Part shown: one piece after another, positions 1 to 64,000 of the stretch | Layout of the letters: every line of letters starts with the position of its first letter | Numbering within the stretch: position 1 is the first letter of the stretch | From: an uncultured Gammaproteobacteria bacterium | GTDB taxonomy: Bacteria > Patescibacteriota > Microgenomatia > UBA12405 > JAHJSD01 | NCBI GenBank assembly: GCA_964428655.1 | Contig: CAYRYE010000001.1 | Span: forward strand, 9,328-73,327 | Length of the DNA stretch: 64,000 bases | Direction of reading: 5' to 3' | Program-made: the position numbers and the translations under genes | The notes under the pieces: model-generated | Told to the model about the DNA's origin: nothing | Seen by the model: only the letters and a program-made list of their open reading frames with translations | Databases searched by the model: none

Positions 1-220
1 TAAATTCAGGAGTAATCTGCCAGCCAAATTTAGTTCCCGGTCTAGGGAAAATGCCAACATAAAAACAACCTTCACCATCAATAAAACCCACCAAATAATC
101 ATCAGTTATTTTCTTAACTATCTTGGGAGATAGCTTGCCTAACTGAAAGGATTGACCTTTCCTGCTGGTTGTCTGCACTGATAGCTTTTTCACTTCACTT
201 TTAATTATAACGAAGTAGCC
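1..220 (-). CDS. LAGLIDADG-family homing endonuclease (intron-encoded; partial, C-terminus outside the window, start codon not identified)
   Basis: Minus-strand frame open from a TGA at 221-223 reads ...KKITDDYLVGFIDGEGCFYVGIFPRPGTKFGWQITPEF. LVGFIDGEGCF is a canonical LAGLIDADG dodecapeptide (cf. I-CreI LAGFVDGDGS). Confidence 0.7.
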
Positions 221-282
221 TCAGATACTCCAGAGTTTCCAGCATATAGCCAGATTTAAAGACAGCAAGAACCAATTCGTTT
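1..282 (-). mobile_element. Group I intron (partial; continues beyond window start) inserted in the 23S rRNA gene after ...GAGACAGU (E. coli ~2593 region, the I-CreI-type homing site)
   Basis: Minus-strand 23S sequence GGGTTCAGAACGTCGTGAGACAGT (282-306 rc) is followed, instead of the conserved TCGGTCCCTATCTGCC, by about 280 nt of non-rRNA sequence carrying a LAGLIDADG ORF. The upstream exon ends in U as expected for a group I 5' splice site. Confidence 0.7.
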
Positions 283-994
283 ACTGTCTCACGACGTTCT
301 GAACCCAACTAACGCAGCGCTTTAATGGGCGAACAGACCAACCCTTCCCGACTTCTTCGTCAGGAGGATGCGCCAAGTCGACATCGAGGTCGCGATCCGG
401 GCCGTCAATACGGACTATCGGGCCCGACCACGCTGTTATCCCCGGGGTAGCTTTTATCCGTTAAGTTCCGATACATTCCACAAGTATCGGAAGATCACTA
501 AGACCTGCTTTCACACCTGCTCGACCTGTCGGTCTCGCAGTCAAGTTAGCTTCTGCCTTTATACTTACAGTCCGATTTCTATCCGGACCAAGCTAACCTT
601 TGTACGTCCGCGTTACTTTTTAGCAGACGGCTGCCCCAGCCAAACTGACAACCAGACACTGTCCCAGTTTACGTTTCCAGTAAACATTGGTTAGAGTCAA
701 ACATTCTGAAGGGTGGTATTCCACTGATGCCCGAAGGCTCCCACCTATTCTCGACAATCAAAATATTCTTCCCAACGTCAAGTCTCAGTAAAGCTCCACG
801 GGGTCTATCTGTCCTGCCGCCACAAACCGGCATCTTTACCGGTATTTCAATTTCACCGGGTAGAAGGTCGGAGACAGTTGTTCGGTCGTTAAGCCATTCA
901 TACTGGTCGGAACTTACCCGACAATGGACTTCGCTACCTTTGGACGGTTAGAGTTACCGCCGTCGTTCACCGGGGCTTCGGTTCATTGCCCTCT

Positions 995-1046
995 GGGCGA
1001 GGAAATCCTAAATTCGAATCTCCTTGTCCAAAGGACAAATTCCCTT
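995..1046. repeat. 52-nt exact repeat copy A inside 23S (GCCCTCTGGGCGAGGAAATCCTAAATTCGAATCTCCTTGTCCAAAGGACAAA), replacing a variable helix in domain IV
   Basis: Identical to 2408..2459 by direct reading. Contains a T-arm-like GGAGATTCGAATCTCC palindrome and a TTGTCCTTTGGACAA palindrome. Confidence 0.85.
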
Positions 1047-1707
1047 AACCTTCCGGCACTGGACAGGCTTCAGCCCCTATACTTCCCCTTACGGGTTTGC
1101 AGAGACCTGTGTTTTTGATAAACAGTCGCCGAACAATCTTTAGTTGCAGCCTCGAAAATTCGAGGCAGGGCATCTCCCGAAGTTACGCCCAGCTTTTTTG
1201 CCGAGTTCCTTGACCTCCCTTCTCCCGATCACCTTAGTCTACTCGACTTACCCACCTGTGTCGGTTTGCGGTACGGGTTCTATTACTTCTTTCCGCGAAG
1301 CTTTTCTTGGCACCAGAAATCAGCTGAATCGATCGAAAATTCGACCTCTTGATCAATCTCGCCTTAAAACAAAGCGACGGATTTTCCTATCGCTTCTAGC
1401 TTAATTGCTCAATGCGGCAATTTCACTACCACACTCAACTTATCCCAATGCGTCCCTCCCCAGATAATAACAAAATAATAGAAGGGCTGGAATATTAACC
1501 AGCTGTCCATCGCCTACTCCTGATTCATCAGGACTTGGCTTAGGTCCCGCCTAACCCAACGTCGACGAACGTTGCGTTGGAAACCTTGGGTTTTCGGTGA
1601 ACTGGATTCTCACCAGCTTTTGCTGTTACTTATGCCGGCATTCTCACTTCCCAACACTCCAGTTTGACTTACATCAAACCTTCACTGTCTTGGGAACGCT
1701 CCCCTAC

Positions 1708-1737
1708 CATCCCGATACGTGTAAACACTATCGGGAT
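1708..1737. repeat. 28-nt segment (RNA sense UCCCGAUAGUGUUUACACGUAUCGGGAU) shared identically between the 23S and the 16S (21278..21305)
   Basis: Plus strand here reads atcccgatacgtgtaaacactatcgggatc; its reverse complement equals 16S tcccgatagtgtttacacgtatcgggat. It can fold as an imperfect hairpin. The spurious ORFs 1597..1848 and 21226..21417 share the peptide PDTCKHYR(D/E)L for this reason. Confidence 0.85.
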
Positions 1738-1820
1738 CTCCGTCTTCGGTGGTCTGCTTTAGCCCCGGTAAATTTTCGGCGCAGTTTACCAATCCCAATA
1801 CCCATAAGGATATCGGGATC

Positions 1821-1878
<58 letters not shown>

Positions 1879-2407
1879 TTGTCTTCGATAAACTACTTCC
1901 TTCCCCACTTAGCAATCTCCGACATAATGTCGGAGAGACACTTAGGGACCTTAGACGAGAGTCTGGGATCTTTCCCTTTCGCCTGACCAGCTTAGCCCGG
2001 CCAGACTGACTGCCCTTGTAGAAATCAGAGTATTCGGAGTTTGGTTGGGTATCGAGGATTACTCCCCAGTACTCATCCAGTAGCTCTACCCCTCTGATTC
2101 AATCAAGAACGCTATACCTATATATATTTCGGGGAGAACCAGCTATCTCCGGGTTCGATAGGCATATTGCCTCCAACCACAGGTCATCCGAAGGAATTGC
2201 AGCTCCTACCGGTTCGGGCCTCCTCCCCGACTTCTCGGGGATTCACCCTGCCCATGGTTAGCTCACCCGGTTTCGGGTCTCCCGCATGCGACTAAAACGC
2301 CTTATTCAGACTTGCTTTAGCTACGCCTCCTCCTGACTCATCAGGATTAAGCTTGCCGCAAACGAGAACTCGCCGGCTCATTCTTCAATAGGCACGACAT
2401 TACTTCG

Positions 2408-2459
2408 CCCTCTGGGCGAGGAAATCCTAAATTCGAATCTCCTTGTCCAAAGGACAAAG
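2408..2459. repeat. 52-nt exact repeat copy B inside 23S (domain I variable region)
   Basis: Identical to 995..1046. Confidence 0.85.
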
Positions 2460-2510
2460 CTCTGTCTGTTTGTTAGCAAATGGTTTCAGGTTCTATTTCA
2501 CTCCCCTCCC

Positions 2511-2541
<31 letters not shown>

Positions 2542-3159
2542 ATGCGCTATCGGTCAACAAGAGTATTTAGTCTTGGAGGAGTGGTTCCCCCAGATTCCCC
2601 CGATTTTAATCGGGATACTCAGGAATCCCGCTACCAACCTAATATAATTTCGAATACGGGGCTTTCACCCTCTTTGACGATTCATTCCAGAATCTTCTTC
2701 TATTAATTCGGTCAGGATAAAGCGGAACCCTACAACCGGTCGAAAATTCGACCTTTGGACTATTCCCGTTTCGCTCACCGCTACTAAGAGAATCACTGTT
2801 GTTTTCTTTTCCTTTGGGTACTGAGATGTTTCAGTTCCCCAAGTTACTCTCCCGATATCCTTACGGGTATCGGGATATCTTGTATTACTACAAGATGGGT
2901 TTCCCCATTCGGAGACCATCGGATCAAAGGTTGCTGGCACCTCCCCGATGAGTTTCGCCGCCTTCTGCGTCCTTCATCAGCTCTTGTCACCAAGGCATTC
3001 ACCATTTGCCTTAATACTAAACCTTCTTACCCCCGATATGTGCAGGCACTATCGGAGATAAACCCGGTTGACAACTTGATTTTCAAATCAAATTGAAACC
3101 TTAATCAATTGTTAAAGTGCAATTAAATTAAATAAAATTTATTTTTCAATTCGCTCAAA

Positions 3160-3192
3160 ACAAAAACCGAGGCTTTCGCCTCGGTCACTTAG
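3160..3192 (-). terminator. Rho-independent terminator-like hairpin (CCGAGGC-GAAA-GCCTCGG followed by TTTTTGTTTTGAG on the minus strand), downstream of the methyltransferase gene
   Basis: Perfect 7-bp GC-rich stem with a 4-nt loop followed by a U-run when read on the minus strand. Confidence 0.6.
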
Positions 3193-3364
3193 ACATATAT
3201 CCTCCAATGTACTAACGCAATCTTTTACAAGAAATTGTATTAATTAGATTCTTCCTCATATATTGTCTAAAAACGAGACAAAAGCAACTCCTGCTTTATG
3301 TTTCTCAGGTAAGGGTATTATATTGAGGACAAAAGACAATGTCAAGGCTGTGGTTCTAATCACA

Positions 3365-3880
3365 TCAAAACTTGTACAAGTAAAGTTTGCCGGATCTCTT
3401 GGCGTATTTTCTGGAAAACTGATAATTGTTAGAAACTATCAGAATTGGATGAACCAATTCTTTCTTAAGAACTTTTTCTAATTTTCTCATATATTTAGGC
3501 AGTAAATAAACAGTAATCACTGTTGCTTGATTAAAGTCTGCTTGCCAGAAACTTTTAAAATATACTTTAGTTAAGCGAGATAAACCTGCTTTTTTAATTT
3601 TTCTTTTTGATTGCCAAAATAAAATCGGGTCAATTTCATAACCTATTGCTTTTGCTCCTAATTTAGCCGCTTCGATTAAAATCCGACCATCGCCAGAACC
3701 CAAGTCCAGAACCAAATCTTTCTGACCAACTTTTGCCAACTTCAGCATTTTTCTGACTGTTTTAATCGGAGTTGGCTTGAAAACTGGTCCAGCCTGAGAA
3801 GAAAAAGCCGTGTAGTACAAATAAAAAGCAACAACAATTAAAAAAGAAATAAAAATAAGATAGGCTAAAATCAAAACCAT
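3365..3880 (-). CDS. Class I SAM-dependent methyltransferase with N-terminal membrane anchor
   Basis: Motif I VLDLGSGDGRILIEAA, motif-II-like AIGYEIDP, N-terminal TM helix. Confidence 0.75.
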   Translation of the reverse strand: MVLILAYLIFISFLIVVAFYLYYTAFSSQAGPVFKPTPIKTVRKMLKLAKVGQKDLVLDLGSGDGRILIEAAKLGAKAIGYEIDPILFWQSKRKIKKAGLSRLTKVYFKSFWQADFNQATVITVYLLPKYMRKLEKVLKKELVHPILIVSNNYQFSRKYAKRSGKLYLYKF

Positions 3881-3922
3881 CTGCCCTCATAATAACAAAC
3901 AAATGTTAGAATTAATTATCAA

Positions 3923-5362
3923 GTGAACCTTAAACAAACCCGCCTGCCGGACGGGCAGGTTTCACCAACTATCTGGGAGCTGTCAAAAGATTTTAAACCG
4001 GGAATGCGAGTGCCGGGAAAAGTGATGGCCAATAAAAAACTTCTGAAGACAATTGAAGACAAGGTTCTTGACCAATTGGCCAATACTGCTTTTTTACCCG
4101 GAGTAGTGGAAGCTGTTTGGGCTATGCCTGACGCCCATATTGGTTTCGGCGTTCCCATTGGTTGTGTTTTTGCCACTGATCCTGAAAAGGAAGGCATTAT
4201 ATCTCCTGGAGCAATTGGTTTTGACATCAACTGCGGCATCCGTTTAATTACTACTAATTTAACTAAAGAAAAACTTGAACCAAAAACAACTCAACTGATC
4301 GATGCTCTTTTTAAAATAGCTGGAGCTGGGTTAGGAGCAAAAAGCAACCTAAAACTGACTCAAAAAGAAGTTGAGGCAGTTTGCTGTCAAGGAATCCAAT
4401 GGGCAGTTAAAAAAGGTTTTGGCAGAAAAAAGGATCTAAATTTTTGTGAAGAAAAAGGTCGATTAGCCGGCGCTGATCCCCAATTCATTTCTCAACGAGC
4501 TCTCCAGCGGGGCCGACAGCAATTAGGTACTTTAGGCAGCGGTAACCATTATCTGGAAATTCAAGAAGTAACTAAAATCTTTGATTCCCAAAAAGGAAAA
4601 AAGCTAGGCATCAACCAGGAAGGCCAAATCACTATTATGATTCACTGTGGTTCCCGAGGGCTAGGACATCAAATTGCCAGTGATTATATCCGCCAATTTG
4701 GCCAGGCAATGAAAAAATATCAGATTGAGCTACCTAATCGTCAATTGGCTTGTGCGCCATTTAATTCTCCGGAAGGAAAAGCTTATTACTCAGCCATGGC
4801 TGGAGCTGTTAATTACGCCTTTGCCAATCGACAGATTTTAACTGACAAAGTCAGGAAAACCATCAGCAATGTTTTTCAAACTAAGGAAGAAAATTTGGGT
4901 TTAGATTTAGTCTACGATGTGGCTCACAATGTGGCTAAGCTTGAGAGTGGCTTACTCGTCCATCGTAAAGGAGCCACTCGAGCTTTTGGTCCTAATCACC
5001 CGGTTTTGCCAGAAAAATACCAAAAAATAGGCCAACCAGTAATTATTGGCGGTTCAATGGAAACAGCTTCATACTTACTTTTAGGTACTAAAAGGGCAGA
5101 GGAATTAACCTTCGGTTCAACTTGTCATGGTGCCGGCCGAGTGATGTCTCGAAAACAAGCTAGAAAACAAACTCAGGGCATGAATTTACAACAAGATTTA
5201 GAAAAAAAAGGCATTCAAGTCCGAACTGCTTCTTATTCCGGTCTGGCTGAGGAGGCAGGAATAGCCTACAAAGACATTGATTTGGTCGTTCAAACAGTAG
5301 TCGAATCAGGCATCTCAATTCCAATAGTAAAATTCAAACCTTTAGCCAACATCAAAGGTTAA
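3923..5362 (+). CDS. rtcB: RNA-splicing ligase RtcB
   Basis: MPDAHIGFGVPIG, GFDINCG, HCGSRGLGH and a C-terminal GxxxHGAGR region are hallmark RtcB metal-binding/active-site motifs; 479 aa. Confidence 0.9.
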   Translation: MNLKQTRLPDGQVSPTIWELSKDFKPGMRVPGKVMANKKLLKTIEDKVLDQLANTAFLPGVVEAVWAMPDAHIGFGVPIGCVFATDPEKEGIISPGAIGFDINCGIRLITTNLTKEKLEPKTTQLIDALFKIAGAGLGAKSNLKLTQKEVEAVCCQGIQWAVKKGFGRKKDLNFCEEKGRLAGADPQFISQRALQRGRQQLGTLGSGNHYLEIQEVTKIFDSQKGKKLGINQEGQITIMIHCGSRGLGHQIASDYIRQFGQAMKKYQIELPNRQLACAPFNSPEGKAYYSAMAGAVNYAFANRQILTDKVRKTISNVFQTKEENLGLDLVYDVAHNVAKLESGLLVHRKGATRAFGPNHPVLPEKYQKIGQPVIIGGSMETASYLLLGTKRAEELTFGSTCHGAGRVMSRKQARKQTQGMNLQQDLEKKGIQVRTASYSGLAEEAGIAYKDIDLVVQTVVESGISIPIVKFKPLANIKG

Positions 5363-6389
5363 TAACTTTGTAGGAAAAGGGCAAGTTAATCTCCTCTGTT
5401 GAAGTAAGTAAAATCTGATAATTTTCCAAAAGAGAGCTAACTAACTTTTGACTTTTCTCATCTAATTCAGAAAAAATATCATCCAGTAACAGAATCGGCT
5501 TTTCTTGTTTTTTTTCTTTAATAAAGGCCAATTGAGCTAATTTAAGAGCCAAAATGGCTAAACGATACTGGCCTCGAGAACCCCAAGAAGCCAAGTCTTT
5601 TTCCTCAGCTCCAAACCGAGAGTTCAAAAGAGAAAAATCATCTCGGTGCGGCCCAGCAGTAGTAACCCCTTGTTTTAAGTCTTCAGTTAAATTTTGGTCC
5701 AAAATTGTTAAAGAAATCGGATTAACCAAATATTGGCAAGAAAGGTGGTTAAACCTCTTTTCTTGAGAAATATTGAAAAACTGATTAACAAAATCAACAA
5801 ACTTCTTCCGTCCCTGATAAATAATTTCTCCGTTTTTGGCTAGGGCCTGGTTCCAATAGAAAAGCTCCTGTTGGCCAGCTTTGCCTTCACTGATTTCCAG
5901 CAAAACCCGATTGCGTCGCCTTAAAGCTTTTTCATAAGCCAAAACTGCCTGGCGATACTGCCAATCTAAAGGTAATAAAATGTCGTTTAAAAAATCTCTC
6001 CTGCGTGAAGGCGAACTCGTAATAACACGGATTTCTTCTGGCCGGAAAATTACAGCAGAAAAAGAGTCTAAAAACTGCCGCCGTGTTTTCTTAATCTTAT
6101 CCACCCAAAATTCTTTCTTTGTTCGCTGATTTTCTTTTTGCAAGCTGATTTTTAACTCTCTTTCGCCAACCTTAGCTTCAGCTATAGCTAGTTGCTGATT
6201 CCAATTAATCATTTGCTCATTTTTCAAAGCTCGAAAACTATTGCCGGTTGCCAATAAATAAACCGCCTCCAATAAATTAGTTTTACCAACCGCATTCGGA
6301 CCAACAATTAAATTTAAACTGGAAGAAAACTGAAAACTTACTTTGGAGTAATTGCGAAAGTTAAATAAAGATAAACTTTTAAGTGCCAT
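5352..6389 (-). CDS. recF: DNA replication/repair protein RecF (start trimmed to internal Met MALKSLSLFNFRNY...)
   Basis: LxLxNFRNY followed by Walker A GPNAVGKTNLLEAV; C-terminal LLLDDIFSELD signature. The ORF-track N-terminal Lys-rich extension overlaps rplY and is probably not translated. Confidence 0.85.
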   Translation of the reverse strand: MALKSLSLFNFRNYSKVSFQFSSSLNLIVGPNAVGKTNLLEAVYLLATGNSFRALKNEQMINWNQQLAIAEAKVGERELKISLQKENQRTKKEFWVDKIKKTRRQFLDSFSAVIFRPEEIRVITSSPSRRRDFLNDILLPLDWQYRQAVLAYEKALRRRNRVLLEISEGKAGQQELFYWNQALAKNGEIIYQGRKKFVDFVNQFFNISQEKRFNHLSCQYLVNPISLTILDQNLTEDLKQGVTTAGPHRDDFSLLNSRFGAEEKDLASWGSRGQYRLAILALKLAQLAFIKEKKQEKPILLLDDIFSELDEKSQKLVSSLLENYQILLTSTEEINLPFSYKVINL

Positions 6390-7143
6390 TAGTTTGTTCT
6401 TGTTTATTTTTTCCCTTAGGTTCTTGCCTAGTTTTGGTTTCTCCATTTTCTTTTTTCCCTTCTTTTGCCTTTTTTTTCTCTTTTGGAGCCTCACCTTCTT
6501 TAACCTCTACTCCAGGTACTTCTGCTGCTTCACTTTCCTCAACTGGCAGTTTTTCTTCCTCTTCCTCTACTTTTGTTGGTAGTTCAACCTTAACTAAAAC
6601 CTGGTTTTCAGCTACTTTTAAACTAATTTTCTTTTTATCAATTTTCAAATCGGCAACAGTAATCGTCTCGCCAATGTTTTCAAGTTTGCTAATATTAATA
6701 ACAAATTTTTCCGGCAGATCAGTTGGCAACGCCTCAATCTCAATTTCACTAAGCAGTTGAATCAAGACGCCTTCACTTGTCTCAATTGCCGGTGCTTCAC
6801 CTACCGTCTCTACTGGAACAGCAACTGTTACTTTTTCACTCAAATCAACCTGGTGAAAATCAATATGAATCAGTTCATCAGTAATTGGATTGTATTGGGG
6901 ATTTTTCAAAAGAACTGTCCTAATTTTCTCTTCTTTCTCAACCTGGAGATCAACTAGACCAGTTTCGCCAACTTCACCAAGAATATCACCAACCTCTTTC
7001 AAACTAGTCTTAACACTTAAAGAGTCAATCTTCTTGCCGTAAATACTAGCCGGCAAAATTCCTTGCTTGCGCAATTGCTTAACTTTCCGGCCAGTAACTT
7101 TTCGTTTCTCAATTTTTAAATTTGGTCTTTTTCGTGCCGTCAT
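6379..7143 (-). CDS. rplY: 50S ribosomal protein L25 / general stress protein Ctc (bL25), with acidic/Lys-rich C-terminal tail
   Basis: RKxxKxLRKQGILPASIYGK N-terminus typical of bL25. Start trimmed to MTARKR.. because the longer form would overlap the tmRNA 3' end. Confidence 0.75.
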   Translation of the reverse strand: MTARKRPNLKIEKRKVTGRKVKQLRKQGILPASIYGKKIDSLSVKTSLKEVGDILGEVGETGLVDLQVEKEEKIRTVLLKNPQYNPITDELIHIDFHQVDLSEKVTVAVPVETVGEAPAIETSEGVLIQLLSEIEIEALPTDLPEKFVINISKLENIGETITVADLKIDKKKISLKVAENQVLVKVELPTKVEEEEEKLPVEESEAAEVPGVEVKEGEAPKEKKKAKEGKKENGETKTRQEPKGKNKQEQTNGT

Positions 7144-7157
7144 TTTCTCACTTATTG

Positions 7158-7489
7158 TGGAGATGCCCCGAGGTGATCGGGGGTCCAAAGAATAACTTTA
7201 AAAACTTCTACAGGCTTAGGCTATTTTTGGTTATTACTGATTAAGGAAAATTGCCAAACCTTTAATCAGGCCGACCGTTTGTTTCTCTCTAATCCTTGGT
7301 CAGAAGACTAAAGAACAGTCCGACAAGTTGACACCGATCTTGCTTCCTCGGACAAAAAGCAAGTCGATGCTAGCTTAAGCTTAAGCGTAAGCTAGGGCCA
7401 AATTATCTTCGGCATATGTTTTGATCCTGTTTTGACTCAACTGATCAATGAGCACCTGCAGTTTTTAAAAGTGCTTTCTCTGTCAAAAC
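7158..7489 (-). ncRNA. ssrA: tmRNA (SsrA), one-piece, immediately downstream of smpB
   Basis: 5' GGGGAUGUCGAG... pairs perfectly with 3' ...CAUCUCC-A, including the G3:U70 Ala identity pair. T-arm CCCCG-AUCACCU-CGGGG. Internal tag reading frame GCC GAA GAT AAT TTG GCC CTA GCT TAC GCT TAA gives AEDNLALAYA*. Canonical smpB-ssrA synteny. Confidence 0.75.
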
Positions 7490-7557
7490 TCGACATCCCC
7501 ATGCTCCGCCGTTGGCGGAGAATTATCAATTTTTAATTATCAATTTTTAAATTAAAA

Positions 7558-7989
7558 CTACTTTCGCAATTCTTTCTTTATTTCCCTTTCAATTAAATCT
7601 TGCTTTCTTTGTCTCTTTGTCCTTCTTTTTCCAATCCCAAGCTGAATTTTTATCCAGCGGCCCTTAGTATAGCAAGCTACAGGCACAATTGTCAATTTAC
7701 GTTTTTTTGTTTCTATTAATTTTTTGATCTCGCTTTCTTTTAATAACAGCTTCCGTTCCTGAGTTGGTTGTTGTTCTTCCAATCGAGCAAACGGATAGGG
7801 ATGAATCACAGCATTGATTAAAAATGGCTCGCCATTTTTAATCCGCACCAAAGCATTACGCAGCTCTATCCCCCTCGTCCGAATCGCTTTTGTCTCGGCT
7901 CCAGTTAAAATTATTCCTGCCTCAAGTTTTTCCTTAATCGAGTACAACCGATAGGCATTTTTGTTGATAAATTTTTTCATCCCATTCAA
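7558..7989 (-). CDS. smpB: SsrA-binding protein SmpB
   Basis: Length 143 aa, basic C-terminal tail, conserved LTGxExKS/IELRNA-like core, and synteny with tmRNA. Confidence 0.85.
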   Translation of the reverse strand: MNGMKKFINKNAYRLYSIKEKLEAGIILTGAETKAIRTRGIELRNALVRIKNGEPFLINAVIHPYPFARLEEQQPTQERKLLLKESEIKKLIETKKRKLTIVPVACYTKGRWIKIQLGIGKRRTKRQRKQDLIEREIKKELRK

Positions 7990-8471
7990 TCCTTCTTCTT
8001 TTCAATTTTTTTTAAGATAGGCTGAATGACAACATAGCGCTGGTTGCCTACTCCTTCAGACTTAGTTTTAACATCATCCAGTTCACCTAGAGCTAGATGA
8101 ACTATTCTTCTCTCAAATGGAGTCATTGGAAACAAAGCTACCGGTTGACCAGAAAGTTTTGCTTTTTGGGCCGCGCTAAGAGCAATCTGTTTTAAACGTT
8201 CAACTTGTTCTTTTCGATAATCGTTAACGTCAACAATTACTCTTTGCCACTCGCCAAGTTTTTTGAAAACCATTAAGCCTAAAATCAACTGAAGAGAAGA
8301 TAAAGTTCCGCCATGAAATCCAATTAACACTCCTGGTTCGCTGGTTTTAATTTTTATCTTGATGACATCATCTTTTTTATCCTCTTCAACAGTAAATTCC
8401 ACCTTCTGGTCCAACAACTCTACCAAAAGCTTTTTTACTAATTGCTTGGTTATTTCTATTTTTTCCGCCAT
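7986..8471 (-). CDS. khpB: Jag/KhpB RNA-binding protein (KH + R3H domains)
   Basis: GxHGxTLxSLQxIL KH-like motif and ERRIVHLAL R3H motif; classic yidC-jag synteny. Confidence 0.8.
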   Translation of the reverse strand: MAEKIEITKQLVKKLLVELLDQKVEFTVEEDKKDDVIKIKIKTSEPGVLIGFHGGTLSSLQLILGLMVFKKLGEWQRVIVDVNDYRKEQVERLKQIALSAAQKAKLSGQPVALFPMTPFERRIVHLALGELDDVKTKSEGVGNQRYVVIQPILKKIEKKKD

Positions 8472-8475
8472 GATT

Positions 8476-9237
8476 TCAGCTATTTTTGGCTAACTTCTTG
8501 ATCATAATCTGCTGAACCAGATTAAACAAGGAAAAAGTACACCAATAAAGGACTAGTCCTGAAGGAAAGCTAAGACCAATAAAAATCGTCATTAACGGAA
8601 AAATATAAAGTGATTGGGTTTGCATTGCTGATGCTAGATCATCTGTTTTTTCAGGTGTTTTATCAGCCACTTTTTCTTGTTTTTTGGCTATCGGCATCAT
8701 TAGTTTAGCTGATAAAAATTGACCTAAAGCCGAGAAAATAAGAAAAATTCCGGGCAAGTTTTTACCAAAAAGTTTAATTTTGTCCGGCTTGGCCAAATCT
8801 AAATAAAGAAATTTCAAGTTAAAAGCAACATCTCGAGAGAGGCGCAAACGTGAATATAAAACCTCATTTAATTTATCAATCATGCCATTGTTACTCAAAA
8901 CTTGACGAAAGGCTTGAAAAAGAGCAATCAAGATAACAATCTGGACAACTTGGGGCAATAAACCAGCCATGGGTTTAATGCCTGCTGACCGGTAAAGATC
9001 CATCTGGGCTTGAGCTAATTTTTGCTTATCCTTTTTATACTTTTTTTTTAATTTCCCTAATTTTGGGGCTAGTTCCTTCATTGCTTGAGCCGTTTTAAGA
9101 GCAGGCAGTGTTAAAGGTAAAAGCAAAAGTCTAATAGTTAAAGTTAAGCTAATAATTGCCCAGCCTAAGTTACCAAATAATTGATAAAAACCAATTAAAG
9201 CATTAATTAGTGGTTGATAAAGCAATGTGTGCCACAT
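8476..9237 (-). CDS. yidC: Membrane protein insertase YidC/Oxa1 (short Gram-positive-type)
   Basis: Five predicted TM helices, conserved hydrophilic groove region, rnpA-yidC synteny. Confidence 0.85.
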   Translation of the reverse strand: MWHTLLYQPLINALIGFYQLFGNLGWAIISLTLTIRLLLLPLTLPALKTAQAMKELAPKLGKLKKKYKKDKQKLAQAQMDLYRSAGIKPMAGLLPQVVQIVILIALFQAFRQVLSNNGMIDKLNEVLYSRLRLSRDVAFNLKFLYLDLAKPDKIKLFGKNLPGIFLIFSALGQFLSAKLMMPIAKKQEKVADKTPEKTDDLASAMQTQSLYIFPLMTIFIGLSFPSGLVLYWCTFSLFNLVQQIMIKKLAKNS

Positions 9238-9587
9238 TTTGGATTTTTCTCCGCATATTTACCGAGGAATCTCCGAACAGAGCTGAAAACTTCCTCAGAA
9301 CTTGCTTTTTTTAAACTTAGTTTAGCTAAAAAAACAACTTTTAAATCTTGCCTAATGTCAGGTAAAACCTGTCTCACTGCCTCACTTATTAACCGCCTGA
9401 TCCTATTCCTAACTACGGCTCGTTTATCAATCTTTTTAGAAACAACAAAACCGAATTTAGGTCCATCAGTTTGTTGAGACTTGAGAATCAAGAGTGAAAA
9501 AAGCAAACCATTAATTAATCTACCTTCTTTTTTTACTCTCTCAAACTCTTTTTTACCCTTTAAGCGATACTGTTTTGCCAAAGCCAT
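9207..9587 (-). CDS. rnpA: Ribonuclease P protein component
   Basis: KRAVVRNRIRRLISE RNR motif; follows rpmH. Confidence 0.85.
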   Translation of the reverse strand: MALAKQYRLKGKKEFERVKKEGRLINGLLFSLLILKSQQTDGPKFGFVVSKKIDKRAVVRNRIRRLISEAVRQVLPDIRQDLKVVFLAKLSLKKASSEEVFSSVRRFLGKYAEKNPKCGTHCFINH

Positions 9588-9596
9588 ACCCTATTT

Positions 9597-9769
9597 TACC
9601 GCTTTTTAATCCTTTTTATTTTCTTTTCTTGACTAACAGTTAGTTTCTTTCTTCCCTTTAACCTTCTTTTTTTAAGAACATTGCGACCAGTTGAAGTAGC
9701 CATCCGCTTTCGAAAACCATGTTTTTTCTGCCTCTTTTTTTTCTTTGGCTGATAAGTTCGCTTGGGCAT
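9597..9769 (-). CDS. rpmH: 50S ribosomal protein L34
   Basis: Hand translation gives [47 protein letters not shown]..., matching the bL34 consensus. It is below the 60-aa cut-off of the ORF track. Confidence 0.85.
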
Positions 9770-9848
9770 AACAAGTGATTATAGCACAAACCTCTTCTTG
9801 CCAATTGTGGAAAATTTTTTTATAATGTGAATAACTTGCCCTCCAAAT

Positions 9849-11186
9849 ATGACTGTTAATCTTGATTCTCTCTGGTCTAGTGTTTTAACTGAACTCAAAT
9901 TATCTTTAAGCAAAACTATTTTTCAAACTCTCTTTGTTGATACTTCTTTAAAAGAATGTAAAAATCAAATCGCCACCATTGCTTGTCCTAACCCTTATTT
10001 AGCTGATCTGATTGAGAAACGATATTACAGTCTTATCAAGGCGGCTTTGGACCGCCAAACTGGTGACAACACTTCACTCACCTTTATTATTAAAAAACAG
10101 ATAGAAAAACCAAATAAAACAGGACCCTTGTTTGAGCAACAGCCAACCAGTTTAGCTTCAGCAAAAACTGGTCTTCATCCAAGCTTTAGCTTTGAAAACT
10201 TTGTTGTTGGTGACGCTAACCACTTTGCATTTGCCGCTGCTCAAGGAATTATTAAAAATCCAGGAATTACATATAACCCCTTGTTTATCTGGGGTGGTGT
10301 CGGAGTCGGTAAAACTCATTTAATGCAAGCGATTGGCAATGAACTTTTCAAACTCCACTCGGATTGGAAAATACTCTACGCTAATGCAGAAACATTCGGC
10401 AGTGAACTAATTGCTTCTTTAAAAGAAAAAACCATGAATAAATTCAAGCATAAATATCGAAATATTGATATTTTGCTCATTGATGATATTCAATTTATTG
10501 CTGGTAAAGAATATACCCAAAGTGAATTTTTCCATACTTTTAATTTTCTTTATTTAGCCGGCAAACAAATTATTCTTACTTCAGATAGTAAACCCGAGGA
10601 AATTCAACCTTTGAAAGACCGACTTACTTCCCGATTCATGGGAGGATTAACTGTTGATATTCAACCACCAGATTTTGAAATGCGAGTTGCTATCCTTAAA
10701 CAAAAAATTGAACAGAGAAAAATAAATATCCCAGAAGATACGATTACTTTTATTGCCGAAACAATTGAATCAAATGCTCGCGAACTAGAAGGATCTTTGA
10801 TTCAAATCTCTGCTAAAGCACAAGCCCAGGGAATAATTCCTAATCTAGAATTTGTTAAAAACTTTTTTGGTGTTAAGCAAACCAACTCAAATAATAAAAA
10901 AGTTTCTCGTCGAAGAATCATTTCCACTGTCGCCAAAAACTACAAAATCAAAACCTCAGAACTAATCGGTAAGTCTAGAAAAAAGAATATTATTATTGCT
11001 CGTCATATTGCCGCTTATTTCCTTAGAAGGGAACTGGAAATACCTCTTAAACAAGTAGGTGAAATTTTAGGTGGTCGAGACCATACAACAATCATGTATG
11101 CCGAAGAAAAGATTGACCGTCTCTTTTCCACAAATCAACAAATAAGGCATGACATCTTGGAGATGAGAAAAGTGATTTATTCTTGA
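9849..11186 (+). CDS. dnaA: Chromosomal replication initiator protein DnaA
   Basis: Walker A GGVGVGKTHLMQAIGN, Walker B LLIDDIQF, sensor/arginine-finger region, and a C-terminal DNA-binding helix-turn-helix. Confidence 0.95.
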   Translation: MTVNLDSLWSSVLTELKLSLSKTIFQTLFVDTSLKECKNQIATIACPNPYLADLIEKRYYSLIKAALDRQTGDNTSLTFIIKKQIEKPNKTGPLFEQQPTSLASAKTGLHPSFSFENFVVGDANHFAFAAAQGIIKNPGITYNPLFIWGGVGVGKTHLMQAIGNELFKLHSDWKILYANAETFGSELIASLKEKTMNKFKHKYRNIDILLIDDIQFIAGKEYTQSEFFHTFNFLYLAGKQIILTSDSKPEEIQPLKDRLTSRFMGGLTVDIQPPDFEMRVAILKQKIEQRKINIPEDTITFIAETIESNARELEGSLIQISAKAQAQGIIPNLEFVKNFFGVKQTNSNNKKVSRRRIISTVAKNYKIKTSELIGKSRKKNIIIARHIAAYFLRRELEIPLKQVGEILGGRDHTTIMYAEEKIDRLFSTNQQIRHDILEMRKVIYS

Positions 11187-12067
11187 TTCTCTTGTAACGT
11201 CCCTTCTTCAATTTTAACCATGACTGCCGAAATATCATCTATTCTTTTTCTTCCAGTTTTTTCCGCTTCAGTCCGAGCTAAATTAGTAATAAAAGCGGCT
11301 GGATCAGGTTGCTCAAGAGCTTGTTTGATAACATTCTTTATCTCTTCATCCGAAATATATTTTGTAACTCCATCACTAACTAACAAAAGAACATCGCCAA
11401 ATAACGGCATATAAAAGCCTGTTTCAGGATTGAAAAAATCCTTAAGACCAACTCCTCTAGTTAATACATTAACTCTAGCTCCCTCTTTCCTTGCTACTTG
11501 GACAGCTCTCTGGCGAGAATGACCTTCTCTGATTAACTGCCAAACTCTTTTTTCTAATGCATCATGATCAGTTGTTACTTGAGAAAGCTGGTTTTGACTT
11601 AAAATATAAAGTCTTGAATCGCCAAGATGAGCCCAACAAATTCTCCTTCCGGCAATGACTATTGCGGTAAAAGTAGCTACTGTTTCTCTATCCGGTGATT
11701 GTTTTCTAGCATACTCTCTCGCTGTCTTTATTATCTCAATTAAAACCTTATCACCGTTCCCTCCACTGACAGAAATGGGACAAGTTTGAGTGGTATCAAT
11801 CAAAGCCTGGGCCATAACACAACCTCTTGCTGTACTAACACCGTCACTCTCAACTGCCATAAAATCTCCTGCCTTATTTACCCCTGCCCAAACTCGATCG
11901 TCACATCTCTTTTCCATATATTGTCCATCTTCTTTTAAATAGGCTCCGGGAACAACTGAAGTCCAATGGACAATTTTTAATTGTTTCCCACTCTCCACAT
12001 GACTTACTTGATTGACATCTTCTGTTTGCTCCACTACAAAATAAATTATAGCGCAAAAAATGCGCAA
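11177..12067 (-). CDS. PP2C-family (PPM) Ser/Thr protein phosphatase
   Basis: Metal-binding motifs ...FMAVESDGVSTARG and ...LLLVSDGVTKY... typical of bacterial Stp/PrpC-like phosphatases. Confidence 0.75.
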   Translation of the reverse strand: MRIFCAIIYFVVEQTEDVNQVSHVESGKQLKIVHWTSVVPGAYLKEDGQYMEKRCDDRVWAGVNKAGDFMAVESDGVSTARGCVMAQALIDTTQTCPISVSGGNGDKVLIEIIKTAREYARKQSPDRETVATFTAIVIAGRRICWAHLGDSRLYILSQNQLSQVTTDHDALEKRVWQLIREGHSRQRAVQVARKEGARVNVLTRGVGLKDFFNPETGFYMPLFGDVLLLVSDGVTKYISDEEIKNVIKQALEQPDPAAFITNLARTEAEKTGRKRIDDISAVMVKIEEGTLQENQE

Positions 12068-12163
12068 AGTTGTTTTTCATGACTTCTTATCTAATAAAAA
12101 TCAAGGTTGAAATTCTGGAAAAAAAAGAAATTCTATTTCCAATATTCCACATCGGAATCTAAT

Positions 12164-12206
12164 TTATCCACAATTTTCTCCACAAATTAAGCTGTATTTT
12201 CCACCT
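12164..12206 (+). promoter_or_regulatory. DnaA-box cluster (candidate oriC) in the dnaA-dnaN intergenic AT-rich region
   Basis: Perfect TTATCCACA at 12164-12172, plus TTCTCCACA (12178-12186) and TTTTCCACC (12198-12206), in a 320-bp AT-rich spacer. An additional TTTTCCACAATTG is on the opposite strand at about 9826-9838 upstream of dnaA. Confidence 0.6.
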
Positions 12207-12389
12207 CCTATAGTTAGTTTCAGGTATAAACTATCGGTTTCATTAATCAGTTTTAACTTTGATCTTAGGCAAAAATGTTAAAAACCAATCCTTTTTCCTC
12301 ATTAATACCAAACCCAATGTTTAACTTGAATTTCCACTTATTGACACTCCCTATTAATTAGACTACTATTTATTAGAATTAGAATTATT

Positions 12390-13520
12390 ATGAAGTTAAA
12401 ACTACTCCAAGAGGATTTGAATAAAAATTTATCAATAACTTCTCGTTTCGTTGCTTCTAGACCTCAATTGCCTATTTTAGCTAATATTCTCTTTTCCGCA
12501 GAAAAAAATAATAAATTATTCTTAACAGCGACTAATTTGGAAATAGGTATTTGTTGTGGGTTAGGCGCCAAGGTTGAAACGACTGGCAAACTGGCTATTC
12601 CTGCTAAAGAAATTAGCGAGTTTGTTTCCTATCTTTCTGTGGGAAAATTGACCTTAGAAAGTAAAAAGAAAACCCAAATTAAGATAATATCTCCTAGCGG
12701 CGAAAGTCTTTTTACCGGCATGGATCCGGCGGAATTTCCTAAAATTCCTAGTATTAATGAAGATGAGGCCGTTTCTTTGCCTATGAAAGGAATGATTGAA
12801 GCTGTTAATCAAGTAGGCTTCGCAGTGGCTGGTGATGATACGAGGCCTGTGTTGGGGGCAATCAATTGGCAATTTACCACTAGCGGTTATCGTATGGTAG
12901 CCACTGATGGTTATAGATTATCTTTAAAGAATGTTTCTGGAGTTAAGATTAAGGTTAATGCCAAGAATGGCAAAACAACCTTTTTGATTCCTGCTAGAAG
13001 TTTAGCTGAAATTGTTCGTTTAGCAGCTGGTCAAGATAAAATTAAAGTTGGTTTAACTAAGGATGGCAATCAGGTTATTTTTCTTCTTCCTGATCTTCAG
13101 CTGACTTCTCGATTAATTGAAGGTGAATTTCCTGACTACGAGAAGATTATTCCTAGTCAAACAAAAACTAAAGTTGTATTAGAAAAAGAAGAGTTTTTGC
13201 AGGCGGTTAAAATTGCCTCAGTTTTTGCCAGAGAATCGGCAAATGTAGTTAAATTTAGTTTAAAAGACAACCGGATGACTATTTCAGCTAACGCTCCTAG
13301 TGTTGGGGAGAATAAAACCGAAGTTGGCGCTAAGATTGATGGACCAAAACTAGAAATAGCTTTTAATTTCAGATTTATTTTAGATTTTTTAAATGCGGTT
13401 CCCGTAGAAGAAGGAGAGATAAATCTGGAATTTACTGAATCTTTAACTCCTGGTCTTTTTAAAATTCCTTCTGATTCTTCTTGGCTTCATTTAATTATGC
13501 CGGTAAGAGTGGATTTATAA
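12390..13520 (+). CDS. dnaN: DNA polymerase III beta sliding clamp
   Basis: 376 aa with a three-domain clamp pattern and conserved ...ATDGYRL... motif; immediately downstream of dnaA. Confidence 0.9.
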   Translation: MKLKLLQEDLNKNLSITSRFVASRPQLPILANILFSAEKNNKLFLTATNLEIGICCGLGAKVETTGKLAIPAKEISEFVSYLSVGKLTLESKKKTQIKIISPSGESLFTGMDPAEFPKIPSINEDEAVSLPMKGMIEAVNQVGFAVAGDDTRPVLGAINWQFTTSGYRMVATDGYRLSLKNVSGVKIKVNAKNGKTTFLIPARSLAEIVRLAAGQDKIKVGLTKDGNQVIFLLPDLQLTSRLIEGEFPDYEKIIPSQTKTKVVLEKEEFLQAVKIASVFARESANVVKFSLKDNRMTISANAPSVGENKTEVGAKIDGPKLEIAFNFRFILDFLNAVPVEEGEINLEFTESLTPGLFKIPSDSSWLHLIMPVRVDL

Positions 13521-13528
13521 ACTAAGAA

Positions 13529-13936
13529 CTATTTCCAACTTATCTCATGTGTTTGAGGATCAATTTCTTTGCTGTGGATCCAGTCAAGGATTTTTTGGCG
13601 AGTGACAGCTGAAGTTGTTACCTTGATAGTAATTTCAAGTTTTAATGGACCGATGTAGCGAATAGCAATGTTTTTGTCGGGATAGGGGAGATAAGGAGAA
13701 AGAGGGAAGTTGTTTAAAATATTCTGGACAAATTCTTCTTCAGTGATTCCCTTATCGCCGGTATCAGCAGGGGACTTAGTGGGGATTTTAGTTGGATACG
13801 GGGTGGGAAGAAGTGTTGGTATTACCTCTTCTGCTTTTTGAGAACCGAATAGTTTAAAACCCAGAAGCAGACTGGCGATCAAAGCTAAAAGAATGATTAA
13901 CTGATATTTTTTAACAAAAGCAATTAATTTTTTCAT
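13529..13936 (-). CDS. Hypothetical membrane-anchored protein (N-terminal TM, about 100-aa extracytoplasmic domain); first gene of the T4SS-like operon
   Basis: Signal-anchor MKKLIAFVKKYQLIILLALIASLLLGF; no recognisable family. Confidence 0.4.
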   Translation of the reverse strand: MKKLIAFVKKYQLIILLALIASLLLGFKLFGSQKAEEVIPTLLPTPYPTKIPTKSPADTGDKGITEEEFVQNILNNFPLSPYLPYPDKNIAIRYIGPLKLEITIKVTTSAVTRQKILDWIHSKEIDPQTHEISWK

Positions 13937-13945
13937 TTTTAATAA

Positions 13946-16579
13946 TCAGTGACAGCGGATAAATTCAGCCACGCTGGCAACTGGTACGCTCTTAAAATTA
14001 ATTCTACCAGATCCGCCCCAGGCCTGAGCCACTTGAACCATACCGCTATCTAAATCAGCGCCGATGACGATAGCGATGTGACCATATGCTCCTGATGTCC
14101 AAATAGTGTTATCGCCAATTTGAATAGCAGCCATGTTTTCTCCTGGCGAATATACATGAGTACATTGGCCACAACCGCTTCCAACAAAGTGTTTAGCGTC
14201 ACCACAAGCGGGTAGATTTTGTTCAACGGCTCGTTTAAAACCAACACACTGAAGAGTTCCATCCCAAGCAAGTGATATTTTAAAAGTATCTATGATTCTC
14301 TCGGCAGAACCAATCAATTGTTGTAAGGTTTGGCTAGCTCGAAGACAGATAGCAGTCATGTTCATAGAGTTGTTAGTAACCGCCGAAATATTGCAGTCTT
14401 GAAGAATAAAGTTAATATAACAGGCAACTTTTGCCGATTGATTGTTTATACTTTGACAATAACCAACATCGCTTTCAAAAGGAAGCATGTCTCTTATTTC
14501 ACCAATAAGTTCTTCTTCGGTAATTCCTCTTTCAATTGGCGGAGCTAAAGTTTGGTTATACATTTGCATTGGTCCCAAGTTAATGAAAAACAAAACACCA
14601 AAAACGAGAACAAAAATAAGAGCAAGAGGGACAACAGTAGTAACGGTTCCTATGGCAAGGATAATGCCGACCGGGTAATAAATAATGTCTTTGAACCATT
14701 TCAGGACAGGAATTTTGCCAAGAATATCACGGAGTTTAGTTGATAGACCGAGAGTAAAGAAGTTTAAAACCTCAGGAATTTTAAGTTTTTCAGCAATCTT
14801 TTTGATTAGACTCCAGCCCAATCTTAGAGCTTCTGCTCCCAGCCAAATAAGAATACTGGCCCCACCAGTGGGGATGCCTAAAGCGGTGGCCAAAGCAACG
14901 GCAAGAGTTTCTCCGGCAAGGAGTTCTGCTGCTTTTTCAGCTGTCACAAGAACTCCTTTTTCGGCCAGTCTTTTAACTATTTTTTCAGCGGCGTATTTGT
15001 AAAACTTTGTTTTTATTTTCCCAGTAAGTTTTCCAGTAAGTTTTTTAATCGGGATTTTCTTTTTAACCCATCTGTTAAATCTACTTTTGGCTATGTGCTG
15101 ACCAAAATCGGTAACGGGTCTAACAGTTTCCATAATCGCATAGTTAGGGCTTTCTGAAACTTGGCAGGCGGTGCCACCAGGCTTATAAACAGTATCCCAA
15201 TAAGCGATTGCCGGATCAGAAGAGATTGTTTTGGCTGCTGGTTGTTCTTGGACATAATCGTAGAATTTCTGCCAAACATCAACTAACTCTTGCAATTTTG
15301 GTGTTTGGGCAAGTTGGGTGATGGTATATAAAATTGCTGGGGGGTTATTTTTTCCTGGCCTAAGAACATGGAAAATATTGATTGGTTTTGCAGGCAGGTT
15401 ATTGGTTTGTTCAACAAGAGTTTTTTGCCGAGGCATAGGCGTAACTGCCACCGCTCTGCTAAAGTAAGTTGGCAGGCTGGTGAGGGTTTGAACAGCAAGC
15501 TCTACAGCCGGAGTGACTGTTTCCGCGGATGGATCTAAACCAATGTTTGCCAGGTGTCCAATAACGATTTGCTCAACATTATTTTGGGCGTCTTGCCTGA
15601 TTTGTGTTGGCGTCATGTCTTTGGCAATTGCTTTAAGGATAGGAGTAACAGAAGTAATCATTCCTTGTACTAATTGAGTTCCTTCTTTTTCAGTTAGAGA
15701 AACATTGTGGTTTGACAAGACAATGGCAATAGTTGGAGTAGCGATTAGCGGGGCTATTCCTGACTGATCGGCTGTTTCATGAGCAGTTAGTGTTAAAGCA
15801 GCGGCAATTTGATTTAAGGCTTCAGGTGGTAAAGTAGTCGTGATTGATTCTGACAGTGATTGGGGTAGTTCTGGTGAAGGATTGGCGATGCGATAGGCAA
15901 CAGCCGTTGTGGCAGTTGAAAATTGATTTGTTTTGGCTAGTTTCCGGACTTGATCAACAATTGTTTTTCTGATTTCTGGTTGGGGAATAACTCCTTTGAT
16001 TGTGGTTTGTTGTACAGTGCCTGTTTGAAAAGAAGCAAATACCACTTCTTCTGTTTGAGTAGTGGTTAAAGGAATATTATCAACACTTGTGACGGTTGTT
16101 ATTTGTTCAGTTCTCTGTTCTAAAATTCGAGAGATAACCTTGTCTATTTCTGTTTGACTTAAACCATATCTTTCTAAAATTTTACTTAATTCTGTTTTGT
16201 CTCGGATTTCAGCAACAAGTCTTTCTCTTTCTTCTAAAGCTTGAAGCATTTCTTTAAGATTAGAAGGCACTTCACCATGAGTAATAGTATTGCCAGTGAT
16301 AGGCATTTCTTGATAAAAGAAAGCAGAAATTCTATGGAAGAAATCATAAAGATTTTCTTGTTCTTCTAAAGTAAGACCAAAAAGCTGTTCCAGACGAGCA
16401 AAAAGTTGGTTCAGTTGTTCATCAGGCCAACCCAGTTTTTTGAGCGCTTCTTGTTTGTTTGGAGTATCTGATACTCGAGTCGAGAGATCAAAAAAATATT
16501 CAGCGAGAGCGTTGTTTCTTGGTTCAGTAAGCTGGACTCTTGTTTTGGTTTGACTAATTGCCTCTATCTCTCTGGCCAT
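13946..16579 (-). CDS. Large multi-domain T4SS-associated protein: N-terminal Q/T-rich region, central polytopic membrane segment, C-terminal CHAP-type peptidoglycan hydrolase
   Basis: C-terminus carries C...GQCTHV...YGHIAIVIG, matching the CHAP Cys/His catalytic pattern. Several TM helices around residues 560-640. Resembles VirB1/VirB6-like components of Gram-positive conjugation systems. Confidence 0.55.
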   Translation of the reverse strand: MAREIEAISQTKTRVQLTEPRNNALAEYFFDLSTRVSDTPNKQEALKKLGWPDEQLNQLFARLEQLFGLTLEEQENLYDFFHRISAFFYQEMPITGNTITHGEVPSNLKEMLQALEERERLVAEIRDKTELSKILERYGLSQTEIDKVISRILEQRTEQITTVTSVDNIPLTTTQTEEVVFASFQTGTVQQTTIKGVIPQPEIRKTIVDQVRKLAKTNQFSTATTAVAYRIANPSPELPQSLSESITTTLPPEALNQIAAALTLTAHETADQSGIAPLIATPTIAIVLSNHNVSLTEKEGTQLVQGMITSVTPILKAIAKDMTPTQIRQDAQNNVEQIVIGHLANIGLDPSAETVTPAVELAVQTLTSLPTYFSRAVAVTPMPRQKTLVEQTNNLPAKPINIFHVLRPGKNNPPAILYTITQLAQTPKLQELVDVWQKFYDYVQEQPAAKTISSDPAIAYWDTVYKPGGTACQVSESPNYAIMETVRPVTDFGQHIAKSRFNRWVKKKIPIKKLTGKLTGKIKTKFYKYAAEKIVKRLAEKGVLVTAEKAAELLAGETLAVALATALGIPTGGASILIWLGAEALRLGWSLIKKIAEKLKIPEVLNFFTLGLSTKLRDILGKIPVLKWFKDIIYYPVGIILAIGTVTTVVPLALIFVLVFGVLFFINLGPMQMYNQTLAPPIERGITEEELIGEIRDMLPFESDVGYCQSINNQSAKVACYINFILQDCNISAVTNNSMNMTAICLRASQTLQQLIGSAERIIDTFKISLAWDGTLQCVGFKRAVEQNLPACGDAKHFVGSGCGQCTHVYSPGENMAAIQIGDNTIWTSGAYGHIAIVIGADLDSGMVQVAQAWGGSGRINFKSVPVASVAEFIRCH

Positions 16580-16586
16580 GGCTGGT

Positions 16587-18467
16587 TTAAACTTCTACTT
16601 TTATCGGTTGAATTGTTGGTCTTGATTTGGGTGATGGTGGGGTAGTTTTTTCCCTTTTCATTTCTAATAATTCTTCCGGGTTAGAGGTAATTACTTTGTG
16701 TTCGTTGGGAGAAGCAATGACTCGAATAGCCACATGGTTTTTGCCGGCAAAAAAGATTCCTTCACCGATATCAGCTCCCAAAAGCAATTGTCTTTCCCCC
16801 TCAGACAAGTAGAAAACATCAGTAACTTGATCCATGGCTGCCGGGTGCTGTTTGAGCAGTATTTGGATTGAAGAGTTAGTGACGATAGCCTTGCCGTAGT
16901 CAGATTGCAGGAAATCCTGGACATCTTGGGTAATGGTAGTAACGCCAAGATAATATTTCCTTGCCCTTTTGGCTAAGCTGTAAAGGAACTGAGCAGAATC
17001 TTTGTATTTCATTAGATACCAGGCCTCATCAACGACCAAAATGCGTCGTTTCATTTCTCGTCGGATTTTATTCCAAATAAAATCTAGGATAATATACATT
17101 GCTGTTGGTCGAAGGGCTTCCTCAAGATCTCGAATACCAAAGACAACAAATTTGTTTTTAATGTCAACATTAGTTTGAGAGTTGAACAAACCAGCGAATG
17201 AGCCTTTAATGAATTTTTCTAATCGGGCTGCTAAAGAAGCGGCCTTAGGATCTTCCATACCAATTAAGACTTTATAGAGGTCTTCAATTAAGGGCATTTC
17301 TTTTCCTTTTTGAGACTCTGGGTCAAGAGTGATACCTTTCATTTTGTAAGATTGAATTAGGGCTCGATCCAGCAGAGCCTCTTCTTCCGGATTTAACTCA
17401 CCCATAATTACCTTGAATAAGCCGTGAAGAGCCAGAATTTTGCGACCTAATTCATTTTCACTGTTTTCCTGGGAAGAAATTTCTAAATCGAAAGGATTTA
17501 TTTTTGAAGGCGAGTTAAAGCTAAAAGTGATATATTGGCCGCCAACAGCTTTGGCCAAATCCTGGTATTCGTTTTCCGGGTCAATGACCATGATTTCTGT
17601 ACCAAACATTAAAGATCGGAAAACTTCCAGTTTTATCATATAAGATTTTCCTGCGCCCGATTTAGCAAAAACGATAGAGTTCGCGTTTTCCAGGGAGAAT
17701 CGGTCAAAAATAACTAGTGAGCCATTGTGTTCGTTGATGCCGTACATGATTCCTTTGTCGTCAGAAAGATCAGAGGAGACAAAAGGAAAGGTTGTTGCCA
17801 GTGAAGTAGTGTCCATATTGCGAGTAATTTTGAGCAGATCTTGACAAATTGGCAAAGTGGTTTTAAACCCATTTTCCATTTGCAGAGTGGCATGTTTGGG
17901 GATAATTAAAAGTGATCCTAAGTTTGATTCAAGTTCCTTAGTGGTCTGGTTTAACTGGTCAATTGATTTAGCTCCAATAGTGATATAGAGACCGAGCTGG
18001 AAAAATTTCTCAATACCCTTAACCAGCTCTTCTTGCAAGGTAAGTGCATCCTCAAGTTTAGCTTTAGTAGCCGGATTGATTACTCTGCCTCGTTGAATGT
18101 CTGAGGAGAGTTCAGCTTCCATTTCAGCAATTTTGCGACGGAGATCGTCTAAGATTTCTTTACCTTCAGTGGGATAGATATACATGGAAGTATCTAGAGA
18201 GTGGTCGAAGTTGATTAACGATGAAAGCCAATTGGCGGAGACAAACCTGGGGTAGTTAACAATAAAAAGAGTTCGATAGTAACGATTATTAATTCTAACC
18301 CAATCAAAATCGACTTCAATAGCTGAAGGGGCGACAATGTCTTTTACAGAAACCAACCCAGCAGAAAACGAAACAGGTTTAGTTTTGTCAGTTGGATTAA
18401 CTGTTGTTTTTTGGTTTTTGGTTGACTTCTTTACTGGTTTGATTTTGTTGAAAAAATCTAGGATCAT
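16587..18467 (-). CDS. virB4: VirB4/TrbE-like type IV secretion ATPase (core and C-terminal ATPase part)
   Basis: DWVRINNRYYRTLFIVNYP... WL..L entry motif typical of Firmicutes-type VirB4; Walker A AKSGAGKSYMI; Walker B ILVVDEAWYLM. Confidence 0.85.
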   Translation of the reverse strand: MILDFFNKIKPVKKSTKNQKTTVNPTDKTKPVSFSAGLVSVKDIVAPSAIEVDFDWVRINNRYYRTLFIVNYPRFVSANWLSSLINFDHSLDTSMYIYPTEGKEILDDLRRKIAEMEAELSSDIQRGRVINPATKAKLEDALTLQEELVKGIEKFFQLGLYITIGAKSIDQLNQTTKELESNLGSLLIIPKHATLQMENGFKTTLPICQDLLKITRNMDTTSLATTFPFVSSDLSDDKGIMYGINEHNGSLVIFDRFSLENANSIVFAKSGAGKSYMIKLEVFRSLMFGTEIMVIDPENEYQDLAKAVGGQYITFSFNSPSKINPFDLEISSQENSENELGRKILALHGLFKVIMGELNPEEEALLDRALIQSYKMKGITLDPESQKGKEMPLIEDLYKVLIGMEDPKAASLAARLEKFIKGSFAGLFNSQTNVDIKNKFVVFGIRDLEEALRPTAMYIILDFIWNKIRREMKRRILVVDEAWYLMKYKDSAQFLYSLAKRARKYYLGVTTITQDVQDFLQSDYGKAIVTNSSIQILLKQHPAAMDQVTDVFYLSEGERQLLLGADIGEGIFFAGKNHVAIRVIASPNEHKVITSNPEELLEMKREKTTPPSPKSRPTIQPIKVEV

Positions 18468-19182
18468 CTTGTTTTAGCTTTACTCTTCCTTTAATAATAG
18501 CTCCTTGTTGATTTAAAGCGTCAATATTATCAACCAGACTTGATTCCTGATTATAAATCTGATAGAAAAGCTGGATTAACTCTTTGCTTTTAAGCTGTTT
18601 AATTGATAAACCCAGTCTACCAAAAAGACGAATTAAATGTTCTTTTTTGGGTTCTAAAGTTGCCTTAGCTCTTTCCAAGATCTTTTCTTTAGCCATAGGT
18701 AGTGATTTGTTTGTTTGTTTGTTTAATAGTGAGAGTGGGAGAGGCAGACTAGTTTTAACCGCTGTTTGGACTCCTAGTTCGACTGAAAAGAAAGGGATAA
18801 TTATATAGAAAGATTTGGCTAAAACGTTGTTTTTCTTAACTACTTCCTCGACGAATTGGCGATAAAGGATAATCTGTTTTTTCAACAGTGGTTCGTTGAT
18901 TTTAGCCTCTTGTTTTTTGAGACGATTAACATAATTGGAAACATCCTTTAAAGTGGATCGGATCACGATTTGAACTGGAAAAGTAAGTGAGTTGAGCATG
19001 GCGGCGTAAGTGTAGATCATTGCCTCTTGTTCTTTTTCAGAAAGAAGGTCAAAGTTAACTGATGAAGTTTCTAAAATCATAATACAAGACCCATTTTTTA
19101 AAATGGTTAAATCTTCCTTGATGTCTTCGATAGGGAGATGTTCTTGAGTGGTTCCTTTAATAGCAATTTTGTTTAAGTCCAT
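18397..19182 (-). CDS. VirB4 N-terminal-domain-like protein; likely the 5' portion of a split or frameshifted virB4
   Basis: ILETSSVNFDLLSEKEQEAMIYTYAAMLNSLTFPVQIVIRS resembles the N-terminal region of Gram-positive VirB4 ATPases. It overlaps the next ORF by 71 nt in a different frame. Confidence 0.5.
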   Translation of the reverse strand: MDLNKIAIKGTTQEHLPIEDIKEDLTILKNGSCIMILETSSVNFDLLSEKEQEAMIYTYAAMLNSLTFPVQIVIRSTLKDVSNYVNRLKKQEAKINEPLLKKQIILYRQFVEEVVKKNNVLAKSFYIIIPFFSVELGVQTAVKTSLPLPLSLLNKQTNKSLPMAKEKILERAKATLEPKKEHLIRLFGRLGLSIKQLKSKELIQLFYQIYNQESSLVDNIDALNQQGAIIKGRVKLKQDDPRFFQQNQTSKEVNQKPKNNS

Positions 19183-19188
19183 GGGAGC

Positions 19189-20037
19189 TTAGCTCTTGGT
19201 TGTAATTTTTAACGGTGAGATTACTTTGCCTTCTACCTTGATTTTGATTATATCAAACTGATAGCTTTCTTTTTCTGCCAATATTAGGTATTCACCATTG
19301 GCCAGAGGAGTGGCGGTTTTGAATTGTCCTAATTGATTGGTTCGTAAGGCTCGAACCGGGTTTTCAGAGATGTCTTGAATTTCAATAATTACATCTTCCA
19401 TGATTTTTCCGTCTTGATTTGTAACCATACCAACAATAATATTAGGGGTTGTTGGTGGTTGGGGCATAGGTATTTCCCCGAAAGCAGCTTCAATAGTTGG
19501 TTTCGGTGTCACCACAGTTTTAGGAATGTCGATTTCTACTCTAGGAGTGATGGTTGTTTTTCTTTCGGGTGGCTTTTGAATTTGAACAGGAGCAGTAACT
19601 TCTTTTTTCTGATCAGTCTTTTTTTGTTTTTTGGGAAGCGAGGCAAGAAACTCTTCTAATTGAGGTTTTTTTGATATAATGGGCTCTTCTTCTTCTTCTT
19701 CTTCCTCCTCCTCTTCTTTAAAGCTCGTGTCAAAGATATCTAGTGTGGTTAGTTGTTTTTGCCAGAGATAAATTGTTGGCGAAAGGACGCTTTTGACAAA
19801 AGCAAAAATCCAGACCTCTAGTGGTCTTTCATTGACAGGTAAGAAAGCTAGGGCGATTCCAAGGAGGCCAAAACTTAAAACTAAGGGCCATTTTATAATA
19901 AAAGATAGATGACTGGAGTAAAAAATAAAGGCAATAACTAGACCACCGGCAACCTTAAAAAACTGCTTCAAAGTCATATTTCCTACTAGTCGAAACTCGT
20001 AGGAAGAAATTTGTTGTGGGATGGGATGTTGTTCCAT
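19189..20037 (-). CDS. PrgI-family (VirB3-like) membrane protein with poly-Glu linker and C-terminal beta-sandwich (carboxypeptidase-regulatory-like) domain
   Basis: N-terminus ...ISSYEFRLVGNMTLKQFFKVAGGLVIAFIFY plus a second TM helix matches the PrgI/VirB3-like pattern. It sits directly upstream of virB4, as in Gram-positive T4SS. The EEEEEEEEEEE run is encoded by a GAA/GAG repeat at about 19690-19725. Confidence 0.6.
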   Translation of the reverse strand: MEQHPIPQQISSYEFRLVGNMTLKQFFKVAGGLVIAFIFYSSHLSFIIKWPLVLSFGLLGIALAFLPVNERPLEVWIFAFVKSVLSPTIYLWQKQLTTLDIFDTSFKEEEEEEEEEEEPIISKKPQLEEFLASLPKKQKKTDQKKEVTAPVQIQKPPERKTTITPRVEIDIPKTVVTPKPTIEAAFGEIPMPQPPTTPNIIVGMVTNQDGKIMEDVIIEIQDISENPVRALRTNQLGQFKTATPLANGEYLILAEKESYQFDIIKIKVEGKVISPLKITTKS

Positions 20038-20091
20038 CGTTATTTCATTTTAAAGGAGTGAGTATTAAGTAGCAAGTAAGATGAGATATAA

Positions 20092-20994
20092 TTGTTTATG
20101 TTCAGATTGGTTTTAATTGATTCTCACGCTCTTCTTCATCGGGCTTATCATGCTTTGCCAAAACTAAATTTCAAACGGAGCGGACGATTGGTCAATGCCG
20201 TTTATGGTTTTTTTAGTATGCTCTTGAAGGCTATTTCTGAACTTAAGCCTGATTATCTAATTACTTGTTTTGATGCTCCAGCTCCTAATTTTAGACACCA
20301 AAAATTTGTTGGTTATCAGGCCAATCGGCCAAAGACAGAAGTTGAATTAGAGCCTCAAATTGATTTAGCCAGGAAAAGTTTGAAAGACGCAGGGATTCCA
20401 ACTTTAATGAAGCATGGTTTTGAAGCTGATGATTTGATTGGCACTATTGCTAGTAAATCTAAAACTAAAGAAGTGATCACAGTTACCGGAGATAGAGATT
20501 TAATGCAATTAGTTAACAAAAAAGTTAAGCTTTTTCTTTTAACTAAAGGAATTATCCAAGGAGAATTAATTGGCATTAAGGGAGTAAAAAAAAGTTTGGG
20601 TGTAAGGCCAGAACAGGTGGTTGATTATAAAGCTTTGGCTGGCGATCAATCGGACAATTATCCTGGTGTTCCTGGTGTTGGGCCCAAGACCGCTGTTAGT
20701 TTATTGAAACAATTTCATAATTTAAAACAAATCTATGGCCAATTAAAAAAAGTTGATTCAAGAATAAGAGAAAAATTGGAAAAGGGCAAGGAATCCGCGT
20801 TTTTATCCCGTCAGCTAGCAGAAATTGATCAGAATGTTCCGGTCAAGTTTTCTTTAACCGGAGCCAGCTGGGATCAGGAGAAATTATTGAGATTGAAATC
20901 AGTTTTAAAGGATTTAGGTTTCCCGTCGTTAGTGAAACGAATAGAGACTTATTTTGATCAGGGTAAATCAGAGGAGCAAATGAGATTAGTATGA
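20092..20994 (+). CDS. 5'-3' exonuclease / flap endonuclease (Pol I N-terminal-domain homolog)
   Basis: LVLIDSHALLHRAYHA, ...FDAPAPNFRHQKFVGYQANRPKTEVE..., helix-hairpin-helix GVPGVGPKTAVSLL. Confidence 0.85.
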   Translation: MFMFRLVLIDSHALLHRAYHALPKLNFKRSGRLVNAVYGFFSMLLKAISELKPDYLITCFDAPAPNFRHQKFVGYQANRPKTEVELEPQIDLARKSLKDAGIPTLMKHGFEADDLIGTIASKSKTKEVITVTGDRDLMQLVNKKVKLFLLTKGIIQGELIGIKGVKKSLGVRPEQVVDYKALAGDQSDNYPGVPGVGPKTAVSLLKQFHNLKQIYGQLKKVDSRIREKLEKGKESAFLSRQLAEIDQNVPVKFSLTGASWDQEKLLRLKSVLKDLGFPSLVKRIETYFDQGKSEEQMRLV

Positions 20995-21021
20995 GAGAAA
21001 TTGGCGAGGGAGAATAATGTC

Positions 21022-21050
21022 TTGATCTTTCAGATTAAGATTGGTACAAT
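21022..21050 (+). promoter_or_regulatory. Sigma70-like promoter upstream of 16S rRNA (TTGATC-N17-TACAAT with TGG extended -10)
   Basis: cTTGATCtttcagattaagatTGGTACAATatt located about 65 nt upstream of the 16S 5' end. Confidence 0.55.
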
Positions 21051-21077
21051 ATTATTGTACTTTAACAGCTAAATAAT

Positions 21078-21097
21078 GAGTCAAGATTGTTCGTGGC
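21078..21097 (+). promoter_or_regulatory. 5' half of the 16S precursor processing stem (pairs with 22638..22657)
   Basis: TCAAGATTGTTCGTGGCAGG is the exact reverse complement of CCTGCCACGAACAATCTTGA found 50 nt after the 16S 3' end. This is a 20-bp perfect RNase III-type stalk. Confidence 0.8.
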
Positions 21098-21112
21098 AGG
21101 ATATTTTTTATA

Positions 21113-22588
<1,476 letters not shown>

Positions 22589-22637
22589 CTAAGAGGAAAA
22601 TTTTTAATTTCTTTAAATCCTGTTTTAAACAGGTAGT

Positions 22638-22657
22638 ATTCCTGCCACGAACAATCT
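22638..22657 (+). promoter_or_regulatory. 3' half of the 16S processing stem
   Basis: Exact complement of 21078..21097. Confidence 0.8.
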
Positions 22658-22735
22658 TGATTTAAAAATTAGTAAATAGTGATTAGCAGTCTTGAACTTT
22701 TCACTACTTTTTATAAACCTATTTCCTGCTTCTTT

Positions 22736-23467
22736 ATGGTATCTAAAAAAACGGTTGGCCATTATTATAAGCTTGATTCCAAGTGCATTCCTTATCACAT
22801 TGCTATCATCATGGATGGAAACAGGCGTTGGGCGGCGGAGAGAAATTTGTCACCAATCAAGGGTCACGAGTCAGGAGCGAAGAACCTGGCTAGACTAGTT
22901 GAGTACTGTGAAAAATTGGGGGTTAAGTATTTAACAGTTTATGCTCTCTCAACTGAAAATTGGCGTAAACGAGCTAAGAGAGAAGTAAAAGGTATTTTTG
23001 ATCTTCTAATAAAAATTGCTAAAGAAAAAAGCAAAGAGTATAGAAAAAAAGGGATCAAGTTTTTTGTTTTAGGTAATTTTCAAGCTTTTCCTCTTCGGGT
23101 TAAACGAACAATAGGTGAAGTTTTAAAAGTTGTTTTAAAACATGAGCGCATGAAGTTTAATGTTGCTTTGAATTATGGTGGTAGAGACGAGTTGATCAGG
23201 GCGATTAGAAAAATGATTAAGGATGGTGTAAGGCCAATAGAAGTTAACGAAAAGCTGGTTGCGCGCTATTTAGATACCAGTGGCCAACCGGATCCAGATC
23301 TAATTATTCGAACTGGTGGTGAGATTCGACTTTCCAACTTTCTCATTTGGCAGATGTCTTATGCGGAACTCTATTTCACTGATACTTTTTGGCCGGATTT
23401 TGGACCAAAGGAATTAGAAAAAGCAATTTATGATTACCAAAAAAGACAGAGACGTTTTGGGGGGTGA
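22736..23467 (+). CDS. uppS: Isoprenyl transferase (undecaprenyl-diphosphate synthase)
   Basis: HIAIIMDGNRRWA and LTVYALSTENWKR-type motifs, plus C-terminal RFGG. Start trimmed to MVSKK.. Confidence 0.9.
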   Translation: MVSKKTVGHYYKLDSKCIPYHIAIIMDGNRRWAAERNLSPIKGHESGAKNLARLVEYCEKLGVKYLTVYALSTENWRKRAKREVKGIFDLLIKIAKEKSKEYRKKGIKFFVLGNFQAFPLRVKRTIGEVLKVVLKHERMKFNVALNYGGRDELIRAIRKMIKDGVRPIEVNEKLVARYLDTSGQPDPDLIIRTGGEIRLSNFLIWQMSYAELYFTDTFWPDFGPKELEKAIYDYQKRQRRFGG

Positions 23468-23477
23468 TTAAATGGTT

Positions 23478-23780
23478 TTAGAGAATTGTGAGACCGAAAA
23501 TAACTTCGACGATTTGGACAATCCAGTAGGCGGAAAAGACTACTAAAAAACCAATAATGGCAAAGACAATTTTATTGGTTCCTTCTTTAATTCCATTTGG
23601 TTCTCCTCCGGAAGTTAGAAGCTGAAACCCTCCCAATAAAAGATAGACAAACATAGCTAAACCAGCAAAGACCAGAGCATATTTTAAAGTTTCGGAAGCA
23701 ATTCCTCCTAAAGTAGAAACTTCTGGCTTTATACCAACAATTTTAGGATCAGGAATGGTAACTTGGGCAAAAACCTTCAC
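23478..23780 (-). CDS. VirB2/TrbC-like two-helix pilin-type protein (paralog 1 of 8)
   Basis: About 100 aa: hydrophobic helix, GG...SGGEPNGIKEGTNKIVFAIIGFLVV, second helix. N-terminus MKVFAQ.. nearly identical to the paralog at 59707..60045. Confidence 0.55.
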   Translation of the reverse strand: MKVFAQVTIPDPKIVGIKPEVSTLGGIASETLKYALVFAGLAMFVYLLLGGFQLLTSGGEPNGIKEGTNKIVFAIIGFLVVFSAYWIVQIVEVIFGLTIL

Positions 23781-24088
23781 TTTTGTAACCCTGGGATATG
23801 TAAAATGTCAACCCCAATTAGTCTTAATAGAAACAGAGAGAAGATAGCGAGTAGTAAACCAGTAATAGCACTAGTAATTGTTTCTTGCCCTCCTTTGATT
23901 TTTTGAGGATCACCTGCTGAAGTAATAATTAAGATGCCGCCGTAGATTATTAATAAAAAAGCTATACCTCCAATAGCTCCTATCAATCTTGGTAAGAACC
24001 ATTCGATGAAATTATTTGGAGAGTTAATAGGAATACAACCAATAGCGGTATTGATCCCATCTTCTCCACTGCAAAAAATTTGAGCCAT
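23777..24088 (-). CDS. VirB2/TrbC-like pilin-type protein (paralog 2 of 8)
   Basis: ..LLIIYGGILIITSAGDPQKIKGGQETITSAITGLLLAIFSLFLLRLIGVDILHIPGLQK, the same architecture and C-terminal (I/L)L.IP motif as the 58.9-61.1 kb array. Confidence 0.55.
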   Translation of the reverse strand: MAQIFCSGEDGINTAIGCIPINSPNNFIEWFLPRLIGAIGGIAFLLIIYGGILIITSAGDPQKIKGGQETITSAITGLLLAIFSLFLLRLIGVDILHIPGLQK

Positions 24089-24145
24089 TGGCTAAATTAT
24101 AACCCAGTGTTTATCGGCTAGCAAGTGAAATGAAAATTTCATATA

Positions 24146-26002
24146 ATGGACTTAATGTATGCGGAAGTGAAGCAAATTCTAGGTACTCCCAGTGATTCCT
24201 CTTGGAGTCAGGTTCATCATTTTCTACCCAAGGAGGAGAAAAAGTGGGAAAAAAAGGGAGAATTAATTCTCTTGGTTAGTCTTGGGACCGCGAGCGAAGA
24301 TCAGAAGATATTCAGCTTAGGCAGAGAAATGCTTTCTCGTTTTCACGAAGAGTACTACGGTAATCCTACCAGAAAGCCAATGATTTCCCTAAAGGAGGCT
24401 TTGTCTAGGGTAGGTCAAGAGAAATCGCAATATTTTGAAAATCCTAAAGAAATTTCTTTGCTAGCTTTAGTGATTTGGAAAAATATTGCCTACTTAGGTA
24501 TTTGGCATCAGGGCAAGATTTTGTTCCGTCGTAACGGTAAATTAACAACATTGATTCAGGGCGAAATTGGTCAAGTTAAAGTAGCCTCCGGATTTATTCA
24601 GGCAGGCGATGTTTTTCTTTTAGCAACAGACAGTTTTTTTGAAAATATTCCCAAGGGAATGGTTACTGCCTCTTTGAACAGTGAGGATTTAGAGACCGTT
24701 GTTGAAGTATTGGCTCCCGTTGTTCATGCTCGAGAAAAGCAGGGTAATTTGGCAGCGGTTTTAGCAAAAATAACTGATTCGCCCTTAATCGGGCCAGAAC
24801 CCAGCGAGGAGAAAGAAGTTTCGAAAGGAGCGTTACTAGCAAGATGGGGAGAGGCTTTATTAAAAAGGCTAAAAAAATTAAAGTCTTTAAAAAAAGTTAA
24901 GTTAAATTTTTCCCGTTGGCTAAAAAACATTCACCCAAAAACTTCAGCTTTGACAGTGGCTCTGGGCTTTTTACTGCTTTTAATTGTTTCTGTTTTTTTA
25001 GGCTGGCAAAAGAAAACTAAGCAGAAGCGGTTAACAGAAATTGACAAGTTGTCATCTTTGATTGAAGAAAAACTGAAAACAGCGGTAGTAATTAAAAACC
25101 TGGATCTGGACAATAGTTTAAAACTGACTAATGAGGCTAAAGATGTTGTTGAGCAACTTAGGATATTGGATGCTGCTAAAGCAGATTCTTTTCAGACTAA
25201 AATTGACTCTTTGGCTTCAGTTTTAGGTGGAGAGGCAGTGTTTCCTCAACTTTATTATGACCTTAATCTCATTGGTGAAAATGTTAGCGTCAGAAATGCT
25301 TTTAGCCAAACAGAAGAAACAATCGTTCTTGATGGAGAGGGTAAGAGGCTAATCAGTTTAGATCTAGAAAAAAAATCAGGGGAAGTTATTGCTGGCGGAG
25401 AAAAATTGGCTGACCAAAGATTAGTGGTTAGTTCCAGTAATCGTGTTTACACCATTGACGACAGTATTTACTTGCTTAAAGGTAAAAAGTTGGAGATTGT
25501 TGATCAATTGGGAGAAAATGATCAAATTATTGCCGCTGATAGCTGGTTAGGAAAACTTTATCTTTTGGATAAAAACAGCAAACAGATTTGGAAATATCCT
25601 GTTGTAGCTGATGGTTTGGGATCGAGAAAGGCTTGGTTTAAAACCTCGCCAAATTTTGATTTTGGTTCAATTGTTGATATGGGTATTGATGGCCATATTT
25701 GGTTGCTTTTAGAAAGCGGACGGATTTATAAATTCTTGTCTGGCGGACAAGATAAGTTTGGTCAGCAATTGCCTTCTGGCGTTGGTAAGGCAAGTTTTTT
25801 AGCAGTAGCTCAAGAGAGCGAAAAGATTGTTTTTTGGGATCAAGGAAAGAAAATGATTTGGGTTTTTAATAAAAAAGGAGAGTTTATTTCCAGAACTCCT
25901 ATTGCTCTAGACCAGATCAGTGATTTGACAGTTTCTCCAAAGGGAGACAAAGTTTTTCTTTTTGCTAAGGATAAAATTTACCTTCTTTCAATCAAAGATT
26001 AA
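24146..26002 (+). CDS. Hypothetical single-pass membrane protein; N-terminal cytoplasmic domain possibly a degenerate PP2C-like fold, C-terminal extracellular beta-rich domain
   Basis: A central TM helix TSALTVALGFLLLLIVSVFLGW. N-terminal ...GDVFLLATDSFFE... is weakly PPM-like. No confident family assignment. Confidence 0.35.
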   Translation: MDLMYAEVKQILGTPSDSSWSQVHHFLPKEEKKWEKKGELILLVSLGTASEDQKIFSLGREMLSRFHEEYYGNPTRKPMISLKEALSRVGQEKSQYFENPKEISLLALVIWKNIAYLGIWHQGKILFRRNGKLTTLIQGEIGQVKVASGFIQAGDVFLLATDSFFENIPKGMVTASLNSEDLETVVEVLAPVVHAREKQGNLAAVLAKITDSPLIGPEPSEEKEVSKGALLARWGEALLKRLKKLKSLKKVKLNFSRWLKNIHPKTSALTVALGFLLLLIVSVFLGWQKKTKQKRLTEIDKLSSLIEEKLKTAVVIKNLDLDNSLKLTNEAKDVVEQLRILDAAKADSFQTKIDSLASVLGGEAVFPQLYYDLNLIGENVSVRNAFSQTEETIVLDGEGKRLISLDLEKKSGEVIAGGEKLADQRLVVSSSNRVYTIDDSIYLLKGKKLEIVDQLGENDQIIAADSWLGKLYLLDKNSKQIWKYPVVADGLGSRKAWFKTSPNFDFGSIVDMGIDGHIWLLLESGRIYKFLSGGQDKFGQQLPSGVGKASFLAVAQESEKIVFWDQGKKMIWVFNKKGEFISRTPIALDQISDLTVSPKGDKVFLFAKDKIYLLSIKD

Positions 26003-27723
26003 TGAAAAGAAAGATTTTCGTTTTTATCTTGCTTCTATTTTTTTTACCATTTTTGGCTTTTGCTGTAGAGTGTCGTAAAGATTGTGGAACAATTGAGGAA
26101 TGTGGCCGTTTTATTGATGAATGCTCCGAAGTTTTAGGTCTTTATGAAAGCGCTAATTTAAAAAATAGGGAAACTTTGACTGAGTTTGAAACTCAAGTGA
26201 AGAGATTTGAGCAGATGATTAAATCTGCGGCAAAACAGATAAATGATTTATGGGAAAATATTATTGATCGGGAAGCGGATTTAGAGATTCAAAGAATTCT
26301 TTTAAACGAGCGAATCCGCCGCCTCTATATTCATCAGCGGGGTTTTTCTACCTTGACTATTCTTTTTGCTTCTCAAAACAGCGGCCATTTTATTCGCACT
26401 CTTTTCTATCAGCAATTAGTGGCCAATGAGGATAAAAAAGCAATTGAAGATTTGACCCAGCAGATAGGCAAACTTCAAGAAGACAAAGATAGACTGGAAA
26501 AACATCAAATTTGGTTAACGGCCAAGAAAAAAGAGGCGGAAAAACAAGCTGCTTTTTTTAGAGAAGAAGTCGAAGAAGCGGAGGGTTACATTAGTGTCCT
26601 TTCTTCAACTATCAGTAGCTTAACTACCAAACAAAAGAATCTCTTGACTGCCCGATCAGGGACTTTTACCAGTAGCGTTGGTGAAGTTCCTATTAGTAGT
26701 ATTCCTTGTTCTGGGCCTTCAGGCAGCCCTACTTTTTGTGATCCTGGTGGCGGAGATTGGTTTGGAGCTTTTTCTTTTGGCGGTTGGACTCATCGTAAAG
26801 GTATGAGTCAATACGGGGCTAAAGGTCAAGCTGATGCGGGCCAGAATTGTCAACAGATTCTTCAAGCTTATTACGGCAAGACATCAATTAATAAAGATAC
26901 TAACGGCGCTATTTCTGTTTCCGGTTATGGCAATCTTAATTTTGAAGATTATTATTTGATGGGAATTGCTGAAATGCCTTCTTCCTGGCACAAGGAAGCC
27001 TTAAAAGCTCAGGCAATCGCCGCCAGAACTTATGCTTATCGGTATAAAGTTGAGGGAAAAACCATTTGCACTACCGAGTCTTGCCAGGTTTTTTCCAAGA
27101 GTAAAGCGGATCAGGTTTCTGGAAACTCTGGTCATGCTTGGCATCAAGCGGTTAAAGAAACCAGAGGTCAAGTCATTGAAGATGTGGTTACTTATTATTC
27201 TTCAACTGCCGGTGGCTATTTGACTACTTCTGGTTGGGACACTACCGATGGTCAAGGTGGAGAAGGTTTTGCCAGTCGGGCCTGGGAAAGTAAAGCTGGT
27301 TCGCCGTGGTTTTATAGCAGTTGGTTTACTCAAACTTATAATTCCGGTTCAGCCAAGTGCGGCCGGTCTCATCCTTGGTTAAATTCTGAAGAAATGGCTG
27401 ATATTTTAAATGCCTGGCTGGTGGGCAATGATGAAAGAATTTTGCCGGTAACTATTAATCAATGTACTATTGGTGGAGTTACTGGCAATCCTTATTCTAT
27501 GGATGAATTGAGGAACAAAGCTAATGAGAAAGGTGGTGCTTTCACCAGTGTTAGCACAGCTTCGGTTGTTTACGGTAACGATGGAGCAACTAATTCAGTT
27601 ACTTTTAACACTAATAAAGGTTCGATAACTGTCTCGGGATCAGAGTTTAAGCAAGCTTTTAATCTCCGCGCTCCCGGCTACATTGCCATCCGCAGCCCAT
27701 TGTTTAATATTGAAAAAAAGTGA
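26002..27723 (+). CDS. Secreted coiled-coil protein with C-terminal SpoIID/LytB-family domain (peptidoglycan remodelling)
   Basis: Signal peptide; about 200-aa coiled coil; then GMSQYGAKGQA..., ALKAQAIAARTYA and ...YSSTAGGY motifs characteristic of SpoIID/LytB. Confidence 0.7.
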   Translation: MKRKIFVFILLLFFLPFLAFAVECRKDCGTIEECGRFIDECSEVLGLYESANLKNRETLTEFETQVKRFEQMIKSAAKQINDLWENIIDREADLEIQRILLNERIRRLYIHQRGFSTLTILFASQNSGHFIRTLFYQQLVANEDKKAIEDLTQQIGKLQEDKDRLEKHQIWLTAKKKEAEKQAAFFREEVEEAEGYISVLSSTISSLTTKQKNLLTARSGTFTSSVGEVPISSIPCSGPSGSPTFCDPGGGDWFGAFSFGGWTHRKGMSQYGAKGQADAGQNCQQILQAYYGKTSINKDTNGAISVSGYGNLNFEDYYLMGIAEMPSSWHKEALKAQAIAARTYAYRYKVEGKTICTTESCQVFSKSKADQVSGNSGHAWHQAVKETRGQVIEDVVTYYSSTAGGYLTTSGWDTTDGQGGEGFASRAWESKAGSPWFYSSWFTQTYNSGSAKCGRSHPWLNSEEMADILNAWLVGNDERILPVTINQCTIGGVTGNPYSMDELRNKANEKGGAFTSVSTASVVYGNDGATNSVTFNTNKGSITVSGSEFKQAFNLRAPGYIAIRSPLFNIEKK

Positions 27724-27751
27724 GCGTTCCACACTGGGTGTTGACACACTT

Positions 27752-28066
27752 TCATTCTGACCTTCTTCGAAGAATTCTTCCTAAACATTTTGGACCTAGA
27801 GTGCTTTTTTTAAGTATTTTTTCTGCCTTTTTCTGATCTTCACCAAAATAGTCTACTGTTACATTTAATGACCTTGCCAGCCTGATAGCATAATCAAGTG
27901 ACGGTCTGGTTCTACCATCTTCCACTTGCCAAAGGTATGGTCTTGATATTCCAGTACGTTGAGACACTTCTCTTCTTGTTAGGCCGCGTGTCCTTCTCAA
28001 TTTTTCAAGGCGAGCTCCAAATTGTCCCACTATTTGTTCTGCTTCTCTTTCTCTATTTCTGGTCAT
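27752..28066 (-). CDS. XRE-family helix-turn-helix transcriptional regulator
   Basis: LRRTRGLTRREVSQRTGISRPYLWQVEDGRTRPSLDYAIRLARSLNVTVDYF is a classic Cro/C1-type HTH. Confidence 0.8.
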   Translation of the reverse strand: MTRNREREAEQIVGQFGARLEKLRRTRGLTRREVSQRTGISRPYLWQVEDGRTRPSLDYAIRLARSLNVTVDYFGEDQKKAEKILKKSTLGPKCLGRILRRRSE

Positions 28067-28219
28067 GATGCTTTTTAACAAGGAATTGAATCCATTTCAA
28101 GCAAGATTTTTAAAGGTTATTTTTTCTATTGCAGGCTTAATTTAAAGACAAAATTTAATAAAAATCTTAAAAAAAGCATCTTTGAAGCTTGGGTTGGTTC
28201 GTGATATTATTCAGCCGCC

Positions 28220-28903
28220 ATGAAAAAATATAAATTTCCACGACTAACTGATATTTTGAAAGTTAAAGTTGGGACTAAATACGTTTGGGAAGAGAGAGTT
28301 AAACGTCAAGCAATGTCAGTTCATTTGTTAGAAGAGATTTATGACATTAAATTGAATTTCAGCGCTTTTTCTTTTTATCCTAATCGTCTTTATTTTGGCA
28401 TGCCGCTTAGTTGTTGTCCTGAATACGTTCGAAAAACAAAGCCTCTTTGGCGAAAAATTGTTAAGGTTTTTGAGAAGAATCGTTGGCATGTTTACGCTGC
28501 TTTTCAGCACATTGATCCCGGTAAAAGACTTTCCAGCAAATTTACTTCATTTGAAGATTTGGGTTATGGTTATACTCAATTATTACTTTCAGAATTAGCT
28601 CTAATGGATGTTAATTATCCTTCTCATGGGGTTGGGCGGCAATTGGAGCTGTCTCTTTTTCAGCCATTAATTGGTTTTTCCAAAAATTCAGTTTCCAGAA
28701 TGGTTAGTGGTCGGCCAGGAAGTTTGATTCTTAAATATGAAAGCGATGATAAATTATTAAATATGCTGGCTGAAATTTCCAAAAGAAAAAGTTATCGCGC
28801 TGAGCCATTTTACATTAAAAAATGTTTTATTCACCCACTAAAAACTATCTTTAAAGGTAAGATTTGTCTTAATTGTTTATTTAAAAATAAACTTCATTGT
28901 TAG
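28220..28903 (+). CDS. Hypothetical protein (227 aa, Cys-rich C-terminus), divergent from the XRE regulator
   Basis: No recognisable motifs; long ORF with typical local codon usage. Confidence 0.4.
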   Translation: MKKYKFPRLTDILKVKVGTKYVWEERVKRQAMSVHLLEEIYDIKLNFSAFSFYPNRLYFGMPLSCCPEYVRKTKPLWRKIVKVFEKNRWHVYAAFQHIDPGKRLSSKFTSFEDLGYGYTQLLLSELALMDVNYPSHGVGRQLELSLFQPLIGFSKNSVSRMVSGRPGSLILKYESDDKLLNMLAEISKRKSYRAEPFYIKKCFIHPLKTIFKGKICLNCLFKNKLHC

Positions 28904-28907
28904 TTTT

Positions 28908-30839
28908 TTACTTTTGTTGCTTAGCCCTTGGAGATTTAGAAGCAAGTTTAATTATTTTTTCAAATTCTTCTCGTTCTAAAGTTTCTTTTTCAAGAAGTTT
29001 TTTGGCGACTCTGTCAAGTTGAGAGTGGTGTTTTCGGAGAAGCTGCTGAGCTTTTTGGTGACATTTGTCAACAATTTCTTTAATTTCTCTATCTATTTTG
29101 GCTTGCATTTCAGGCGAGACTTCTTGAGGTCTGATGAATGATTGGCCCCATTCAGCGATATCAATTTGGGGGCCTAAGTAAAGAGGTCCTAAGGAACTCA
29201 TGCCGTAGTTAATTACCATTCGTCGAGCAATTCTGGTTGCTTGCTGGATGTCGACACTGGCGCCGGAGGTTATTTCGCTAAAGATTATTTCTTCAGCTGC
29301 TCTGCCGCCCATTAAAGTAGTAATTTGCGATAGAAGGCGAGTTTTGTCTTCATGAACTCGATCTTTTTCTGGCGGCATAAGGGTGTAGCCTAACGTTTGG
29401 CCTCGGGAAATAATTGAGATTCTTTCTACTGGGTCCATTTTTGGAGAATGAAAACTGGTTACAGCGTGACCGGCTTCATGATAGGCAGAAATTTTCTTTT
29501 CCTCTTCCGAAATAATCCTTTTTTTCTGAGGCCCCAGTTTTATTTTTATCATTGCTTCTTCGATTTCCTTGACAGTAATAGCTTTTTTGTTAGCTCTGGC
29601 GGCTAAAATGGCTGCTTCGTTAAGCATGTTTTCCAAATCAGCTCCGGAGTAGCCAACTGTTCTTCTGGCTGTTCTCGGCCAAGAAACGCTTTTGGTAAAA
29701 GGTTTGCCCTTGGCATGAAGTTTTAAAATTGCCTCTCTCTCTTTTAGGTCTGGCAGAGTTAAGGCGATTCTCCGATCGAAACGGCCCGGCCTGATCAGAG
29801 CTGAATCCAAAATGTCAGGTCTGTTTGTAGCTGCCAAAATAATGATTGTTTCATTGGGTTCTAATCCATCCATTTCTACTAAAAGCTGATTAAGGGTTTG
29901 TTCTCTTTCGCCGTGACCAGGTGTAGCTCCCAGGCCGCGAACTGCGCCGATAGCGTCAAGTTCGTCGATAAAAATAATGGCCCTTTTTGTCTTTCTTGCC
30001 GTAGAAAAGAGATCTCTGACTCTGCTCGCCCCGATGCCTACGAGCATTTCCATAAATTCTGAACCTGCCATATGAAGAAAGGGAACTTTGGCTTCTCCGG
30101 CTATTGCTCGAGCCATCAAGGTTTTCCCTGTTCCGCTAGGGCCGACCAGGAGAACGCCTTTTGGAGTTCGAGCACCTAATTTGTGATATTTGTTTGGGTT
30201 TTTTAGAAAATCAACAACTTCTTTTAGTTCTTCTTTGGCTTCTTCTAATCCGGCTACATCAGCAAAAGTGGCTTTGCCATTTCTTTTAAAATATTTTGGT
30301 TTTGATTTGCCAAAAGAAAAAAGGCTGGTTTGAGCTTTGCCCGCTTGTTTGAAAATGTACCAGAAAATAAAACCAGTTAGGGCCAATGGAGCGAAGGTAG
30401 CTATCAAGTTAGTAATGGTTTTAGTTAAGTCTTGATTGTCAATTTGGAGATTTATACTAGTAGGGTCAATTTCGGCATTATTAAGGATCTCGGTGAAACT
30501 AATCCCCGGCTCTTTTTGGCTCAGGACAACTTTATTTTCTCCAAGATAAAGTTGAATGTGATTATCGGAAATAATTGCTTTTTCAACTTCGCCATTTTTA
30601 ATTTTTTCTAGAGCTTGAGAAAGAGGAATTTCTTCTGTTGTTGGAGCAGAAAAAGTGATTAAGGCTGAAATTACATAGAGAATAAGAAAACCAATAATCA
30701 ATAATTGCCCCAATGTTTTTAGAGGAGGTGATTTCTTTTTCTTAGACCCTTTATTTTTTTTGTTCCGGCTAAGTTTTATTTTAAGCATTAGTGGCCATAA
30801 GTATAGCATACCTGGATGGTTTAGGTTATAATTAGTCAA
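28908..30839 (-). CDS. ftsH: ATP-dependent zinc metalloprotease FtsH
   Basis: Two N-terminal TM helices; AAA Walker [19 protein letters not shown]; Walker [10 protein letters not shown]; SRH; zinc motif HEAGHAV. Confidence 0.95.
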
Positions 30840-31510
30840 TGGTAGAAATTTATCGAGCTGCTAGCAAAAAGGCTAAGAAAAGTTCTCCAAAGAAAGCAAA
30901 ATCTCCTACCGTTCAATTTCGTAAAAAGGTCTACCGAGCAATAGGAAAAACTACTAACCCTTTGTCTGCTTTTGTGGCTCGGCCTAAAAAGATTAATTTT
31001 GAAAATCAACTTGATGGTGAGGAAATTCTTCTTCTTCTTCGCCGCCACCCAATTACACAGATAAAGTGGGTCCTTATAACAATAGCCATGATTCTTGCTC
31101 CTCTTGTTTTAACTCAATTTCCTTTGATTGATTTTCTACCGGGCAGATTTCGATTTATTACTATTTTGATGTGGTTTCTTTTAACTTTAGCCTTTATTAT
31201 GGAAAGCTTTTTAAGTTGGTATTTCAACGTCAATATTATTACTGATGAAAGAGTAATTGACATTGATTTTTACAACTTAATTTACAAAGAGATCTCTGAT
31301 GCTGAAATTGAAAATATAGAAGATGTTACTCTGATTCAGGGTGGAGTTTGGCAAACACTTTTTAATTACGGCTTGGTAATTATTCAAACTGCAGCGGAGA
31401 CACCCCAATTTGAGTTTAAAGATATTCCCAACCCAAGTTTAGTAGTAAATGTTTTGAAAAATATGCAGTTAGAAGAAAAACAGGAAGTATTAGAAGGAAG
31501 GATAAAATAA
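30839..31510 (+). CDS. Bacterial PH-domain (bPH_2, YdbT/YdbS-like) membrane protein
   Basis: DGEEILLLLRRHP entry motif, two TM helices, then a PH-like region. Confidence 0.6.
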   Translation: MVEIYRAASKKAKKSSPKKAKSPTVQFRKKVYRAIGKTTNPLSAFVARPKKINFENQLDGEEILLLLRRHPITQIKWVLITIAMILAPLVLTQFPLIDFLPGRFRFITILMWFLLTLAFIMESFLSWYFNVNIITDERVIDIDFYNLIYKEISDAEIENIEDVTLIQGGVWQTLFNYGLVIIQTAAETPQFEFKDIPNPSLVVNVLKNMQLEEKQEVLEGRIK

Positions 31511-31741
31511 ATGGATTCAGTCATTAAACTTATTCTTAATATCTCAGTTTGGGGAGTAGCCAAATTACTAGTTTTAATCGCTCTTTTAATCTATTTAATT
31601 TTTGCCGCTGTTGTTGTTCGTCAAATTTGTTTAATGACTCAAGTAGTTTCTGGGGAACTCGATTTGCCAATTAAAATTGCCGCCTGGCTTCATTTTTTCT
31701 TTGCCATCTTTATTATTCTCTTAGCAGTGGTAATTTTATAG
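31511..31741 (+). CDS. Small two-TM membrane protein (hypothetical)
   Basis: 76 aa, two hydrophobic helices; translationally coupled to the upstream gene (TAA-ATG overlap). Confidence 0.4.
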   Translation: MDSVIKLILNISVWGVAKLLVLIALLIYLIFAAVVVRQICLMTQVVSGELDLPIKIAAWLHFFFAIFIILLAVVIL

Positions 31742-31925
31742 TAGGACGGGCTTCTTTGGAGTTGTTGTCGGATTAATTTGGAATTGAAGTCTTTAATATT
31801 ACCAGTAATGAGAAGATTACATTTGTAATTGATGTCAGCTACCAAAATTAGCTTGATAACCTTCTAGAAAGCAGTTTTATAAGTGATATAATTAAAGCAA
31901 AGCTTATTTAATTTAAGGGAGGTAA

Positions 31926-32456
31926 ATGACAGAAGGAGGAGAGGTTGGAATAATTGTTACTAGACGTAGAGCTGAGCATTTAGCGGAAGAAGCAAGAGAG
32001 CGAGGGATTAAAGAGGGTAAAGAGGAGGAAAGACATGCAGTGGTTAGGAGATTAGGACCACGCAAAATACAAGATTTATCTAGACAGGTAGAGTTACTTA
32101 GGGAACTTTTATCATCGAATAAAATCTCTGGACTAGAAAGAGAACTTCGCGACCACCAATTAGCAGTGGCTGAAAACAGATTAATAGATCTTAAAAGAGC
32201 ACTTTTTATTAAAGTAGGTAGAGAGGGTTCTAACTTTGGTGATGCAGTTTCATACGACCCTGAAGAGCATGAATTGTTAGATGATGAAAGACCAGCGAAA
32301 GATGTTTCTGTTAATGTTCTTTTTCCTGGTATTTATGACAATGAGACAGAAGAGATTATTATCAAACCAGTTGTTACCTTAAAAGCATTTAGAAAGGAAG
32401 AAATAGCTCTACACGATTATTATGTAGAATTAGCTAAAAAAAAAGGTTGGATTTAA
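31926..32456 (+). CDS. grpE: GrpE-like nucleotide-exchange-factor protein (tentative)
   Basis: AENRLIDLKRAL resembles the GrpE LLPVIDNLERAL helix. FGDAVSYDPEEHELL resembles GxxFDPxxHEA. The size, 176 aa, fits. A strong AGGGAGG ribosome-binding site is upstream. The coding composition is more G/A-rich than neighbours. No dnaK is adjacent. Confidence 0.45.
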   Translation: MTEGGEVGIIVTRRRAEHLAEEARERGIKEGKEEERHAVVRRLGPRKIQDLSRQVELLRELLSSNKISGLERELRDHQLAVAENRLIDLKRALFIKVGREGSNFGDAVSYDPEEHELLDDERPAKDVSVNVLFPGIYDNETEEIIIKPVVTLKAFRKEEIALHDYYVELAKKKGWI

Positions 32457-32558
32457 TATAATTAGTTCTAACACCTACGAAAAGGCCGATATCTTTTTAA
32501 TTTGTTAATTCGTAGCATATTTTAATTTTATGTAAGAAAGAATTCTTTGTAACTTTTT

Positions 32559-34334
32559 TCAACCTTTTTTTATTGTTGGTTCTATTAGTTTTAGAGTAGT
32601 GTTGGGATAAACCTGTTTGAATTGTTGCCAAGAGGTGCGGTTTTTGCCTTCGAGTTGGATTTCGTCAGGAATAAGTTTGCCTTTTTCTAAATGGGCTTGC
32701 CAGATTTTGAGACGGAGTTTTTTACCTTTAATTTTCACGAAGGTGTAAGTGCCTGGAGAGGGATTAAAAGCTCTAATTTGGTTTAAGATTTGTTTGACTG
32801 GTTTTTTCCAGTCAATTTCTGCTTCTTGTTTATCAATTTTTGCCGCAAACGTTGCTTTTGTATGATCTTGTGGTTTCATGATCCAAGAACCTGGTTTTTT
32901 GACCAAAATGTCTGGCTTAAAAAGTTGGATAAATTTTTTAGTGCCCATCTCAAAAAGCCTTTTGATTAGTTGACCACTGGTTTCGTCAGTTTTAATTTTG
33001 GTTTTAGTTTGAATGATGATTGGACCTGCATCCATTTCTTTGATGATTTTAAAAATTGTGATTCCTGTTGTTTTGTCACCAGTTTTAATGCTTCTGATCA
33101 CTGGTGCCGCCCCTCGCCATTTAGGAAGCAAAGAAGGATGAAAGTTGATAATCATGCCGAACCAGTCAAGCCATTCCTGAGGAATTAAATTGCCATAAAC
33201 GGCAACTATTCCCAAAATCGGTTTCTTCTTTAATTTTTTTTCTGTTTTTTTTAGTGTTTCATGATTTAATTTTTCCCATTTAGCAACAGACAGTTTTTTT
33301 TCTTGACAAAATTGGGCAACTGGCGTTGGCGTTAATTTTTGACCTCGGCCGGCTGGCCGGTCAGATTTGGTAATGACAAGATCGATTTTTATTTTTTCTT
33401 TTAGCAATGTTTTTAAGATTTCTACGGATTCTTGGCTAGAGCCAAAGAAAACAATTGGCTGGGTTTGAAGCGTTTTCTTTTTCGTGTAGCTAAGAATTAT
33501 TTTTTTGGCCTTTTTAGTTGCTATTTTTTTACCTCGAACCAAGGCTGTTGGGCCAATGAAATTAGCCGGTTGGATTAAAATGTCTTTTGGTTGGGATAAA
33601 TTCTCTAAACTTCTATTTTCTTCTTCATTTCGGCCAATGATAATTTTGGTTTTGCCGATCCAAAAATGACGGCCAATTTTTAGTAATCCAGCGTCATTAC
33701 CGCTAAAGCTCGGTTTTTCTTCTTTGAGTTCAAACAATTTTTTGGCAAATTTTATTTCGGTTAAAATACAACCGCCAGCAGGTTGAGGATATTTTAAATC
33801 GATTTTTTTTGCTAGGGCAATTTGTTTTTTCCTACTTCGACCGTGGATGTCTAATAATTTTTCCCGATTGACCCATTTTTTTTCTTCAGGAAGAGTAGGA
33901 GAAAGAAGTTTGGCTGAAAGTGGGCGAAGTAATCGTTTACCCAAACCGGTTTTTTTAGCGATTATATCCAGTGCTTGCCTGTTTTGGGAAAACGGCCTTT
34001 GGCCTAAAACCTCACCAGTAATAACAAAATCAAAACCTTCTTTTTCTAAGATTTTTCTAGCCGTTTTCAGCATCAATAAGTGACAGTCAATGCACGGATT
34101 ACTAGCTTTGCCGTAGCCATATTTTGGCTTTTTAACTATTTCTAAATGTTCGTCTGAAAAATCAATAACTTGATAGGGAATTTTGAGCTGTTTAGCTGCT
34201 TTAATTCCTTTTTCTGGGTTGAAGAAGTAACTTTGGAAAATTAGAGCTTTAACTTTAAGATTTTGCTTTTTAATTAACCAAGCAGCTAAACTGGAATCTA
34301 AACCACCAGAAAGCAACACTAGTACTTTTTTCAT
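32559..34334 (-). CDS. fmt: Bifunctional fusion: N-terminal PP-loop tRNA thiolase-like domain (ThiI/MnmA-type) + C-terminal methionyl-tRNA formyltransferase
   Basis: N-terminal PP-loop LLSGGLDSS, SNPCIDCH, and ITGEVLGQRPFSQNRQALDII...RLLRPL (ThiI-like GExLGQVASQTLxNL...RPL). From about residue 290: Fmt N-domain IVFFGSSQESVEILKTLL...VITKSDRPAGRGQKLTPTPV and catalytic HPSLLPKWRGAAPV. 591 aa, continuous frame. Confidence 0.7.
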   Translation of the reverse strand: MKKVLVLLSGGLDSSLAAWLIKKQNLKVKALIFQSYFFNPEKGIKAAKQLKIPYQVIDFSDEHLEIVKKPKYGYGKASNPCIDCHLLMLKTARKILEKEGFDFVITGEVLGQRPFSQNRQALDIIAKKTGLGKRLLRPLSAKLLSPTLPEEKKWVNREKLLDIHGRSRKKQIALAKKIDLKYPQPAGGCILTEIKFAKKLFELKEEKPSFSGNDAGLLKIGRHFWIGKTKIIIGRNEEENRSLENLSQPKDILIQPANFIGPTALVRGKKIATKKAKKIILSYTKKKTLQTQPIVFFGSSQESVEILKTLLKEKIKIDLVITKSDRPAGRGQKLTPTPVAQFCQEKKLSVAKWEKLNHETLKKTEKKLKKKPILGIVAVYGNLIPQEWLDWFGMIINFHPSLLPKWRGAAPVIRSIKTGDKTTGITIFKIIKEMDAGPIIIQTKTKIKTDETSGQLIKRLFEMGTKKFIQLFKPDILVKKPGSWIMKPQDHTKATFAAKIDKQEAEIDWKKPVKQILNQIRAFNPSPGTYTFVKIKGKKLRLKIWQAHLEKGKLIPDEIQLEGKNRTSWQQFKQVYPNTTLKLIEPTIKKG

Positions 34335-34349
34335 TATTGATGACCAAGT

Positions 34350-34421
34350 GGCAGGGGAGGGAGTCGAACCCTCGGCCTTCGCCTTATGAAAGCGCTGCTC
34401 TAACCACTGAGCTACCCTGCC
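34350..34421 (-). tRNA. tRNA with CAT anticodon (elongator Met or lysidine-modified Ile2)
   Basis: Reverse complement GGCAGGGTAGCTCAGTGGTTAGAGCAGCGCTTTCATAAGGCGAAGGCCGAGGGTTCGACTCCCTCCCCTGCCA. 7-bp acceptor, T-arm GAGGG/TTCGACT/CCCTC, anticodon loop TTCATAA. Confidence 0.85.
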
Positions 34422-34497
34422 TTCGCAACCTCACTGCTTCGGTAGGCAGGTTTGCCTTTTTTTATGGCTTGCTTGCCATAGTTTTAGCGAAGGTGGG

Positions 34498-34571
34498 TGG
34501 ACCCGAGCGGAGTCGAACCGCTGACCTTCCGGATGCAAACCGGGTGCTCTAACCAACTGAGCTACGGGCCC
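34498..34571 (-). tRNA. tRNA-Ala (TGC)
   Basis: Reverse complement GGGCCCGTAGCTCAGTTGGTTAGAGCACCCGGTTTGCATCCGGAAGGTCAGCGGTTCGACTCCGCTCGGGTCCA. G3:U70 Ala identity pair; anticodon loop TTTGCAT. Confidence 0.9.
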
Positions 34572-34623
34572 TCCGATTCGGAGGGCTTGCCCGCCAAACC
34601 GGAGGGCGGGCCCTTACAATTTG

Positions 34624-34693
34624 TTGCGGGGCCAGGAGTTGAACCTGGTCTGTGAGGTTATGGGCCTCACGTGCAGCCGTACACCACCCCGCG
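34624..34693 (-). tRNA. Initiator tRNA-fMet (CAT)
   Basis: Reverse complement CGCGGGGTGGTGTACGGCTGCACGTGAGGCCCATAACCTCACAGACCAGGTTCAACTCCTGGCCCCGCAA. C1xA72 mismatch at the top of the acceptor stem; CGCGGGG start identical to E. coli tRNAfMet; anticodon loop CCCATAA. Confidence 0.85.
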
Positions 34694-34720
34694 GCATGTA
34701 CTGATATTTTATTGTTAAAG

Positions 34721-35086
34721 CTAAAGATTGTCAAATTTAAACTCTGTTCCTATGAATAATTGCCACCATTGTTGCCAGGGAGCGAGAGATTCAAACATTT
34801 GTCCTTTGGATTGGAGTAGAGATAGATTTGGAATTGTAGGTAGAACCAAAATAATTTCATTATCATGAGTCATTCCTAGTTTTTCTCTTGCCTCTCGAAG
34901 AATAAACTCTTCAGTTTGATAGTATTCCTGCTTTTGGGTTAAAAATTGATTTTCTTCTTGAAGTTGATTTAACTCGTTTTGCATTTCCTTGAGCTTTCTC
35001 TTTGCCTTATACCAGGTACGAACCCTTTGGTTTAAACTAATAACCAAACTTAAAAGGATGACTGGTAGAATTAACTTCTTAACCAT
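34721..35086 (-). CDS. ftsB: FtsB/DivIC-like septum-formation initiator (TM + coiled coil)
   Basis: N-terminal TM; heptad-rich LKEMQNELNQLQEENQFLTQKQEYYQTEEFILREAREKLGM is a typical FtsB/DivIC motif. Confidence 0.65.
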   Translation of the reverse strand: MVKKLILPVILLSLVISLNQRVRTWYKAKRKLKEMQNELNQLQEENQFLTQKQEYYQTEEFILREAREKLGMTHDNEIILVLPTIPNLSLLQSKGQMFESLAPWQQWWQLFIGTEFKFDNL

Positions 35087-35132
35087 TTCAATACTTGCAT
35101 GAAGCCCGACCCCATGATATTATAAGCTAATT

Positions 35133-35996
35133 ATGAATTCAGAACTGGCTTTGGAAAATGCAATTGGGAAATTTATTTCTCATTTAGAATCTTTAAAGCG
35201 CTCCAGTAATACGATTGTAGCATATAGGGGCGACTTGAGTCAGCTTGTTGATTTCCTGAAAGGGCAAACAATAGATTTACTAACTCAGGTTGAAACTAGC
35301 CATATTGAAGAGTTTAAAAAGTACTTGACCAAGAAAGGCTATACCCCAAAATCTATCTCCAGGAAGTTAAATTCAGTAAAAAGCCTTTTTAGGTTTTTGG
35401 TTGAGGAGGGAATTCTAGATAGAGATCTTTCCAGAGCAGTTAAACACCCTAAGATCAAAAATGACTTGCCTCGGATACTAAAATCCATAGAGTATCGAGC
35501 CTTACGAGATGTTTGTCGTCATGACAAAAGGACTTTAGCTATTACAGAGCTGATGCTCCAGGTAGGTTTAAGAATTAGCGAGGTGGCCAGTTTACAGTTA
35601 GAAGATGTTGAGGCTGATAACTTGATAATTAGGGCTTATGAAAGCCATTCGCAGAGAAAAGTGCCTTTAAATCGGGCCGTTAAAGAAGCAATAGGAACCT
35701 ACCTAAAAGAACGTTATCAATCAAGATATAAGTTTTTGTTTGTTACTAAAACCGGAAAACAACTCTTGGTAAGAAATATTAGAAGTATTCTTAATCGCTA
35801 TTTTGATAAGGCAGGTCTGCAGGGTGTGAAAGTAAATGATCTTCGCAACACTTTTATTGTTGAACAGTTGTCAGCGGGGGTACCCTTGGACATAATTAGT
35901 AAAATCGTTGGTCACAAAAGGCTTTCCACCACGGAAAGATACTTAAACATGGTTGAAAAGTCAGAAAAAGAAGGAATCAGTCTCAAAGAATTGTAA
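35133..35996 (+). CDS. xerD: Tyrosine site-specific recombinase (XerC/XerD family)
   Basis: Core-binding N-domain; catalytic ...LRISEVASLQLEDV..., HKRLSTTERYLN (the R..H..R..Y tetrad is visible); 287 aa, typical Xer size. Confidence 0.8.
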   Translation: MNSELALENAIGKFISHLESLKRSSNTIVAYRGDLSQLVDFLKGQTIDLLTQVETSHIEEFKKYLTKKGYTPKSISRKLNSVKSLFRFLVEEGILDRDLSRAVKHPKIKNDLPRILKSIEYRALRDVCRHDKRTLAITELMLQVGLRISEVASLQLEDVEADNLIIRAYESHSQRKVPLNRAVKEAIGTYLKERYQSRYKFLFVTKTGKQLLVRNIRSILNRYFDKAGLQGVKVNDLRNTFIVEQLSAGVPLDIISKIVGHKRLSTTERYLNMVEKSEKEGISLKEL

Positions 35997-36011
35997 TAGG
36001 AAGCTTTTTTC

Positions 36012-38354
36012 TCATACTTGGGAACGACGAGTGATTTCTGCCTCTACCACTGAAGCAGGCTGGCCATATTTTAAGACGCTTAATCTTTTAATAGTTTTAG
36101 CCAATTTGGGATTTCTTCTTTTTTTCTCAATTTCTATATCCTTAGTGGTATCCATGGAAAATGGCAGTACGGGCTCGTTATCGATAACTGTTTTTATGTA
36201 AGCATGGAACCGTTCTACGTTAAGAAGATCTTGTTCGCTAAAGACAGGTTGGAATTCACGAGCCAAGTAATTAGCATCAGAAACACCAACCTGAAAAGAC
36301 ACCACTGTTCCCACATTGCCGAAAATGGCATTTTTAACCTCTTCTTCCATTTGGCCAATAAATTGGTTGGCTACGGTAAGATTCAGGCGATACTTTCTGG
36401 CCTCGGAGAGAATTTGGGCAAAATCAGGGGTAGCAAAGTTTTGAAACTCATCAACATAAAGATAGAAATTGCGCCTCTGATCTTCCGGTATATCTTGGCG
36501 GCTCATGGCGGCCATAAGGATTCTGGGAACTAGGATTAGTCCCAAGAAGGAAGAATTTTCTTCGCCGATTTTTCCCTTAGCCAAGTTAATAATTAAAATT
36601 TTGCCCTCGTCCATTACCTTGCGGAAGTCAAAAGCTGATTTTGATTGACCGATGATGTTGCGCATCATTTTGTTAGTTACAAATCGGCCGAATTTGGAAA
36701 CAATGTAATCCAATGTTTCAGATTTGTGAAACTCAGCAGTATGGGCGATTTGTTCGGTCCAGTATTCTCTAACAATAGGGTCTTTTACTTTTGGTAGAAT
36801 TCGTTGTAGATATGGCCCGCCTGGATTTTGAAGAATTTTTACCACTTCCATAAAAGTTGTTCCTGGCACACTCATGGCAGTTAGCATGGCGTTTCTGATC
36901 GCATGTTCAAACCGGGGGCCAACAATACCGGTTTTATACGGATCGTAAAGTTTGTACATCAGATTGATTATTGCGGCAGAGACGAAGTGTTTTTGATCTT
37001 CAGTTTCTACTTCTAAAAGGTTAAGTCCAATTGGTCTTTCTGTTTCTGAAGGATCAAAATAAATTACATCTTCGGCCCTCTCGGGAGGGATGTATTCTAG
37101 AATTTGTTCGGCCAAATCATGGGGGTCGATTAAACAAATCCCTCTACCTGCTTTAATATCCTGGATAAGCATTTCCTTCATTAACTCTGTTTTGCCTGCG
37201 CCTGTTTTGCCGATAATGTAGAAATGTCTCTGCCGATCTTTTTCCTGGATATAGATTGGCTTTTCCACTCCTCGGTAACCGCTTTTACCTAAATACAAAC
37301 CAGATTCGGGAAGATTGGACGGCGGCGGAGCGGGTTTAGCTTTCAGACAGTAAACATTAGGAGTTTCTACTGTTTTATTGGGGAGATGGAAGATTGAAGC
37401 CAGTTCTTCGCTGTTTAAAATGGTTTTTATATTTCGCCAGATAATTGGTTGATAGCGGTAAATAAAGTCAATCATAAAAGAATAACGGAAACGGATTTTC
37501 TTTTCCGAAAAACCATTCCAAGGAGATTCAAATTGAGCAAAACTTGATTTGATGTTGTTGAGCTTGGCTTTAGCAATATCCATTGTTGGAGCGCAAACAA
37601 CAATTCTGATTGAAGTTTCGAATCCTGGTTTACTGCACTTGGACTCGATCGCTTCCAAAGTTCGAGCGTCCACTTTAAAACTGGCTTTTTCTGGGTCAGC
37701 CTCTTGTTTTTTGGTGTCACTGACATATGTTTTGCCTGACTTTTGCCAGTTGATATCAGTTGGGCTTATTAAAATCTGGATGGCCGCTCCCTCGTTTTCT
37801 TCTAATTTAGCCATAGCGGAAGTGATTGCTGAAAGAGGATCAGTGGGAAGATCTTTGTAGGTTTTTAAAGGATAAAAGGATTCTTTTTTAAACTTTAGCC
37901 AGGCGTAGCTAATTTTTCCGCTTTTGGAAAAGATATTATACTCATCGACTTCTTTTATCTCGGCATCAGGGTAGCCGCCATGAATTTGCCGCTCTACTAA
38001 TTCGCGCAGTTTTTGAGAGCAGGAGACAAAGAATTTAATTTCTCCATCAGTACTGACGATCTCAAAAGAAATATGGGGTTGACTTTTAAGGAATTTAAAT
38101 TTACCTCCGGTTTTGATTGAATAGAGAGAGGCCATTATTTGTTCCATGGCATCGATTTTCGTCTCATTGTCTCGGGGAACAGCGATTCTAAACAGGACGG
38201 ACTTTAAAGCCTCTTCTTCTCTTTTACGCCATCGCCACCAAAGAACAAAACTATAAAATAATAATCCAAGACCCAATAGTGTTATAACGGCAATTAAAAA
38301 GAGAACAATATAATAGAATAAGGTACTAGTTAGTTGGTTAACAGTTTGATCCAC
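36012..38354 (-). CDS. virD4: VirD4/TraG/TraD-family type IV coupling protein (FtsK/HerA-superfamily ATPase with N-terminal TM anchor)
   Basis: N-terminal TM helices; Walker A YIIGKTGAGKTELM; Walker B LYVDEFQNFATPDF; long N-terminal periplasmic/cytoplasmic domain as seen in other CPR-type coupling proteins. Confidence 0.8.
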   Translation of the reverse strand: MDQTVNQLTSTLFYYIVLFLIAVITLLGLGLLFYSFVLWWRWRKREEEALKSVLFRIAVPRDNETKIDAMEQIMASLYSIKTGGKFKFLKSQPHISFEIVSTDGEIKFFVSCSQKLRELVERQIHGGYPDAEIKEVDEYNIFSKSGKISYAWLKFKKESFYPLKTYKDLPTDPLSAITSAMAKLEENEGAAIQILISPTDINWQKSGKTYVSDTKKQEADPEKASFKVDARTLEAIESKCSKPGFETSIRIVVCAPTMDIAKAKLNNIKSSFAQFESPWNGFSEKKIRFRYSFMIDFIYRYQPIIWRNIKTILNSEELASIFHLPNKTVETPNVYCLKAKPAPPPSNLPESGLYLGKSGYRGVEKPIYIQEKDRQRHFYIIGKTGAGKTELMKEMLIQDIKAGRGICLIDPHDLAEQILEYIPPERAEDVIYFDPSETERPIGLNLLEVETEDQKHFVSAAIINLMYKLYDPYKTGIVGPRFEHAIRNAMLTAMSVPGTTFMEVVKILQNPGGPYLQRILPKVKDPIVREYWTEQIAHTAEFHKSETLDYIVSKFGRFVTNKMMRNIIGQSKSAFDFRKVMDEGKILIINLAKGKIGEENSSFLGLILVPRILMAAMSRQDIPEDQRRNFYLYVDEFQNFATPDFAQILSEARKYRLNLTVANQFIGQMEEEVKNAIFGNVGTVVSFQVGVSDANYLAREFQPVFSEQDLLNVERFHAYIKTVIDNEPVLPFSMDTTKDIEIEKKRRNPKLAKTIKRLSVLKYGQPASVVEAEITRRSQV

Positions 38355-38478
38355 GATAATAATTTCTAATTTCTAACCAAATCCCAATGACTCAATGCCC
38401 AATAACTAAAGTTTATTATTTTAATTTAATCATTAAGAATTGGATACTGGTCATTTTTTAGGTTAATTAGAAATTAAG

Positions 38479-38826
38479 TCAATTTATTTTTTTCAATACC
38501 ACTCCCTTTGGTTTCATTTTAATAAGTCTCAGACACCATTCAGCCAACCAGCGAATCGCCTGATTGACTTTTTGATTAAGCCCTTGTACCAACTGCTGCC
38601 TGCTCAATGGCAAAACAATTTTTGGCTTTTTAGCTGAGGGAGCGGTGACTAGAACTTGGCCGGTTTGATCATCAGTAACTGGTTTTGCTAAGTAGATATC
38701 ACCTTTTTCTATTTTCTCCAACCAGCCAAGAATCTCTCTTGGAATTCTTGTTTCTGGTATTTTCTTAACAGGAATTTCCCCAGATTTTTCGGTTCTTATT
38801 TGTTCTTTTTCTACCCTTTCCACCAT
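38479..38826 (-). CDS. Hypothetical protein (115 aa), operonic with virD4
   Basis: No recognisable motifs. Confidence 0.35.
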   Translation of the reverse strand: MVERVEKEQIRTEKSGEIPVKKIPETRIPREILGWLEKIEKGDIYLAKPVTDDQTGQVLVTAPSAKKPKIVLPLSRQQLVQGLNQKVNQAIRWLAEWCLRLIKMKPKGVVLKKIN

Positions 38827-38868
38827 TTTTTTCAGTATAACACTGTTAGACTTTTCTTTCAGGAAGCA

Positions 38869-40554
38869 TCACTGTTGAATTTCTGCCTTTTTTTCTTTCA
38901 AGAACTGGCTGAAACTTTCTATAAATTCAACTAATGTGGAGAAAGGAACATCGACTAAAGCAGTAAAGAAAACACTAATAATGTTATATTCTTTCCATTT
39001 TTTAGACAACCATTGACCAAGCTTGGCTAGCGGGACAGAAAGCAAATCAAGAGAAAACTCCCAAAAGCTAGTTTTTTCTTCAATGGTCATTTCTTTGGCT
39101 CTTTGTCTAATTATTAAGCCGGCAAAAACGACCATGGCTACATTCATAGTATCTAGAATAAGAGAGGTGATGGGAATTCTGACAAGATAGAAAATCCAAA
39201 AAGTAATTCCCAGCGAGATCAAACTAATGGCGGTATAGAGAGAGCCAATAATAAGCTTGGCAATCAAGCCTCTTTTTCTTCGTGGTCTGAGTTCGTAAAC
39301 GTCGTCTTCTTCTCTTTGAGAAACGATTTTCGTAATCTCGCTAACCACCCTTTTGAAATTTCCTTCTTTAGGAAGCCTTATAATTGCTACCAGAAAAAAC
39401 ATTACCAAAGTGGGGATCAAAATATCTACAACAATAGCCAGAGGACTGAATTTTCCGTAAAAAAGTTTGGCCAAAGGTACTTCAACTATGAACAGAGATA
39501 GGCCGCCGGCGACAAAAATTGAGAGAGTTGAATAAATGGCGGCTCGGAAAAGACGTGACTTTAGGGTGGAAAGCCTTTGGTAATAAGTTTTCTCAATTAA
39601 ACTTTTTAGAATCTTTGAATCAGAGAATTTTTTACTCATTTCCAGGGGCTTTTTAGAGATCACCTCAAGGATATCACCGATAATCAGATAAACGGTATCG
39701 TATTTTTCGCAGATTTTGTGAAATTCGCCAGATAAAGGATGATTGAAGTCATTTTTAATACTATCCCTGATTGAGAGAATATTTTTGCTAATTGTTTCTA
39801 AAAAGAGTTTGTCAGGCTTTGTCCATTGAGGGTAGTGAAATTTTAAGAGACGATAACTGATGATTGGAGAGTCTAAATGAAAGAGGGCATGATGAACGGC
39901 AATAAAAATTTGGACTTTTTTTTCTTCCTCAGCAATTTCGACTCCTGGAGCAGACCTGATCCTTTCTTCCATTAAATTGGTCATAAAATTAATAAGAACA
40001 TTTTCTTTTAGGGGAGGATCCAAAATTTCTTCTATTTCACAGGCAGCAATCTCCAGAATCCAGTTATAGAAATTGACTTTTTTCTTAATTTTTATCTGCA
40101 CTGAGGAGTGACTATTTGATAAAGGATTATTTTCAAGGATATAAATATATTTTTCCAGAATTTGTTGGACTTTGCTTATTTTCTCTCTTGGGATTTTATC
40201 GTTAAGGAAATGGCAGCCGCGGATCAGTTCCAAAACTAATGGTTCCGCTATTTTTTCAGGTTTAAGATTGGAGATTAAGCTAAATCCAGAAAGTTCGGAA
40301 ATCAGCCTTCTTTTCAACATTCTTTCGATAGCTGCTCTTCTAATAAGGTGTTCTTCTTTCCAATCAATAATTTTTCTAATCTTCTCGTAGAAGAAGGCTA
40401 TTTTAGAAGCGATTTCATCGACATGAATAGTGGCCACTTCTCCTTTTGTTTCTAAGCTTAAGAGAATTTTTTGATATTCCTGGACTAGCTCTTGAATTGC
40501 CGATGATGATCCGGCGCTGGTATCGTGAGTGAAAATTACTTGATTGTTATTCAT
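38869..40554 (-). CDS. Hypothetical protein, large cytoplasmic N-domain + four C-terminal TM helices; first gene of the virD4 operon
   Basis: 561 aa; TM helices about 340-470; no family recognised. Confidence 0.4.
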   Translation of the reverse strand: MNNNQVIFTHDTSAGSSSAIQELVQEYQKILLSLETKGEVATIHVDEIASKIAFFYEKIRKIIDWKEEHLIRRAAIERMLKRRLISELSGFSLISNLKPEKIAEPLVLELIRGCHFLNDKIPREKISKVQQILEKYIYILENNPLSNSHSSVQIKIKKKVNFYNWILEIAACEIEEILDPPLKENVLINFMTNLMEERIRSAPGVEIAEEEKKVQIFIAVHHALFHLDSPIISYRLLKFHYPQWTKPDKLFLETISKNILSIRDSIKNDFNHPLSGEFHKICEKYDTVYLIIGDILEVISKKPLEMSKKFSDSKILKSLIEKTYYQRLSTLKSRLFRAAIYSTLSIFVAGGLSLFIVEVPLAKLFYGKFSPLAIVVDILIPTLVMFFLVAIIRLPKEGNFKRVVSEITKIVSQREEDDVYELRPRRKRGLIAKLIIGSLYTAISLISLGITFWIFYLVRIPITSLILDTMNVAMVVFAGLIIRQRAKEMTIEEKTSFWEFSLDLLSVPLAKLGQWLSKKWKEYNIISVFFTALVDVPFSTLVEFIESFSQFLKEKKAEIQQ

Positions 40555-40566
40555 AAGTCTTTGTAA

Positions 40567-41799
40567 TTATATAGTATATTGACTGATTGTTTTTTTCATG
40601 CGGCAAAGAGCTAGTGAAGAGAGTATGGCGACTAAGGCTTCCGTGGAAACAGTAACCCAAGCGGCGGCGACAATTCCCTGCCGGGGGATGAAAACTAGAT
40701 TGAAGACCAGATTCCAAACTAAGGCGGCAGCACCAATTTTCAGGGAAACAGCTTGGCGATTTAAAGCAACTAAAGAGAATCCTGTCAAGTGGTTTAGACA
40801 AGAGAAAATTAGAGCTATAACTAGGATTTTCAGAATTAGGGCGGATCGGGTAAAATTTTCACCAGCAATAAGCAAGATGATTGGTTTATTGAGGATAAAG
40901 ACTAATGGAATTAGGATCAGGAGTCCTAGTCCGGTTAAAACCAGGCCAATTTTCATTAATTTTGCAAATTCCTTTTGAGGATTTTTTGAAAGCATGGGGA
41001 AAATAGTATTGTTAAGAAAGTAAGCTGGCAAGGCGAGATTGGCATAAATCTTGTAAGCCAAGCCGTAGATGCCAACCTGGGTAGGTCCAAGAAAACTTTT
41101 TATGGTAAAAGAGTCAATTGCCCGATCATAAGCAGAAAATAGTACCAGAAGCGTTCCCATAGGAAGCGATTCTTTGATCAATTTTCTAATAATTGATCTC
41201 TTGGATTTGATTTCTCCCTTGATAAACTTTCCAACCAGGATACTGGAGAGCAAAACAATAATTGTCTTGGTGAAAAGCCAGCCAATGATTGGCGCTGACA
41301 GCCCAAGACGCAAGTTGAGTAAAAAGATTGTGGTGACTAGAAAAATTACAGAGCCAATAATATTAATTATGGCTTTAAGGTCCATTCTGACAAAAGTTTG
41401 GAAGACTATTTCCGAAGTTAATTCCGCAATTAATCCAAAAACTAAGGGCATTGAAAGCAAAGCTAATAGTTTGATGTCGGCAAAAACAGGGAATATAATA
41501 ACAATGGCCAAACCGAGACAAGCAGCCGTTATTCCTAAGAAGAGCCGAAGTTTAACCAAAGAACCAAAGACAATCTCCTTATTTTTAGCTCGGGATAATT
41601 CGCGAACACCGATAATCTGAGTTCCCCAATTGCCGATGGCTACTAACAAATCAACAAGAGAGATAATTAAAGCATATTGGCCATAACCGGATGTTCCTAG
41701 TTTGCGAGTCAGAATGGCAGTGGCCAATAATGAAATTGAAAGCCCAATTAATTTTCCCATTACTTGTGTTCCGGAGTTGTAGATTATTTTTTTAAGCAT
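40567..41799 (-). CDS. MOP-superfamily flippase (Wzx/MurJ-like polysaccharide or lipid-linked oligosaccharide transporter)
   Basis: 410 aa, about 12 TM helices, typical polysaccharide-biosynthesis flippase layout. Confidence 0.65.
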   Translation of the reverse strand: MLKKIIYNSGTQVMGKLIGLSISLLATAILTRKLGTSGYGQYALIISLVDLLVAIGNWGTQIIGVRELSRAKNKEIVFGSLVKLRLFLGITAACLGLAIVIIFPVFADIKLLALLSMPLVFGLIAELTSEIVFQTFVRMDLKAIINIIGSVIFLVTTIFLLNLRLGLSAPIIGWLFTKTIIVLLSSILVGKFIKGEIKSKRSIIRKLIKESLPMGTLLVLFSAYDRAIDSFTIKSFLGPTQVGIYGLAYKIYANLALPAYFLNNTIFPMLSKNPQKEFAKLMKIGLVLTGLGLLILIPLVFILNKPIILLIAGENFTRSALILKILVIALIFSCLNHLTGFSLVALNRQAVSLKIGAAALVWNLVFNLVFIPRQGIVAAAWVTVSTEALVAILSSLALCRMKKTISQYTI

Positions 41800-41827
41800 T
41801 GTTTATAATTCTACAGTAAAATTAGGA

Positions 41828-42484
41828 ATGATAAATAACAAGTCTCTTATTGATCTTTTGTTTCCCAAAAAATGTCTGGTTTGCCGAAAGGCAGGCAGTT
41901 ATCTTTGCCGCCAGTGTCGAGAAGAAACCGTCCTTTTAAAACTCCAAACACATCGGGCTTGTCGAAAAAAGTTTTTAGCTGATGGATTGGTCAGTCTCTA
42001 CCAGTACCGATTTCCCCTAAATAGATTGTTAAAAGATTTTAAGTATTACCAAGTTAGAGATTTGCGTATGCTGATGGTAGATTTAACAGTATCTGCCTTA
42101 ATAAAACAGAGAGTTTTGCCTTTTTGGAAGAAAAATAATTTTGTTTTTATCCCCATGCCTCTTTTTCCAGCTCGTTGTCTTTGGCGGGGCTTTAACCAAA
42201 GCGAAGTTATTTTGGAAACGGTTTGCCAACAACTTAATTTGAAATTTGACAATAGAATTTTGATCCGGAGCAAGTGGACCAAAGAACAAGCCAAGCTTAG
42301 TGGGGAAGAAAGGCGTAAAAACATTATCAATGCTTTCCAAGTTCTGGACGAGAAGAAAGTTATGGGCAATAATTTTGTTGTTTTTGATGATGTCTATACT
42401 AGCGGCTCTAGTTTAAAGGAGGCTATTAAAACTCTTAAATCTTCCGGGGCGATGAAAGTTTGGGGGTTAACCCTTTGCCGCTGA
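41828..42484 (+). CDS. comFC: ComF/ComFC-family phosphoribosyltransferase-domain protein (competence-associated)
   Basis: N-terminal 4-Cys zinc finger LFPKKCLVCRK...CRQC; C-terminal PRTase motif VVFDDVYTSGSSLKEA. Confidence 0.85.
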   Translation: MINNKSLIDLLFPKKCLVCRKAGSYLCRQCREETVLLKLQTHRACRKKFLADGLVSLYQYRFPLNRLLKDFKYYQVRDLRMLMVDLTVSALIKQRVLPFWKKNNFVFIPMPLFPARCLWRGFNQSEVILETVCQQLNLKFDNRILIRSKWTKEQAKLSGEERRKNIINAFQVLDEKKVMGNNFVVFDDVYTSGSSLKEAIKTLKSSGAMKVWGLTLCR

Positions 42485-42523
42485 TTAATTGATAATAATG
42501 GGGATTGAAGGTATAATTCGAGC

Positions 42524-43366
42524 ATGAAAAAAGCAAGTATTGTCTTACTGATTTTAATAACTTGTTTGTTGTTTTTTCAAAGACCGACTCTTGCTGCTGA
42601 CTTAAGTGAGGCAATAGAGTCAAGAGTGTTTTCTGAAACTGAGCCCTTAAGTAAACCAACCAAAGGCAGATTGGAGTTAGCTTTGGAGCGGCAAAATATT
42701 GGTCCGCTTTCACCGCTTAATTTTTTGAAACATGCGATTCGAACCGCGATTAAGCGAGGAGCGCCGACTAACACTATCATTTTAGTTCTTCTTTTGCCTT
42801 TGGTTGGAGTTATTGTTAGCGGGCTTTATTATCTTGTTGGCTTAACCGGTTTTGGTATTTTTATGCCGGCAATGATATCAGTTGCTTTTTTAGCTACTGG
42901 AATAGTTGGCGGTCTAATTCTTTTTGCTATGATTCTGGTTTTGACTTTGGCAACAAGAAGAATTCTTAGGAAAATTAAATTTCATCAGCGATCAAGACGA
43001 GCAATTACTCTTTGGGTGGTTTCTTTGGGCACATTCCTCCTTTTGTTTTTTGCCCCCGCTTTTCATTTGCTTGACTTAACTAGGATTTCCATTTTTCCGA
43101 TTTTATTTATAATTCTCCTTTCTGATGAATTTGTTAGGGTTCGAACCGGGATGAGTCCAAAAAAAGCAATTAATATGATTGGAGGAACACTAGTTATTTC
43201 TATTTTTGGAGCCTTGATAATGGGCTGGGAGTGGTTTCAAGAATTAATTTTACTGAACCCGGAGATTAGTTCTCTTTTAATTCTTCTTGTTAGTTTTTCG
43301 GTTGGCCGCTACACAGGCTTTCGTCTATTGGAATATCGCCGCTTCAAAAGTGTAGTTAGAAAATAA
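42524..43366 (+). CDS. Polytopic membrane protein with signal peptide (probable 7TM partner of the ATP-grasp/retropepsin peptide-modification module)
   Basis: Signal peptide plus about 6-7 TM helices; immediately upstream of, and co-oriented with, the ATP-grasp genes. Confidence 0.5.
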   Translation: MKKASIVLLILITCLLFFQRPTLAADLSEAIESRVFSETEPLSKPTKGRLELALERQNIGPLSPLNFLKHAIRTAIKRGAPTNTIILVLLLPLVGVIVSGLYYLVGLTGFGIFMPAMISVAFLATGIVGGLILFAMILVLTLATRRILRKIKFHQRSRRAITLWVVSLGTFLLLFFAPAFHLLDLTRISIFPILFIILLSDEFVRVRTGMSPKKAINMIGGTLVISIFGALIMGWEWFQELILLNPEISSLLILLVSFSVGRYTGFRLLEYRRFKSVVRK

Positions 43367-43370
43367 TACA

Positions 43371-44681
43371 ATGAAGAATTTTTCATCTGTTTTAAGCAGG
43401 AATTACAGGAATCGGTTTTATTTGACGTATAACCATCCCCGAGGGAAAAAAATAGCCAATTCCAAATTGAGAACCAAAAAGATTTTGAGTAAAAATGAAG
43501 TTGCTATTCCTAAGCTTTTGGCGATTTTGAAAACACAAGCTGATGTGGCTAATTTTCGTTGGGAAGAGCTAGAGGAAAATTTTGCGGTTAAACCAGTTTC
43601 TAGTTCCGGAGGTGAGGGGATTCTTGTAATTCGAAAAAAGGCTAAATGGGCGGGCGAGTGGTTTTTAATGGATGGCAGGAAAATTAACATTTCTGATTTA
43701 AGATTTCATTGTTTTGATATTCTTCAAGGCCATTTTAATATTAGGAGAACACCAGACAAGATTTTTATTGAGGAGCGAGTTAAAATCCATCCTAAATTTT
43801 TGCGCTTTACCAAATTGGGAACTCCGGATATCCGTGTAATTGTTTTTAATCGAGTGCCAATAATGGCAATGTTGAGAATTCCTACTGAGGAGTCCGGAGG
43901 CAAAGCTAATATTACCCATGGAGCTATTGGCCTAGGAGTGGATTTAGCTACAGGAATTACCATTTTTGGAGTTCAAAATGACCATTTAATTACGAAGATT
44001 TATGATAGGCGCCGCAAGAAAAAAATTAAGGTTAATGGAATTAAAGTACCTTTTTGGAACAAAATTCTGAAAACTGCAGTTTTTTGTCAAGAAGTGGTTC
44101 CTGGATTAGGCTATATGGGGGTGGATATTTTTTTAGATAAAGAAAAAGGACCGGTGGTGGTTGAATTGAATGCTCGTCCCGGTCTTGCAATTCAAATTTG
44201 CAATCGGGCCGGTTTAAGACGCCGATTGGAGCGAATAGCAGGTTTAAAAGTGAGAAGCGCGGCTCATGGAATCAGAATCGCTCAATCTCTTTTTGGAGAA
44301 AGTTTTGTTGATCGAGTCAGGTCAAATATTGAAATAGAAGTGCTTTCAATGTTGGAACCGATTAGATTGAAAACTTTTGTTAAAGGAGTTAAAAGGCTGG
44401 ATTTAACTGCTAAGATAGATACTGGGGCTTTTCGCAGTTCGGTAGATGAGGAATTAGCGAAAGAAATAGGTCTTTTGAAGAAAGATAATATTCTTTATTA
44501 TCGCCACTATCGTTCTGCTTTGGGTAGAAAACACCGTCGGCCAGTAGTTGGAGCCACTTTTTGGATTAAAGGCAGAAAAATTATTACTGCTGTTAATGTG
44601 ACTAATAGAGAGAAGTTGAGAACTAAATTTTTGGTTGGCAGAAAAGATTTAAGTGGTTTTATGGTTAAAGTTGGAGAATAA
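43371..44681 (+). CDS. ATP-grasp (alpha-L-glutamate-ligase-like) enzyme fused to a C-terminal retropepsin-like aspartic protease domain
   Basis: ATP-grasp motifs SSGGEGILVI and GYMGVDIFLDKEKGPVVVELNARPGL. C-terminal AKIDTGAFRS (D-T-G-A catalytic signature) as in RimK-associated 'ATP-dependent zinc protease'/retropepsin-like domains. Confidence 0.7.
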   Translation: MKNFSSVLSRNYRNRFYLTYNHPRGKKIANSKLRTKKILSKNEVAIPKLLAILKTQADVANFRWEELEENFAVKPVSSSGGEGILVIRKKAKWAGEWFLMDGRKINISDLRFHCFDILQGHFNIRRTPDKIFIEERVKIHPKFLRFTKLGTPDIRVIVFNRVPIMAMLRIPTEESGGKANITHGAIGLGVDLATGITIFGVQNDHLITKIYDRRRKKKIKVNGIKVPFWNKILKTAVFCQEVVPGLGYMGVDIFLDKEKGPVVVELNARPGLAIQICNRAGLRRRLERIAGLKVRSAAHGIRIAQSLFGESFVDRVRSNIEIEVLSMLEPIRLKTFVKGVKRLDLTAKIDTGAFRSSVDEELAKEIGLLKKDNILYYRHYRSALGRKHRRPVVGATFWIKGRKIITAVNVTNREKLRTKFLVGRKDLSGFMVKVGE

Positions 44682-44683
44682 AT

Positions 44684-45616
44684 ATGAAAAAACAAAAATC
44701 GGAAATTTTAGTTTTGTTCGGGAAAGGGGCCACTCCTCATATTCTTGCTGTTCAAAAAGAGTTAGAACTGCTTGGTGAGCCTGCGACTTTTTCTAATTAT
44801 AAAGATGTAAGATTTCAAGTGGGCGAAGGCGGCAGTGCCAAAATCCTTTTAGGTAAAACGAATTTATCTCAATTTAAGGTAATATTTTTTAGAACAACAG
44901 GTAAGAAATGGGAAGAGGTAAATTTAATACTTTCTTATCTTAAAGAAAGAGTTGAAAAAAAGTTGGTCAGGATTGTTGATCCTGTAATTTTGGGTGGACG
45001 ACCCTACCTTTCAATGAAGGCTCATCAAATGTTTGTTTTTCACCAAGCCGGTTTGCCAGTGCCGAGGACCATTTATGGCAGTTTGAAATTTATTAAAGAG
45101 GAAGTAGGTAGAGTAATTGGTTTTCCGGCAGTAGTAAAGCGAAGTGAAGGAGGTCGGGGCCAAAGAGTGTATTTAGCCAAAGATCAGCCGAGGCTAAATT
45201 ATTTAATCGAAGAACTTAAGTCTCAAGAGAAAGAAGAAGGAAAAAGATTTTTGGTCCAGGAATTTATTGCCAACAAAGGTGATTTGAGAATTTTAGTTTT
45301 GGGCAACCAAATATTGGGAGCAATAAAAAGAGTCAGAGCCAAAAAAGGCGAGTTCCGCAATAATGTTTCTCTGGGGGGCAAAGTCTATCCCTCTAAATTA
45401 GACAAAAAAATAAAACAGATAGCCTTGAGAGCGGCAAAAATTGCTCAACTTTCAGTGGCGGGAGTGGACATTGTTTTAAGGGATCCGGACCAAAAACCGT
45501 TTATTTTCGAGGTCAATCGTGCGCCTCAATTTAAAGGGTTTATGAGAGCCACTGGAATTAATGTGCCTTTAAAGCTGGCTGAGTATTTAATTTCATTAAA
45601 AGAACAAACAAGGTGA
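44684..45616 (+). CDS. rimK: RimK-family ATP-grasp ligase (paralog 1)
   Basis: VVKRSEGGRGQRVYLAKD, FLVQEFIANKGDLRILVLGNQILGAIKR, VAGVDIVL...FEVNRAPQFKGF match RimK-type alpha-L-glutamate ligase. Confidence 0.8.
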   Translation: MKKQKSEILVLFGKGATPHILAVQKELELLGEPATFSNYKDVRFQVGEGGSAKILLGKTNLSQFKVIFFRTTGKKWEEVNLILSYLKERVEKKLVRIVDPVILGGRPYLSMKAHQMFVFHQAGLPVPRTIYGSLKFIKEEVGRVIGFPAVVKRSEGGRGQRVYLAKDQPRLNYLIEELKSQEKEEGKRFLVQEFIANKGDLRILVLGNQILGAIKRVRAKKGEFRNNVSLGGKVYPSKLDKKIKQIALRAAKIAQLSVAGVDIVLRDPDQKPFIFEVNRAPQFKGFMRATGINVPLKLAEYLISLKEQTR

Positions 45617-46536
45617 AACTATTACTTTTAAGAATCAATAAAGAAAAATATGTACCGGAAAGAATTAAAGAAGAAGCGAAAAAATTAGGACATCAAGTGA
45701 ATGTTTGTCAATATCAAAATTTAGCTTTTAAATTCGACCCACTGTTTCAGGCAGGAATTTTAGATAAAAAAAACATTGCTGATTATGATGGACTTATTTT
45801 CCGAGTTGCCGGAACCACAAGTGGCAGTTATGTTGCCTTTCGGGATATTTTAATTGCTCAATTTTTAAAATCAGGAAAATTCTGTCTTAATGGCCGCAGT
45901 TATTTGAAATTTTCCCGTTTGGATAAGTTAATTCAACACTTTTATCTTTCCTGGGCTGGATTACCAGTGGTGAGAACTTTTTGTTTTGGCAAAGGTGCTT
46001 CCGTTGATTATGCTGAAGCTCAATTGGGAAAAAGACTTGGTTTTCCGATTATTGCCAAACCGCGCTTTGGTGCCCAGGGTAGAGAAATTTTCTTGTTGAA
46101 AAATGAAAGCGAAATTAAGAAGTTTTACCAAAAAACAAGAAAAAAAGAGGATATTAGTTTGTGGTTGTTCCAAGAGTTTTTATCCACAGGTTGTGATTAC
46201 AGAATTGTTGTTTTGGGTGGTAAAGTTTTGGGAGCAATGAAAAGAGTGGCAGTCAAAGGAATGATTGTGACTAATTTTTCTCAAGGTGGGTCTGTTTATT
46301 CTTTTGAACCAACAAAAAAGCAAATGCAATTGGCTCTAAAAGTAGCCAAACTATTTAATCTGGACTATGCTGGAGTCGATATTATGGAAGATAAGCAAGG
46401 TAATAGTTATGTTTTGGAAGTCAACCGCGCCTGCCAATTTAAAGGTTTTGAAAAAGCCACTGGCATTAACGTCGCCGCTAAAATTGTGGAATTACTTTTG
46501 ACACCTGGGGCAGAAAAAGGTGCCGCGGCCGCCTAA
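45613..46536 (+). CDS. rimK: RimK-family ATP-grasp ligase (paralog 2)
   Basis: IAKPRFGAQGREIFL, WLFQEFLSTGCDYRIVVLGGKVLGAMKR, YAGVDIMEDKQGNSYVLEVNRACQFKGF; 4-nt overlap with paralog 1. Confidence 0.8.
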   Translation: MKLLLLRINKEKYVPERIKEEAKKLGHQVNVCQYQNLAFKFDPLFQAGILDKKNIADYDGLIFRVAGTTSGSYVAFRDILIAQFLKSGKFCLNGRSYLKFSRLDKLIQHFYLSWAGLPVVRTFCFGKGASVDYAEAQLGKRLGFPIIAKPRFGAQGREIFLLKNESEIKKFYQKTRKKEDISLWLFQEFLSTGCDYRIVVLGGKVLGAMKRVAVKGMIVTNFSQGGSVYSFEPTKKQMQLALKVAKLFNLDYAGVDIMEDKQGNSYVLEVNRACQFKGFEKATGINVAAKIVELLLTPGAEKGAAAA

Positions 46537-47307
46537 TTTGATTTTTTCAATTTTCCCTTGACAATCAAAACAGTTTTTCCCTTCTCGGTTATAAACTAAA
46601 AAATAGTCTTGATATAAACCCTTGCGACCTAAAGCGTCCAGATAGTATTGGTTAGAAGCGCCGCGATATTTAATACCGGCTTGGAGAACTTTCTCAATCG
46701 CCCGGTAGAGTCTCCTAGCCTCTTTTTCATTAATTTTATTAGCGGCTTGGCAGGGATCAACTTTAGCTAAAAACAAAGCATCATTGGCGTAAATGTTGCC
46801 TATGCCACTGATTTTTTTCTGATCCATTAAAACGATTTTAACAGCCCGTTTAGTGGAAGTGAGAATTTTTTTGAATCGGTTAAAACTGAGATCACTTAAA
46901 GGTTCAGGTCCAAATTCACTGAAGATTTTTTCCAGCTCCTTTTTATCTTTTAGCAATCTGATCCAGCCAAATTTTCGCAGATCGGCAAAACGGAGTTCTT
47001 GATTGCCACTTAAATAGATAGTGATGTGCTGCCATTTATCTGGAGGTTCTTTTCCATTTCGAACTAAAAGCCGGCCTGTTAGTTTAAGATGAATATTTAA
47101 GATCTTATCGTTGTCAAGGAAAATTTGAATAATTTTGGCTCGCCGGCCTACCTTTTTGATTTTGGTACCAATAATAGCTTTCTTTACCTTTTTAAAAGAA
47201 GGCTGGATTTGTTTAGGCGAGTCAGTTTCAATACCTAAGATTTTTTTACCAACAATTAGTTTTGATAGGCCCCGTTTAATGGTTTCAACTTCAGGTAGTT
47301 CCGGCAC
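46492..47307 (-). CDS. mutM: Formamidopyrimidine-DNA glycosylase (Fpg/MutM)
   Basis: N-terminal MPELPEVE catalytic Pro2/Glu3, H2TH, and C-terminal CxxC...CxxC zinc finger. Confidence 0.9.
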   Translation of the reverse strand: MPELPEVETIKRGLSKLIVGKKILGIETDSPKQIQPSFKKVKKAIIGTKIKKVGRRAKIIQIFLDNDKILNIHLKLTGRLLVRNGKEPPDKWQHITIYLSGNQELRFADLRKFGWIRLLKDKKELEKIFSEFGPEPLSDLSFNRFKKILTSTKRAVKIVLMDQKKISGIGNIYANDALFLAKVDPCQAANKINEKEARRLYRAIEKVLQAGIKYRGASNQYYLDALGRKGLYQDYFLVYNREGKNCFDCQGKIEKIKLGGRGTFFCPRCQK

Positions 47308-50093
47308 TATTTTCCAAACTCTACTCCAAAATTTAGATCTTTATCCAATTGCTGGTTAAATAACAATTTGCCTGAGACTAAACTGGCACTGGGATTGACT
47401 TGCAGCGGCTGCCAATTTTCGGGAAAAGAGACGAGTAGGGAAACTGGCGTTTCTCGGTAGCCAGATTGCTTTTGCCAATAGAGAAGATACCCCAATTTAT
47501 CATTGTTGGTATTTTGCTGTTGGCTAAAGCGTATTTCAACAGTCAATCTTTGTCTGATTGGCACTTTTACTTGAAAGCCAATCACTTCTTTTCCATCCGC
47601 TATTTCCTCTTTTCGCTTATCAACACCGATAATCTTTCTATTCTGGGCATTAAGGGGATCGTAGGCAACAATTTCTTCTATTTTGCTTTGTTTTGGCAAG
47701 TAAACCCGCAGCCAACTGAGGTATTTTCCCCCGGGCCAGCTTTCAGACACAGCCGTGTTTTCGTAGTTAATTTTTAATTGGTGACCAATTTCGCCGTTTT
47801 CTTTGAATTCAATTGCCTGTTCCAAAGTCCGGCGGAGAAAGTAGTTAGCCTTATTGACTCCTAAGTTAGCCTCAACAAGATAGAGGTAGTCGGCAAAACA
47901 ATTGTCGAGATTACAGCGCGGAGTTCTGATACTGCCATCCCAATTCAGCTGATAAAGAGTTTTATTTAATTGAGAATTATGAGTAAAGATAAGAATCTCT
48001 TTTTCCTCCAAAGAATCCATAATTGCTTGAGTAATTTTCAGGTGTTCTTCAGGTCGGGCAGCTTTAATATTCTCAAATAATTGTTTGCCTAATAATCCTA
48101 AAAAGGCCATTTTTTGGTCTGAGCCGGGAAAAGATTCGTTTTCAGACCAGAATTCGGCCCGTTCAAAAAGATTATTGGCATCAATTTTTTCATTAAAGTC
48201 GGGCAAATAGACTTCTCCAAAAGCGCTGATTATTTTTTTGGCCGCTTCTAGATTAAAACCGATCGTCCCATCGACTTCGCGGCCTAATTCTTTTTTCAAA
48301 AACCACTCTGAGCTCTTAGCAGTTTTAGGAAAATTAGGGTTCCAGTTTGAGTCTCTTAAGTACCAGTTTGCCTCTCCTAGGATTTCCTTAATCTCTCTTG
48401 GCGGCTCAACATGCCCTTTGAGTTGGCCATCAGCAGTGTAGACATCTTTGACATCAAAATTAGTTAGGGCTCCGTCTTCAAAAGTAAGTAGAGCAAAAGA
48501 ACCAATAAAACCTCCGGTTGGACGTAGCTCCATATTGTTTTGTAAAAGAACTAGAAAAGTTCTTCGTTGATTGTCAAGGCCGATTATCCACGGGAGGTTG
48601 CTCAATAGTTTTTCGCCTTTAGCTAATGGTTTCCTAATATTTTCGATTTTGGCGGCCCATTCCTTAGGTAAATGGCGCCATCTAAGCGGTAGCCAATGCC
48701 AGGAATTTTTTAAAAATGCTTCAATGAGTGTTAATTCAGCCGAAAGCTGGCTTTGTTGGGTTTGGATTTGTTGGATTTGTGCATTAAAGTCAAGGTCTTG
48801 GTCTTTTAAGATGGCTTCAGATAGAATTAGGGCATTCTTGGCTAAAGGGACAGCATTTTCACTAGCAGCGGCAATTCTTTTTCCAGTTTCAGCAATTTGC
48901 CCCAAGCTTTTTTTAGCAGTCAAAAAGAGACAGCTTAAACGATGGTTTTTAAGGAAGTTCTCTGCTTGCCAAAAGTGGTTTTTTGCTTTTCGAGTTGAGA
49001 TTTCAGCTTCAGCCCAAGATTGAGATTTAAGATAAGTGAGAGTTTTTTTTAGCTGCCAGCTGCCCAACCCGATGGCGACAGTTGGTTTTAGCCAGACTGA
49101 TAGTACAACAGCCAAGCCAAACAGTAGGAAAATTAGTAAATATTGCCATTGACGCGGCTTTTTATTTTTTACTTCAGCGGGCGGCGTTTTCGGTTTAGTT
49201 AGTGGCGGTTTTTCTTCAAACTGAGAGATGATTTTTTTTACCTTCTCTTCTAAAGGCTCTTCGATAATAATAGTTTCTTCTTCTTTTTCTTTTCTGAGTT
49301 TTTTCTTAGTTTTTTTAACTTTTTTAGGGATGATGGGGACTGGAGTTGGAGCTGGTATTTCCGGGGTAGTAAGAATGGTGATTTTTTCTGGCTCAATTTT
49401 TTTCCAAAAATAGCGAAAGGCTTTTTCTATAGCAACCTGCCAATCTATTTTGGGCTGCCAGTTTAACTGCTGATTAGTTTCTTGAATTTGAGCTGAAAAG
49501 TATTGAGGCAAACTTTGCTTTGAAGAAAAATGGATTCCCTGGGTTGTTTGGCTTAATTGCTGTAAAAAGTTGGCTAGCTTTCCTAATTCCACTGATTGAC
49601 CCAAGACTAAGAATTCCTTTTCGGTTGTTCCTGGCGTAACCAATGCCTGCCAGACTGCTTCAGCTAAATCATTTACTTGCAGAGGATAAATTTTCTCTGA
49701 GCTGGAGCCTGGGAATTCTAAGACTTTGTTTTTGACAGCAGAGCTGATTAGTTGACCTAAAAATGAGCTGGTTGGCATTTGAGGACCAACAAGAAAATCA
49801 GTTCTGACAACACGCCAGTTTATTTTTTCCAATGGCGGTGAAACATGTTGGCCGATCATTAATTGAAGATATTTAGTATTTTGTTTTTGGGCTAAACTGA
49901 TTGCTTTCCGACTGCCAAAGCAGTCAACAATATAATCAACGGATTTAGGAAGTTTTTGGTTTGAACCCGATTTAACACTCAAGCCTCTTTTTCTGAACAG
50001 TTTAGCAATCGATTTTCTCAAAAAATGATCAGCGAATATGACCATTGTTGAGCTGGTTGTTGATATCTCGAATTGAAAAGAAGTTTTGGGCAT
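47307..50093 (-). CDS. Large membrane protein: degenerate NAD(P)-binding epimerase-like N-domain, Lys/Pro-rich linker, TM helix, C-terminal DUF4012-like extracytoplasmic domain
   Basis: 928 aa; TM WQYLLIFLLFGLAVVLSVWL; LRPTGGFIGSFALLTFEDG... resembles the DUF4012 family found in cell-envelope polymer loci. Confidence 0.5.
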   Translation of the reverse strand: MPKTSFQFEISTTSSTMVIFADHFLRKSIAKLFRKRGLSVKSGSNQKLPKSVDYIVDCFGSRKAISLAQKQNTKYLQLMIGQHVSPPLEKINWRVVRTDFLVGPQMPTSSFLGQLISSAVKNKVLEFPGSSSEKIYPLQVNDLAEAVWQALVTPGTTEKEFLVLGQSVELGKLANFLQQLSQTTQGIHFSSKQSLPQYFSAQIQETNQQLNWQPKIDWQVAIEKAFRYFWKKIEPEKITILTTPEIPAPTPVPIIPKKVKKTKKKLRKEKEEETIIIEEPLEEKVKKIISQFEEKPPLTKPKTPPAEVKNKKPRQWQYLLIFLLFGLAVVLSVWLKPTVAIGLGSWQLKKTLTYLKSQSWAEAEISTRKAKNHFWQAENFLKNHRLSCLFLTAKKSLGQIAETGKRIAAASENAVPLAKNALILSEAILKDQDLDFNAQIQQIQTQQSQLSAELTLIEAFLKNSWHWLPLRWRHLPKEWAAKIENIRKPLAKGEKLLSNLPWIIGLDNQRRTFLVLLQNNMELRPTGGFIGSFALLTFEDGALTNFDVKDVYTADGQLKGHVEPPREIKEILGEANWYLRDSNWNPNFPKTAKSSEWFLKKELGREVDGTIGFNLEAAKKIISAFGEVYLPDFNEKIDANNLFERAEFWSENESFPGSDQKMAFLGLLGKQLFENIKAARPEEHLKITQAIMDSLEEKEILIFTHNSQLNKTLYQLNWDGSIRTPRCNLDNCFADYLYLVEANLGVNKANYFLRRTLEQAIEFKENGEIGHQLKINYENTAVSESWPGGKYLSWLRVYLPKQSKIEEIVAYDPLNAQNRKIIGVDKRKEEIADGKEVIGFQVKVPIRQRLTVEIRFSQQQNTNNDKLGYLLYWQKQSGYRETPVSLLVSFPENWQPLQVNPSASLVSGKLLFNQQLDKDLNFGVEFGK

Positions 50094-50103
50094 TATGATG
50101 ATT

Positions 50104-50532
50104 TTAACAAACTTGCCTGCCTGTTGTAAGATCCAAGGCTTGATTGAGAAGTTGATCAGCCTCGCTGTTTAGTTCTCGAAAGATATGGTAGTAGTTGATT
50201 TTTGAGCGAAGATTCTTTTCCAAGGTTTTTGCTTTTTGCCAGAGAGATTTAATATTTAAAGATTTGATTTTAAACTCGCCTTTCATTTGAGCAACGACTA
50301 ATTTGGAGTCAAGAAAACAATCAATTACATTTACTTGAAATGTATTTTCTTTGACCCATTCTAAAGCGTGGATCAACCCTTGGTATTCTGCTTGATTATT
50401 AGTCGCTTTTCCAATGGTTTTGCCTTCTTGATAAATGGTTTTGCCTGTTTTGCTTTTGATGACTATTCCAATAGCAGCTGGGCCTGGATTGCCTCTTGCG
50501 CCTCCATCAGTGTAGATTTTTAAATATTTCAT
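50104..50532 (-). CDS. rnhA: Ribonuclease HI
   Basis: YTDGGARGNPGPAAIG, TNNQAEYQGLIHALEW, and a C-terminal D...ADxL catalytic layout. Confidence 0.9.
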   Translation of the reverse strand: MKYLKIYTDGGARGNPGPAAIGIVIKSKTGKTIYQEGKTIGKATNNQAEYQGLIHALEWVKENTFQVNVIDCFLDSKLVVAQMKGEFKIKSLNIKSLWQKAKTLEKNLRSKINYYHIFRELNSEADQLLNQALDLTTGRQVC

Positions 50533-50534
50533 GT

Positions 50535-50840
50535 TTAAAAATTTATTTCTTTCTCTAAATTTTTAATTTCTTCCCTAATCGGATCTAATTTTCTTGCTTT
50601 TTTGATTGCTATTTTGGCTAAATCTTTATCTTTAAGATTGTACCAAATAATAGCTAGTTTTGCCCAGGTGTCGGGATGCTCTGGATGTTTTTGGGCAATT
50701 CTTTTCCAAGTAATCAGTTTACCTTTCAACTCTTTTTTTCTTTGCTGGTAGGTTAAATAACTAATAATTAGAGTGGAAAAGGTGATACCAATACTTAATC
50801 CTAAAAAAAGGTATGGCGAGATTTTAATTATTTTTTTCAT
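50535..50840 (-). CDS. Small membrane-anchored protein with TPR-like helical C-terminus (hypothetical)
   Basis: N-terminal TM; WAKLAIIWYNLKDKDLAKIAIKKARKLDP is TPR-like. Confidence 0.4.
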   Translation of the reverse strand: MKKIIKISPYLFLGLSIGITFSTLIISYLTYQQRKKELKGKLITWKRIAQKHPEHPDTWAKLAIIWYNLKDKDLAKIAIKKARKLDPIREEIKNLEKEINF

Positions 50841-50841
50841 T

Positions 50842-52563
50842 TCAGCTTGATTCTACCCCTCTTAAAAATATTGCTCTCCAAGGCTGGTAAGCGGAATAGA
50901 ATGTTTTTTCGTGGAGAGTGTTTCCATTATTTGTTACTTTCCAGTCAAAAGCCGCCTTAGCGCCCCAGGATTTAAAATCAATTTGTTTGATAACACCTGG
51001 CGGTAAACTTGGGTCATCAATATATAAATCTTCTGGCGGTGGAACAGTACCCCAGAGTTTTATATTACTAATTTCCACTTTCCGGCCATCAGGTGAGCCG
51101 TAAAATTGAAAGGCAAGATAGTAATTTTTACGATCAAATTCTCTTTGGATAAGAATATAATTGCCGGTATCATTTTTAAATTTTAAATCACTTGTTGGAG
51201 AAAAGACGGTAGCGTCAAATCCCGGCTTTGAATTTTGTTCATAATAAGAGACTCGGTAGGCATGAGGGTGACGCTCAATAATAGGTAAACCAGTATTAAT
51301 TGCTGCTCGGAAAAGCGTGGTCGAGACTTGACAAACGCCGCCGCCGTCTCCCAAAACCGTTCGGCCCTCCTTAATTATATAGGCTTCACGATAACCAGTG
51401 GCTTTGGAGATATCTCCTAGGGCCTTGTTAAGAGAGAAAGTTTCTCCAGGATTAATTAGAATGCCGTTTAATTTATTAGAAGCTAGATCAACATTATGGA
51501 TTCTGGAAGTGATTGAGTGGCTGAAATATGATTCCCCCTCTCCAATCAGATCAACGATTCCTAATCGATTAGTATCAGGGGTTTTAATCTCGGGATCAAT
51601 TTTTCTGACTAATAATTCTTTAACACTCTTACTTTCGCCATTAATTAACTCATCCAATGCCTGTTCAATTAAATCACCAGCTTTCTCCTGGTTTAACTCA
51701 AAACCATCCTGGCCTGGTTTAAAGGCAGTTACTTTGCCGTGCTCAAATTTGAAAAGAGCGTCTTGGGCCGGTCGATTAATAGATTGAGTTAAGACTTCTA
51801 CATATTCGTTGATTTTTTCCCTGTCCCATTGGGAAGAAAAACTGACAAAATTGATTAATTGCACATCTTCGATAACAAAATTTTGTTGAGGACTGCTGAA
51901 GATAATTGTTTTGCCAATTAGTTTTTCCGCTTGCTCTTTGGCAAGTTTTATTTGATTTTCAGAAGGAAGGTTGTTTAGTTCCTTAACGACCAGATCAGCA
52001 GGTTGATCAATTTCAAAAGAAACAATTTTACTAAAAATAACCTTTCTTGAGGTTTTAGCATCAAGTTCCTTTCCCAACTTTCCCTCGCTGACAGTAACTT
52101 CTTTAGTTTTTTGATCAAAAGAAAGTTGAGTGGGAATAGCAGGCTGATAAATTTGGGCGGCAATTGTTGCCAGCTTTTCATCTAAAAGGCTTTCTTCTAA
52201 AGAAAATTCCAGGCTGATATATTTGGCTTTAAATTGGTTTTTGGCCGGGCTTCTTCGGAAAAGATAATATGCTGTTTGGGCAGTTTTCTGAGAATCTATT
52301 TGCAGATTTATTTCTTGTAAATCTATTTCCCAAGATTGGTTATTATGAGTCAAGTTCAATTTAAGACCTTTTTCTGTTTGAACTTTTCCATCAATAGCTT
52401 TTTTAGCTTGTTCAATAGTTAAACCACTGACATTAATATCATTTATCCAGGTTTTAGGATATATTCTGTTTTTATAAGCTAATAGAAAAGCCCCTAGGAT
52501 TGTAATTGGTAATCCAAGAGCAACAATGATTAGACTAAAAAAAATCGCCCTTTTCCAGCGCAC
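50842..52563 (-). CDS. VanW-family protein (cell-wall associated) with N-terminal TM anchor
   Basis: GGGVCQVSTTLFRAAINTGLPIIERHPH is the conserved VanW core. Confidence 0.75.
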   Translation of the reverse strand: MRWKRAIFFSLIIVALGLPITILGAFLLAYKNRIYPKTWINDINVSGLTIEQAKKAIDGKVQTEKGLKLNLTHNNQSWEIDLQEINLQIDSQKTAQTAYYLFRRSPAKNQFKAKYISLEFSLEESLLDEKLATIAAQIYQPAIPTQLSFDQKTKEVTVSEGKLGKELDAKTSRKVIFSKIVSFEIDQPADLVVKELNNLPSENQIKLAKEQAEKLIGKTIIFSSPQQNFVIEDVQLINFVSFSSQWDREKINEYVEVLTQSINRPAQDALFKFEHGKVTAFKPGQDGFELNQEKAGDLIEQALDELINGESKSVKELLVRKIDPEIKTPDTNRLGIVDLIGEGESYFSHSITSRIHNVDLASNKLNGILINPGETFSLNKALGDISKATGYREAYIIKEGRTVLGDGGGVCQVSTTLFRAAINTGLPIIERHPHAYRVSYYEQNSKPGFDATVFSPTSDLKFKNDTGNYILIQREFDRKNYYLAFQFYGSPDGRKVEISNIKLWGTVPPPEDLYIDDPSLPPGVIKQIDFKSWGAKAAFDWKVTNNGNTLHEKTFYSAYQPWRAIFLRGVESS

Positions 52564-52647
52564 GGTTAGTATTATATAACATTAGCTGTTCACTAATTAC
52601 TATTTTCCCTTGTAGCATTTAAACCGAGGTGGTAAAATAAAACCCAA

Positions 52648-54552
52648 ATGGGGGAACGAGATGAAATGCACATGATGGAAGAGGCCTCACGTCTTGGAGA
52701 ACAGTATAGGGAAATTGCATATGAGGGAATAATCTACGAAGAGAGAATTTTAGAGGCTTTAAAGTGGAAAACTGCAGAACAAGTTAATCTTGGGTGGTTG
52801 GAGGAAGTTATAGACGAGGGTCTTGCCTATCAAATGGGCAGATTGACAGAGAGATATGGCTACACTCTAAGTTCCGATGGTCCAGCCGCTTGGGAGTTAA
52901 CGAGACTGACAAGATTATTTTGTACTGTCGAGGAAGCCAGAGACAGGCCGATTACCAAAATTGCTGCGGCGGTAACAAGGGCGACTTTAGAAAATCTTGA
53001 CCGCCTAGGAAGAGACGAAATTGCGGGTTTCGATGGTGATGAAGCCGGGGAGGAAGACGGAGAAAAGTCAGGGCTTCAGTGGTATGATGTTTTGGCAGTT
53101 TCAGAAGCGGAAAGGGATAATCCCAAGTATGATGGCTGGCGAAGTCTGACAGCCAAAGAAGCTTTTAGGTTTAAATTATATGAGCTTCATGCTCGAGCAA
53201 CAGCAATTTTAAACATTACTACGGTTGACCAACAAGTTATGTTAGCTGCTGATGATGCTCAGGCTATGGTTGATTTGGTTTTAAGACAAAAGGATCTTCA
53301 TTTTCTAGACACTATTACTCCTGATTCCATGGTTTGGAAAGCTGCTTTTTCTGGTGAGTGGGGAGAGAAAGTTGATAGGGCTTTGTGGTTGATTGATGTG
53401 GTAGGAAGAGAAGGTTTTAGGTATGTTGATGAAAATAAAGAGAGTCGACATCTCAAAAAACCTTTTGCCGACAGTAAGGAATTTTCTGACGAAAGGGTCT
53501 TTGCCAATTTCATGAAAAGACTATATAAAGCTGCCGGTCGGGATATGAGTGCTGCTTTGTTTGCTTGGCAATTAGCTCGTGGTGTTTGGGGCATAATTGG
53601 CGAGTACGGATATACTGTAAAGGAGGAAGAAAAAAATGTTTGGAATCATAAGGGTGAACATTTAGGGAAGAAGAAAGTTAAAGTTCATAAAATTGGCGAT
53701 TCTCCATTTGTAACTAATCACCAAACTTGGACAATGCATACAGGCGCAAAAAGAGCGGCTGAATGGGGAATAACATGTTATGACCAAGTTGCTCATCCCC
53801 GAGGTGAGGAATTTCCTTTTCTTACTACCTATAGATTTGCTTTAGGTGGTTCTTTTGTTTCTCATGCGGGTTTGCCTTATTCTTTAGGTATTACAAAAGA
53901 TAAGGAATTGCTACAATTGCTACCCTCTTATTTAAAATCGGCAAAAATTGATTATGAAGGAAAGAAAGTTAGTCTTTACGATCTTTGGTCCGGGGAAATT
54001 ACAGGCAAAAGGATTCCTTTAGGTAAGTTGCCCTGGGGTGAAACACAAAGGGTTGAAACTGGTACTGATGAATCACTGCCTCTTGCCTCATTTGGCTTAT
54101 GGAGGTCTCTTCACTCGCGCGCTTTAGCAGTGGTTACCAAGCTGTTAAGAGGAAATCCACCGCTAAGAGATCTTACTTCAGAAGAATTTTGGCAAGGTTC
54201 AGTTTTTAGGCATCTTGCAAAAGTAACTCCAATTAATAATATTCCTGGCGACAGTGAGTATACCAAGCCTTCTGAGAGCTTTAGAACCAGACTGGTGTTA
54301 AGCTGGATATTAGCGAGAAGACCGTCCCTTTCCACAGACAAGGGATTGCTTGTTTTTCACTATGTTCACCCAGATGAACAATGGAAGGGCGTAAATGCTG
54401 ATGATTCGCCAGTCTCAGTAGCTAGAATACTCTGGCACGCGGTAAACACAAGCTTTCTTCGAGATAAAGACTTTGATTGGATAATGGAACAAGTGAAGGA
54501 GGTAGTTACTCTCACCCACGGAGAAAAGGCAGCCTTCTACAAAAAATCTTGA
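52648..54552 (+). CDS. Hypothetical cytoplasmic protein (634 aa), compositionally atypical (GC-richer, Glu/Trp/Arg-rich)
   Basis: Long uninterrupted ORF; no TM or signal peptide; no recognised motifs. Its codon usage visibly differs from neighbours, with many G/C-ending codons. Confidence 0.5.
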   Translation: MGERDEMHMMEEASRLGEQYREIAYEGIIYEERILEALKWKTAEQVNLGWLEEVIDEGLAYQMGRLTERYGYTLSSDGPAAWELTRLTRLFCTVEEARDRPITKIAAAVTRATLENLDRLGRDEIAGFDGDEAGEEDGEKSGLQWYDVLAVSEAERDNPKYDGWRSLTAKEAFRFKLYELHARATAILNITTVDQQVMLAADDAQAMVDLVLRQKDLHFLDTITPDSMVWKAAFSGEWGEKVDRALWLIDVVGREGFRYVDENKESRHLKKPFADSKEFSDERVFANFMKRLYKAAGRDMSAALFAWQLARGVWGIIGEYGYTVKEEEKNVWNHKGEHLGKKKVKVHKIGDSPFVTNHQTWTMHTGAKRAAEWGITCYDQVAHPRGEEFPFLTTYRFALGGSFVSHAGLPYSLGITKDKELLQLLPSYLKSAKIDYEGKKVSLYDLWSGEITGKRIPLGKLPWGETQRVETGTDESLPLASFGLWRSLHSRALAVVTKLLRGNPPLRDLTSEEFWQGSVFRHLAKVTPINNIPGDSEYTKPSESFRTRLVLSWILARRPSLSTDKGLLVFHYVHPDEQWKGVNADDSPVSVARILWHAVNTSFLRDKDFDWIMEQVKEVVTLTHGEKAAFYKKS

Positions 54553-54588
54553 GGAGTTTTTTAAGGAAGTAAAGTAAATGGTTTAATT

Positions 54589-56112
54589 TTATCTACCTTG
54601 TAGTTTCCTTAGGAGTGCTTCGTATAAGACATCTATGCCTTTCGCTGGCCCTCCTTTAGTCACAACTTCGCTACCACTACCTTTCTTTTCATATCCCAAT
54701 CGTTGTCCGTATTTACCTCTTGCTATAGCTGACCTTACTGATGGAGCGGCACCCATGAGTCCGTATTTAGCACCTGTTTTAACTGGCCCGAATGCCTCGC
54801 CGATGGCGGTGCCAAATCCTGGATCTTTTATTCCCATGGCGTTTCTTATTATATCAGGAATTTGGGCTAAAATTAACAAAAATCCCATGCCGATGATGGT
54901 TTTGATGAAAAACGCAGATCTGGAACCGGTTACGTCTAACAGGGGAGCGGCCCACATTGATTCTAAATTAGCTGATTGAAGAATAAAGACACCAATCATA
55001 GACACAACGACTACTGCCGGAAAAATTAGAATTTCAGCAAAGATTCCCTTTATCCAAGTGCCGAACCCACCGGCTTGGAAACCAGGGATGGCCCCCATCA
55101 TTATCTGGAGCGGTCCTATGATAACAGCAAAAATAATTTTTATATATGCTTTAGTTAGTCCAAATAATAATTTAAAAAGCAAAAACAAAGCGATAACTGT
55201 CCAAATTAACATTATCAAGGCTGGTCCAGCAAGTAAGCCGATAGCAGCTCCAATCAAAAATTGTCCTCCTATGAGGGTACCGATGACAGTGCCAACAACG
55301 CCGCCAAGAGCTGTTGCAAGTACGAATATACCATTTCCTGCATTAGTAACGGAAAAAAACATTGGCAAAAGAGCGAAAAAGCCGCTATTAATGACTCTGG
55401 TAGGCGTGACCTCGCCTAGTTTCACCGGGCCCAATTGAAACAGTACTGGTTCAATGCCGCCTGTTTTTAAAACTGTAATCCCAAGGGCTATTAAGACATA
55501 CATTAGATCAATCAAAAATCCGGCGATGGCGTAGGAGAAGGTGACTAAAATCAAGGCGCCGATGATTTTGGGCAAAGCGTTTTCAATGGTGATGACAGCT
55601 TGGGGCGATATTTTTACCCGGAACATAATCGCTAGACCGATGCCAACAAAGATAAGAGTAAAAAGAACATAAGTAACATTTCTAAAAGCTTTCCAAATAG
55701 GCAGGATTGGCTGTAAACCGGTGAAACCAACTCCTTGAGCGTAGGCTGGCGCCGCTCCCAAACGATGTAAAACATCATAGGCATAGTAAACTCCTGAAGC
55801 CGGTGGATTAGCGTAAACAGCGCCAATTAAATTAGTGGTGAATTGAAGAGCGCCTATTTCCTGTTTTATTTTTCCTGATTGGGTTCCTTCAGGTGAACCT
55901 TCTCCAGTTCCAGCCATGTTTTTCAAAAAGCCAAAAACAGTATCACTTAAAGTATGTTCATGAAGTCCTTCAGCCGTTAATTTATCTTTATTATTTAAAT
56001 AGTCTTCGTAGCTTGAAGCAGCAAAGGTGAGTTTGAGAGAACCAGCAATAAGAACGCTGAAACAAAAAAATAAGAAGCTTAAACTGATGATTTTCTTTGC
56101 TTTTCTATTCAT
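54589..56112 (-). CDS. VirB6/TrbL-like polytopic membrane protein (putative T4SS channel component)
   Basis: Signal peptide, about 100-aa periplasmic region, then 7-9 Gly/Ala-rich TM helices and a short cytoplasmic tail; genomic context next to the pilin array and virB-like genes. Confidence 0.45.
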   Translation of the reverse strand: MNRKAKKIISLSFLFFCFSVLIAGSLKLTFAASSYEDYLNNKDKLTAEGLHEHTLSDTVFGFLKNMAGTGEGSPEGTQSGKIKQEIGALQFTTNLIGAVYANPPASGVYYAYDVLHRLGAAPAYAQGVGFTGLQPILPIWKAFRNVTYVLFTLIFVGIGLAIMFRVKISPQAVITIENALPKIIGALILVTFSYAIAGFLIDLMYVLIALGITVLKTGGIEPVLFQLGPVKLGEVTPTRVINSGFFALLPMFFSVTNAGNGIFVLATALGGVVGTVIGTLIGGQFLIGAAIGLLAGPALIMLIWTVIALFLLFKLLFGLTKAYIKIIFAVIIGPLQIMMGAIPGFQAGGFGTWIKGIFAEILIFPAVVVVSMIGVFILQSANLESMWAAPLLDVTGSRSAFFIKTIIGMGFLLILAQIPDIIRNAMGIKDPGFGTAIGEAFGPVKTGAKYGLMGAAPSVRSAIARGKYGQRLGYEKKGSGSEVVTKGGPAKGIDVLYEALLRKLQGR

Positions 56113-56154
56113 CTATCTCTGTTGATTATAATTTTCTATTTTCTTCCGGTCAAG

Positions 56155-58932
56155 TTATAAAGGCGACCCCTGCCATTCGGCAGGAGTATTGTATAAACTC
56201 CATAATTTTTTAGTTAATTCCAGACTGCCTCCCGGAGCATAAAGTTTTCTCCCTTCATCTCTTTGTATATCTGTATGGCCGCTAATAGCGTCTGGTTTTT
56301 CAAGCCAATGTTTCTCCTCATCTATGGACTCCAGTGAGGAACCCCCGCCGGTTCCGTTAAATTTAGCTTCTATCGGCAAATTTTTGGCGTTGACTTTTTT
56401 ACCGTTAGCCTCTTCAATTTCATATACAAGTTGGTCTGCAATCTCTCCAATTTGGAGTCCGAAAAGATAATTTGTACATTGAAGGACTTTATTATAATTA
56501 GTGACATAAAGAGTATCTCGGGAGGTGACTCTTGCTTCTGCAGTACAACGATTAGGAACATCTTCGTCATTGTAATTAACAGAACAATTGTCCACTTTGA
56601 ATGAATCAGGGAATAGTAGATTTCTTGCTTCCCTAGCCAAACCAGTTGGATTGTCGTAATCTTCATTGGCTTTATTGGTAGTCGGTCCGTTGGCTTTTAC
56701 TCCTTTACCGAGATCGCAGGGGAAATAGAAACGGCTTCTATCTGTTTCTGAAAGACTGGTGTGCAGCTCGGCTGGCAAGCTCATACCTGCCATTCTCGAA
56801 CAGGCTTCGACAGCGCCAAGAGCGTTGGGGATAAAAAGTTTTGCTACCTGGCAAATCTGGCATTGATCATCAACGTCGGTTATAAAGCTGTTTCTTATTG
56901 GTTCGTCGTTGACTTTGACAGGCAATACCCGGTACCTTTGTTGTGGACTTAACTGACCAAAATAACTGCTAAAAACCTCATTGCCTTCTTCTCTTTTACA
57001 TTTACTTTCTTTTGTAGGGTAGCAGGATTCAAGGTAAACCGGCAGATCAGAGTGGCTAATTCCTCCATCTATAGTCATCTGAGCCCAAGTATAAAAGCCA
57101 TAAAGAGCCGCATCCATAGTTTTCGGTATCAAACAAGCCCACTGAGGTGTGTGGGCACACATTGCTTCATAATTTAAATCATTTTCTATAAAATGTTGTT
57201 CATTACAACAATACAGAAGACTTGGTCTAACGGGAATAGGATTGGATGTACACCCGTCAACATTGACTCTGTCAATTCTTCCATCGTCCATTTTTTCAGT
57301 AAAGTCTTTTTCCAACAACATTCCTTTTCCTTCGCAGATCCAAAACAACGGTCGGTCAAAAAGAGCTGTTTCATTCCTTTGTTGAGGAGATCTTGGATCG
57401 TCTGATACTGCCGCCCAAAGTAAGTCATTAGTGATCCAATCAGTGCCTAACTCTCTATATTTCGGCCCAGAAATATATTTACTGGCAAATCCGGTTAAAC
57501 GTTGACTTCTTCTTTTAGCTAGTTCTTCCCAACCGCCTTCTTTGAAAACATCAACGTAGGGCATGTTTCCTCCATAAGCAGAACCAGTATACCAATCAAT
57601 TATTTCTTGAAAGACTTTTAAACCGGCAAAAACATGATGATGGATGGAGAGTTGGTTTATTAGTTCAATAGAGAGTTCAGAGGAATGATGGGTGGGGAAA
57701 AATTTGAACTGGTGGGTAATTATGTTTGATGAGGGGACACAGAATTCAGCCATTCCGTTGTTGAATTCTATAGCCCTTTTATATAATGCGTAATTAATAT
57801 TTGGATCTTCTCCCGGATAGGTATTGTCTTTATCGGAAGGTACCCAATCCAGGCTCCAGGGAAGACGAAACAGATTTCCTAGCCCAGGAATAAAGCTGAA
57901 GAGTCTTTGGAGCAAAGAAGGCTCGTTATTCGGAGTTGAATTACCAGGAAACCAGTTGCGGTTTACTTTAGCCTCGTCCCAGGAAGCTTCTCTGGTTGAG
58001 CGGTTGAGAGCGCCTTCAACCAGACTGCGAAGGGACGGTTTACCTCCGCTTTTGCAGGTGTCGCAGTGGCAATCTCCTTTCAAGGCGTCAATGACACAGT
58101 CAGCATCCCAAAGATTCCATGATCCGCTGTAATCACCAGGAGCAAAAGAAAAAATTGCCCAGCCAATGATATTCTGAGATTGCCAGAAATCAACTACTGT
58201 TTGGCCGTCGGCGCCGGCGCAATACATATTACAGAGGTCATTTTCTTGATAGGTTGGCGGACCGCTTTCACCATTTTCCAAGGCGCCGGTTTCGGTTAGA
58301 ACTACTGGCAGAGAGCCAGCTCCCCTAACTCCCAGTTCACCTAGCTTATTCCGGTAATTTCTAGCCATGCCCGGAGAATAAATATGCATGGAAATAACAG
58401 AGTAGGGGATATTTTCTAACAAGCCAACCATCGTTGGAGTATTTGGATGGTATGGATCCCAAGCCGGTGAGGTTAAAATGGCATTGGAAGGCAAAACACT
58501 AGCCAAAGTATTAATATATTTTTTTACTCTACTACCACATTCTTGTAAAGATAAATTGCCGCATTCAGTGTCCAATCGGGCTGGTTCGTTCCAGGGTTCA
58601 AAATAGACTGTTTTATTAATTTTCTTTAAAAAATTAGCCCAGATATTGGCTGCCTCTTGAGGATTATTAAGCATTTTATCGCCTATTGGCAGCCAGTGGC
58701 TGTGGCCGCGGATAACCCAATTAAAGGAGGAAGAGTTGATTACATTAACCAACGCATCGCTTTTAGGATCGGCGGCAACGACTACCAAGGCTCCGTCGCC
58801 AAAATGCTCTTGGATTTTATTAATAGTATTTCCACTCCAATCATTAATAATATTGACATAGGCAAAAGTTTTAACAACAGATAACAGGTAACAGGTGGTA
58901 ATGGAAAGTAGGAAGATTGAAAACTTTTTCAT
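56155..58932 (-). CDS. Secreted 925-aa Cys-rich protein with N-terminal glycoside-hydrolase-family-5-like TIM-barrel domain
   Basis: Signal peptide MKKFSIFLLSITTCYLLSVVKTFA. GH5 acid/base signature VYFEPWNEP and nucleophile LPVVLTETG. The C-terminal ~600 aa has more than 30 Cys. Confidence 0.55.
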   Translation of the reverse strand: MKKFSIFLLSITTCYLLSVVKTFAYVNIINDWSGNTINKIQEHFGDGALVVVAADPKSDALVNVINSSSFNWVIRGHSHWLPIGDKMLNNPQEAANIWANFLKKINKTVYFEPWNEPARLDTECGNLSLQECGSRVKKYINTLASVLPSNAILTSPAWDPYHPNTPTMVGLLENIPYSVISMHIYSPGMARNYRNKLGELGVRGAGSLPVVLTETGALENGESGPPTYQENDLCNMYCAGADGQTVVDFWQSQNIIGWAIFSFAPGDYSGSWNLWDADCVIDALKGDCHCDTCKSGGKPSLRSLVEGALNRSTREASWDEAKVNRNWFPGNSTPNNEPSLLQRLFSFIPGLGNLFRLPWSLDWVPSDKDNTYPGEDPNINYALYKRAIEFNNGMAEFCVPSSNIITHQFKFFPTHHSSELSIELINQLSIHHHVFAGLKVFQEIIDWYTGSAYGGNMPYVDVFKEGGWEELAKRRSQRLTGFASKYISGPKYRELGTDWITNDLLWAAVSDDPRSPQQRNETALFDRPLFWICEGKGMLLEKDFTEKMDDGRIDRVNVDGCTSNPIPVRPSLLYCCNEQHFIENDLNYEAMCAHTPQWACLIPKTMDAALYGFYTWAQMTIDGGISHSDLPVYLESCYPTKESKCKREEGNEVFSSYFGQLSPQQRYRVLPVKVNDEPIRNSFITDVDDQCQICQVAKLFIPNALGAVEACSRMAGMSLPAELHTSLSETDRSRFYFPCDLGKGVKANGPTTNKANEDYDNPTGLAREARNLLFPDSFKVDNCSVNYNDEDVPNRCTAEARVTSRDTLYVTNYNKVLQCTNYLFGLQIGEIADQLVYEIEEANGKKVNAKNLPIEAKFNGTGGGSSLESIDEEKHWLEKPDAISGHTDIQRDEGRKLYAPGGSLELTKKLWSLYNTPAEWQGSPL

Positions 58933-59300
58933 GGTCCTGGGATTTTAAACTCAGTGACATTTGCTCCGGTGAACTCTTTAATCAAAATCAAGATAAACCA
59001 GCCAGCAATAGTTAAAACTAAACCGATTATGGCAGTGGTAAGAGTGTTTTTAGCTGACTGTAATCCCTTTTGTTCACCACCAGCAAAGATTAATTTAAAA
59101 CCACCAACAATCAGCATTGCTCCAAAAGCCAAGCCGGCGATGGTAGTGGCTATTCTCAAAATGTTGATAAATAGACACTGAAAACCTTGAAGGGTGGCAA
59201 CAGTGGGGTCGGTAGCACTAACACAGTCTCCACTCCAAAATACGGGATCAGCTGCAAAAACTGGTCCCCAAAAGACAATTCTTTTCTTGAGATAATTCAC
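58929..59300 (-). CDS. VirB2/TrbC-like pilin-type protein (paralog 3 of 8)
   Basis: ...MLIVGGFKLIFAGGEQKGLQSAKNTLTTAIIGLVLTIAGWF...FKIPGP. Confidence 0.5.
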   Translation of the reverse strand: MNYLKKRIVFWGPVFAADPVFWSGDCVSATDPTVATLQGFQCLFINILRIATTIAGLAFGAMLIVGGFKLIFAGGEQKGLQSAKNTLTTAIIGLVLTIAGWFILILIKEFTGANVTEFKIPGP

Positions 59301-59303
59301 TGT

Positions 59304-59669
59304 TTATCCTTGCAGACTGGGAATTTCTAGTTGCAGAATATTGATTCCAAACAGAGCTTCAATCAATTTTATAATTGCCCAGGCAACGAAAATAATGGCC
59401 AAACCAATCAAAGCATGAGTGATTTGGTTTCGGGCATTTTCGACCTCTGTCTTATCACCTTTAGACGTGATCCATCGAACTCCGCCCCAGATCAAAATGG
59501 CAAAAAATACCAAGGCGACAATAACCAAGACCAATCGGATCAATCCAGAAACAACACTGGCAATTGTTAAACCGCCAAGAGCACTAAATTGTCCTCCAGG
59601 AGAAATATCAATTGGTTCTTGGGCCCAAGCGGGTTTTGCTATTAGAGCCATTAGTTTTTCCATGTTCAC
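59304..59669 (-). CDS. VirB2/TrbC-like pilin-type protein (paralog 4 of 8)
   Basis: ...FAILIWGGVRWITSKGDKTEVENARNQITHALIGLAIIF...INILQLEIPSLQG. Confidence 0.5.
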   Translation of the reverse strand: MNMEKLMALIAKPAWAQEPIDISPGGQFSALGGLTIASVVSGLIRLVLVIVALVFFAILIWGGVRWITSKGDKTEVENARNQITHALIGLAIIFVAWAIIKLIEALFGINILQLEIPSLQG

Positions 59670-59706
59670 CTCCTTTCAAGAATGCGACATACAACAATTT
59701 TATAAA

Positions 59707-60045
59707 TTATAATTGTGGTAGAGTAATTTGCAGGTTCTCAAATCCACTTAAACCGAAAACAAATCCAATTATTCTAATAATAGCAAAGATGGAAAAAACA
59801 ACCAAGAGGCCAACAAGAGCAAAAGTTAGCTGTTTTTGGGCTTCTTCAATTTTGTTTTTCTCTCCCTGACTATTGATCCACTTAAGTCCTCCCAGTAAAA
59901 AGTGAACTAGGAAGAAAAAGAAGCCGACGATAATTAACCAATGAATAAGAAACGGCAGAGCGCGATTGAAAAAATCAACACCTTCTAAATTTTTTACTGA
60001 GTCTTTTAAAACCGGATTTTCTAACCCTTGGGCAAAGATTTTCAT
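59707..60045 (-). CDS. VirB2/TrbC-like pilin-type protein (paralog 5 of 8)
   Basis: MKIFAQ... HFLLGGLKWINSQGEKNKIEEAQKQLTFALVGLLVVF...LQITLPQL. Confidence 0.5.
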   Translation of the reverse strand: MKIFAQGLENPVLKDSVKNLEGVDFFNRALPFLIHWLIIVGFFFFLVHFLLGGLKWINSQGEKNKIEEAQKQLTFALVGLLVVFSIFAIIRIIGFVFGLSGFENLQITLPQL

Positions 60046-60047
60046 CT

Positions 60048-60470
60048 CTATGGCGTTAACCTATTAATTGCTCCTGGAATATCCAGGAAATCAACATGCA
60101 GTAAATGGCCAACTAAAGATAGTAAGAAAATAGCGGCAATAACGACGGCAAGACCGATTAGTGAATTGGTAATTTTCTTTTGAGCGTCTTGAATTTTCTG
60201 AGCTTCGCCGCCGGCGGAAACCAAGTTGTAGCCAGCGATAATGATTTGAACAATGAACCAAATCCCGGCAACAGTAGTCATCAAACCAATGACAATGGAG
60301 ACAGCTCTGCTGAACATTTTTCCTCCCTCGCCAGCCCCTTCTCCTTCAAGTCCGAGAGGTCCAATTCCTCTTAACGGTGGTAAGTCCTTAGGAACTTGGG
60401 CTAAAACTGATTTGGTAATTTTACTGAGGTCCATAGATTTTTGGTAACAAAATTGCGTCCCAATTCCCAA
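60048..60470 (-). CDS. VirB2/TrbC-like pilin-type protein (paralog 6 of 8; start may be internal)
   Basis: ...IIIAGYNLVSAGGEAQKIQDAQKKITNSLIGLAVVIAAIF...FLDIPGAINRLTP. Confidence 0.5.
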   Translation of the reverse strand: MGIGTQFCYQKSMDLSKITKSVLAQVPKDLPPLRGIGPLGLEGEGAGEGGKMFSRAVSIVIGLMTTVAGIWFIVQIIIAGYNLVSAGGEAQKIQDAQKKITNSLIGLAVVIAAIFLLSLVGHLLHVDFLDIPGAINRLTP

Positions 60471-60801
60471 AAATTAAACGTCCGAAAATTGCTGCTAGAG
60501 TAAACGATCCGGCTGCCACCAGCAATCCAAGTGAGCTTAACCAAATTTTAGCCCAAGCGTTGGTGATTTTCTGAGCATCACCGTTGGCGCTCATGAAGCC
60601 ATAACCGGCAATAATAAAATTAAGAAGAGCAAAAATGCCGGCCCCAACAACTAAAAGTTTAAGGATATTATTAAGAAATGTAATCAGACCCTCACCTCCC
60701 GTTCCGGAGTACTTATCTACCCCGGGAGGGGGTTTAATCTGGCCAAAAAAGTTGGCGGCTAGAGCCGGTTGGTTAAAAAGGCGCTTCAAGGATATTGACA
60801 C
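60421..60801 (-). CDS. VirB2/TrbC-like pilin-type protein (paralog 7 of 8)
   Basis: ...FIIAGYGFMSANGDAQKITNAWAKIWLSSLGLLVAAGSF... Confidence 0.5.
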   Translation of the reverse strand: MSISLKRLFNQPALAANFFGQIKPPPGVDKYSGTGGEGLITFLNNILKLLVVGAGIFALLNFIIAGYGFMSANGDAQKITNAWAKIWLSSLGLLVAAGSFTLAAIFGRLIFGNWDAILLPKIYGPQ

Positions 60802-61084
60802 CAGTGATTACTTGAATTAATTGAATAACAAAATAACTGACAAAAATAACAACAAATCCGGCAACAGCAGATGTAACAGCCTTTTGTCCTTTTTGTACTT
60901 TACTGCTGTCTTGGTTTCCTGCTCCGATGATAATGCTAATGCCGCCAAAAATCAAGAGAAAAAGAAAAATTATGCCCGCCAGTCCGTAAATATTAAAAAG
61001 AATGGTTGAAAAAAATTCACCCAGGGTGCCAAATTTATCAGCAACTCCGTATTCTTTACCAATATCAACGGCAAAAACTTGCAT
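60773..61084 (-). CDS. VirB2/TrbC-like pilin-type protein (paralog 8 of 8; trimmed to internal Met MQVFAVD..)
   Basis: ...LIFGGISIIIGAGNQDSSKVQKGQKAVTSAVAGFVVIFVSYF...NILEAPF. The 200-aa form in the track would overlap the SBP gene on the other strand. Confidence 0.5.
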   Translation of the reverse strand: MQVFAVDIGKEYGVADKFGTLGEFFSTILFNIYGLAGIIFLFLLIFGGISIIIGAGNQDSSKVQKGQKAVTSAVAGFVVIFVSYFVIQLIQVITGVNILEAPF

Positions 61085-61161
61085 AAAATCAGGATAACAA
61101 AAGTTGGTTAAAAAGTAAATTGCTGATATATTAGATTTTGAAGGGCATTTAAAGGGTAAAG

Positions 61162-62697
61162 ATGGAAGAAAGTAAAGAGAAAGAATTACCACAGAGAAAA
61201 CCACAAGTGGAAGCACAGGAAAAAGTTCCTCAAAAAGAGGCGCCCGGTTCTGTTCAAGAAAAACCAACTGATAGGTCAATAGATGAGGTTTTAAAAGAAG
61301 CTCGAGAGATAGCTGGTCGTAGTCAGGATCAGCCTTCATCTGGGGAGCAAATTTCATCTCCAGAACAAACATCATCTGCTGAAAAACCTCCTTGGCTGTT
61401 TATTGCTTTAGCGTTAGTAATTATCTTAATTATTGGTCTGGTAATTATTTTTTTAACCAAAGGCAAGAAGAAAACCGAGCCGATAACTTTGACCTACTGG
61501 GGCTTGTGGGAACCGGAATCGGTCGTTCAAGGGATGATTGCTGACTGGGAGAAGGATAATCCCAATATTAAGGTCCAGTATATTAAGCAAGACAAAAATG
61601 ATTATCGGGCTCGATTGCAGTCAGCTTTTTCTCGGGGTGAAGGGCCTGATATCTTTCGCTTTCACGCTACCTGGCTGCCAGTGCTTAAAAATGATCTGGC
61701 GCCTTTGCCTAACACGGTGGTTGCGTCTTTAGGATTAGACGATAATTATTTTCCGATCGTTGTTGATTTATTAAAAACAGGTGGTCAATTCTATGGTGTT
61801 CCTCTTATGATAGATACTTTAGCCCTTTATTACAATAAAGATATTTTGGATGCTGCCAATAAATCTCCACCAATAACTTGGTGGGGGTTAGAAAACCTAG
61901 CTAAAGAGTTAACAGTGAGACCTGATCAAAGAATTTCCCTGGCCGGAGTTGCCTTAGGAACAACCAATAATGTTGATCACTGGAGCGATATTATTGGTCT
62001 AATGATTTATCAAAATGGAGGCAGACCAGATGAAATCGGCGCTTTGGTGGAAGATGTTTTGAAATATTATTTAAGATTTAAAAACACAGCTAAGGTTTGG
62101 GATGAAACTTTGCCAAATTCAACTCTGGCTTTTTCCAATGGAAAGCTGGCTTTTTACTTTGGTCCGTCTTGGCGCGTTTTCAATCTCTTGGAAGCTAACC
62201 CTAACCTTAACTTTGGTATTACCACTGTGCCTCAACTGCCAAAACTAAAAGAGACTGATTGGGAGGCGGCTGAAAAAGGTGAAGAGGAATTAACCAACAT
62301 TGGCTGGGCTAGTTTTTGGACGGAGGGGGTAGCAGTTAAAAGCGAGTATCAAGAGGAAAGTTGGCTATTTTTAGAGTTTTTGGGATCAAAGGAAACTTTG
62401 CAAAAACTCTATACTGCCCAAAGCCAAATTCGTCTCTTTGGAGAGATTTATCCTAGATCTGATTTGGCTTCCAGTTTAGAGAGCGATCCTCTTATTGGAT
62501 CGTTTGTCAAGCAAGCTAAAGTGTCCCAAAGCTGGTACTTGTCTTCCTTTACTCACGATGCTATTGGAGTTAATGAAAGAATTATTAAGTATTATGAAAA
62601 TGCCATCAATGCCCTTGACCAGGGTGAGCGAGAAGAAAAGGTGTTAGAAACTTTAAACAGCGGTTTAGGACAAGTATTGGGTCAATATGGGATTTAA
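61162..62697 (+). CDS. ABC-transporter extracellular solute-binding protein (family 1, carbohydrate-type) with membrane anchor and long Glu/Gln/Ser-rich N-terminal region
   Basis: TM PWLFIALALVIILIIGLVIIF followed by LTYWGLWEPE...DNPNIKVQY...GEGPDIFRFHATW, a typical SBP_bac_1 pattern. Confidence 0.7.
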   Translation: MEESKEKELPQRKPQVEAQEKVPQKEAPGSVQEKPTDRSIDEVLKEAREIAGRSQDQPSSGEQISSPEQTSSAEKPPWLFIALALVIILIIGLVIIFLTKGKKKTEPITLTYWGLWEPESVVQGMIADWEKDNPNIKVQYIKQDKNDYRARLQSAFSRGEGPDIFRFHATWLPVLKNDLAPLPNTVVASLGLDDNYFPIVVDLLKTGGQFYGVPLMIDTLALYYNKDILDAANKSPPITWWGLENLAKELTVRPDQRISLAGVALGTTNNVDHWSDIIGLMIYQNGGRPDEIGALVEDVLKYYLRFKNTAKVWDETLPNSTLAFSNGKLAFYFGPSWRVFNLLEANPNLNFGITTVPQLPKLKETDWEAAEKGEEELTNIGWASFWTEGVAVKSEYQEESWLFLEFLGSKETLQKLYTAQSQIRLFGEIYPRSDLASSLESDPLIGSFVKQAKVSQSWYLSSFTHDAIGVNERIIKYYENAINALDQGEREEKVLETLNSGLGQVLGQYGI

Positions 62698-62735
62698 TTT
62701 AGGACTTGACATTCCTGTTAGAATAGTTAGTAAGA

Positions 62736-63038
62736 ATGATTTCTATAATTCCCGCACCAGGCTATATCCTTGTTGAGCCCTTAGAGCTTGAAAAGAAAAC
62801 GCTTTCGGGAATTGTCCTGCCAGAAAATATTGAAGAAAAACCTCTTAAAGGAAAAGTGATTGCTGTTGGTGAGGCGGCAGTTTCTGAATCAGGGGCAAAA
62901 ATAGAGCTTTGGAAAAAAGTTAAGAAGAGAGTGATTATTGTTTATAAAAAATGGGCTGGCAACGAATATCGGCCCAAGGGAAGTGAAAAAGATTTATTAT
63001 TCGTTAAGTTTGAAGATATTTTGGCGATCGAAGGTTAA
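62736..63038 (+). CDS. groES: Co-chaperonin GroES
   Basis: IIPAPGYILVEP...KTLSGIVLPE...KGKVIAVGEA; 100 aa; upstream of groEL. Confidence 0.85.
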   Translation: MISIIPAPGYILVEPLELEKKTLSGIVLPENIEEKPLKGKVIAVGEAAVSESGAKIELWKKVKKRVIIVYKKWAGNEYRPKGSEKDLLFVKFEDILAIEG

Positions 63039-63047
63039 GGAGAGATT

Positions 63048-64000
63048 ATGGCAAAACAATTAGTTATTGGAGAGAAAGCAAGACAGGCGATTTTAAGGGG
63101 AGTTGAGATTTTAACTCAGGCGGTAGCAACTACTTTAGGGCCTCGGGGGCGGAATGTAGCGATTGATAAAAAATGGGGTACTCCTAATGTAATCCATGAT
63201 GGAGTTAGTGTAGCTAAAGAAATAGAATTACCGGATCCTTTTGAAAATATGGGGGCCCAGTTGATTAAAGAAGCAGCTTCCAAAACCAATGATGTTGCTG
63301 GCGATGGCACTACCACGGCAACAATCCTAAGCCAGGCGATTATTAAAGAAGGGTTGAAAAATGTTACTGCCGGCGCTAATCCGATGATTATTAAGAAAGG
63401 AATTGAGAAAGCGGGTAAAGCAGTGGTGAAGGAGCTTAAGAAAATGGCAAACCAAGTTAAAAGTGACGAGGAAATTGTCAATGTGGCCACTATTTCTGCT
63501 GGTGATGCCGAGATTGGTGTCAAAATCGCTGAAGCCTTAAAGAGAGTAGGTAAAAATGGGGTAGTGACTGTTGAAGAAGGTCGAGGACTGGAGATGGAAA
63601 TTGTTTACAAAGAAGGAATGGCTTTTGATCAGGGTTATGTTTCTCCTTACTTTGTTACTGACCCTTCCGGCATGGAGGCGGTAATAGAAAATCCACATAT
63701 TTTAATTACTGACAAGAAAATTTCTTCAGCTCAGGAGATTTTGCCTTTTTTGGAGAACATTGTTAAAGTCAACAAAAATTTTGTCATTATTGCCGAGGAT
63801 ATTGAAGGCGAGGCTTTAGCTACTCTAGTAGTTAATAAACTCAGGGGTACTTTTAACTGTTTGGTGATTAAAGCGCCTGGTTTTGGTGATCGAAGAAAGG
63901 CGATGCTTGAGGATATTGCTGTTTTGATTGGAGGGAAAGTAATCTCTGAAGACACTGGTCAAAAACTTGAATCAGTTCAACCGGATGACTGTGGTCAGGC
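63048..64000 (+). CDS. groEL: Chaperonin GroEL (partial; continues beyond window end)
   Basis: [39 protein letters not shown]...[11 protein letters not shown]...; good AAGGAGAG RBS; no stop before the window end. Confidence 0.95.

Follow-up and report, generated by a model that had tools for sequence, protein, structure and literature searches.

The gene under study (the target) is an ATG-to-stop open reading frame of 634 aa at 52648..54552 on the plus strand of the window, by which we mean the whole 64,000-nt stretch of DNA that was analysed; its boundaries, strand and length are exactly those given in an earlier note on this DNA. An A/T-rich intergenic region of 84 nt (52564..52647) separates it from a divergent upstream neighbour, a VanW/PG_binding_4 protein (50842..52563, minus strand; Pfam E=2.4e-43). 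This region presumably carries the target's own promoter. A promoter consensus scan of the 84 nt returned no promoter-like site, scanning for promoter and terminator consensuses gave nothing exceeding shuffles, and the target ATG is preceded, 15 nt upstream, by an SD-like GAGGTGG. At the other end, a gap of 36 nt (54553..54588) lies between the convergent stops of the target and of a minus-strand gene for a 507-aa polytopic membrane protein, TM507 (54589..56112); a hairpin in this gap was not significant (fold z-score -0.13). TM507 is followed on the minus strand by a large 925-aa protein with a hydrophobic N-terminus and no Pfam match (56155..58932) and by an array of six small VirB2-like T4SS pilin genes (58929..61084) with PF18895 T4SS_pilin matches.

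The other half of this T4SS-like locus is detached. Pfam matches place it on the minus strand of the same contig at 13946..20037, beside dnaN and dnaA, where a VirB4-like ATPase (16587-18467) and genes of the TraC (18397-19182) and PrgI (19189-20037) types are found with the gene for an 877-aa protein. This ATPase module is 32.6 kb from the target, and the locus is split in the window's clade. Two more T4SS_pilin genes (23478..24088, minus strand) remain at the old locus site, beside SpoIID and a 618-aa protein. The latter, encoded by a plus-strand ORF at 24146-26002, was considered as a paralogue of the target and was ruled out by phmmer and the family HMM, searches that found no paralogue elsewhere in the window either. 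The 925-aa protein is 33-36% identical to its orthologues in two related loci (L005 and L007) and has detectable homologues in the close clade only, its position in other loci being occupied by unrelated-looking proteins of 500-1100 aa. A reading of it as a GH-A glycosidase, suggested by WNEP and LTETG motifs, was not supported by Pfam or by searches of PDB sequences.

The flanks described by the earlier note, minus-strand VanW on one side and a minus-strand polytopic membrane protein on the other, are therefore in place, but its description of the second as VirB6-like does not hold at the level of sequence. TM507 begins with a TM or signal segment, after which come about 6-7 more hydrophobic stretches. 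None of 16 members of its family matched the TrbL/VirB6 or PrgH profiles of Pfam at E<=1, and TM507 had no relatives among PDB sequences; the VirB6-like label is a matter of position and topology and draws no support from sequence. The TM507 family is itself large, with at least 1207 clusters at 90% identity, and its named members come from Shapirobacteria, Woesebacteria and 'Patescibacteria group'.

The target protein is soluble and acidic (GRAVY -0.46; net charge -12). As the earlier note had proposed, it has neither a TM segment nor a signal peptide: the maximum Kyte-Doolittle mean over 19 residues is 1.10 and the N-terminus is not signal-like. The note had also seen no recognisable motif in it, and this was borne out by searches of Pfam, NCBIfam, PHROGs, PADLOC and PDB sequences, all without a match. 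At the level of the target's unnamed protein family (hereafter FAM), none of the 51 members matched any Pfam family, and the family profile gave nothing other than isolated chance-level matches against PDB sequences, NCBIfam, PHROGs and PADLOC. AlphaFold predicts a single compact alpha/beta fold with confidence (pLDDT 88.5, pTM 0.89), in which the last 14 residues (621-634) form a disordered tail. This model was built from the alignment of 51 sequences, the 5 close sequences alone having given a pLDDT of 45. In a structure search of the kind that the note had called for, Foldseek found no match to this model in the PDB or BFVD. Nine charged residues are near-invariant in the family (E95, R187, R197, D226, E372, R491, R521, K525 and R546), as is a Tyr at position 273 that is Phe in the target. 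Two specific identities were rejected. For a relaxase (HUH/MOB), no member matched a relaxase Pfam family, there was no PDB match, and the sole near-invariant Tyr, the candidate for a relaxase-type catalytic residue, is the one replaced by Phe in the target; for a coupling protein (VirD4/TraG) or VirB11, there is no Walker A/P-loop, no TM anchor and no Pfam or PDB match.

The earlier note had called the protein an orphan, which it is not. It has four full-length relatives at 38-40% identity, and an exhaustive profile search extended the family to 59 clusters at 50% identity with E<=1e-3, 49 of them at E<=1e-10; a word-indexed search with the 51-sequence profile returned just the five known close members. 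Apart from one fragment of 91 aa, members are 488-760 aa long. A fusion of FAM to a membrane domain was not seen in any of the 59 representatives, all of which are at most 760 aa. The sole carrier with a taxonomic name is a Candidatus Shapirobacteria (Microgenomates) genome. Down to identities of about 22%, the family is present as one copy per locus, with fixed size and position, while the target gene itself diverges faster than most of its neighbours (38% identity vs 46-74%).

To place the gene in its wider setting, we compared the neighbourhoods of FAM genes across loci, and the tie to a T4SS/pilin locus claimed by the earlier note proved strong. In all 33 non-redundant loci the next gene to FAM is a convergent TM507 homologue, with stop-to-stop gaps of 1 to 268 nt, and a pilin array lies downstream in every one of the 13 loci that have at least 6 kb of flank. 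PrgI-, TraC- and VirB4-like genes are usually upstream of FAM: a PrgI-like gene is within three genes upstream in 22 of 35 loci, a VirB4-like gene is within six genes in 9 of 14, and in five loci (L013, L014, L021, L022 and L040) genes of the 877-aa, VirB4, TraC and PrgI types are directly upstream. VanW is found upstream of FAM only in the close clade (L005, L010 and L011); in distant loci a PrgI-like gene stands there, and VanW is outside the conserved T4SS core. Where loci are split or carry insertions (the window's clade, L010, L031, L043 and L051), it is TM507 that FAM accompanies, rather than the ATPase module. Its linkage to TM507 has outlasted each rearrangement observed, which is true of no other neighbour. 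FAM always forms a separate transcription unit that runs on the opposite strand from the rest of the T4SS genes. When a Shapirobacteria locus was picked via TM507 alone, a FAM member was found convergent to TM507 (E=7e-136). One Woesebacteria locus has in this slot a soluble protein of 678 aa for which no similarity to FAM was detectable (hhalign probability 0.1%). A mirror-tree comparison of FAM with TM507, PrgI and VirB4 gave partial r values of 0.06-0.47 depending on the control protein (n=10-12). No coupling protein (T4CP) was seen in the 10 kb on either side of the FAM gene. By genomic association, FAM is a member of the CPR/Patescibacteria T4SS-like locus.

The central claim of the earlier note was that the gene is compositionally foreign, and this did not survive measurement. 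The many G/C-ending codons reported there amount to a GC3 of 0.331, where the mean is 0.319-0.325 depending on the set of ORFs compared. In the full set of 53 window ORFs (mean 0.319) the target ranks 22nd, with z=0.28; in the 23 ORFs that are 300 aa or longer it ranks 11th, with z=0.18. Codon usage is no more atypical, the synonymous codon-usage distance of the target to the rest of the window (0.111) being the seventh lowest of the 23 long ORFs. That the gene is visibly richer in G/C was partly right: its total GC is modestly high (0.422 vs 0.379, z about 1.5) and exceeds that of every other window ORF of 300 aa or more, but this does not mark it as foreign. The genes adjoining it have GC of 0.417 and 0.421, equal to the target's own, and simulation with the window's own codon preferences leads one to expect 0.432, more than is observed. 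The excess sits at codon positions 1 and 2 and recurs in FAM members of other genomes. The richness in Glu, Arg and Trp noticed by eye is real when set against the window (E 9.0% vs 6.5%, R 6.6 vs 4.6, W 3.3 vs 1.4) and is accompanied by more Asp (6.3% vs 3.8) and His (2.7 vs 1.2) and less Ile (3.9 vs 8.7) and Asn (2.2 vs 4.2). Across 12 genomes, Trp is enriched in FAM in all 12, with mean differences of +0.021 in GC and -0.010 in GC3. The slightly raised GC of the target is due to a sequence rich in Glu, Asp, Arg, Gly, Ala and Trp and poor in Ile, Asn and Lys rather than to foreign origin. The amino-acid bias is a trait of the family, and in GC3 and codon usage the gene is ordinary for the window.

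The genomic context agrees with this. Relatives at 38% and at about 25% identity occupy the same slot in the same orientation, as does the gene in every related locus examined, with no patchy absence seen. Around the target we found none of the marks of an island, i.e. no tRNA or mobility genes and no flanking repeats beyond short imperfect ones, the nearest tRNA being 18 kb away. Relatives of FAM on mobile elements were sought by tblastn against 72,556 plasmids and 50,697 phages, with no match, and none appeared in IMG/VR viral contigs when a 12-sequence sub-alignment was used as the query, the same query having worked on metagenomes. Recent horizontal acquisition of the target is refuted. 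What could still speak for a recent arrival, a foreign gene or genomic islet that happened to land between VanW and the T4SS genes, is its top rank in total GC among the long ORFs, its position on the strand opposite both neighbours, its lack of annotation, and the fact that in other genomes the stretch upstream of FAM is a hot spot for insertion and rearrangement; against window-typical synonymous codons, a GC shared with the adjoining T4SS genes, orthologues in the same slot in all relatives examined, and the absence of an integrase, tRNA, flanking repeats or homologues on plasmids, phages or viral contigs, we regard such an insertion as extremely improbable. The codon statistics of the gene are thus in the normal range and the family is conserved, but it is conserved as a locus-specific family and not as a housekeeping one. 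The case carries a simple lesson: a gene that looked GC-rich and foreign by eye is here a native one whose composition is explained entirely by its amino-acid content.

We give about an even chance to the reading that this native, vertically inherited gene encodes a cytoplasmic protein, specific to the lineage, that is accessory to the T4SS-like pilus machine of CPR bacteria and works together with TM507. FAM would then be a cytoplasmic accessory subunit or assembly factor that acts at the cytoplasmic face of TM507 and the VirB4 machine; it might, for instance, provide a platform or docking site for the handling of pilin or substrate. Such a role, which by analogy may be comparable to that of the hydrophilic domains fused to 'extended VirB6' proteins elsewhere, would fit a system that has no locus-encoded coupling protein. 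A broader and more tentative proposal is that FAM may be a new cytoplasmic component, novel in structure, of the CPR T4SS of Microgenomates type, one that would bind the divergent VirB6-position protein and supply the substrate recruitment or pilin loading missing from a machine without a coupling protein, or else a conserved translocated cargo; either way, it would define a new T4SS-associated class with a fold absent from the PDB. Several observations sit less comfortably with a subunit. The fold and motifs offer no known biochemical handle, no FAM member was seen fused to a membrane domain, the target gene evolves faster than most of its neighbours, and the protein in the Woesebacteria slot is not recognisably similar to FAM, where a strictly required subunit would be expected to stay recognisable.

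Conserved synteny alone does not tell whether FAM is part of the machine, a conserved substrate or a regulator, and other features of the family have to be weighed. FAM could be a conserved T4SS substrate or effector that is recruited to the TM507/VirB4 machine and exported to a host bacterium or to the cell surface, its gene being kept as dedicated cargo beside the channel gene. A soluble protein without a Sec signal or housekeeping annotation, encoded as its own transcription unit inside the locus and belonging to the faster-evolving genes of the neighbourhood, is what one might expect of cargo, and the apparently unrelated soluble protein in the Woesebacteria slot recalls exchangeable cargo slots. 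The C-terminus is equivocal in this respect. The last 14 residues are disordered, the close clade ends in F/Y-Y-[KR], and three of its five members have a net charge of +4 to +5 over the last 25 residues; but the F/Y-Y-[KR] ending was found in those five close members only, across the family the last 25 residues typically carry a net charge of about +1, the target's own tail is neutral (net charge 0), and FAM members end just after the last conserved helix (GFLRxxDxxWI) with no conserved basic tail. Moreover, no member has a toxin, enzyme or eukaryote-like domain, the single copy of fixed size and position down to about 22% identity differs from the usual variability of effector repertoires, and no T4CP was seen within 10 kb on either side, T4CPs being reported in the literature as mostly absent near virB4 in Patescibacteria. 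Together, these data make an effector rather unlikely.

A function outside the assembled machine would account for the synteny in other ways. As a locus-specific regulator or chaperone, FAM would act in the cytoplasm on the expression, stability or membrane insertion of the pilin paralogues or TM507, and its soluble, acidic nature, its tight linkage to TM507 and the pilin array, and the position of its gene between two opposite-strand operons, with divergent promoter geometry to the PrgI/VirB4 side in most loci, are all consistent with this. We nevertheless consider it improbable: no HTH and no other DNA-binding or chaperone family was detected in any of the 51 members, a single compact fold of 550-760 aa is large for a dedicated regulator, and the structure search found no match to known regulators or chaperones. 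Scarcely better is the prospect that FAM has an unrelated cytoplasmic function, such as an enzyme or a protein of nucleic-acid handling, and owes its synteny with the T4SS genes only to compact genomes and common descent. In the small genomes of CPR bacteria the order of unrelated genes can be conserved (dnaA, dnaN and SpoIID, for instance, flank the locus), and the near-invariant charged residues could form an active or binding site; but linkage to TM507 outlasts all rearrangements seen when that of other neighbours does not, no enzyme family or fold was detected, and the Phe in place of near-invariant Tyr273 in the target argues against a relaxase-type catalytic Tyr. FAM is genetically locked to the VirB6-position membrane protein across deep divergence, and has a confidently predicted fold with no PDB match.

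These results make FAM a candidate new component of the poorly understood CPR T4SS, and the target a testable candidate for a missing T4SS component or cargo. The CPR T4SS-like pilus is essential for epibiotic growth in the sole lineage with genetics (PMC10633639), where the essential cluster of Southlakia epibionticum is SEML1_0006-0019 (Wang et al. 2023, PMC10633639). The T4SS-like cluster of Patescibacteria is related to the MPF-FATA conjugation systems of monoderms (Quinonero-Coronel et al. 2025, PMC12102498), and for most T4SS clusters of Patescibacteria neither a coupling protein nor a relaxase is reported, with VirB6 described as 'scarce' in Microgenomatia (PMC12102498). The locus described here shares with the CPR T4SS-like cluster its PrgI/VirB3-like, TraC/TrsD-like and VirB4-like genes, an M23/lysozyme-type hydrolase, a large polytopic membrane protein and divergent VirB2-like pilin arrays, and it is likewise without a visible relaxase or coupling protein; distant loci often lie beside dnaA and dnaN. 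A conserved soluble protein of about 600-700 aa on the opposite strand is not mentioned in the descriptions of that cluster (PMC12102498, PMC10633639). The Saccharibacteria cluster of S. epibionticum, which has been tested genetically, shows no FAM orthologue; there is no FAM-type gene there, but instead a pair of VirB6-like proteins (about 1000-1090 aa) to which ARM-like soluble domains are fused (PMC10633639 supplement). The window's clade further differs from the CPR cluster in that its locus lies in two parts, 32.6 kb separating the ATPase module from the target.

Compared with better known T4SS proteins, FAM resembles T4CPs (VirD4/TraG/PcfC) and VirB11 in size and in its cytoplasm-facing association with a T4SS, but belongs to neither family. 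Like effectors of the VirB/D4 type, it is a soluble protein without a Sec signal that is encoded in a T4SS locus and has a disordered C-terminal tail; unlike them, it is single-copy and fixed in position, has no effector domain, and its tail, which has a basic F/Y-Y-[KR] ending in the close clade, is neither conserved family-wide nor, in the target, basic. A further likeness is to the extended VirB6 proteins with large hydrophilic domains in other lineages, as they are represented in PMC12857230 from Alvarez-Martinez and Christie (2009). No fused form of FAM was found and the two are likened by description alone, but in both cases a large soluble moiety of unknown function is associated with a polytopic protein in the VirB6 position. 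By this analogy, what is a domain of one long protein in those systems would correspond here to a separate soluble protein tied to a short (about 500 aa) polytopic partner.

The ORF at 52648-54552 runs on the plus strand from an ATG at 52648 to a stop ending at 54552 and encodes a 634-aa protein. It has minus-strand genes on both sides, as the earlier note described: a VanW/PG_binding_4 protein upstream (Pfam E=2.4e-43 and 6.7e-21) and, downstream, a 507-aa membrane protein (TM507), a 925-aa protein and small T4SS_pilin genes (PF18895, identified by Pfam). The product was likewise confirmed as soluble without TM segments (maximum 19-residue Kyte-Doolittle mean 1.10), with a GRAVY of -0.46 and a net charge of -12. 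Neither a Walker A nor an HExxH motif was present, and the protein had zero matches in Pfam, NCBIfam, PHROGs, PADLOC and PDB sequences, in line with the earlier statement that no motif could be recognized.

The protein is not, however, the orphan it was taken for. A word-indexed search returned four full-length relatives at 38-40% identity, and an exhaustive HMMER search of 1.84 billion representatives, using a profile from the close-relative alignment, recovered 59 clusters at 50% identity (E<=1e-3), 49 of them at E<=1e-10. Apart from a single 91-aa fragment, members are 488-760 aa long. None of 51 aligned members matched Pfam, and NCBIfam and PADLOC gave no meaningful match for them. Near-invariant positions (numbered as in the 634-aa protein) are G64, E95, R187, R197, P225, D226, F234, G239, Y273 (Phe in the 634-aa protein itself), F285, A306, W307, E372, G374, G408, P410, L429, L443, P462, W463, W485, R491, P504, R521, K525, R546 and A598.

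The gene had been described as richer in G/C, with many G/C-ending codons. We compared it with the 52 other non-overlapping ORFs of >=100 aa in the window (53 in all), excluding spurious ORFs inside rRNA genes. Total GC was indeed higher, at 0.422 versus 0.379 ± 0.029 (z 1.5, rank 4/53), as were GC1 (0.527 versus a mean of 0.468; z 1.4, rank 4/53) and GC2 (0.409 versus 0.352; z 1.1, rank 8/53), but GC3 was ordinary: 0.331 versus 0.319 ± 0.043 (z 0.28, rank 22/53), or versus 0.325 when only ORFs >=300 aa were considered (z 0.18, rank 11/23). Synonymous codon usage was also typical, with a distance of 0.111 from the rest of the window (7th lowest among 23 long ORFs). When the protein was re-encoded with window codon preferences, GC was 0.432 ± 0.006 and GC3 0.347 ± 0.017, the observed values being slightly lower on both. 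The adjoining T4SS genes match the gene in GC (0.417 and 0.421). The small GC excess is therefore due to amino-acid content rather than to G/C-ending codons. The Glu/Arg/Trp richness noted earlier was real: E, D, R, G, A, W and H are high and I, N, K and Q low. This bias is a family trait: members exceeded their own neighbors in Trp in 12/12 genomes with enough flank and in GC in 10/12 (mean +0.021), while GC3 was not raised (mean -0.010, positive in 5/12).

Recent horizontal transfer, one of the readings offered by the earlier note, was refuted. In the 38%-identity relatives the gene has the position and orientation seen in the window, within the order VanW(-), gene(+), 504-520-aa membrane protein(-), 1159-1165-aa protein(-), pilins(-), SBP, GroES, GroEL, and two contigs, of 428 kb and 548 kb, carry the identical protein. 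No sign of a genomic island was seen: flanking repeats were only short, imperfect and chance-like, and the closest tRNA is 18 kb away. No relative was found by tblastn in 72,556 plasmids and 50,697 phage genomes, or by pattern scanning in IMG/VR. The gene was thus shown to be native and vertically inherited.

More distant members (about 22-30% identity to the 634-aa protein) lie centrally within complete T4SS-like loci adjoining dnaA and dnaN. The ATPase side reads [M23 or large protein], VirB4-like(-), TraC-like(-), PrgI-like(-) and then the family gene(+), which is followed by a 541-566-aa membrane protein(-), in some cases a large protein, 6-9 pilins(-) and SpoIID(+). We took 35 further loci from metagenomes, called ORFs in all loci, annotated them with iterated HMMs seeded with the window's T4SS-like proteins, and counted over non-redundant loci. 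A convergent TM507 homolog was the next downstream gene in all 33 loci with >=300 bp downstream (stop-to-stop gap 1-268 nt), and a pilin array followed in 13/13 loci with >=6 kb downstream. PrgI-like genes lay within three genes upstream in 22/35 loci and directly upstream in 10/35, and VirB4-like genes within six genes upstream in 9/14.

Rearrangements and insertions fall on the upstream side of the family gene: a PhdYeFM/PIN pair (L010:2892-3589), AbiEii, HepT/MNT and AAA_14 genes (L051:8528-17466) and a run of small genes (locus L031, upstream of 10001). Toxin-antitoxin or defense-type genes recur just upstream in these three loci (PhdYeFM+PIN, AbiEii, HepT/MNT, AAA_14-DUF4143, 23S_rRNA_IVP). 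In the window's clade the locus is split, with an 877-aa/VirB4-like/TraC-like/PrgI-like module at 13946-20037, beside dnaN/dnaA and 32.6 kb from the family gene; the split point corresponds to the same upstream insertion region. In all rearranged loci (L010, L031, L051 and the window's clade) the family gene remains with TM507. These data show a firm tie between the gene and the T4SS-like pilus locus, strongest for TM507. Next to SpoIID, at 23478-26002, lies the "old" end of the divided locus, with a further two T4SS_pilin genes (-) and a 618-aa plus-strand protein that has no annotation and was ruled out as a paralog of the 634-aa protein.

The TM507 family comprises at least 1207 clusters at 90% identity, its named carriers being Candidatus Shapirobacteria (of the Microgenomates group), Candidatus Woesebacteria and 'Patescibacteria group bacterium'. 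As a reverse test, two loci were picked via TM507 alone. The Shapirobacteria locus carried a 590-aa family member convergent to TM507 (E=7e-136). In Woesebacteria the convergent slot (L052:10199-12235, -) is occupied by a soluble, acidic protein of 678 aa that matched neither Pfam nor the family HMM and had an hhalign probability of 0.1% versus the family, so that conservation of the slot extends past the detectable family; this protein is either an extremely diverged family member or the product of an unrelated gene that displaced it. The VirB4-like ATPase of this locus (L052:15271-18936, +; 1221 aa) contains an intein with a LAGLIDADG homing endonuclease domain.

TM507 itself (54589-56112, -) contains about 6-7 hydrophobic segments in addition to one at the N-terminus. 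The label "VirB6-like" fits its position and topology but found no sequence support: 16 members lacked any TrbL/VirB6 or PrgH-type Pfam match, and PDB sequences contained no relative. VirB6 homologs are reported to be scarce in Microgenomatia, and 'extreme sequence divergence' has been proposed (PMC12102498). Between the window and its L005/L007 orthologs, identity was 38% for the family protein, 33-36% for the 925-aa protein, 40-41% for Fpg, 46-53% for TM507, 52% for VanW, 52-54% for DUF4012, 59-65% for RNase H, 42-73% for pilins, 62% for SBP and 74% for GroES. Mean pairwise distances among distant loci were 0.63-0.65 (family), 0.68-0.70 (TM507), 0.54 (PrgI-like) and 0.32 (VirB4-like). The family thus appears to evolve fast, yet in step with TM507.

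Several other features were observed. The 925-aa protein beside TM507 (56155-58932, -) is Cys-rich with a hydrophobic N-terminus and contains 'WNEP' and 'LTETG', which look like the acid/base and nucleophile motifs found in glycoside hydrolases of clan GH-A. It may be the enzyme with which the locus degrades wall or host polysaccharides, a reading that Pfam and PDB sequence searches did not support. A DZR_2 zinc-ribbon protein, a 7TM_transglut membrane protein and three ATP-grasp (RimK/ATPgrasp_ST) genes at 41828-46536 (+), kept in relatives, form a putative peptide-ligase or modification system. In the window the DUF4012 gene is whole (47307-50093, -; 928 aa), and in L002 it encodes 912 aa (4660-7398), but in the otherwise near-identical contig L001 (4859-7446) it is broken into 147-aa and 706-aa pieces, through either strain-level disruption or assembly error. 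Some 18 kb separates the unlinked 23S (215-3024, -) and 16S (21109-22588, +) rRNA genes, which lie on opposite strands with tmRNA, dnaA, dnaN and the T4SS ATPase module between them; the window yielded no 5S rRNA. The closest-relative MAGs (GCA_964498425.1, GCA_964493745.1) are labeled 'uncultured Gammaproteobacteria bacterium', probably wrongly; their gene content is CPR-like (T4SS pilin arrays, DUF4012, VanW, synteny as in the window).

The 634-aa protein is cytoplasmic as judged from its sequence, globular and single-copy. An AlphaFold2 model (51 sequences) was compact alpha/beta (pLDDT 88.5, pTM 0.89), with 425 residues at pLDDT >=90 and a disordered tail (621-634); Foldseek found no match in the PDB (best E=0.23, TM about 0.1) or BFVD. 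We propose that the protein may work with TM507 and VirB4 in the cytoplasm, as an accessory component or as an assembly factor. It might instead be a conserved secreted cargo, and five close members do share a terminal F/Y-Y-[KR] motif; against this, members across the family end straight after the last conserved helix (GFLRxxDxxWI) without a conserved basic tail, and the final 30 residues of the 634-aa protein have a net charge of 0. A regulator or chaperone would be another reading, as would an unrelated function in a gene that is merely syntenic.

T4SSs of CPR bacteria are already known, and most of their clusters are reported to encode no coupling protein or relaxase (PMC12102498). The family and its invariant pairing with a VirB6-position protein are not described in the published accounts considered here. 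The family offers a specific candidate for one of the missing parts of this important, poorly understood machine. No fused form was present among the 59 clusters. 'Extended VirB6' proteins of other lineages carry large hydrophilic domains with no assigned role (PMC12857230), and Southlakia epibionticum, a genetically studied Saccharibacteria, has two VirB6-like proteins of about 1000-1090 aa with soluble ARM-like domains (PMC10633639). Unlike the loci described here, its cluster is without a separate gene of this kind (PMC10633639). By analogy with these soluble domains, it is attractive to suggest that the family protein and TM507 may be the split counterpart of what is fused in such VirB6-like proteins.

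Follow-up and report, generated by a model that had tools for sequence, protein, structure and literature searches.

We identify here, within the window (the whole stretch of 64,000 nucleotides that was analyzed), two neighboring genes whose products are best explained, with a probability that we place at about 0.6, as a T4SS-pilus-associated envelope glycan hydrolase and a cryptic, strongly diverged Microgenomatia VirB6. Both belong to a block of eight genes on one strand, in which six VirB2-like pilin genes are followed by a gene for a 925-aa protein and then by one for a 507-aa protein (Table 1). The block would constitute the pilus and channel module of a chromosomal, monoderm-type (MPF_FATA-like) Patescibacteria T4SS, of which a core operon and a VirD4-like coupling-protein candidate are found elsewhere in the window. 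The class of the genome is probably Microgenomatia. The evidence returned by the tools used consists of ORFs, a signal peptide, a fold prediction, conserved residues, shared gene order, and, in relatives, fusions of the domain to others.

Table 1. Positions of the features discussed in the text (window coordinates)
Feature	Position	Strand	Basis
T4SS core operon	13946..20037	(-)	Pfam matches
877-aa protein of the core operon, weak CHAP	13946-16579	(-)	CHAP 0.0051, below cut-off
VirB4-like ATPase	16587-18467	(-)	P-loop_TraG 1.1e-33, CagE_TrbE_VirB 3.4e-4
261-aa ORF of the core operon	18397-19182	(-)	
PrgI/VirB3-like	19189-20037	(-)	Pfam PrgI 5.1e-7
VirD4-like coupling-protein candidate, 780 aa	36012..38354	(-)	Pfam TrwB_AAD_bind 7e-7, TraG-D_C 2.2e-6, T4SS-DNA_transf 5.7e-4
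Convergent 634-aa gene	52648..54552	(+)	gene calls
Eight-gene block	54589-61375	(-)	
507-aa polytopic membrane protein, VirB6-like candidate	54589..56112	(-)	fold rank and gene context
Promoter-like site (TTGACC, 17 nt, TATAAT; 11/12)	56125..56153	(-)	consensus scan
925-aa protein	56155-58932	(-)	
C-terminal region, residues 296-925, 16 conserved Cys, mixed alpha/beta	56158..58047	(-)	
Catalytic-type domain, residues 25-295, predicted (beta/alpha)8 barrel, clan GH-A	58048..58860	(-)	
Putative nucleophile Glu214, TETG motif on strand 7	58291-58293	(-)	AlphaFold2 model
Putative acid/base Glu116, NEP motif after strand 4	58585-58587	(-)	AlphaFold2 model
Sec signal peptide, residues 1-24, MKKFSIFLLSITTCYLLSVVKTFA	58861..58932	(-)	sole hydrophobic segment of the 925-aa protein
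Array of six VirB2-like (T4SS_pilin) genes	58929..61375	(-)	PF18895 matches
Pilin ORF	58929-59300	(-)	
Pilin ORF	59304-59669	(-)	
Pilin ORF	59707-60045	(-)	
Pilin ORF	60048-60470	(-)	
Pilin ORF	60421-60801	(-)	
Pilin ORF	60773-61375	(-)	
Solute-binding protein gene	61162-62697		SBP_bac_8/1

The first-pass annotation had delimited the two ORFs exactly and had rightly set them beside a six-pilin array: all six small ORFs match PF18895 (E 1.8e-10 to 6.8e-4), two of them above and four below its gathering score. It had placed both genes upstream of the pilins; as the block lies on the minus strand, with the pilins transcribed first, the 925-aa gene next, and the 507-aa gene last, both are in fact downstream of the array. 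The start codon of the 925-aa gene and the stop codon of the last pilin gene share an ATGA and, judging from the sequence, the two genes are translationally coupled. A consensus scan has its best match in the 42-nt spacer between the 925-aa and 507-aa genes, and this promoter-like site is a lead only, since the total of matches in the region does not exceed the shuffled expectation. Related loci carry a pilin array of like kind 5' of the homologous genes. In a cultivated Saccharibacterium, both the T4SS and its pilin array are essential (PMC10633639). At the other end of the block, the convergent 634-aa protein lacks a signal peptide and any known domain, and only five homologues were found in a large database. 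In each of six related loci with gene calls that extend far enough, its position is occupied by an opposite-strand gene of 577 to 736 aa, with homology that is strong to two of the products (L005_642 and L001_577) and weak to another (L003_624).

The 925-aa protein is predicted to be secreted without a membrane anchor, and Ala24, the last residue of its signal peptide, is invariant in its 13-member family. A conserved CVIDALKGxCHCxxC motif (C279-C293) closes its barrel domain. The remainder had been described as holding more than 30 cysteines, a figure that has to be corrected to 16 beyond residue 295; the whole protein has 25, with one in the signal peptide and eight in the barrel domain, and nearly all are kept in 11 full-length homologues. 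The C-terminal region of about 630 residues is probably extracellular and disulfide-stabilized. No match to residues 296 to 925 was found in Pfam, PDB, or BFVD, and an HMM of this region retrieves only the close family and P0134, P0135, P0136, P0140, and P0151. By these searches, the region is lineage-specific, without a detectable relative beyond the close family.

For the N-terminal domain, the AlphaFold2 model shows eight beta/alpha units with pLDDT mostly 80 to 93. Both glycoside hydrolase signatures reported at first reading are present, VYFEPWNEP at residues 109 to 117 and VVLTETG at residues 210 to 216, and they are invariant across the 13-member family. In a wider set, R75, N115, E116, Y185, E214, and G216 are conserved in 111 to 123 of 126 sequences, and the two Glu residues persist across about 120 distant relatives. 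The top Foldseek matches are to GH128, GH26, GH79, GH51, GH50, GH5, GH10, and GH39; nearly all of the 34 PDB fold matches at E <= 1e-3 belong to clan GH-A, and the BFVD search returned only TIM barrels of the glycosyl-hydrolase type. The spacing of Glu116 and Glu214 is 98 residues, compared with 97 in the GH128 matches named for E102A/E199A mutants. When the family profile is compared with PDB sequences, each of the 12 matches listed at E of 10 or below is a chain from a hydrolase or transglycosylase, those with a named family are all from clan GH-A, and the NE and E motifs align with GH72 and GH5 chains, both being in register in the GH72 alignment. Pfam searches of the distant relatives likewise find Glyco_hydro_cc/GH128 in three (best 1.4e-7), Cellulase in two, and GH10 in one. 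Counting against a glycosidase is the top PDB fold match, 6ubd, a GH128 protein that binds sugar without being catalytic.

No Pfam or NCBIfam model and no sequence of a solved structure matches the 925-aa protein itself, and PF00150 gives no match even at E <= 10. As a GH-A signal and a predicted TIM barrel with the Glu pair on strands 4 and 7 are both seen, the core proposal of a hydrolase survives. Fold, motifs, and profiles uphold it at the level of the clan and do not support the specific assignment to GH5; as all significant matches are to clan GH-A and no family model applies, the domain is placed in the clan and not demonstrably in GH5. The closest families are GH128 (PF11790, Glyco_hydro_cc) and GH26, followed by GH5, GH79, GH51, GH10, and GH72. 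On the basis of the structure model, the protein is predicted to be secreted and to act as a 4/7-type glycoside hydrolase (clan GH-A), from a family that no existing HMM describes. With the clan it shares the predicted (beta/alpha)8 barrel, NE(P) after strand 4, Glu on strand 7, and conserved Arg, Tyr, and one aromatic residue at the barrel rim, and at about 270 residues it is as compact as GH128 and GH26 lichenase. It departs from the clan in that no GH Pfam model reaches threshold, in its additional conserved Cys pairs and the CxxxxxxxxCHCxxC at the domain end, and in the fusion of the barrel to a 630-residue region of no assigned type. Identity to GH-A structures is only 10 to 16%, with target-normalized TM-scores near 0.6, so that a substrate cannot be inferred.

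Additional insight is gained when relatives of the GH-A domain are placed into genomic context, as these fill the equivalent slot, after the pilins and before the membrane protein. Pilins, then a GH-A protein, then a VirB6-like protein are found in every close locus whose contig permits it, and also in the distant P0142 and P0157; L009 and L010, which belong to the domain family at greater distance, are not adjacent to pilins. In other lineages the slot contains secreted proteins that are unrelated and often rich in Cys (525 aa and 19 Cys in L004; 728 aa in L005), and it is consequently not a fixed part of the machine. In P0142 (4.5e-18) and P0151 (8e-17), an SLT domain is joined to the N-terminal domain, further relatives carry SLT_3 or CHAP, and two (P0215 and P0244) have source names of the M23/NlpD type. 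Taxon names on the domain family are only Shapirobacteria, Beckwithbacteria, and Dojkabacteria, and the family appears to be confined to Patescibacteria.

For the 507-aa protein, the layout first described is confirmed, with an N-terminal hydrophobic segment, about 100 residues outside the membrane, and seven to eight long hydrophobic helices. The VirB6-like assignment draws its support from the ranking of fold matches and from the neighboring genes, and none from sequence, where TrbL, VirB6, and PrgH are all unmatched. In a PDB fold search of 350,542 chains with the protein model (pLDDT 79.7), R388 TrwI/VirB6 chains take ranks 1 to 4, 6, and 9, and rank 5 goes to DotA, from the Dot/Icm T4SS machine of Legionella. 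The TrwI/VirB6 matches are weak (E = 0.02-0.8, TM 0.25-0.41, rmsd ~10 A), with a Foldseek probability of 0.82 to 1.0 for the first four. More than 1213 homologues make up a large Patescibacteria family, all without a Pfam domain. Homologues sit inside T4SS clusters, and the gene always comes after the pilin array and slot gene; in L004 this module is contiguous with PrgI-like, TraC-like, VirB4, and CHAP genes. Like VirB6/TrwI of R388 and PrgH of pCF10, the protein is polytopic, with more than five helices, and T4SS-encoded, and its L004 copy precedes the PrgI-like (VirB3-like) and VirB4 genes, from which further genes separate it. Unlike them, it starts with a signal-like helix, carries the segment outside the membrane, and is about twice as large as PrgH (266 aa), the matched TrwI PDB chains having 217 to 272 residues.

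It is conceivable that this protein is no VirB6 homologue and is instead a Patescibacteria-specific membrane protein that resembles VirB6 merely as a helical bundle, for example a platform for pilin insertion or assembly, or a transporter. The weak fold scores agree with this, as does the lack of a sequence-level relation: none of 50 family members matches TrbL at E <= 1, the family profile finds nothing among PDB sequences, and hhalign with pCF10 PrgH gives a probability of 0.4%. Against it stand the VirB6 chains and DotA at the head of the ranking, the place of the L004 copy where a VirB6 gene would be expected in the cluster, and the report that Microgenomatia are otherwise without detectable VirB6 (PMC12102498), and we regard it as a possible, rather improbable, alternative. 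For the 925-aa protein, it could be speculated that it takes the position of VirB5 as a pilus-tip enzyme or adhesin, docked on the VirB6-like platform and lifted by VirB2 polymerization, where the glycosidase would bind or cut host surface glycans in the manner of a phage tail-spike depolymerase. VirB5 of R388 is seated on VirB6, and the stalk-complex entries of that system are the fold matches of the 507-aa protein. The location of the gene directly between the pilin and VirB6-like genes, its ATGA coupling, and secretion without an anchor all fit a tip protein, as does the turnover in the slot, which is expected for a part that recognizes a host; the pilins too are highly variable (PMC12102498). 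However, similarity to VirB5 is absent from the sequence search and the listed fold matches, the protein is about four times as large as VirB5, it has no beta-helix, and Patescibacteria are not known to build a pilus with a tip protein. The likeness to VirB5 and tail spikes is positional and conceptual only, an analogy in gene position, secretion, lineage-variable sequence, and putative glycan-cutting head, and a tip role seems unlikely.

A strictly self-directed VirB1 analogue, opening the bacterium's own wall locally for T4SS or pilus assembly with no host role, is similarly doubtful. The fusions of domain relatives to SLT, SLT_3, and CHAP and the two M23/NlpD-type names speak for it, since VirB1/PrgK hydrolases of monoderm systems use such module types, and VirB1 homologues are mostly missing in Patescibacteria, with other glycosidases proposed as substitutes (PMC12102498). 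A separate CHAP-like protein follows VirB4 directly, however, the position that holds essential hydrolases in S. epibionticum (PMC12102498). Nor would one expect unrelated proteins to replace a housekeeping assembly factor from one lineage to another. No clan GH-A enzyme is known to cleave peptidoglycan, which counts against this reading and against the main one. Finally, a nutrient-scavenging polysaccharidase, a chance neighbor of the pilins that feeds a nearby sugar ABC transporter, would be in keeping with the solute-binding protein gene flanking the array here and in L001 and L003, the plant, fungal, and algal polysaccharides that are typical clan GH-A substrates, and the distant family members away from pilins. 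It is very improbable given the translational coupling, a gene order kept on unrelated contigs down to relatives with profile E values of 1e-17 to 1e-29, and a domain that recurs fused to peptidoglycan hydrolase domains and not to carbohydrate-binding modules.

As a T4SS-associated envelope glycan hydrolase, the 925-aa protein would use its barrel as a catalytically competent retaining GH-A glycosidase, with Glu116 as acid/base and Glu214 as nucleophile, and may clear a path for the pilus or channel by cutting a glycan of the cell envelope. Catalysis, substrate, location, and a physical link to the pilus or VirB6 are what we infer here, and for the target we lean slightly toward the host envelope at the contact site over the bacterium's own wall. 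The protein could be a functional counterpart, or a partner, of VirB1/PrgK wall hydrolases. It resembles VirB1-type hydrolases (pCF10 PrgK, pIP501 TraG, and TcpG, with SLT and CHAP) as a T4SS-encoded and, by prediction, large exported multi-domain glycan cutter whose relatives bear the same kinds of module. It differs from them in that the copy in the window has no SLT, SLT_3, or CHAP domain, in that its catalytic module is a TIM barrel and not a lysozyme-like or papain-like fold, and in that its gene lies beside pilins and VirB6 and not VirB4. That a CHAP-like candidate already adjoins VirB4 in this genome weighs against this reading. A putative glycanase from an uncatalogued family in the secretion-pilus cluster of a tiny, probably host-dependent bacterium suggests a new kind of wall-cutting tool.

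The two consecutive minus-strand open reading frames (ORFs) of 925 and 507 aa that the first-pass annotation had read beside the six-pilin array are present in the window, and all six small pilin ORFs match the T4SS_pilin family of Pfam. The placement of the two genes upstream of the array is reversed: as all of these genes lie on the minus strand, transcription runs from the pilins to the 925-aa gene and then to the 507-aa gene. The stop codon of the last pilin overlaps the start codon of the 925-aa gene (ATGA), and a spacer of 42 nt separates the latter from the 507-aa gene. Of all sigma-70-like matches in the region, the best lies in this spacer, but the scan as a whole did not rise above chance; judged from the sequence, the 507-aa gene may have its own promoter there.

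Positions of the features discussed; entries for L001, L004, and L005 refer to those related loci on other contigs, all others to the window
Feature	Position	Strand	Remark
dnaN	12390-13520	+	
Core secretion operon	13946-20037	-	PrgI-like, 261-aa ORF, VirB4-like, and 877-aa genes
877-aa protein	13946-16579	-	sub-threshold CHAP match
VirB4-like ATPase	16587-18467	-	
PrgI/VirB3-like gene	19189-20037	-	
VirD4-like coupling-protein candidate	36012-38354	-	780 aa
634-aa gene	52648-54552	+	converges on VirB6-like gene; without signal peptide or known domain
507-aa ORF	54589-56112	-	ORF reading as in the first-pass annotation; VirB6-like candidate
Sigma-70-like promoter match	56125-56153	-	TTGACC, 17 nt, TATAAT; 11/12; in 42-nt spacer just before 507-aa gene
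925-aa ORF	56155-58932	-	ORF reading as in the first-pass annotation
C-x8-C-H-C-x2-C motif	58048-58098	-	residues 279-295 of 925-aa protein
Six small pilin ORFs	58929-61375	-	all match PF18895 T4SS_pilin
L004 slot protein	6380-7957		525 aa, 19 Cys, secreted; no Pfam match
L005 slot protein	5776-7962		728 aa, secreted; no Pfam match
L001 C-terminal extension	7175-7792		extra 205-230 aa in close homologues

The predicted fold of the 925-aa protein places its N-terminal domain within glycoside hydrolase clan GH-A. An AlphaFold2 model built from a 13-sequence alignment (mean pLDDT, 76.7) contains eight strand-helix units over residues 27 to 285, with pLDDT mostly between 80 and 93. In this model, strand 4 (residues 109 to 112) leads directly into P-W-N115-E116-P, E214 stands at the end of strand 7 (residues 210 to 215), H183 and Y185 end strand 6, and the aromatic residue W258 ends strand 8. 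A putative acid/base after strand 4 and a putative nucleophile at the end of strand 7 on a predicted (beta/alpha)8 barrel correspond to the arrangement found in clan GH-A, the 4/7 superfamily. In a comparison of the model with known structures, Foldseek against the PDB returned 34 matches at E <= 1e-3, nearly all of them to clan GH-A families, in which GH128 and a GH26 lichenase came first, followed by GH79, GH51, GH50, GH5, GH10, GH39, and GH1. Identity in these matches was 10 to 16%, and target-normalised TM-scores were about 0.6. The mutants that name two of the GH128 matches, E102A and E199A, are spaced by 97 residues, compared with 98 here. A fold search of BFVD returned only phage and giant-virus glycosyl-hydrolase TIM barrels.

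Assignment to a single family within the clan was less successful. The protein had been described as GH5-like, which is right for the clan and over-specific for the family: the Cellulase model of GH5 (PF00150) gives no match to the 925-aa protein even at E <= 10, and one close homologue reaches E = 1.3e-3. Assignment to GH5 was rejected because the protein does not reach the threshold of this model. Nor does the protein match the GH128 model Glyco_hydro_cc (PF11790) or any other model in Pfam and NCBIfam. Among 44 distant relatives searched with Pfam, Glyco_hydro_cc is found in three (best E value, 1.4e-7), Cellulase in two (2e-4), and GH10 in one. From predicted fold and motif, the barrel is therefore best described as clan GH-A, nearest to GH128 and GH26 and placed in no single family.

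Only 13 relatives of the 925-aa protein were found in a database of 5.8 billion proteins, and the best conserved part of their alignment is the N-terminal stretch of about 270 residues, in which R75-G76, Y110-F111, P113-W114-N115-E116-P117, Y185, T213-E214, and G216 are invariant, as is the CVIDALKGxCHCxxC motif that terminates the domain. With the full 925-aa sequence, the matches among PDB sequences were all to a cytochrome bc1 subunit and attributable to chance. Among 1.84 billion cluster representatives, 118 proteins match a profile of the N-terminal domain at E <= 1e-3; nearly all of them are 600 to 2300 aa long with the domain beginning about 30 residues from the N terminus. Across this wider family, R75 is conserved in 111, N115 in 123, E116 in 121, and Y185 in 113 of 126 aligned sequences, and E214 and G216 in every ungapped one (117/117 and 116/116). 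That both carboxylates are retained speaks for a working enzyme and against a relic that merely binds sugar. A broader profile, A5, produced 12 matches to PDB sequences up to E = 10, all to hydrolase or transglycosylase chains, and those with a named family all belong to clan GH-A (a GH2-type catalytic domain at 1.7e-3, GH72, GH5, and GH26). In the alignment to GH72, the NE motif pairs with GNE and TE-G with SEYG, which are the catalytic motifs of that family. The taxon names attached to the family are confined to "Ca. Shapirobacteria," "Ca. Beckwithbacteria," and "Ca. Dojkabacteria." Several metagenome-assembled genome records with a Patescibacteria-type locus (L011 to L016 and L018) are titled "uncultured Gammaproteobacteria" or "Bacteroidales," which are likely placeholder names or the result of mis-binning.

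Outside the barrel, the protein has a single N-terminal hydrophobic segment with an invariant Ala24 at its end and is otherwise free of membrane segments. The protein contains 25 cysteines, 16 of them after residue 295 and nearly all conserved, so that the earlier figure of more than 30 is too high; together with the upstream placement, this is one of two factual errors in an observation that is otherwise largely right. After removal of the signal peptide, 24 cysteines remain, which is an even number. The C-x8-C-H-C-x2-C motif, invariant at the junction of barrel and C-terminal region, could from its sequence form a small zinc site or a disulfide knot; model confidence is low directly after it. 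The C-terminal 630 residues are without a recognisable relative in profile and BFVD fold searches, and a hidden Markov model of this region run against 246 collected proteins found only the close family and the relative P0151.

Domain architecture within the family provides additional insight. The 925-aa protein itself contains no SLT, lysozyme-like, or CHAP domain of the kind expected for VirB1. Of the 44 relatives, two carry SLT, two SLT_3, and one CHAP. P0142 joins the GH-A domain to SLT (4.5e-18), and P0151 combines the GH-A domain, a Cys-rich middle region as in the 925-aa protein, and SLT (8e-17); the SLT module of these two proteins is common to P0143 and P0154. Two very long relatives bear source names of the peptidoglycan DD-metalloendopeptidase or NlpD type. 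Three close homologues (P0007, P0009, and P0011) have a C-terminal extension that is absent from the 925-aa protein. Its KE-GG...NP-NGEGICGF stretch aligns with the SLT catalytic motif of P0151; as the hhalign probability is 2% and not significant, SLT identity is not claimed for it.

When these proteins are placed into genomic context, a constant arrangement becomes apparent. The order of pilin array, GH-A protein, and 507-aa homologue recurs in every close locus whose contig extends far enough (L001, L003, and L012 to L018) and also for the distant relatives P0157 (L006) and P0142 (L007). In L008 a pilin gene lies nearby and the contig ends, and around the GH-A domain genes of L009 and L010 no context of pilins or 507-aa homologue was found. 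In lineages whose 507-aa homologue is 34 to 41% identical, unrelated secreted proteins fill the position between the pilins and the VirB6-like gene; two of these, in L004 and L005, show no similarity to the 925-aa protein by BLASTP. The slot itself is preserved, and what fills it differs from lineage to lineage.

A mobile-element origin of the locus was considered and rejected, since its flanks are syntenic chromosomal genes in relatives, with genes for a solute-binding protein and Cpn10 on one side and VanW, RNase H, DUF4012, and Fpg on the other. In six related loci (L001 and L003 to L007), a gene of 577 to 736 aa occupies the position and orientation of the 634-aa gene. Only 5 homologues of the 634-aa protein were found in 5.8 billion proteins, from which it follows that the gene evolves fast, and its product may be a cytoplasmic component of the module that has so far gone unrecognised.

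The first-pass annotation had also likened the 507-aa protein to VirB6. The likeness is plausible from fold ranking and secretion-system context and is not seen in sequence: TrbL (PF04610) matches none of 50 family members at E <= 1, the family profile matches no PDB sequence, and hhalign gives a probability of 0.4% against PrgH of pCF10, which has the same gene neighbourhood as the 507-aa homologue in L004. None of the more than 1213 homologues carries a Pfam domain, and the few that are sensibly named come from Patescibacteria, Shapirobacteria included. In the AlphaFold2 model (pLDDT, 79.7), an N-terminal helix and an extramembrane segment of about 100 residues precede seven to eight long hydrophobic helices (residues 128 to 425), in keeping with the five or more helices expected of a polytopic inner-membrane protein of the VirB6 type. 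Chains of R388 TrwI/VirB6 take ranks 1 to 4, 6, and 9 among 350,542 PDB chains, and DotA of the Legionella Dot/Icm machine takes rank 5, although all of these fold matches are weak (E = 0.02 to 0.8; TM, 0.18 to 0.43). The 507-aa homologue follows the pilins in all 15 carrying loci where the contig reaches upstream, and in L004 its gene forms one continuous cluster with PrgI-like, TraC-like, VirB4, and CHAP genes. We therefore regard a VirB6-like protein as the best and a fairly probable reading, not as sequence-level membership.

[quoted passage not shown] The core operon adjoins dnaN and sits at the minimum of cumulative GC skew, and for these reasons it probably lies beside the replication origin. 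As the module of pilins, GH-A protein, and VirB6-like gene is about 35 kb away, the T4SS of this genome is split. The VirD4-like gene stands alone, distant from both loci. This gene set matches the published picture of Patescibacteria, in which chromosomal MPF_FATA-like systems often lie near the origin, VirB2 arrays of 2 to 11 genes occur with particular frequency in Microgenomatia, a class in which VirB6 is "scarce," and VirB1 is mostly undetected across the phylum (PMC12102498). In S. epibionticum, the only Patescibacterium open to genetic work, neither the T4SS nor the pilin array is dispensable (PMC10633639). A text search of the literature found no description of a glycoside hydrolase in Patescibacteria pilin arrays.

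The Sec-type signal, the predicted GH-A barrel with its conserved catalytic pair, the conserved coupling to pilins and the VirB6-like gene, and the repeated fusion to peptidoglycan-cutting modules lead us to infer that the 925-aa protein would be exported and would act as a retaining glycosidase on an envelope glycan for the T4SS or its pilus. Which envelope it would act on can be argued in two ways. The enzyme could open the cell's own wall as an analogue of VirB1, in line with the suggestion of the survey authors that other glycosidases might take VirB1's role (PMC12102498). It could instead attack the envelope of the host, perhaps from a position at the pilus tip, by analogy with VirB5 sitting on VirB6. 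We lean slightly toward the host-directed role, because a CHAP-like protein is already encoded after VirB4 in this genome, because the slot occupant changes from lineage to lineage as a host-range determinant does, and because the 925-aa gene is placed and coupled like one for a pilus-associated subunit. Taken furthest, it could be speculated that the protein is a glycanase in the VirB5 position, at the tip of a VirB2-type pilus that an ultrasmall epibiont assembles on a cryptic VirB6, and that it drills through host envelope polysaccharide, with lineages swapping the tip module according to host; to this full reading we give a probability of only about 0.2.

The T4SS as a whole is already known; its GH-A module and the proposed VirB6 of Microgenomatia both seem to be variants not described before, and they are candidates for filling the two gaps of the phylum survey, the missing VirB1 hydrolases and the rarely detectable VirB6 of Microgenomatia (PMC12102498). 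One candidate is a clan GH-A family that had no model before; it is encoded between pilins and channel protein, and its domain recurs in fusion with modules that hydrolyse peptidoglycan. The other is a group of more than 1200 membrane proteins whose predicted fold weakly points to VirB6. Both would improve the annotation of a very large group of uncultured bacteria.

Follow-up and report, generated by a model that had tools for sequence, protein, structure and literature searches.

The question raised by this locus is what six tandem, mutually divergent pilin-like genes are for: whether they encode distinct parts of one machine, alternative versions of one surface structure, or little more than leftovers of duplication. 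The genes belong to the genome of an ultra-small, uncultured member of the Patescibacteria (Microgenomates) and were analysed within a window of 64 kb, i.e., the whole stretch of DNA under study. We lean, with slightly better than even confidence, toward the view that they encode subunits of the T4SS-pilin family which make up a fixed set, none redundant with another, within a chromosomal monoderm-type T4SS; of the two meanings that the original prediction had proposed for the arrangement, a major/minor subunit set and a phase- or antigenic-variation cassette, it is thus the former that our evidence favours. Such arrays are thought to build part of the secretion machine needed for life on other bacteria. 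Patescibacterial "VirB2 arrays" have already been published (Microb Genom 2025; Cell 2023), while this genome and this locus are undescribed, and what we add is modest: positional orthology and a VirB6-like neighbour.

The predicted array of six tandem minus-strand genes is indeed present, as six intact open reading frames arranged head to tail across 58929-61084, given here from the first gene onward with their matches to the Pfam family PF18895 (T4SS_pilin):

60773-61084 (long form to 61375), minus strand: G6, 103 aa, opens the array, very short leader (MQVFA, followed by VDIG); E 3.2e-5
60421-60801, minus strand: G5, 126 aa, GTG start, group-specific motif FGQIKPPPGVDKYS; E 6.8e-4
60048-60434 (alternative start 60470), minus strand: G4, 128 aa from the ATG at 60434, group-specific motif RGIGPLGLE; E 2.4e-5
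59707-60045, minus strand: G3, 112 aa, 5-aa leader MKIFA followed by QGLENPVL, kept in orthologs; E 5.1e-4
59304-59663 (alternative start 59669), minus strand: G2, 119 aa, the most conserved paralog; 41.1 bits, E 1.8e-10
58929-59300, minus strand: G1, 123 aa, GTG start, two conserved cysteines; 28.5 bits, E 1.6e-6

Spacings were computed after the starts had been chosen with the guidance of ortholog alignments, and they bear out the tight packing that had been described: G6 and G5 overlap by 29 nt (60773-60801) and G5 and G4 by 14 nt, spacers of 2 nt and 3 nt separate G4 from G3 and G2 from G1, respectively, the 43 nt between G3 and G2 are the only real intergenic gap upstream of a gene in the array, and G1 shares a 4-nt ATGA overlap with the downstream gene for a 925-aa protein, which is translationally coupled to it. 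A 50-nt overlap at 60421-60470 did not hold up, since it needs an unsupported TTG at 60470; the G4 Met at 60434 aligns with ortholog Mets, and the JGI gene call is 128 aa. The GTG of G5 at 60801 likewise occupies a position conserved in orthologs. The G6 start had been placed at the internal Met at 61084, and this is supported because the JGI record gives 103 aa and because, in the orthologs, the stop-to-stop frames begin only shortly before the aligned Met; judged against both, the 200-aa form is an artefact of the open-reading-frame track.

All six products, of some 100-130 aa, match PF18895, G1 and G2 above its gathering score of 26.6 bits and G3-G6 below it (20.1-24.7 bits, E 2e-5 to 7e-4). 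Searched across the entire window, an HMM of the array genes matches only these six and two further genes (23478-23780 and 23777-24088), and the array recurs in 79 species-level relatives (Woesebacteria, Shapirobacteria, Microgenomates); given this specificity and recurrence, the resemblance is far beyond chance. Identity to G1 is only 17-28% for G2-G6. All six products start with a short leader, which ends in hydrophobic-x-Ala before Gln or Ala, and continue with a paralog-specific extracytoplasmic segment and then two long hydrophobic helices with a short polar loop between them (30-62 and 67-101 in the AlphaFold2 model of G2). The N-terminal divergence that had been noted is real between paralogs but does not extend to the positional ortholog groups, within which the segment from leader to helix 1 is well conserved; ortholog alignments reveal group-specific N-terminal motifs in each paralog and, within the mature N-terminal segment of G1, a conserved Cys pair (SGDCV...QGFECLF).

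The designation "VirB2-like" survives in part. In common with the VirB2/TrbC T-pilin (MPF-T, PF04956), the proteins are small, with a leader end of the type Ala-x-Ala before Gln (P-A-x-A-Q is invariant in 8/8 bona fide VirB2/TrbC sequences), a short exposed segment and a two-helix hairpin, and the family is encoded together with VirB3, VirB4 and VirB6. Leaders here, however, measure 5-16 aa as opposed to about 40-50 aa, there are 6-8 distinct paralogs in a monoderm host instead of one gene, PF04956 itself matches the array genes only at E 0.89, for G4, and profile-profile comparison (hhalign) gives canonical VirB2/TrbC homology a probability below 1%; "VirB2-like" therefore denotes architecture and genomic context and not demonstrated family membership. 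A Foldseek search with the hairpin model as query was uninformative. In NCBIfam, the pilin-like conjugal transfer model NF045849 is the top match for all six proteins and the sole match for four (E 9e-7 to 0.03), with scores of 14-28 bits that all fall below the model cut-off of 40 bits; this Mbov_0395 family of Mycoplasma ICEs shares with the array the small two-TM protein and monoderm MPF-FATA-type conjugation, but is single-copy in the ICEs.

The array is physically coupled to genes for a large secreted protein and a VirB6-like protein, and in relatives also to VirB3/VirB4. The two downstream genes are:

56155-58932, minus strand: 925-aa secreted protein with a signal-type N-terminus
54589-56112, minus strand: 507-aa polytopic membrane protein, VirB6-like by Foldseek of its AlphaFold2 model

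The signal-type N-terminus is the sole hydrophobic segment of the 925-aa protein, which has no match in Pfam. Its N-terminal domain of about 300 aa is conserved in 15 loci, with R75, N115-E116, Y185 and E214 invariant and H77 and W272 at least 90% conserved, whereas the remainder evolves fast; the top PDB profile matches of this domain are mostly to GH128, GH5 and GH2 (E 0.011-1.6), the NE and TE motifs line up in the single alignment displayed, and to judge from sequence the domain looks like those of clan GH-A glycosidases. A large secreted open reading frame occupies the same position in all relatives inspected, the positional equivalents ranging from 430 to 1200 aa. The 507-aa protein consists of an N-terminal TM, about 110 aa and then at least six hydrophobic segments, and has a homolog in 63 loci; nearly all related loci carry it on the downstream side of the array. 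Pfam TrbL/VirB6 matches one of 28 orthologs (E 8.6e-4), and the top four Foldseek PDB matches of the model (pLDDT 76.5) are TrwI/VirB6 chains of the R388 T4SS (E 0.013-0.1, prob 0.92-1.00, more than 300 columns, TM 0.24-0.43), best matches with modest scores that point to a VirB6-like protein. VirB6 homologues have been described as scarce in Microgenomatia (Quinonero-Coronel et al., Microb Genom 2025, PMC12102498).

The other T4SS genes and the two extra pilin paralogs lie elsewhere in the window:

36012-38354, minus strand: VirD4/TraG-like coupling-protein candidate, 780 aa (Pfam TrwB_AAD_bind 7e-7, TraG-D_C 2.2e-6, T4SS-DNA_transf 5.7e-4)
23777-24088, minus strand: pilX2, pilin paralog
23478-23780, minus strand: pilX1, pilin paralog, 4-nt overlap with pilX2
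19189-20037, minus strand: PrgI/VirB3-like (Pfam PrgI 5.1e-7)
18397-19182, minus strand: 261-aa open reading frame (p261), T4SS core
16587-18467, minus strand: VirB4-like ATPase (Pfam TraG P-loop 1.1e-33, CagE_TrbE_VirB 3.4e-4)
13946-16579, minus strand: 877-aa protein with a weak CHAP match, T4SS core
13529-13936, minus strand: 135-aa open reading frame, T4SS core

The core (13529-20037, minus strand) adjoins dnaA/dnaN. Both pilX2 and pilX1 exceed the PF18895 gathering score (31.1 and 28.5 bits, respectively) and are orthologous to the two additional upstream genes that relatives with 8-gene arrays carry, with the upstream flank conserved. In those relatives the pilin/VirB6 block continues on the same strand, contiguously, into PrgI (VirB3) and p261 homologs and runs directly into VirB3/VirB4, whereas here the cluster is split, with the array 35-40 kb from VirB3/VirB4 and the pilin genes divided 6 + 2. 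Tandem VirB2 arrays, with 2-11 genes each and a mean identity of about 25%, are reported to be especially abundant in Microgenomatia (PMC12102498), six sequence-divergent VirB2-like pilins have been noted in PMC12857230, and in Southlakia epibionticum ML1 the series of T4SS pilins is essential (Wang et al., Cell 2023, PMC10633639). Our locus has in common with such arrays PF18895, the phylum and a chromosomal monoderm-type T4SS near dnaA, but differs in its detachment and in its split.

The comparison of array sizes that had been suggested gives six genes as the commonest number (34 of 63 untruncated arrays), followed by eight (17) and seven (6), and 37 loci keep precisely the order G6-G5-G4-G3-G2-G1. 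The best match of each gene is always the gene in the same position, scoring about 2-3 times higher than the next paralog; this strict positional orthology spans about 60 species, each position having an ortholog in dozens of them (60+ loci for G5).

In the favoured reading the set, completed by the two relocated paralogs, has eight members. These would be inserted in the membrane, and the VirB4 ATPase would then extract or assemble them at the VirB6-like platform; the product would be a single heteromeric filament or conduit, either spanning the envelope or extracellular, with the variable secreted protein and its glycosidase-like domain acting at the distal, host-facing end. Against this reading weigh the distance between the array and VirB3/VirB4 in this genome, the modest scores of the VirB6 assignment and the lack of demonstrable homology to canonical VirB2. 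An alternative that we regard as unlikely, yet deserving of weight, is that the hairpins stay embedded in the cytoplasmic membrane as parts of the translocon, contributing to a channel or a stalk base that surrounds the VirB6-like protein, with no extracellular filament. Fixed positional orthology would fit such a stoichiometric complex equally well, but the conserved motifs specific to each paralog and the Cys pair, all in the mature N-terminal segments, are typical of exposed regions, and the coupling of the array to a large secreted protein that evolves fast also speaks against this alternative. Reviewers in the field favour a pilus-like structure, without data (PMC12857230), whereas the system is one of the monoderm MPF-FATA type, for which pili are not known (PMC12102498); the NCBIfam affinity to a Mycoplasma ICE family, the undetectable VirB2 homology and the leaders of merely 5-6 aa in G3 and G6 also lend themselves to the membrane-embedded alternative.

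It is improbable, in our judgement, that the genes are a repertoire of alternative pilins, each forming its own homopolymeric filament for host-range or antigenic versatility, as suggested in PMC12102498, which leans to that interpretation by analogy with Bartonella and Anaplasma. The low paralog identity, with the variable part in the exposed N-terminal segment, and the occasional lineage-specific extra copies of G2 would suit it, and so would the precedents cited there, Bartonella Trw (trwL copies) and Anaplasma phagocytophilum virB2, in which a single T4SS locus of a host-dependent bacterium likewise includes a number of VirB2-type genes in tandem. Those genes are, as cited in PMC12102498, regarded as lineage-specific amplifications for surface variation, whereas the paralogs here are ancient, fixed in order and individually conserved, with one-to-one orthologs kept from species-level to order-level divergence; all six are under purifying selection (pN 0.12-0.36 versus pS 0.59-0.89 in 44 complete arrays), the window holds no recent duplicates, the overlapping or tightly coupled genes imply co-expression, and the S. 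epibionticum series is essential on a single host (PMC10633639). A phase- or antigenic-variation cassette is not supported by these data: no pair of paralogs shares a DNA match beyond an imperfect 20 nt, and neither flanking inverted repeats nor recombination substrates or invertible elements were found at the array. That a single functional gene is accompanied by decaying duplicates, for which the sub-threshold Pfam scores of G3-G6 might have spoken, is refuted by the positional orthologs, by the conserved motifs in every gene, by dN/dS of 0.04-0.29 wherever dS is unsaturated, and by six frames intact here and in all 44 complete arrays of other species, in which the disabled paralogs that would have betrayed pseudogenes are absent.

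Within the non-redundant set that we favour, G2 is probably the major, or bulk, subunit, as judged from its being the most conserved (mean ortholog identity over 44 loci of 57%, against 32-44% for the other five; G2 orthologs 52-83% identical), from its duplication in some lineages (the extra copies in loci L057 and L078 are G2-type) and from a strong Shine-Dalgarno sequence in this genome. The latter, GGAGG at 59673-59669, 5 nt before the ATG at 59663, is the sole strong one among the six genes, so that the proposed survey of ribosome-binding sites singled out G2 here but not in general; a strong one precedes only about 16-18% of G2 orthologs, and the major/minor assignment therefore rests mainly on conservation. 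The other paralogs may serve in low copy number as initiators, adaptors or tip subunits. The analogy here is with type IV pili and type II secretion, whose major/minor (pseudo)pilin operons supply one abundant subunit and several scarce ones that prime the fibre or cap it. The analogy is functional only, in that related non-redundant small subunits are encoded together: (pseudo)pilins contain one N-terminal helix and work with a prepilin peptidase and an ATPase of the PilB/GspE kind, and fold and machinery are unrelated, without homology. Finally, a consensus scan picks out one promoter-like site in the 42-nt intergenic stretch ahead of the VirB6-like gene:

56125-56153, minus strand: promoter-like TTGACC-17-TATAAT, 11/12 consensus positions

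Between positions 58929 and 61375, the ORF listing of the 57.5-64 kb segment contains six minus-strand ORFs arranged head to tail, which, together with PF18895 (T4SS_pilin) matches for all six products, confirms the original prediction of a tandem array of six pilin-like genes (G6, G5, G4, G3, G2 and G1, in transcription order). Gene boundaries were drawn from reading of the sequence and from alignment of the stop-to-stop frames of positional orthologs. The start suspected for G6, ATG 61084, is borne out, given that the 97 codons upstream are unconserved, the ortholog frames open at that point and the JGI record calls a protein of 103 aa; a 200-aa form of G6 is ruled out by the ortholog alignment. 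G5 starts at GTG 60801, with a Val/GTG at the same position in at least seven relatives, and overlaps G6 by 29 nt (60773-60801), exactly as foreseen, while the 50-nt overlap once proposed for G5 and G4 shrinks to 14 nt with ATG 60434 as the start of G4, whose Met lines up with the ortholog Mets; the alternative TTG-60470 form is ruled out by the same alignment. G3 starts at ATG 60045, 2 nt past the G4 stop, G2 at ATG 59663, preceded by a 43-nt gap that is the only real one of the array and by a GGAGG 5 nt before the start, and G1 at GTG 59300, 3 nt past the G2 stop. The G1 stop in turn overlaps (ATGA) the ATG of a large secreted ORF, the first of the features that follow the array:

56155-58932, minus strand: 925-aa secreted protein, translationally coupled to G1, the last pilin gene
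56153-56125, minus strand: near-consensus promoter-like site TTGACC-17-TATAAT, before the VirB6-like gene (consensus scan)
54589-56112, minus strand: 507-aa polytopic membrane protein, VirB6-like, after the 925-aa gene, without Pfam annotation
52648-54552, plus strand: 634-aa protein, convergent to the VirB6-like gene, without hydrophobic segment or Pfam match

The 16S rRNA of this genome ends in the canonical ...GGATCACCTCCTTTCT; strong Shine-Dalgarno (SD) sequences are rare at every array position across relatives, G2 included, and SD strength was for this reason dropped as a marker of the major pilin, G2 having a GGAGG here and its counterparts in relatives being mostly without a strong SD. 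A promoter and terminator scan of the region retrieved no convincing promoter 5' of G6; its sole strong promoter match precedes the VirB6-like gene, and the total counts are near shuffle expectation.

Membership of the T4SS_pilin family extends beyond the genes that pass the gathering threshold of PF18895 (26.6 bits). The latter is exceeded by G1 (28.5 bits), G2 (41.1) and two further paralogs located away from the array, pilX1 (28.5) and pilX2 (31.1):

23478-24088, minus strand: pilX1 and pilX2 (100 and 103 aa), overlapping by 4 nt, both above the PF18895 threshold

G3-G6 score below it (20.1-24.7 bits), and their mutual alignment with G1 and G2 and a six-gene HMM (E 1e-32 to 1e-45) clearly place them in the same family. 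When run over the whole window, this HMM recovers the six array genes plus two more and no others; therefore, chance clustering of hydrophobic ORFs does not account for the array. Although the other array members are only 17-28% identical to G1, all share a common plan consisting of a short leader, a variable segment, a first helix with GG, a polar turn (G-[GD]-E/D-x-K...A-Q/R), a second helix and a short Pro tail, with an invariant Pro 1-9 residues from the C-terminus in all six products. Hydropathy assigns two hydrophobic spans to each protein, and in the AlphaFold2 model of G2 (16 orthologs, pLDDT 74) two long helices, spanning residues 30-62 and 67-101, pair as a hairpin; searching the PDB with the pilin profile gave nothing meaningful. 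A hydrophobic-x-Ala↓Gln/Ala motif is conserved, the leader before it measuring 5-6 aa in two proteins (G3 and G6) and 11-16 aa in the remaining four, which is short by the standards of Sec signal peptides.

How this family relates to the canonical VirB2/TrbC pilins is a more delicate matter. Both begin with a leader carrying an Ala-x-Ala↓Gln-type site, continue with two hydrophobic helices joined by a short loop, and are encoded in a context of VirB3, VirB4 and VirB6 (here VirB6-like) genes; moreover, P-A-x-A-Q is invariant at the leader cleavage site of eight true VirB2/TrbC sequences taken from plasmids, a likeness that may reflect shared maturation chemistry. However, PF04956 (VirB2/TrbC) yields an E of 0.89 for G4 and no match for the other five, and hhalign of the window family against the same eight references is not significant (probability 0.4-0.5%, E 0.12-0.14), for which reason we do not claim VirB2 homology: neither sequence nor profile places the array products in the canonical family. 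Canonical VirB2/TrbC proteins polymerise into an extracellular pilus, with leader cleavage and in some cases with a cyclised mature pilin. In NCBIfam, all six have their best match, below threshold, in a Mycoplasma ICE family, "Mbov_0395 family pilin-like conjugal transfer protein", and the consistency of these matches hints at a possible descent of the family from the two-TM proteins of monoderm MPF-FATA systems and not from diderm VirB2.

The array is of a kind already described, and is in itself no discovery. A 2025 survey defines the patescibacterial VirB2 array as two or more pilin-HMM-positive genes that lie in tandem or one gene apart in a Patescibacteria genome that encodes VirB4 (PMC12102498), and the window shows six tandem genes, a VirB4-like ATPase at 16587-18467 and relatives among the Patescibacteria. 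Likewise, a 2025 review counted six divergent VirB2-like pilins and speculated on a pilus-like conduit (PMC12857230).

What the comparison of related genomes adds is the degree to which each member of the array is individually maintained. Searching the GTDB species representatives with a profile of G2 orthologs yielded 79 loci, and according to the six-paralog HMM almost every locus with enough flank holds a same-strand tandem array. Six genes is the commonest size (34 of the 63 arrays uncut by contig ends), followed by eight (17 of 63); the remainder comprise 6 arrays of seven genes, 3 of five, 1 of ten and 2 solitary extra copies, several of the seven- and five-gene counts being undercounts caused by the overlap filter. 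When each ORF is assigned to its best-matching window gene, the exact order G6-G5-G4-G3-G2-G1 is found in 37 loci, the gene at the same position typically outscoring the next paralog 2-3-fold, and in the ortholog alignment each positional group is marked by a conserved motif peculiar to it, located in the exposed N-terminal segment:

G1 group: Cys pair, SGDCV...QGFECLF
G2 group: IDISPGGQF..LGNLT
G3 group: LENPVL
G4 group: RGIGPLGLE
G5 group: FGQIKPPPGVDKYS
G6 group: VNIGxEY

Every array gene is under purifying selection among six close relatives, with pN of 0.12-0.36 versus pS of 0.59-0.89 and, where dS is unsaturated, dN/dS of 0.04-0.29. Conservation is highest for G2 (57% mean identity across 44 complete arrays, versus 32-44% for the other five), and the names of its close homologs (52-83% identical) are solely Patescibacteria, Microgenomates, Woesebacteria and Shapirobacteria. 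The G2 product also has identical counterparts on a 428-kb JGI metagenome contig and on an NCBI contig of about 548 kb. Two lineage-specific expansions consist exclusively of extra G2-type copies:

L078 (CAYTOP010000011.1), 3001-9903: array expanded to 10 genes
L057, 6026-8803: array expanded to 7 genes

The two genes that follow G1 are likewise recurrent. The 507-aa protein has homologs in 63 loci and combines at least five TM helices with an extracytoplasmic N-terminal region and location in a T4SS locus, the features by which VirB6/TrbL proteins are recognised. It has no Pfam match of its own, one of 28 orthologs hits PF04610 (TrbL/VirB6; E 8.6e-4), and sequence and profile searches of the PDB gave nothing meaningful. 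In a Foldseek search of the PDB with its AlphaFold2 model (pLDDT 76.5), however, the top four matches are TrwI/VirB6 chains of the R388 T4SS stalk (E 0.013-0.1, probability 0.92-1.00, more than 300 columns, TM only 0.20-0.43), and DotA ranks fifth. Sequence-profile searches have found few VirB6 homologues in Microgenomatia, "suggesting extreme sequence divergence" (PMC12102498), and the modelled fold makes the 507-aa protein a good candidate for the missing one.

A large secreted ORF (430-1200 aa) follows G1 in every locus inspected. Similarity to the 925-aa protein is detectable only in close relatives and mostly over the N-terminal ~300 aa, the rest diverging fast between species; neither Pfam nor sequence and profile searches of the PDB with the whole protein gave a meaningful match. 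Across 16 orthologs, its N-terminal domain has invariant R75, N115-E116, Y185 and E214 (TE.G), with H77 and W272 conserved in at least 90%. The profile of this domain matches PDB entries weakly (E 0.011-1.6), most of them clan GH-A barrels of GH128 (6ub7, E 0.011), GH5 (3ayr, 8ghx, 4w85, 1bqc) and GH2, and the NE and TE motifs are aligned in the one alignment displayed (6ub7). Clan GH-A enzymes pair an Asn-Glu acid/base motif with a Glu nucleophile on a (beta/alpha)8 barrel and resemble one another at the profile level; we read the domain as a probable but unproven glycosidase.

The window encodes a conserved, co-oriented, translationally tight set of six (with the pilX pair, eight) distinct two-helix T4SS_pilin-family proteins, each maintained by selection, and gene context links this set to VirB6-like, VirB3 and VirB4 genes. 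In the Gram-negative model based on the R388 structure, VirB2 protomers leave the membrane at VirB6 and polymerise beneath the VirB5 tip. By analogy, the array proteins would be non-redundant subunits of one T4SS-associated assembly, with G2 as the bulk subunit, the other paralogs as low-copy priming, adaptor or tip subunits and the variable glycosidase-like protein acting at the host-facing end, a proposal toward which, taken as a whole, we lean slightly. A bolder version, which we think less likely than not, is that six to eight ancient paralogs of fixed stoichiometry or order might build a single heteromeric T4SS filament or stalk, nucleated on a highly divergent VirB6 and capped by the fast-evolving, glycosidase-bearing secreted protein, which would open the host wall and establish a conduit between epibiont and host. 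To our knowledge, no characterised T4SS has such a heteromeric architecture, and in all the conjugative or T-pili we know of a single VirB2-type pilin polymerises together with lipid; were this filament real, the short leaders and the conserved Ala↓Gln site would mean that the subunits mature by an unusual route.

The main rival, which we regard as rather unlikely, keeps the hairpins in the membrane throughout, as stoichiometric parts of a monoderm translocon. A repertoire of pilins for host range or antigenic diversity, an idea taken from PMC12102498, seems to us quite improbable in view of the fixed positional orthologs, the purifying selection on every gene and the lack of DNA repeats. The longest intra-array DNA repeats are 14-20 nt at 75-93% identity, with no repeat between paralogs above 20 nt, and no inverted repeats flanking the array genes were found in the window, which leaves no repeat able to drive recombination or inversion; all six genes are full-length with their own starts, and the one-to-one orthologs in identical order in 37 loci run counter to rapid turnover between species. 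Orthology, selection and missing repeats thus argue strongly against the recombination- or inversion-based variation cassette that had been envisaged, so that, of the original interpretation, the pilin-family array stands, the cassette falls and a set of major and minor pilins is plausible. The same evidence excludes pseudogene remnants, no disabled paralogs having been encountered in the 44 complete arrays.

These distinctions are relevant because the sole genetically tractable Patescibacterium cannot live as an epibiont without its T4SS, whose function is described as completely unknown (PMC11665869), and because the pilin series is the feature that separates this T4SS from all other monoderm T4SSs (PMC10633639, PMC12857230). 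The individual conservation and fixed order of the Microgenomates paralogs narrow the hypotheses toward a heteromeric machine over a variation repertoire, as do the ties to the VirB6-like protein and to the variable secreted glycosidase-like protein, and the three results define what expression, structural and genetic experiments can concretely aim at.

The wider cluster also bears traces of rearrangement. Its remaining components are distributed as follows:

215-3024, minus strand: 23S rRNA
8476-20037: origin-type neighbourhood (yidC, rnpA, dnaA 9849-11186, dnaN 12390-13520), adjoining the T4SS core
13.5-20 kb, beside dnaN: PrgI/VirB3-like gene (with CarboxypepD_reg domain), p261 (a 261-aa ORF), VirB4-like gene, 877-aa ORF (weak CHAP match), 135-aa ORF
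21109-22588, plus strand: 16S rRNA
36012-38354, minus strand: VirD4/TraG-like gene

The placement of the T4SS core beside dnaA/dnaN is that published for Patescibacteria. In relatives with eight-gene arrays the order is pilX2-pilX1-G6-G5-G4-G3 (or G2-like)-G2-G1-large secreted protein-VirB6-like-large opposite-strand gene-PrgI/VirB3-p261; as these loci end at or within p261, VirB4 is placed downstream solely from the PrgI-p261-VirB4 order of the window. In all the loci inspected, the gene after the VirB6-like one lies on the opposite strand and encodes a large cytoplasmic protein (600-875 aa in relatives, where it precedes PrgI/VirB3, with similarity detectable only in close ones). The window's pilX2 and pilX1 are orthologous to the two genes that open the eight-gene arrays, and the divergent upstream neighbours of pilX2 (a SpoIID-domain gene and a 618-aa gene) are the same in both settings. 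From this orthology and common flank we infer that the genome carries the ancestral eight-member pilin set, and that the block from G6 to the VirB6-like gene, with the opposite-strand gene, has moved ~35 kb from its place between pilX1 and PrgI. The 16S rRNA gene lies between the pilX pair and PrgI/VirB4, where relatives have the six-gene array block, and is unlinked from the 23S rRNA gene, which lies ~18 kb away on the other strand. The VirD4/TraG-like gene has as neighbours (region 34348-38354) three tRNA genes (Met, Ala, Met) and a gene for a XerC/D-type tyrosine recombinase (35133-35996, plus strand), and a 7TM_transglut membrane protein gene followed by three consecutive ATP-grasp (RimK/sugar-transfer-associated) genes occupies 42524-46536 on the plus strand.
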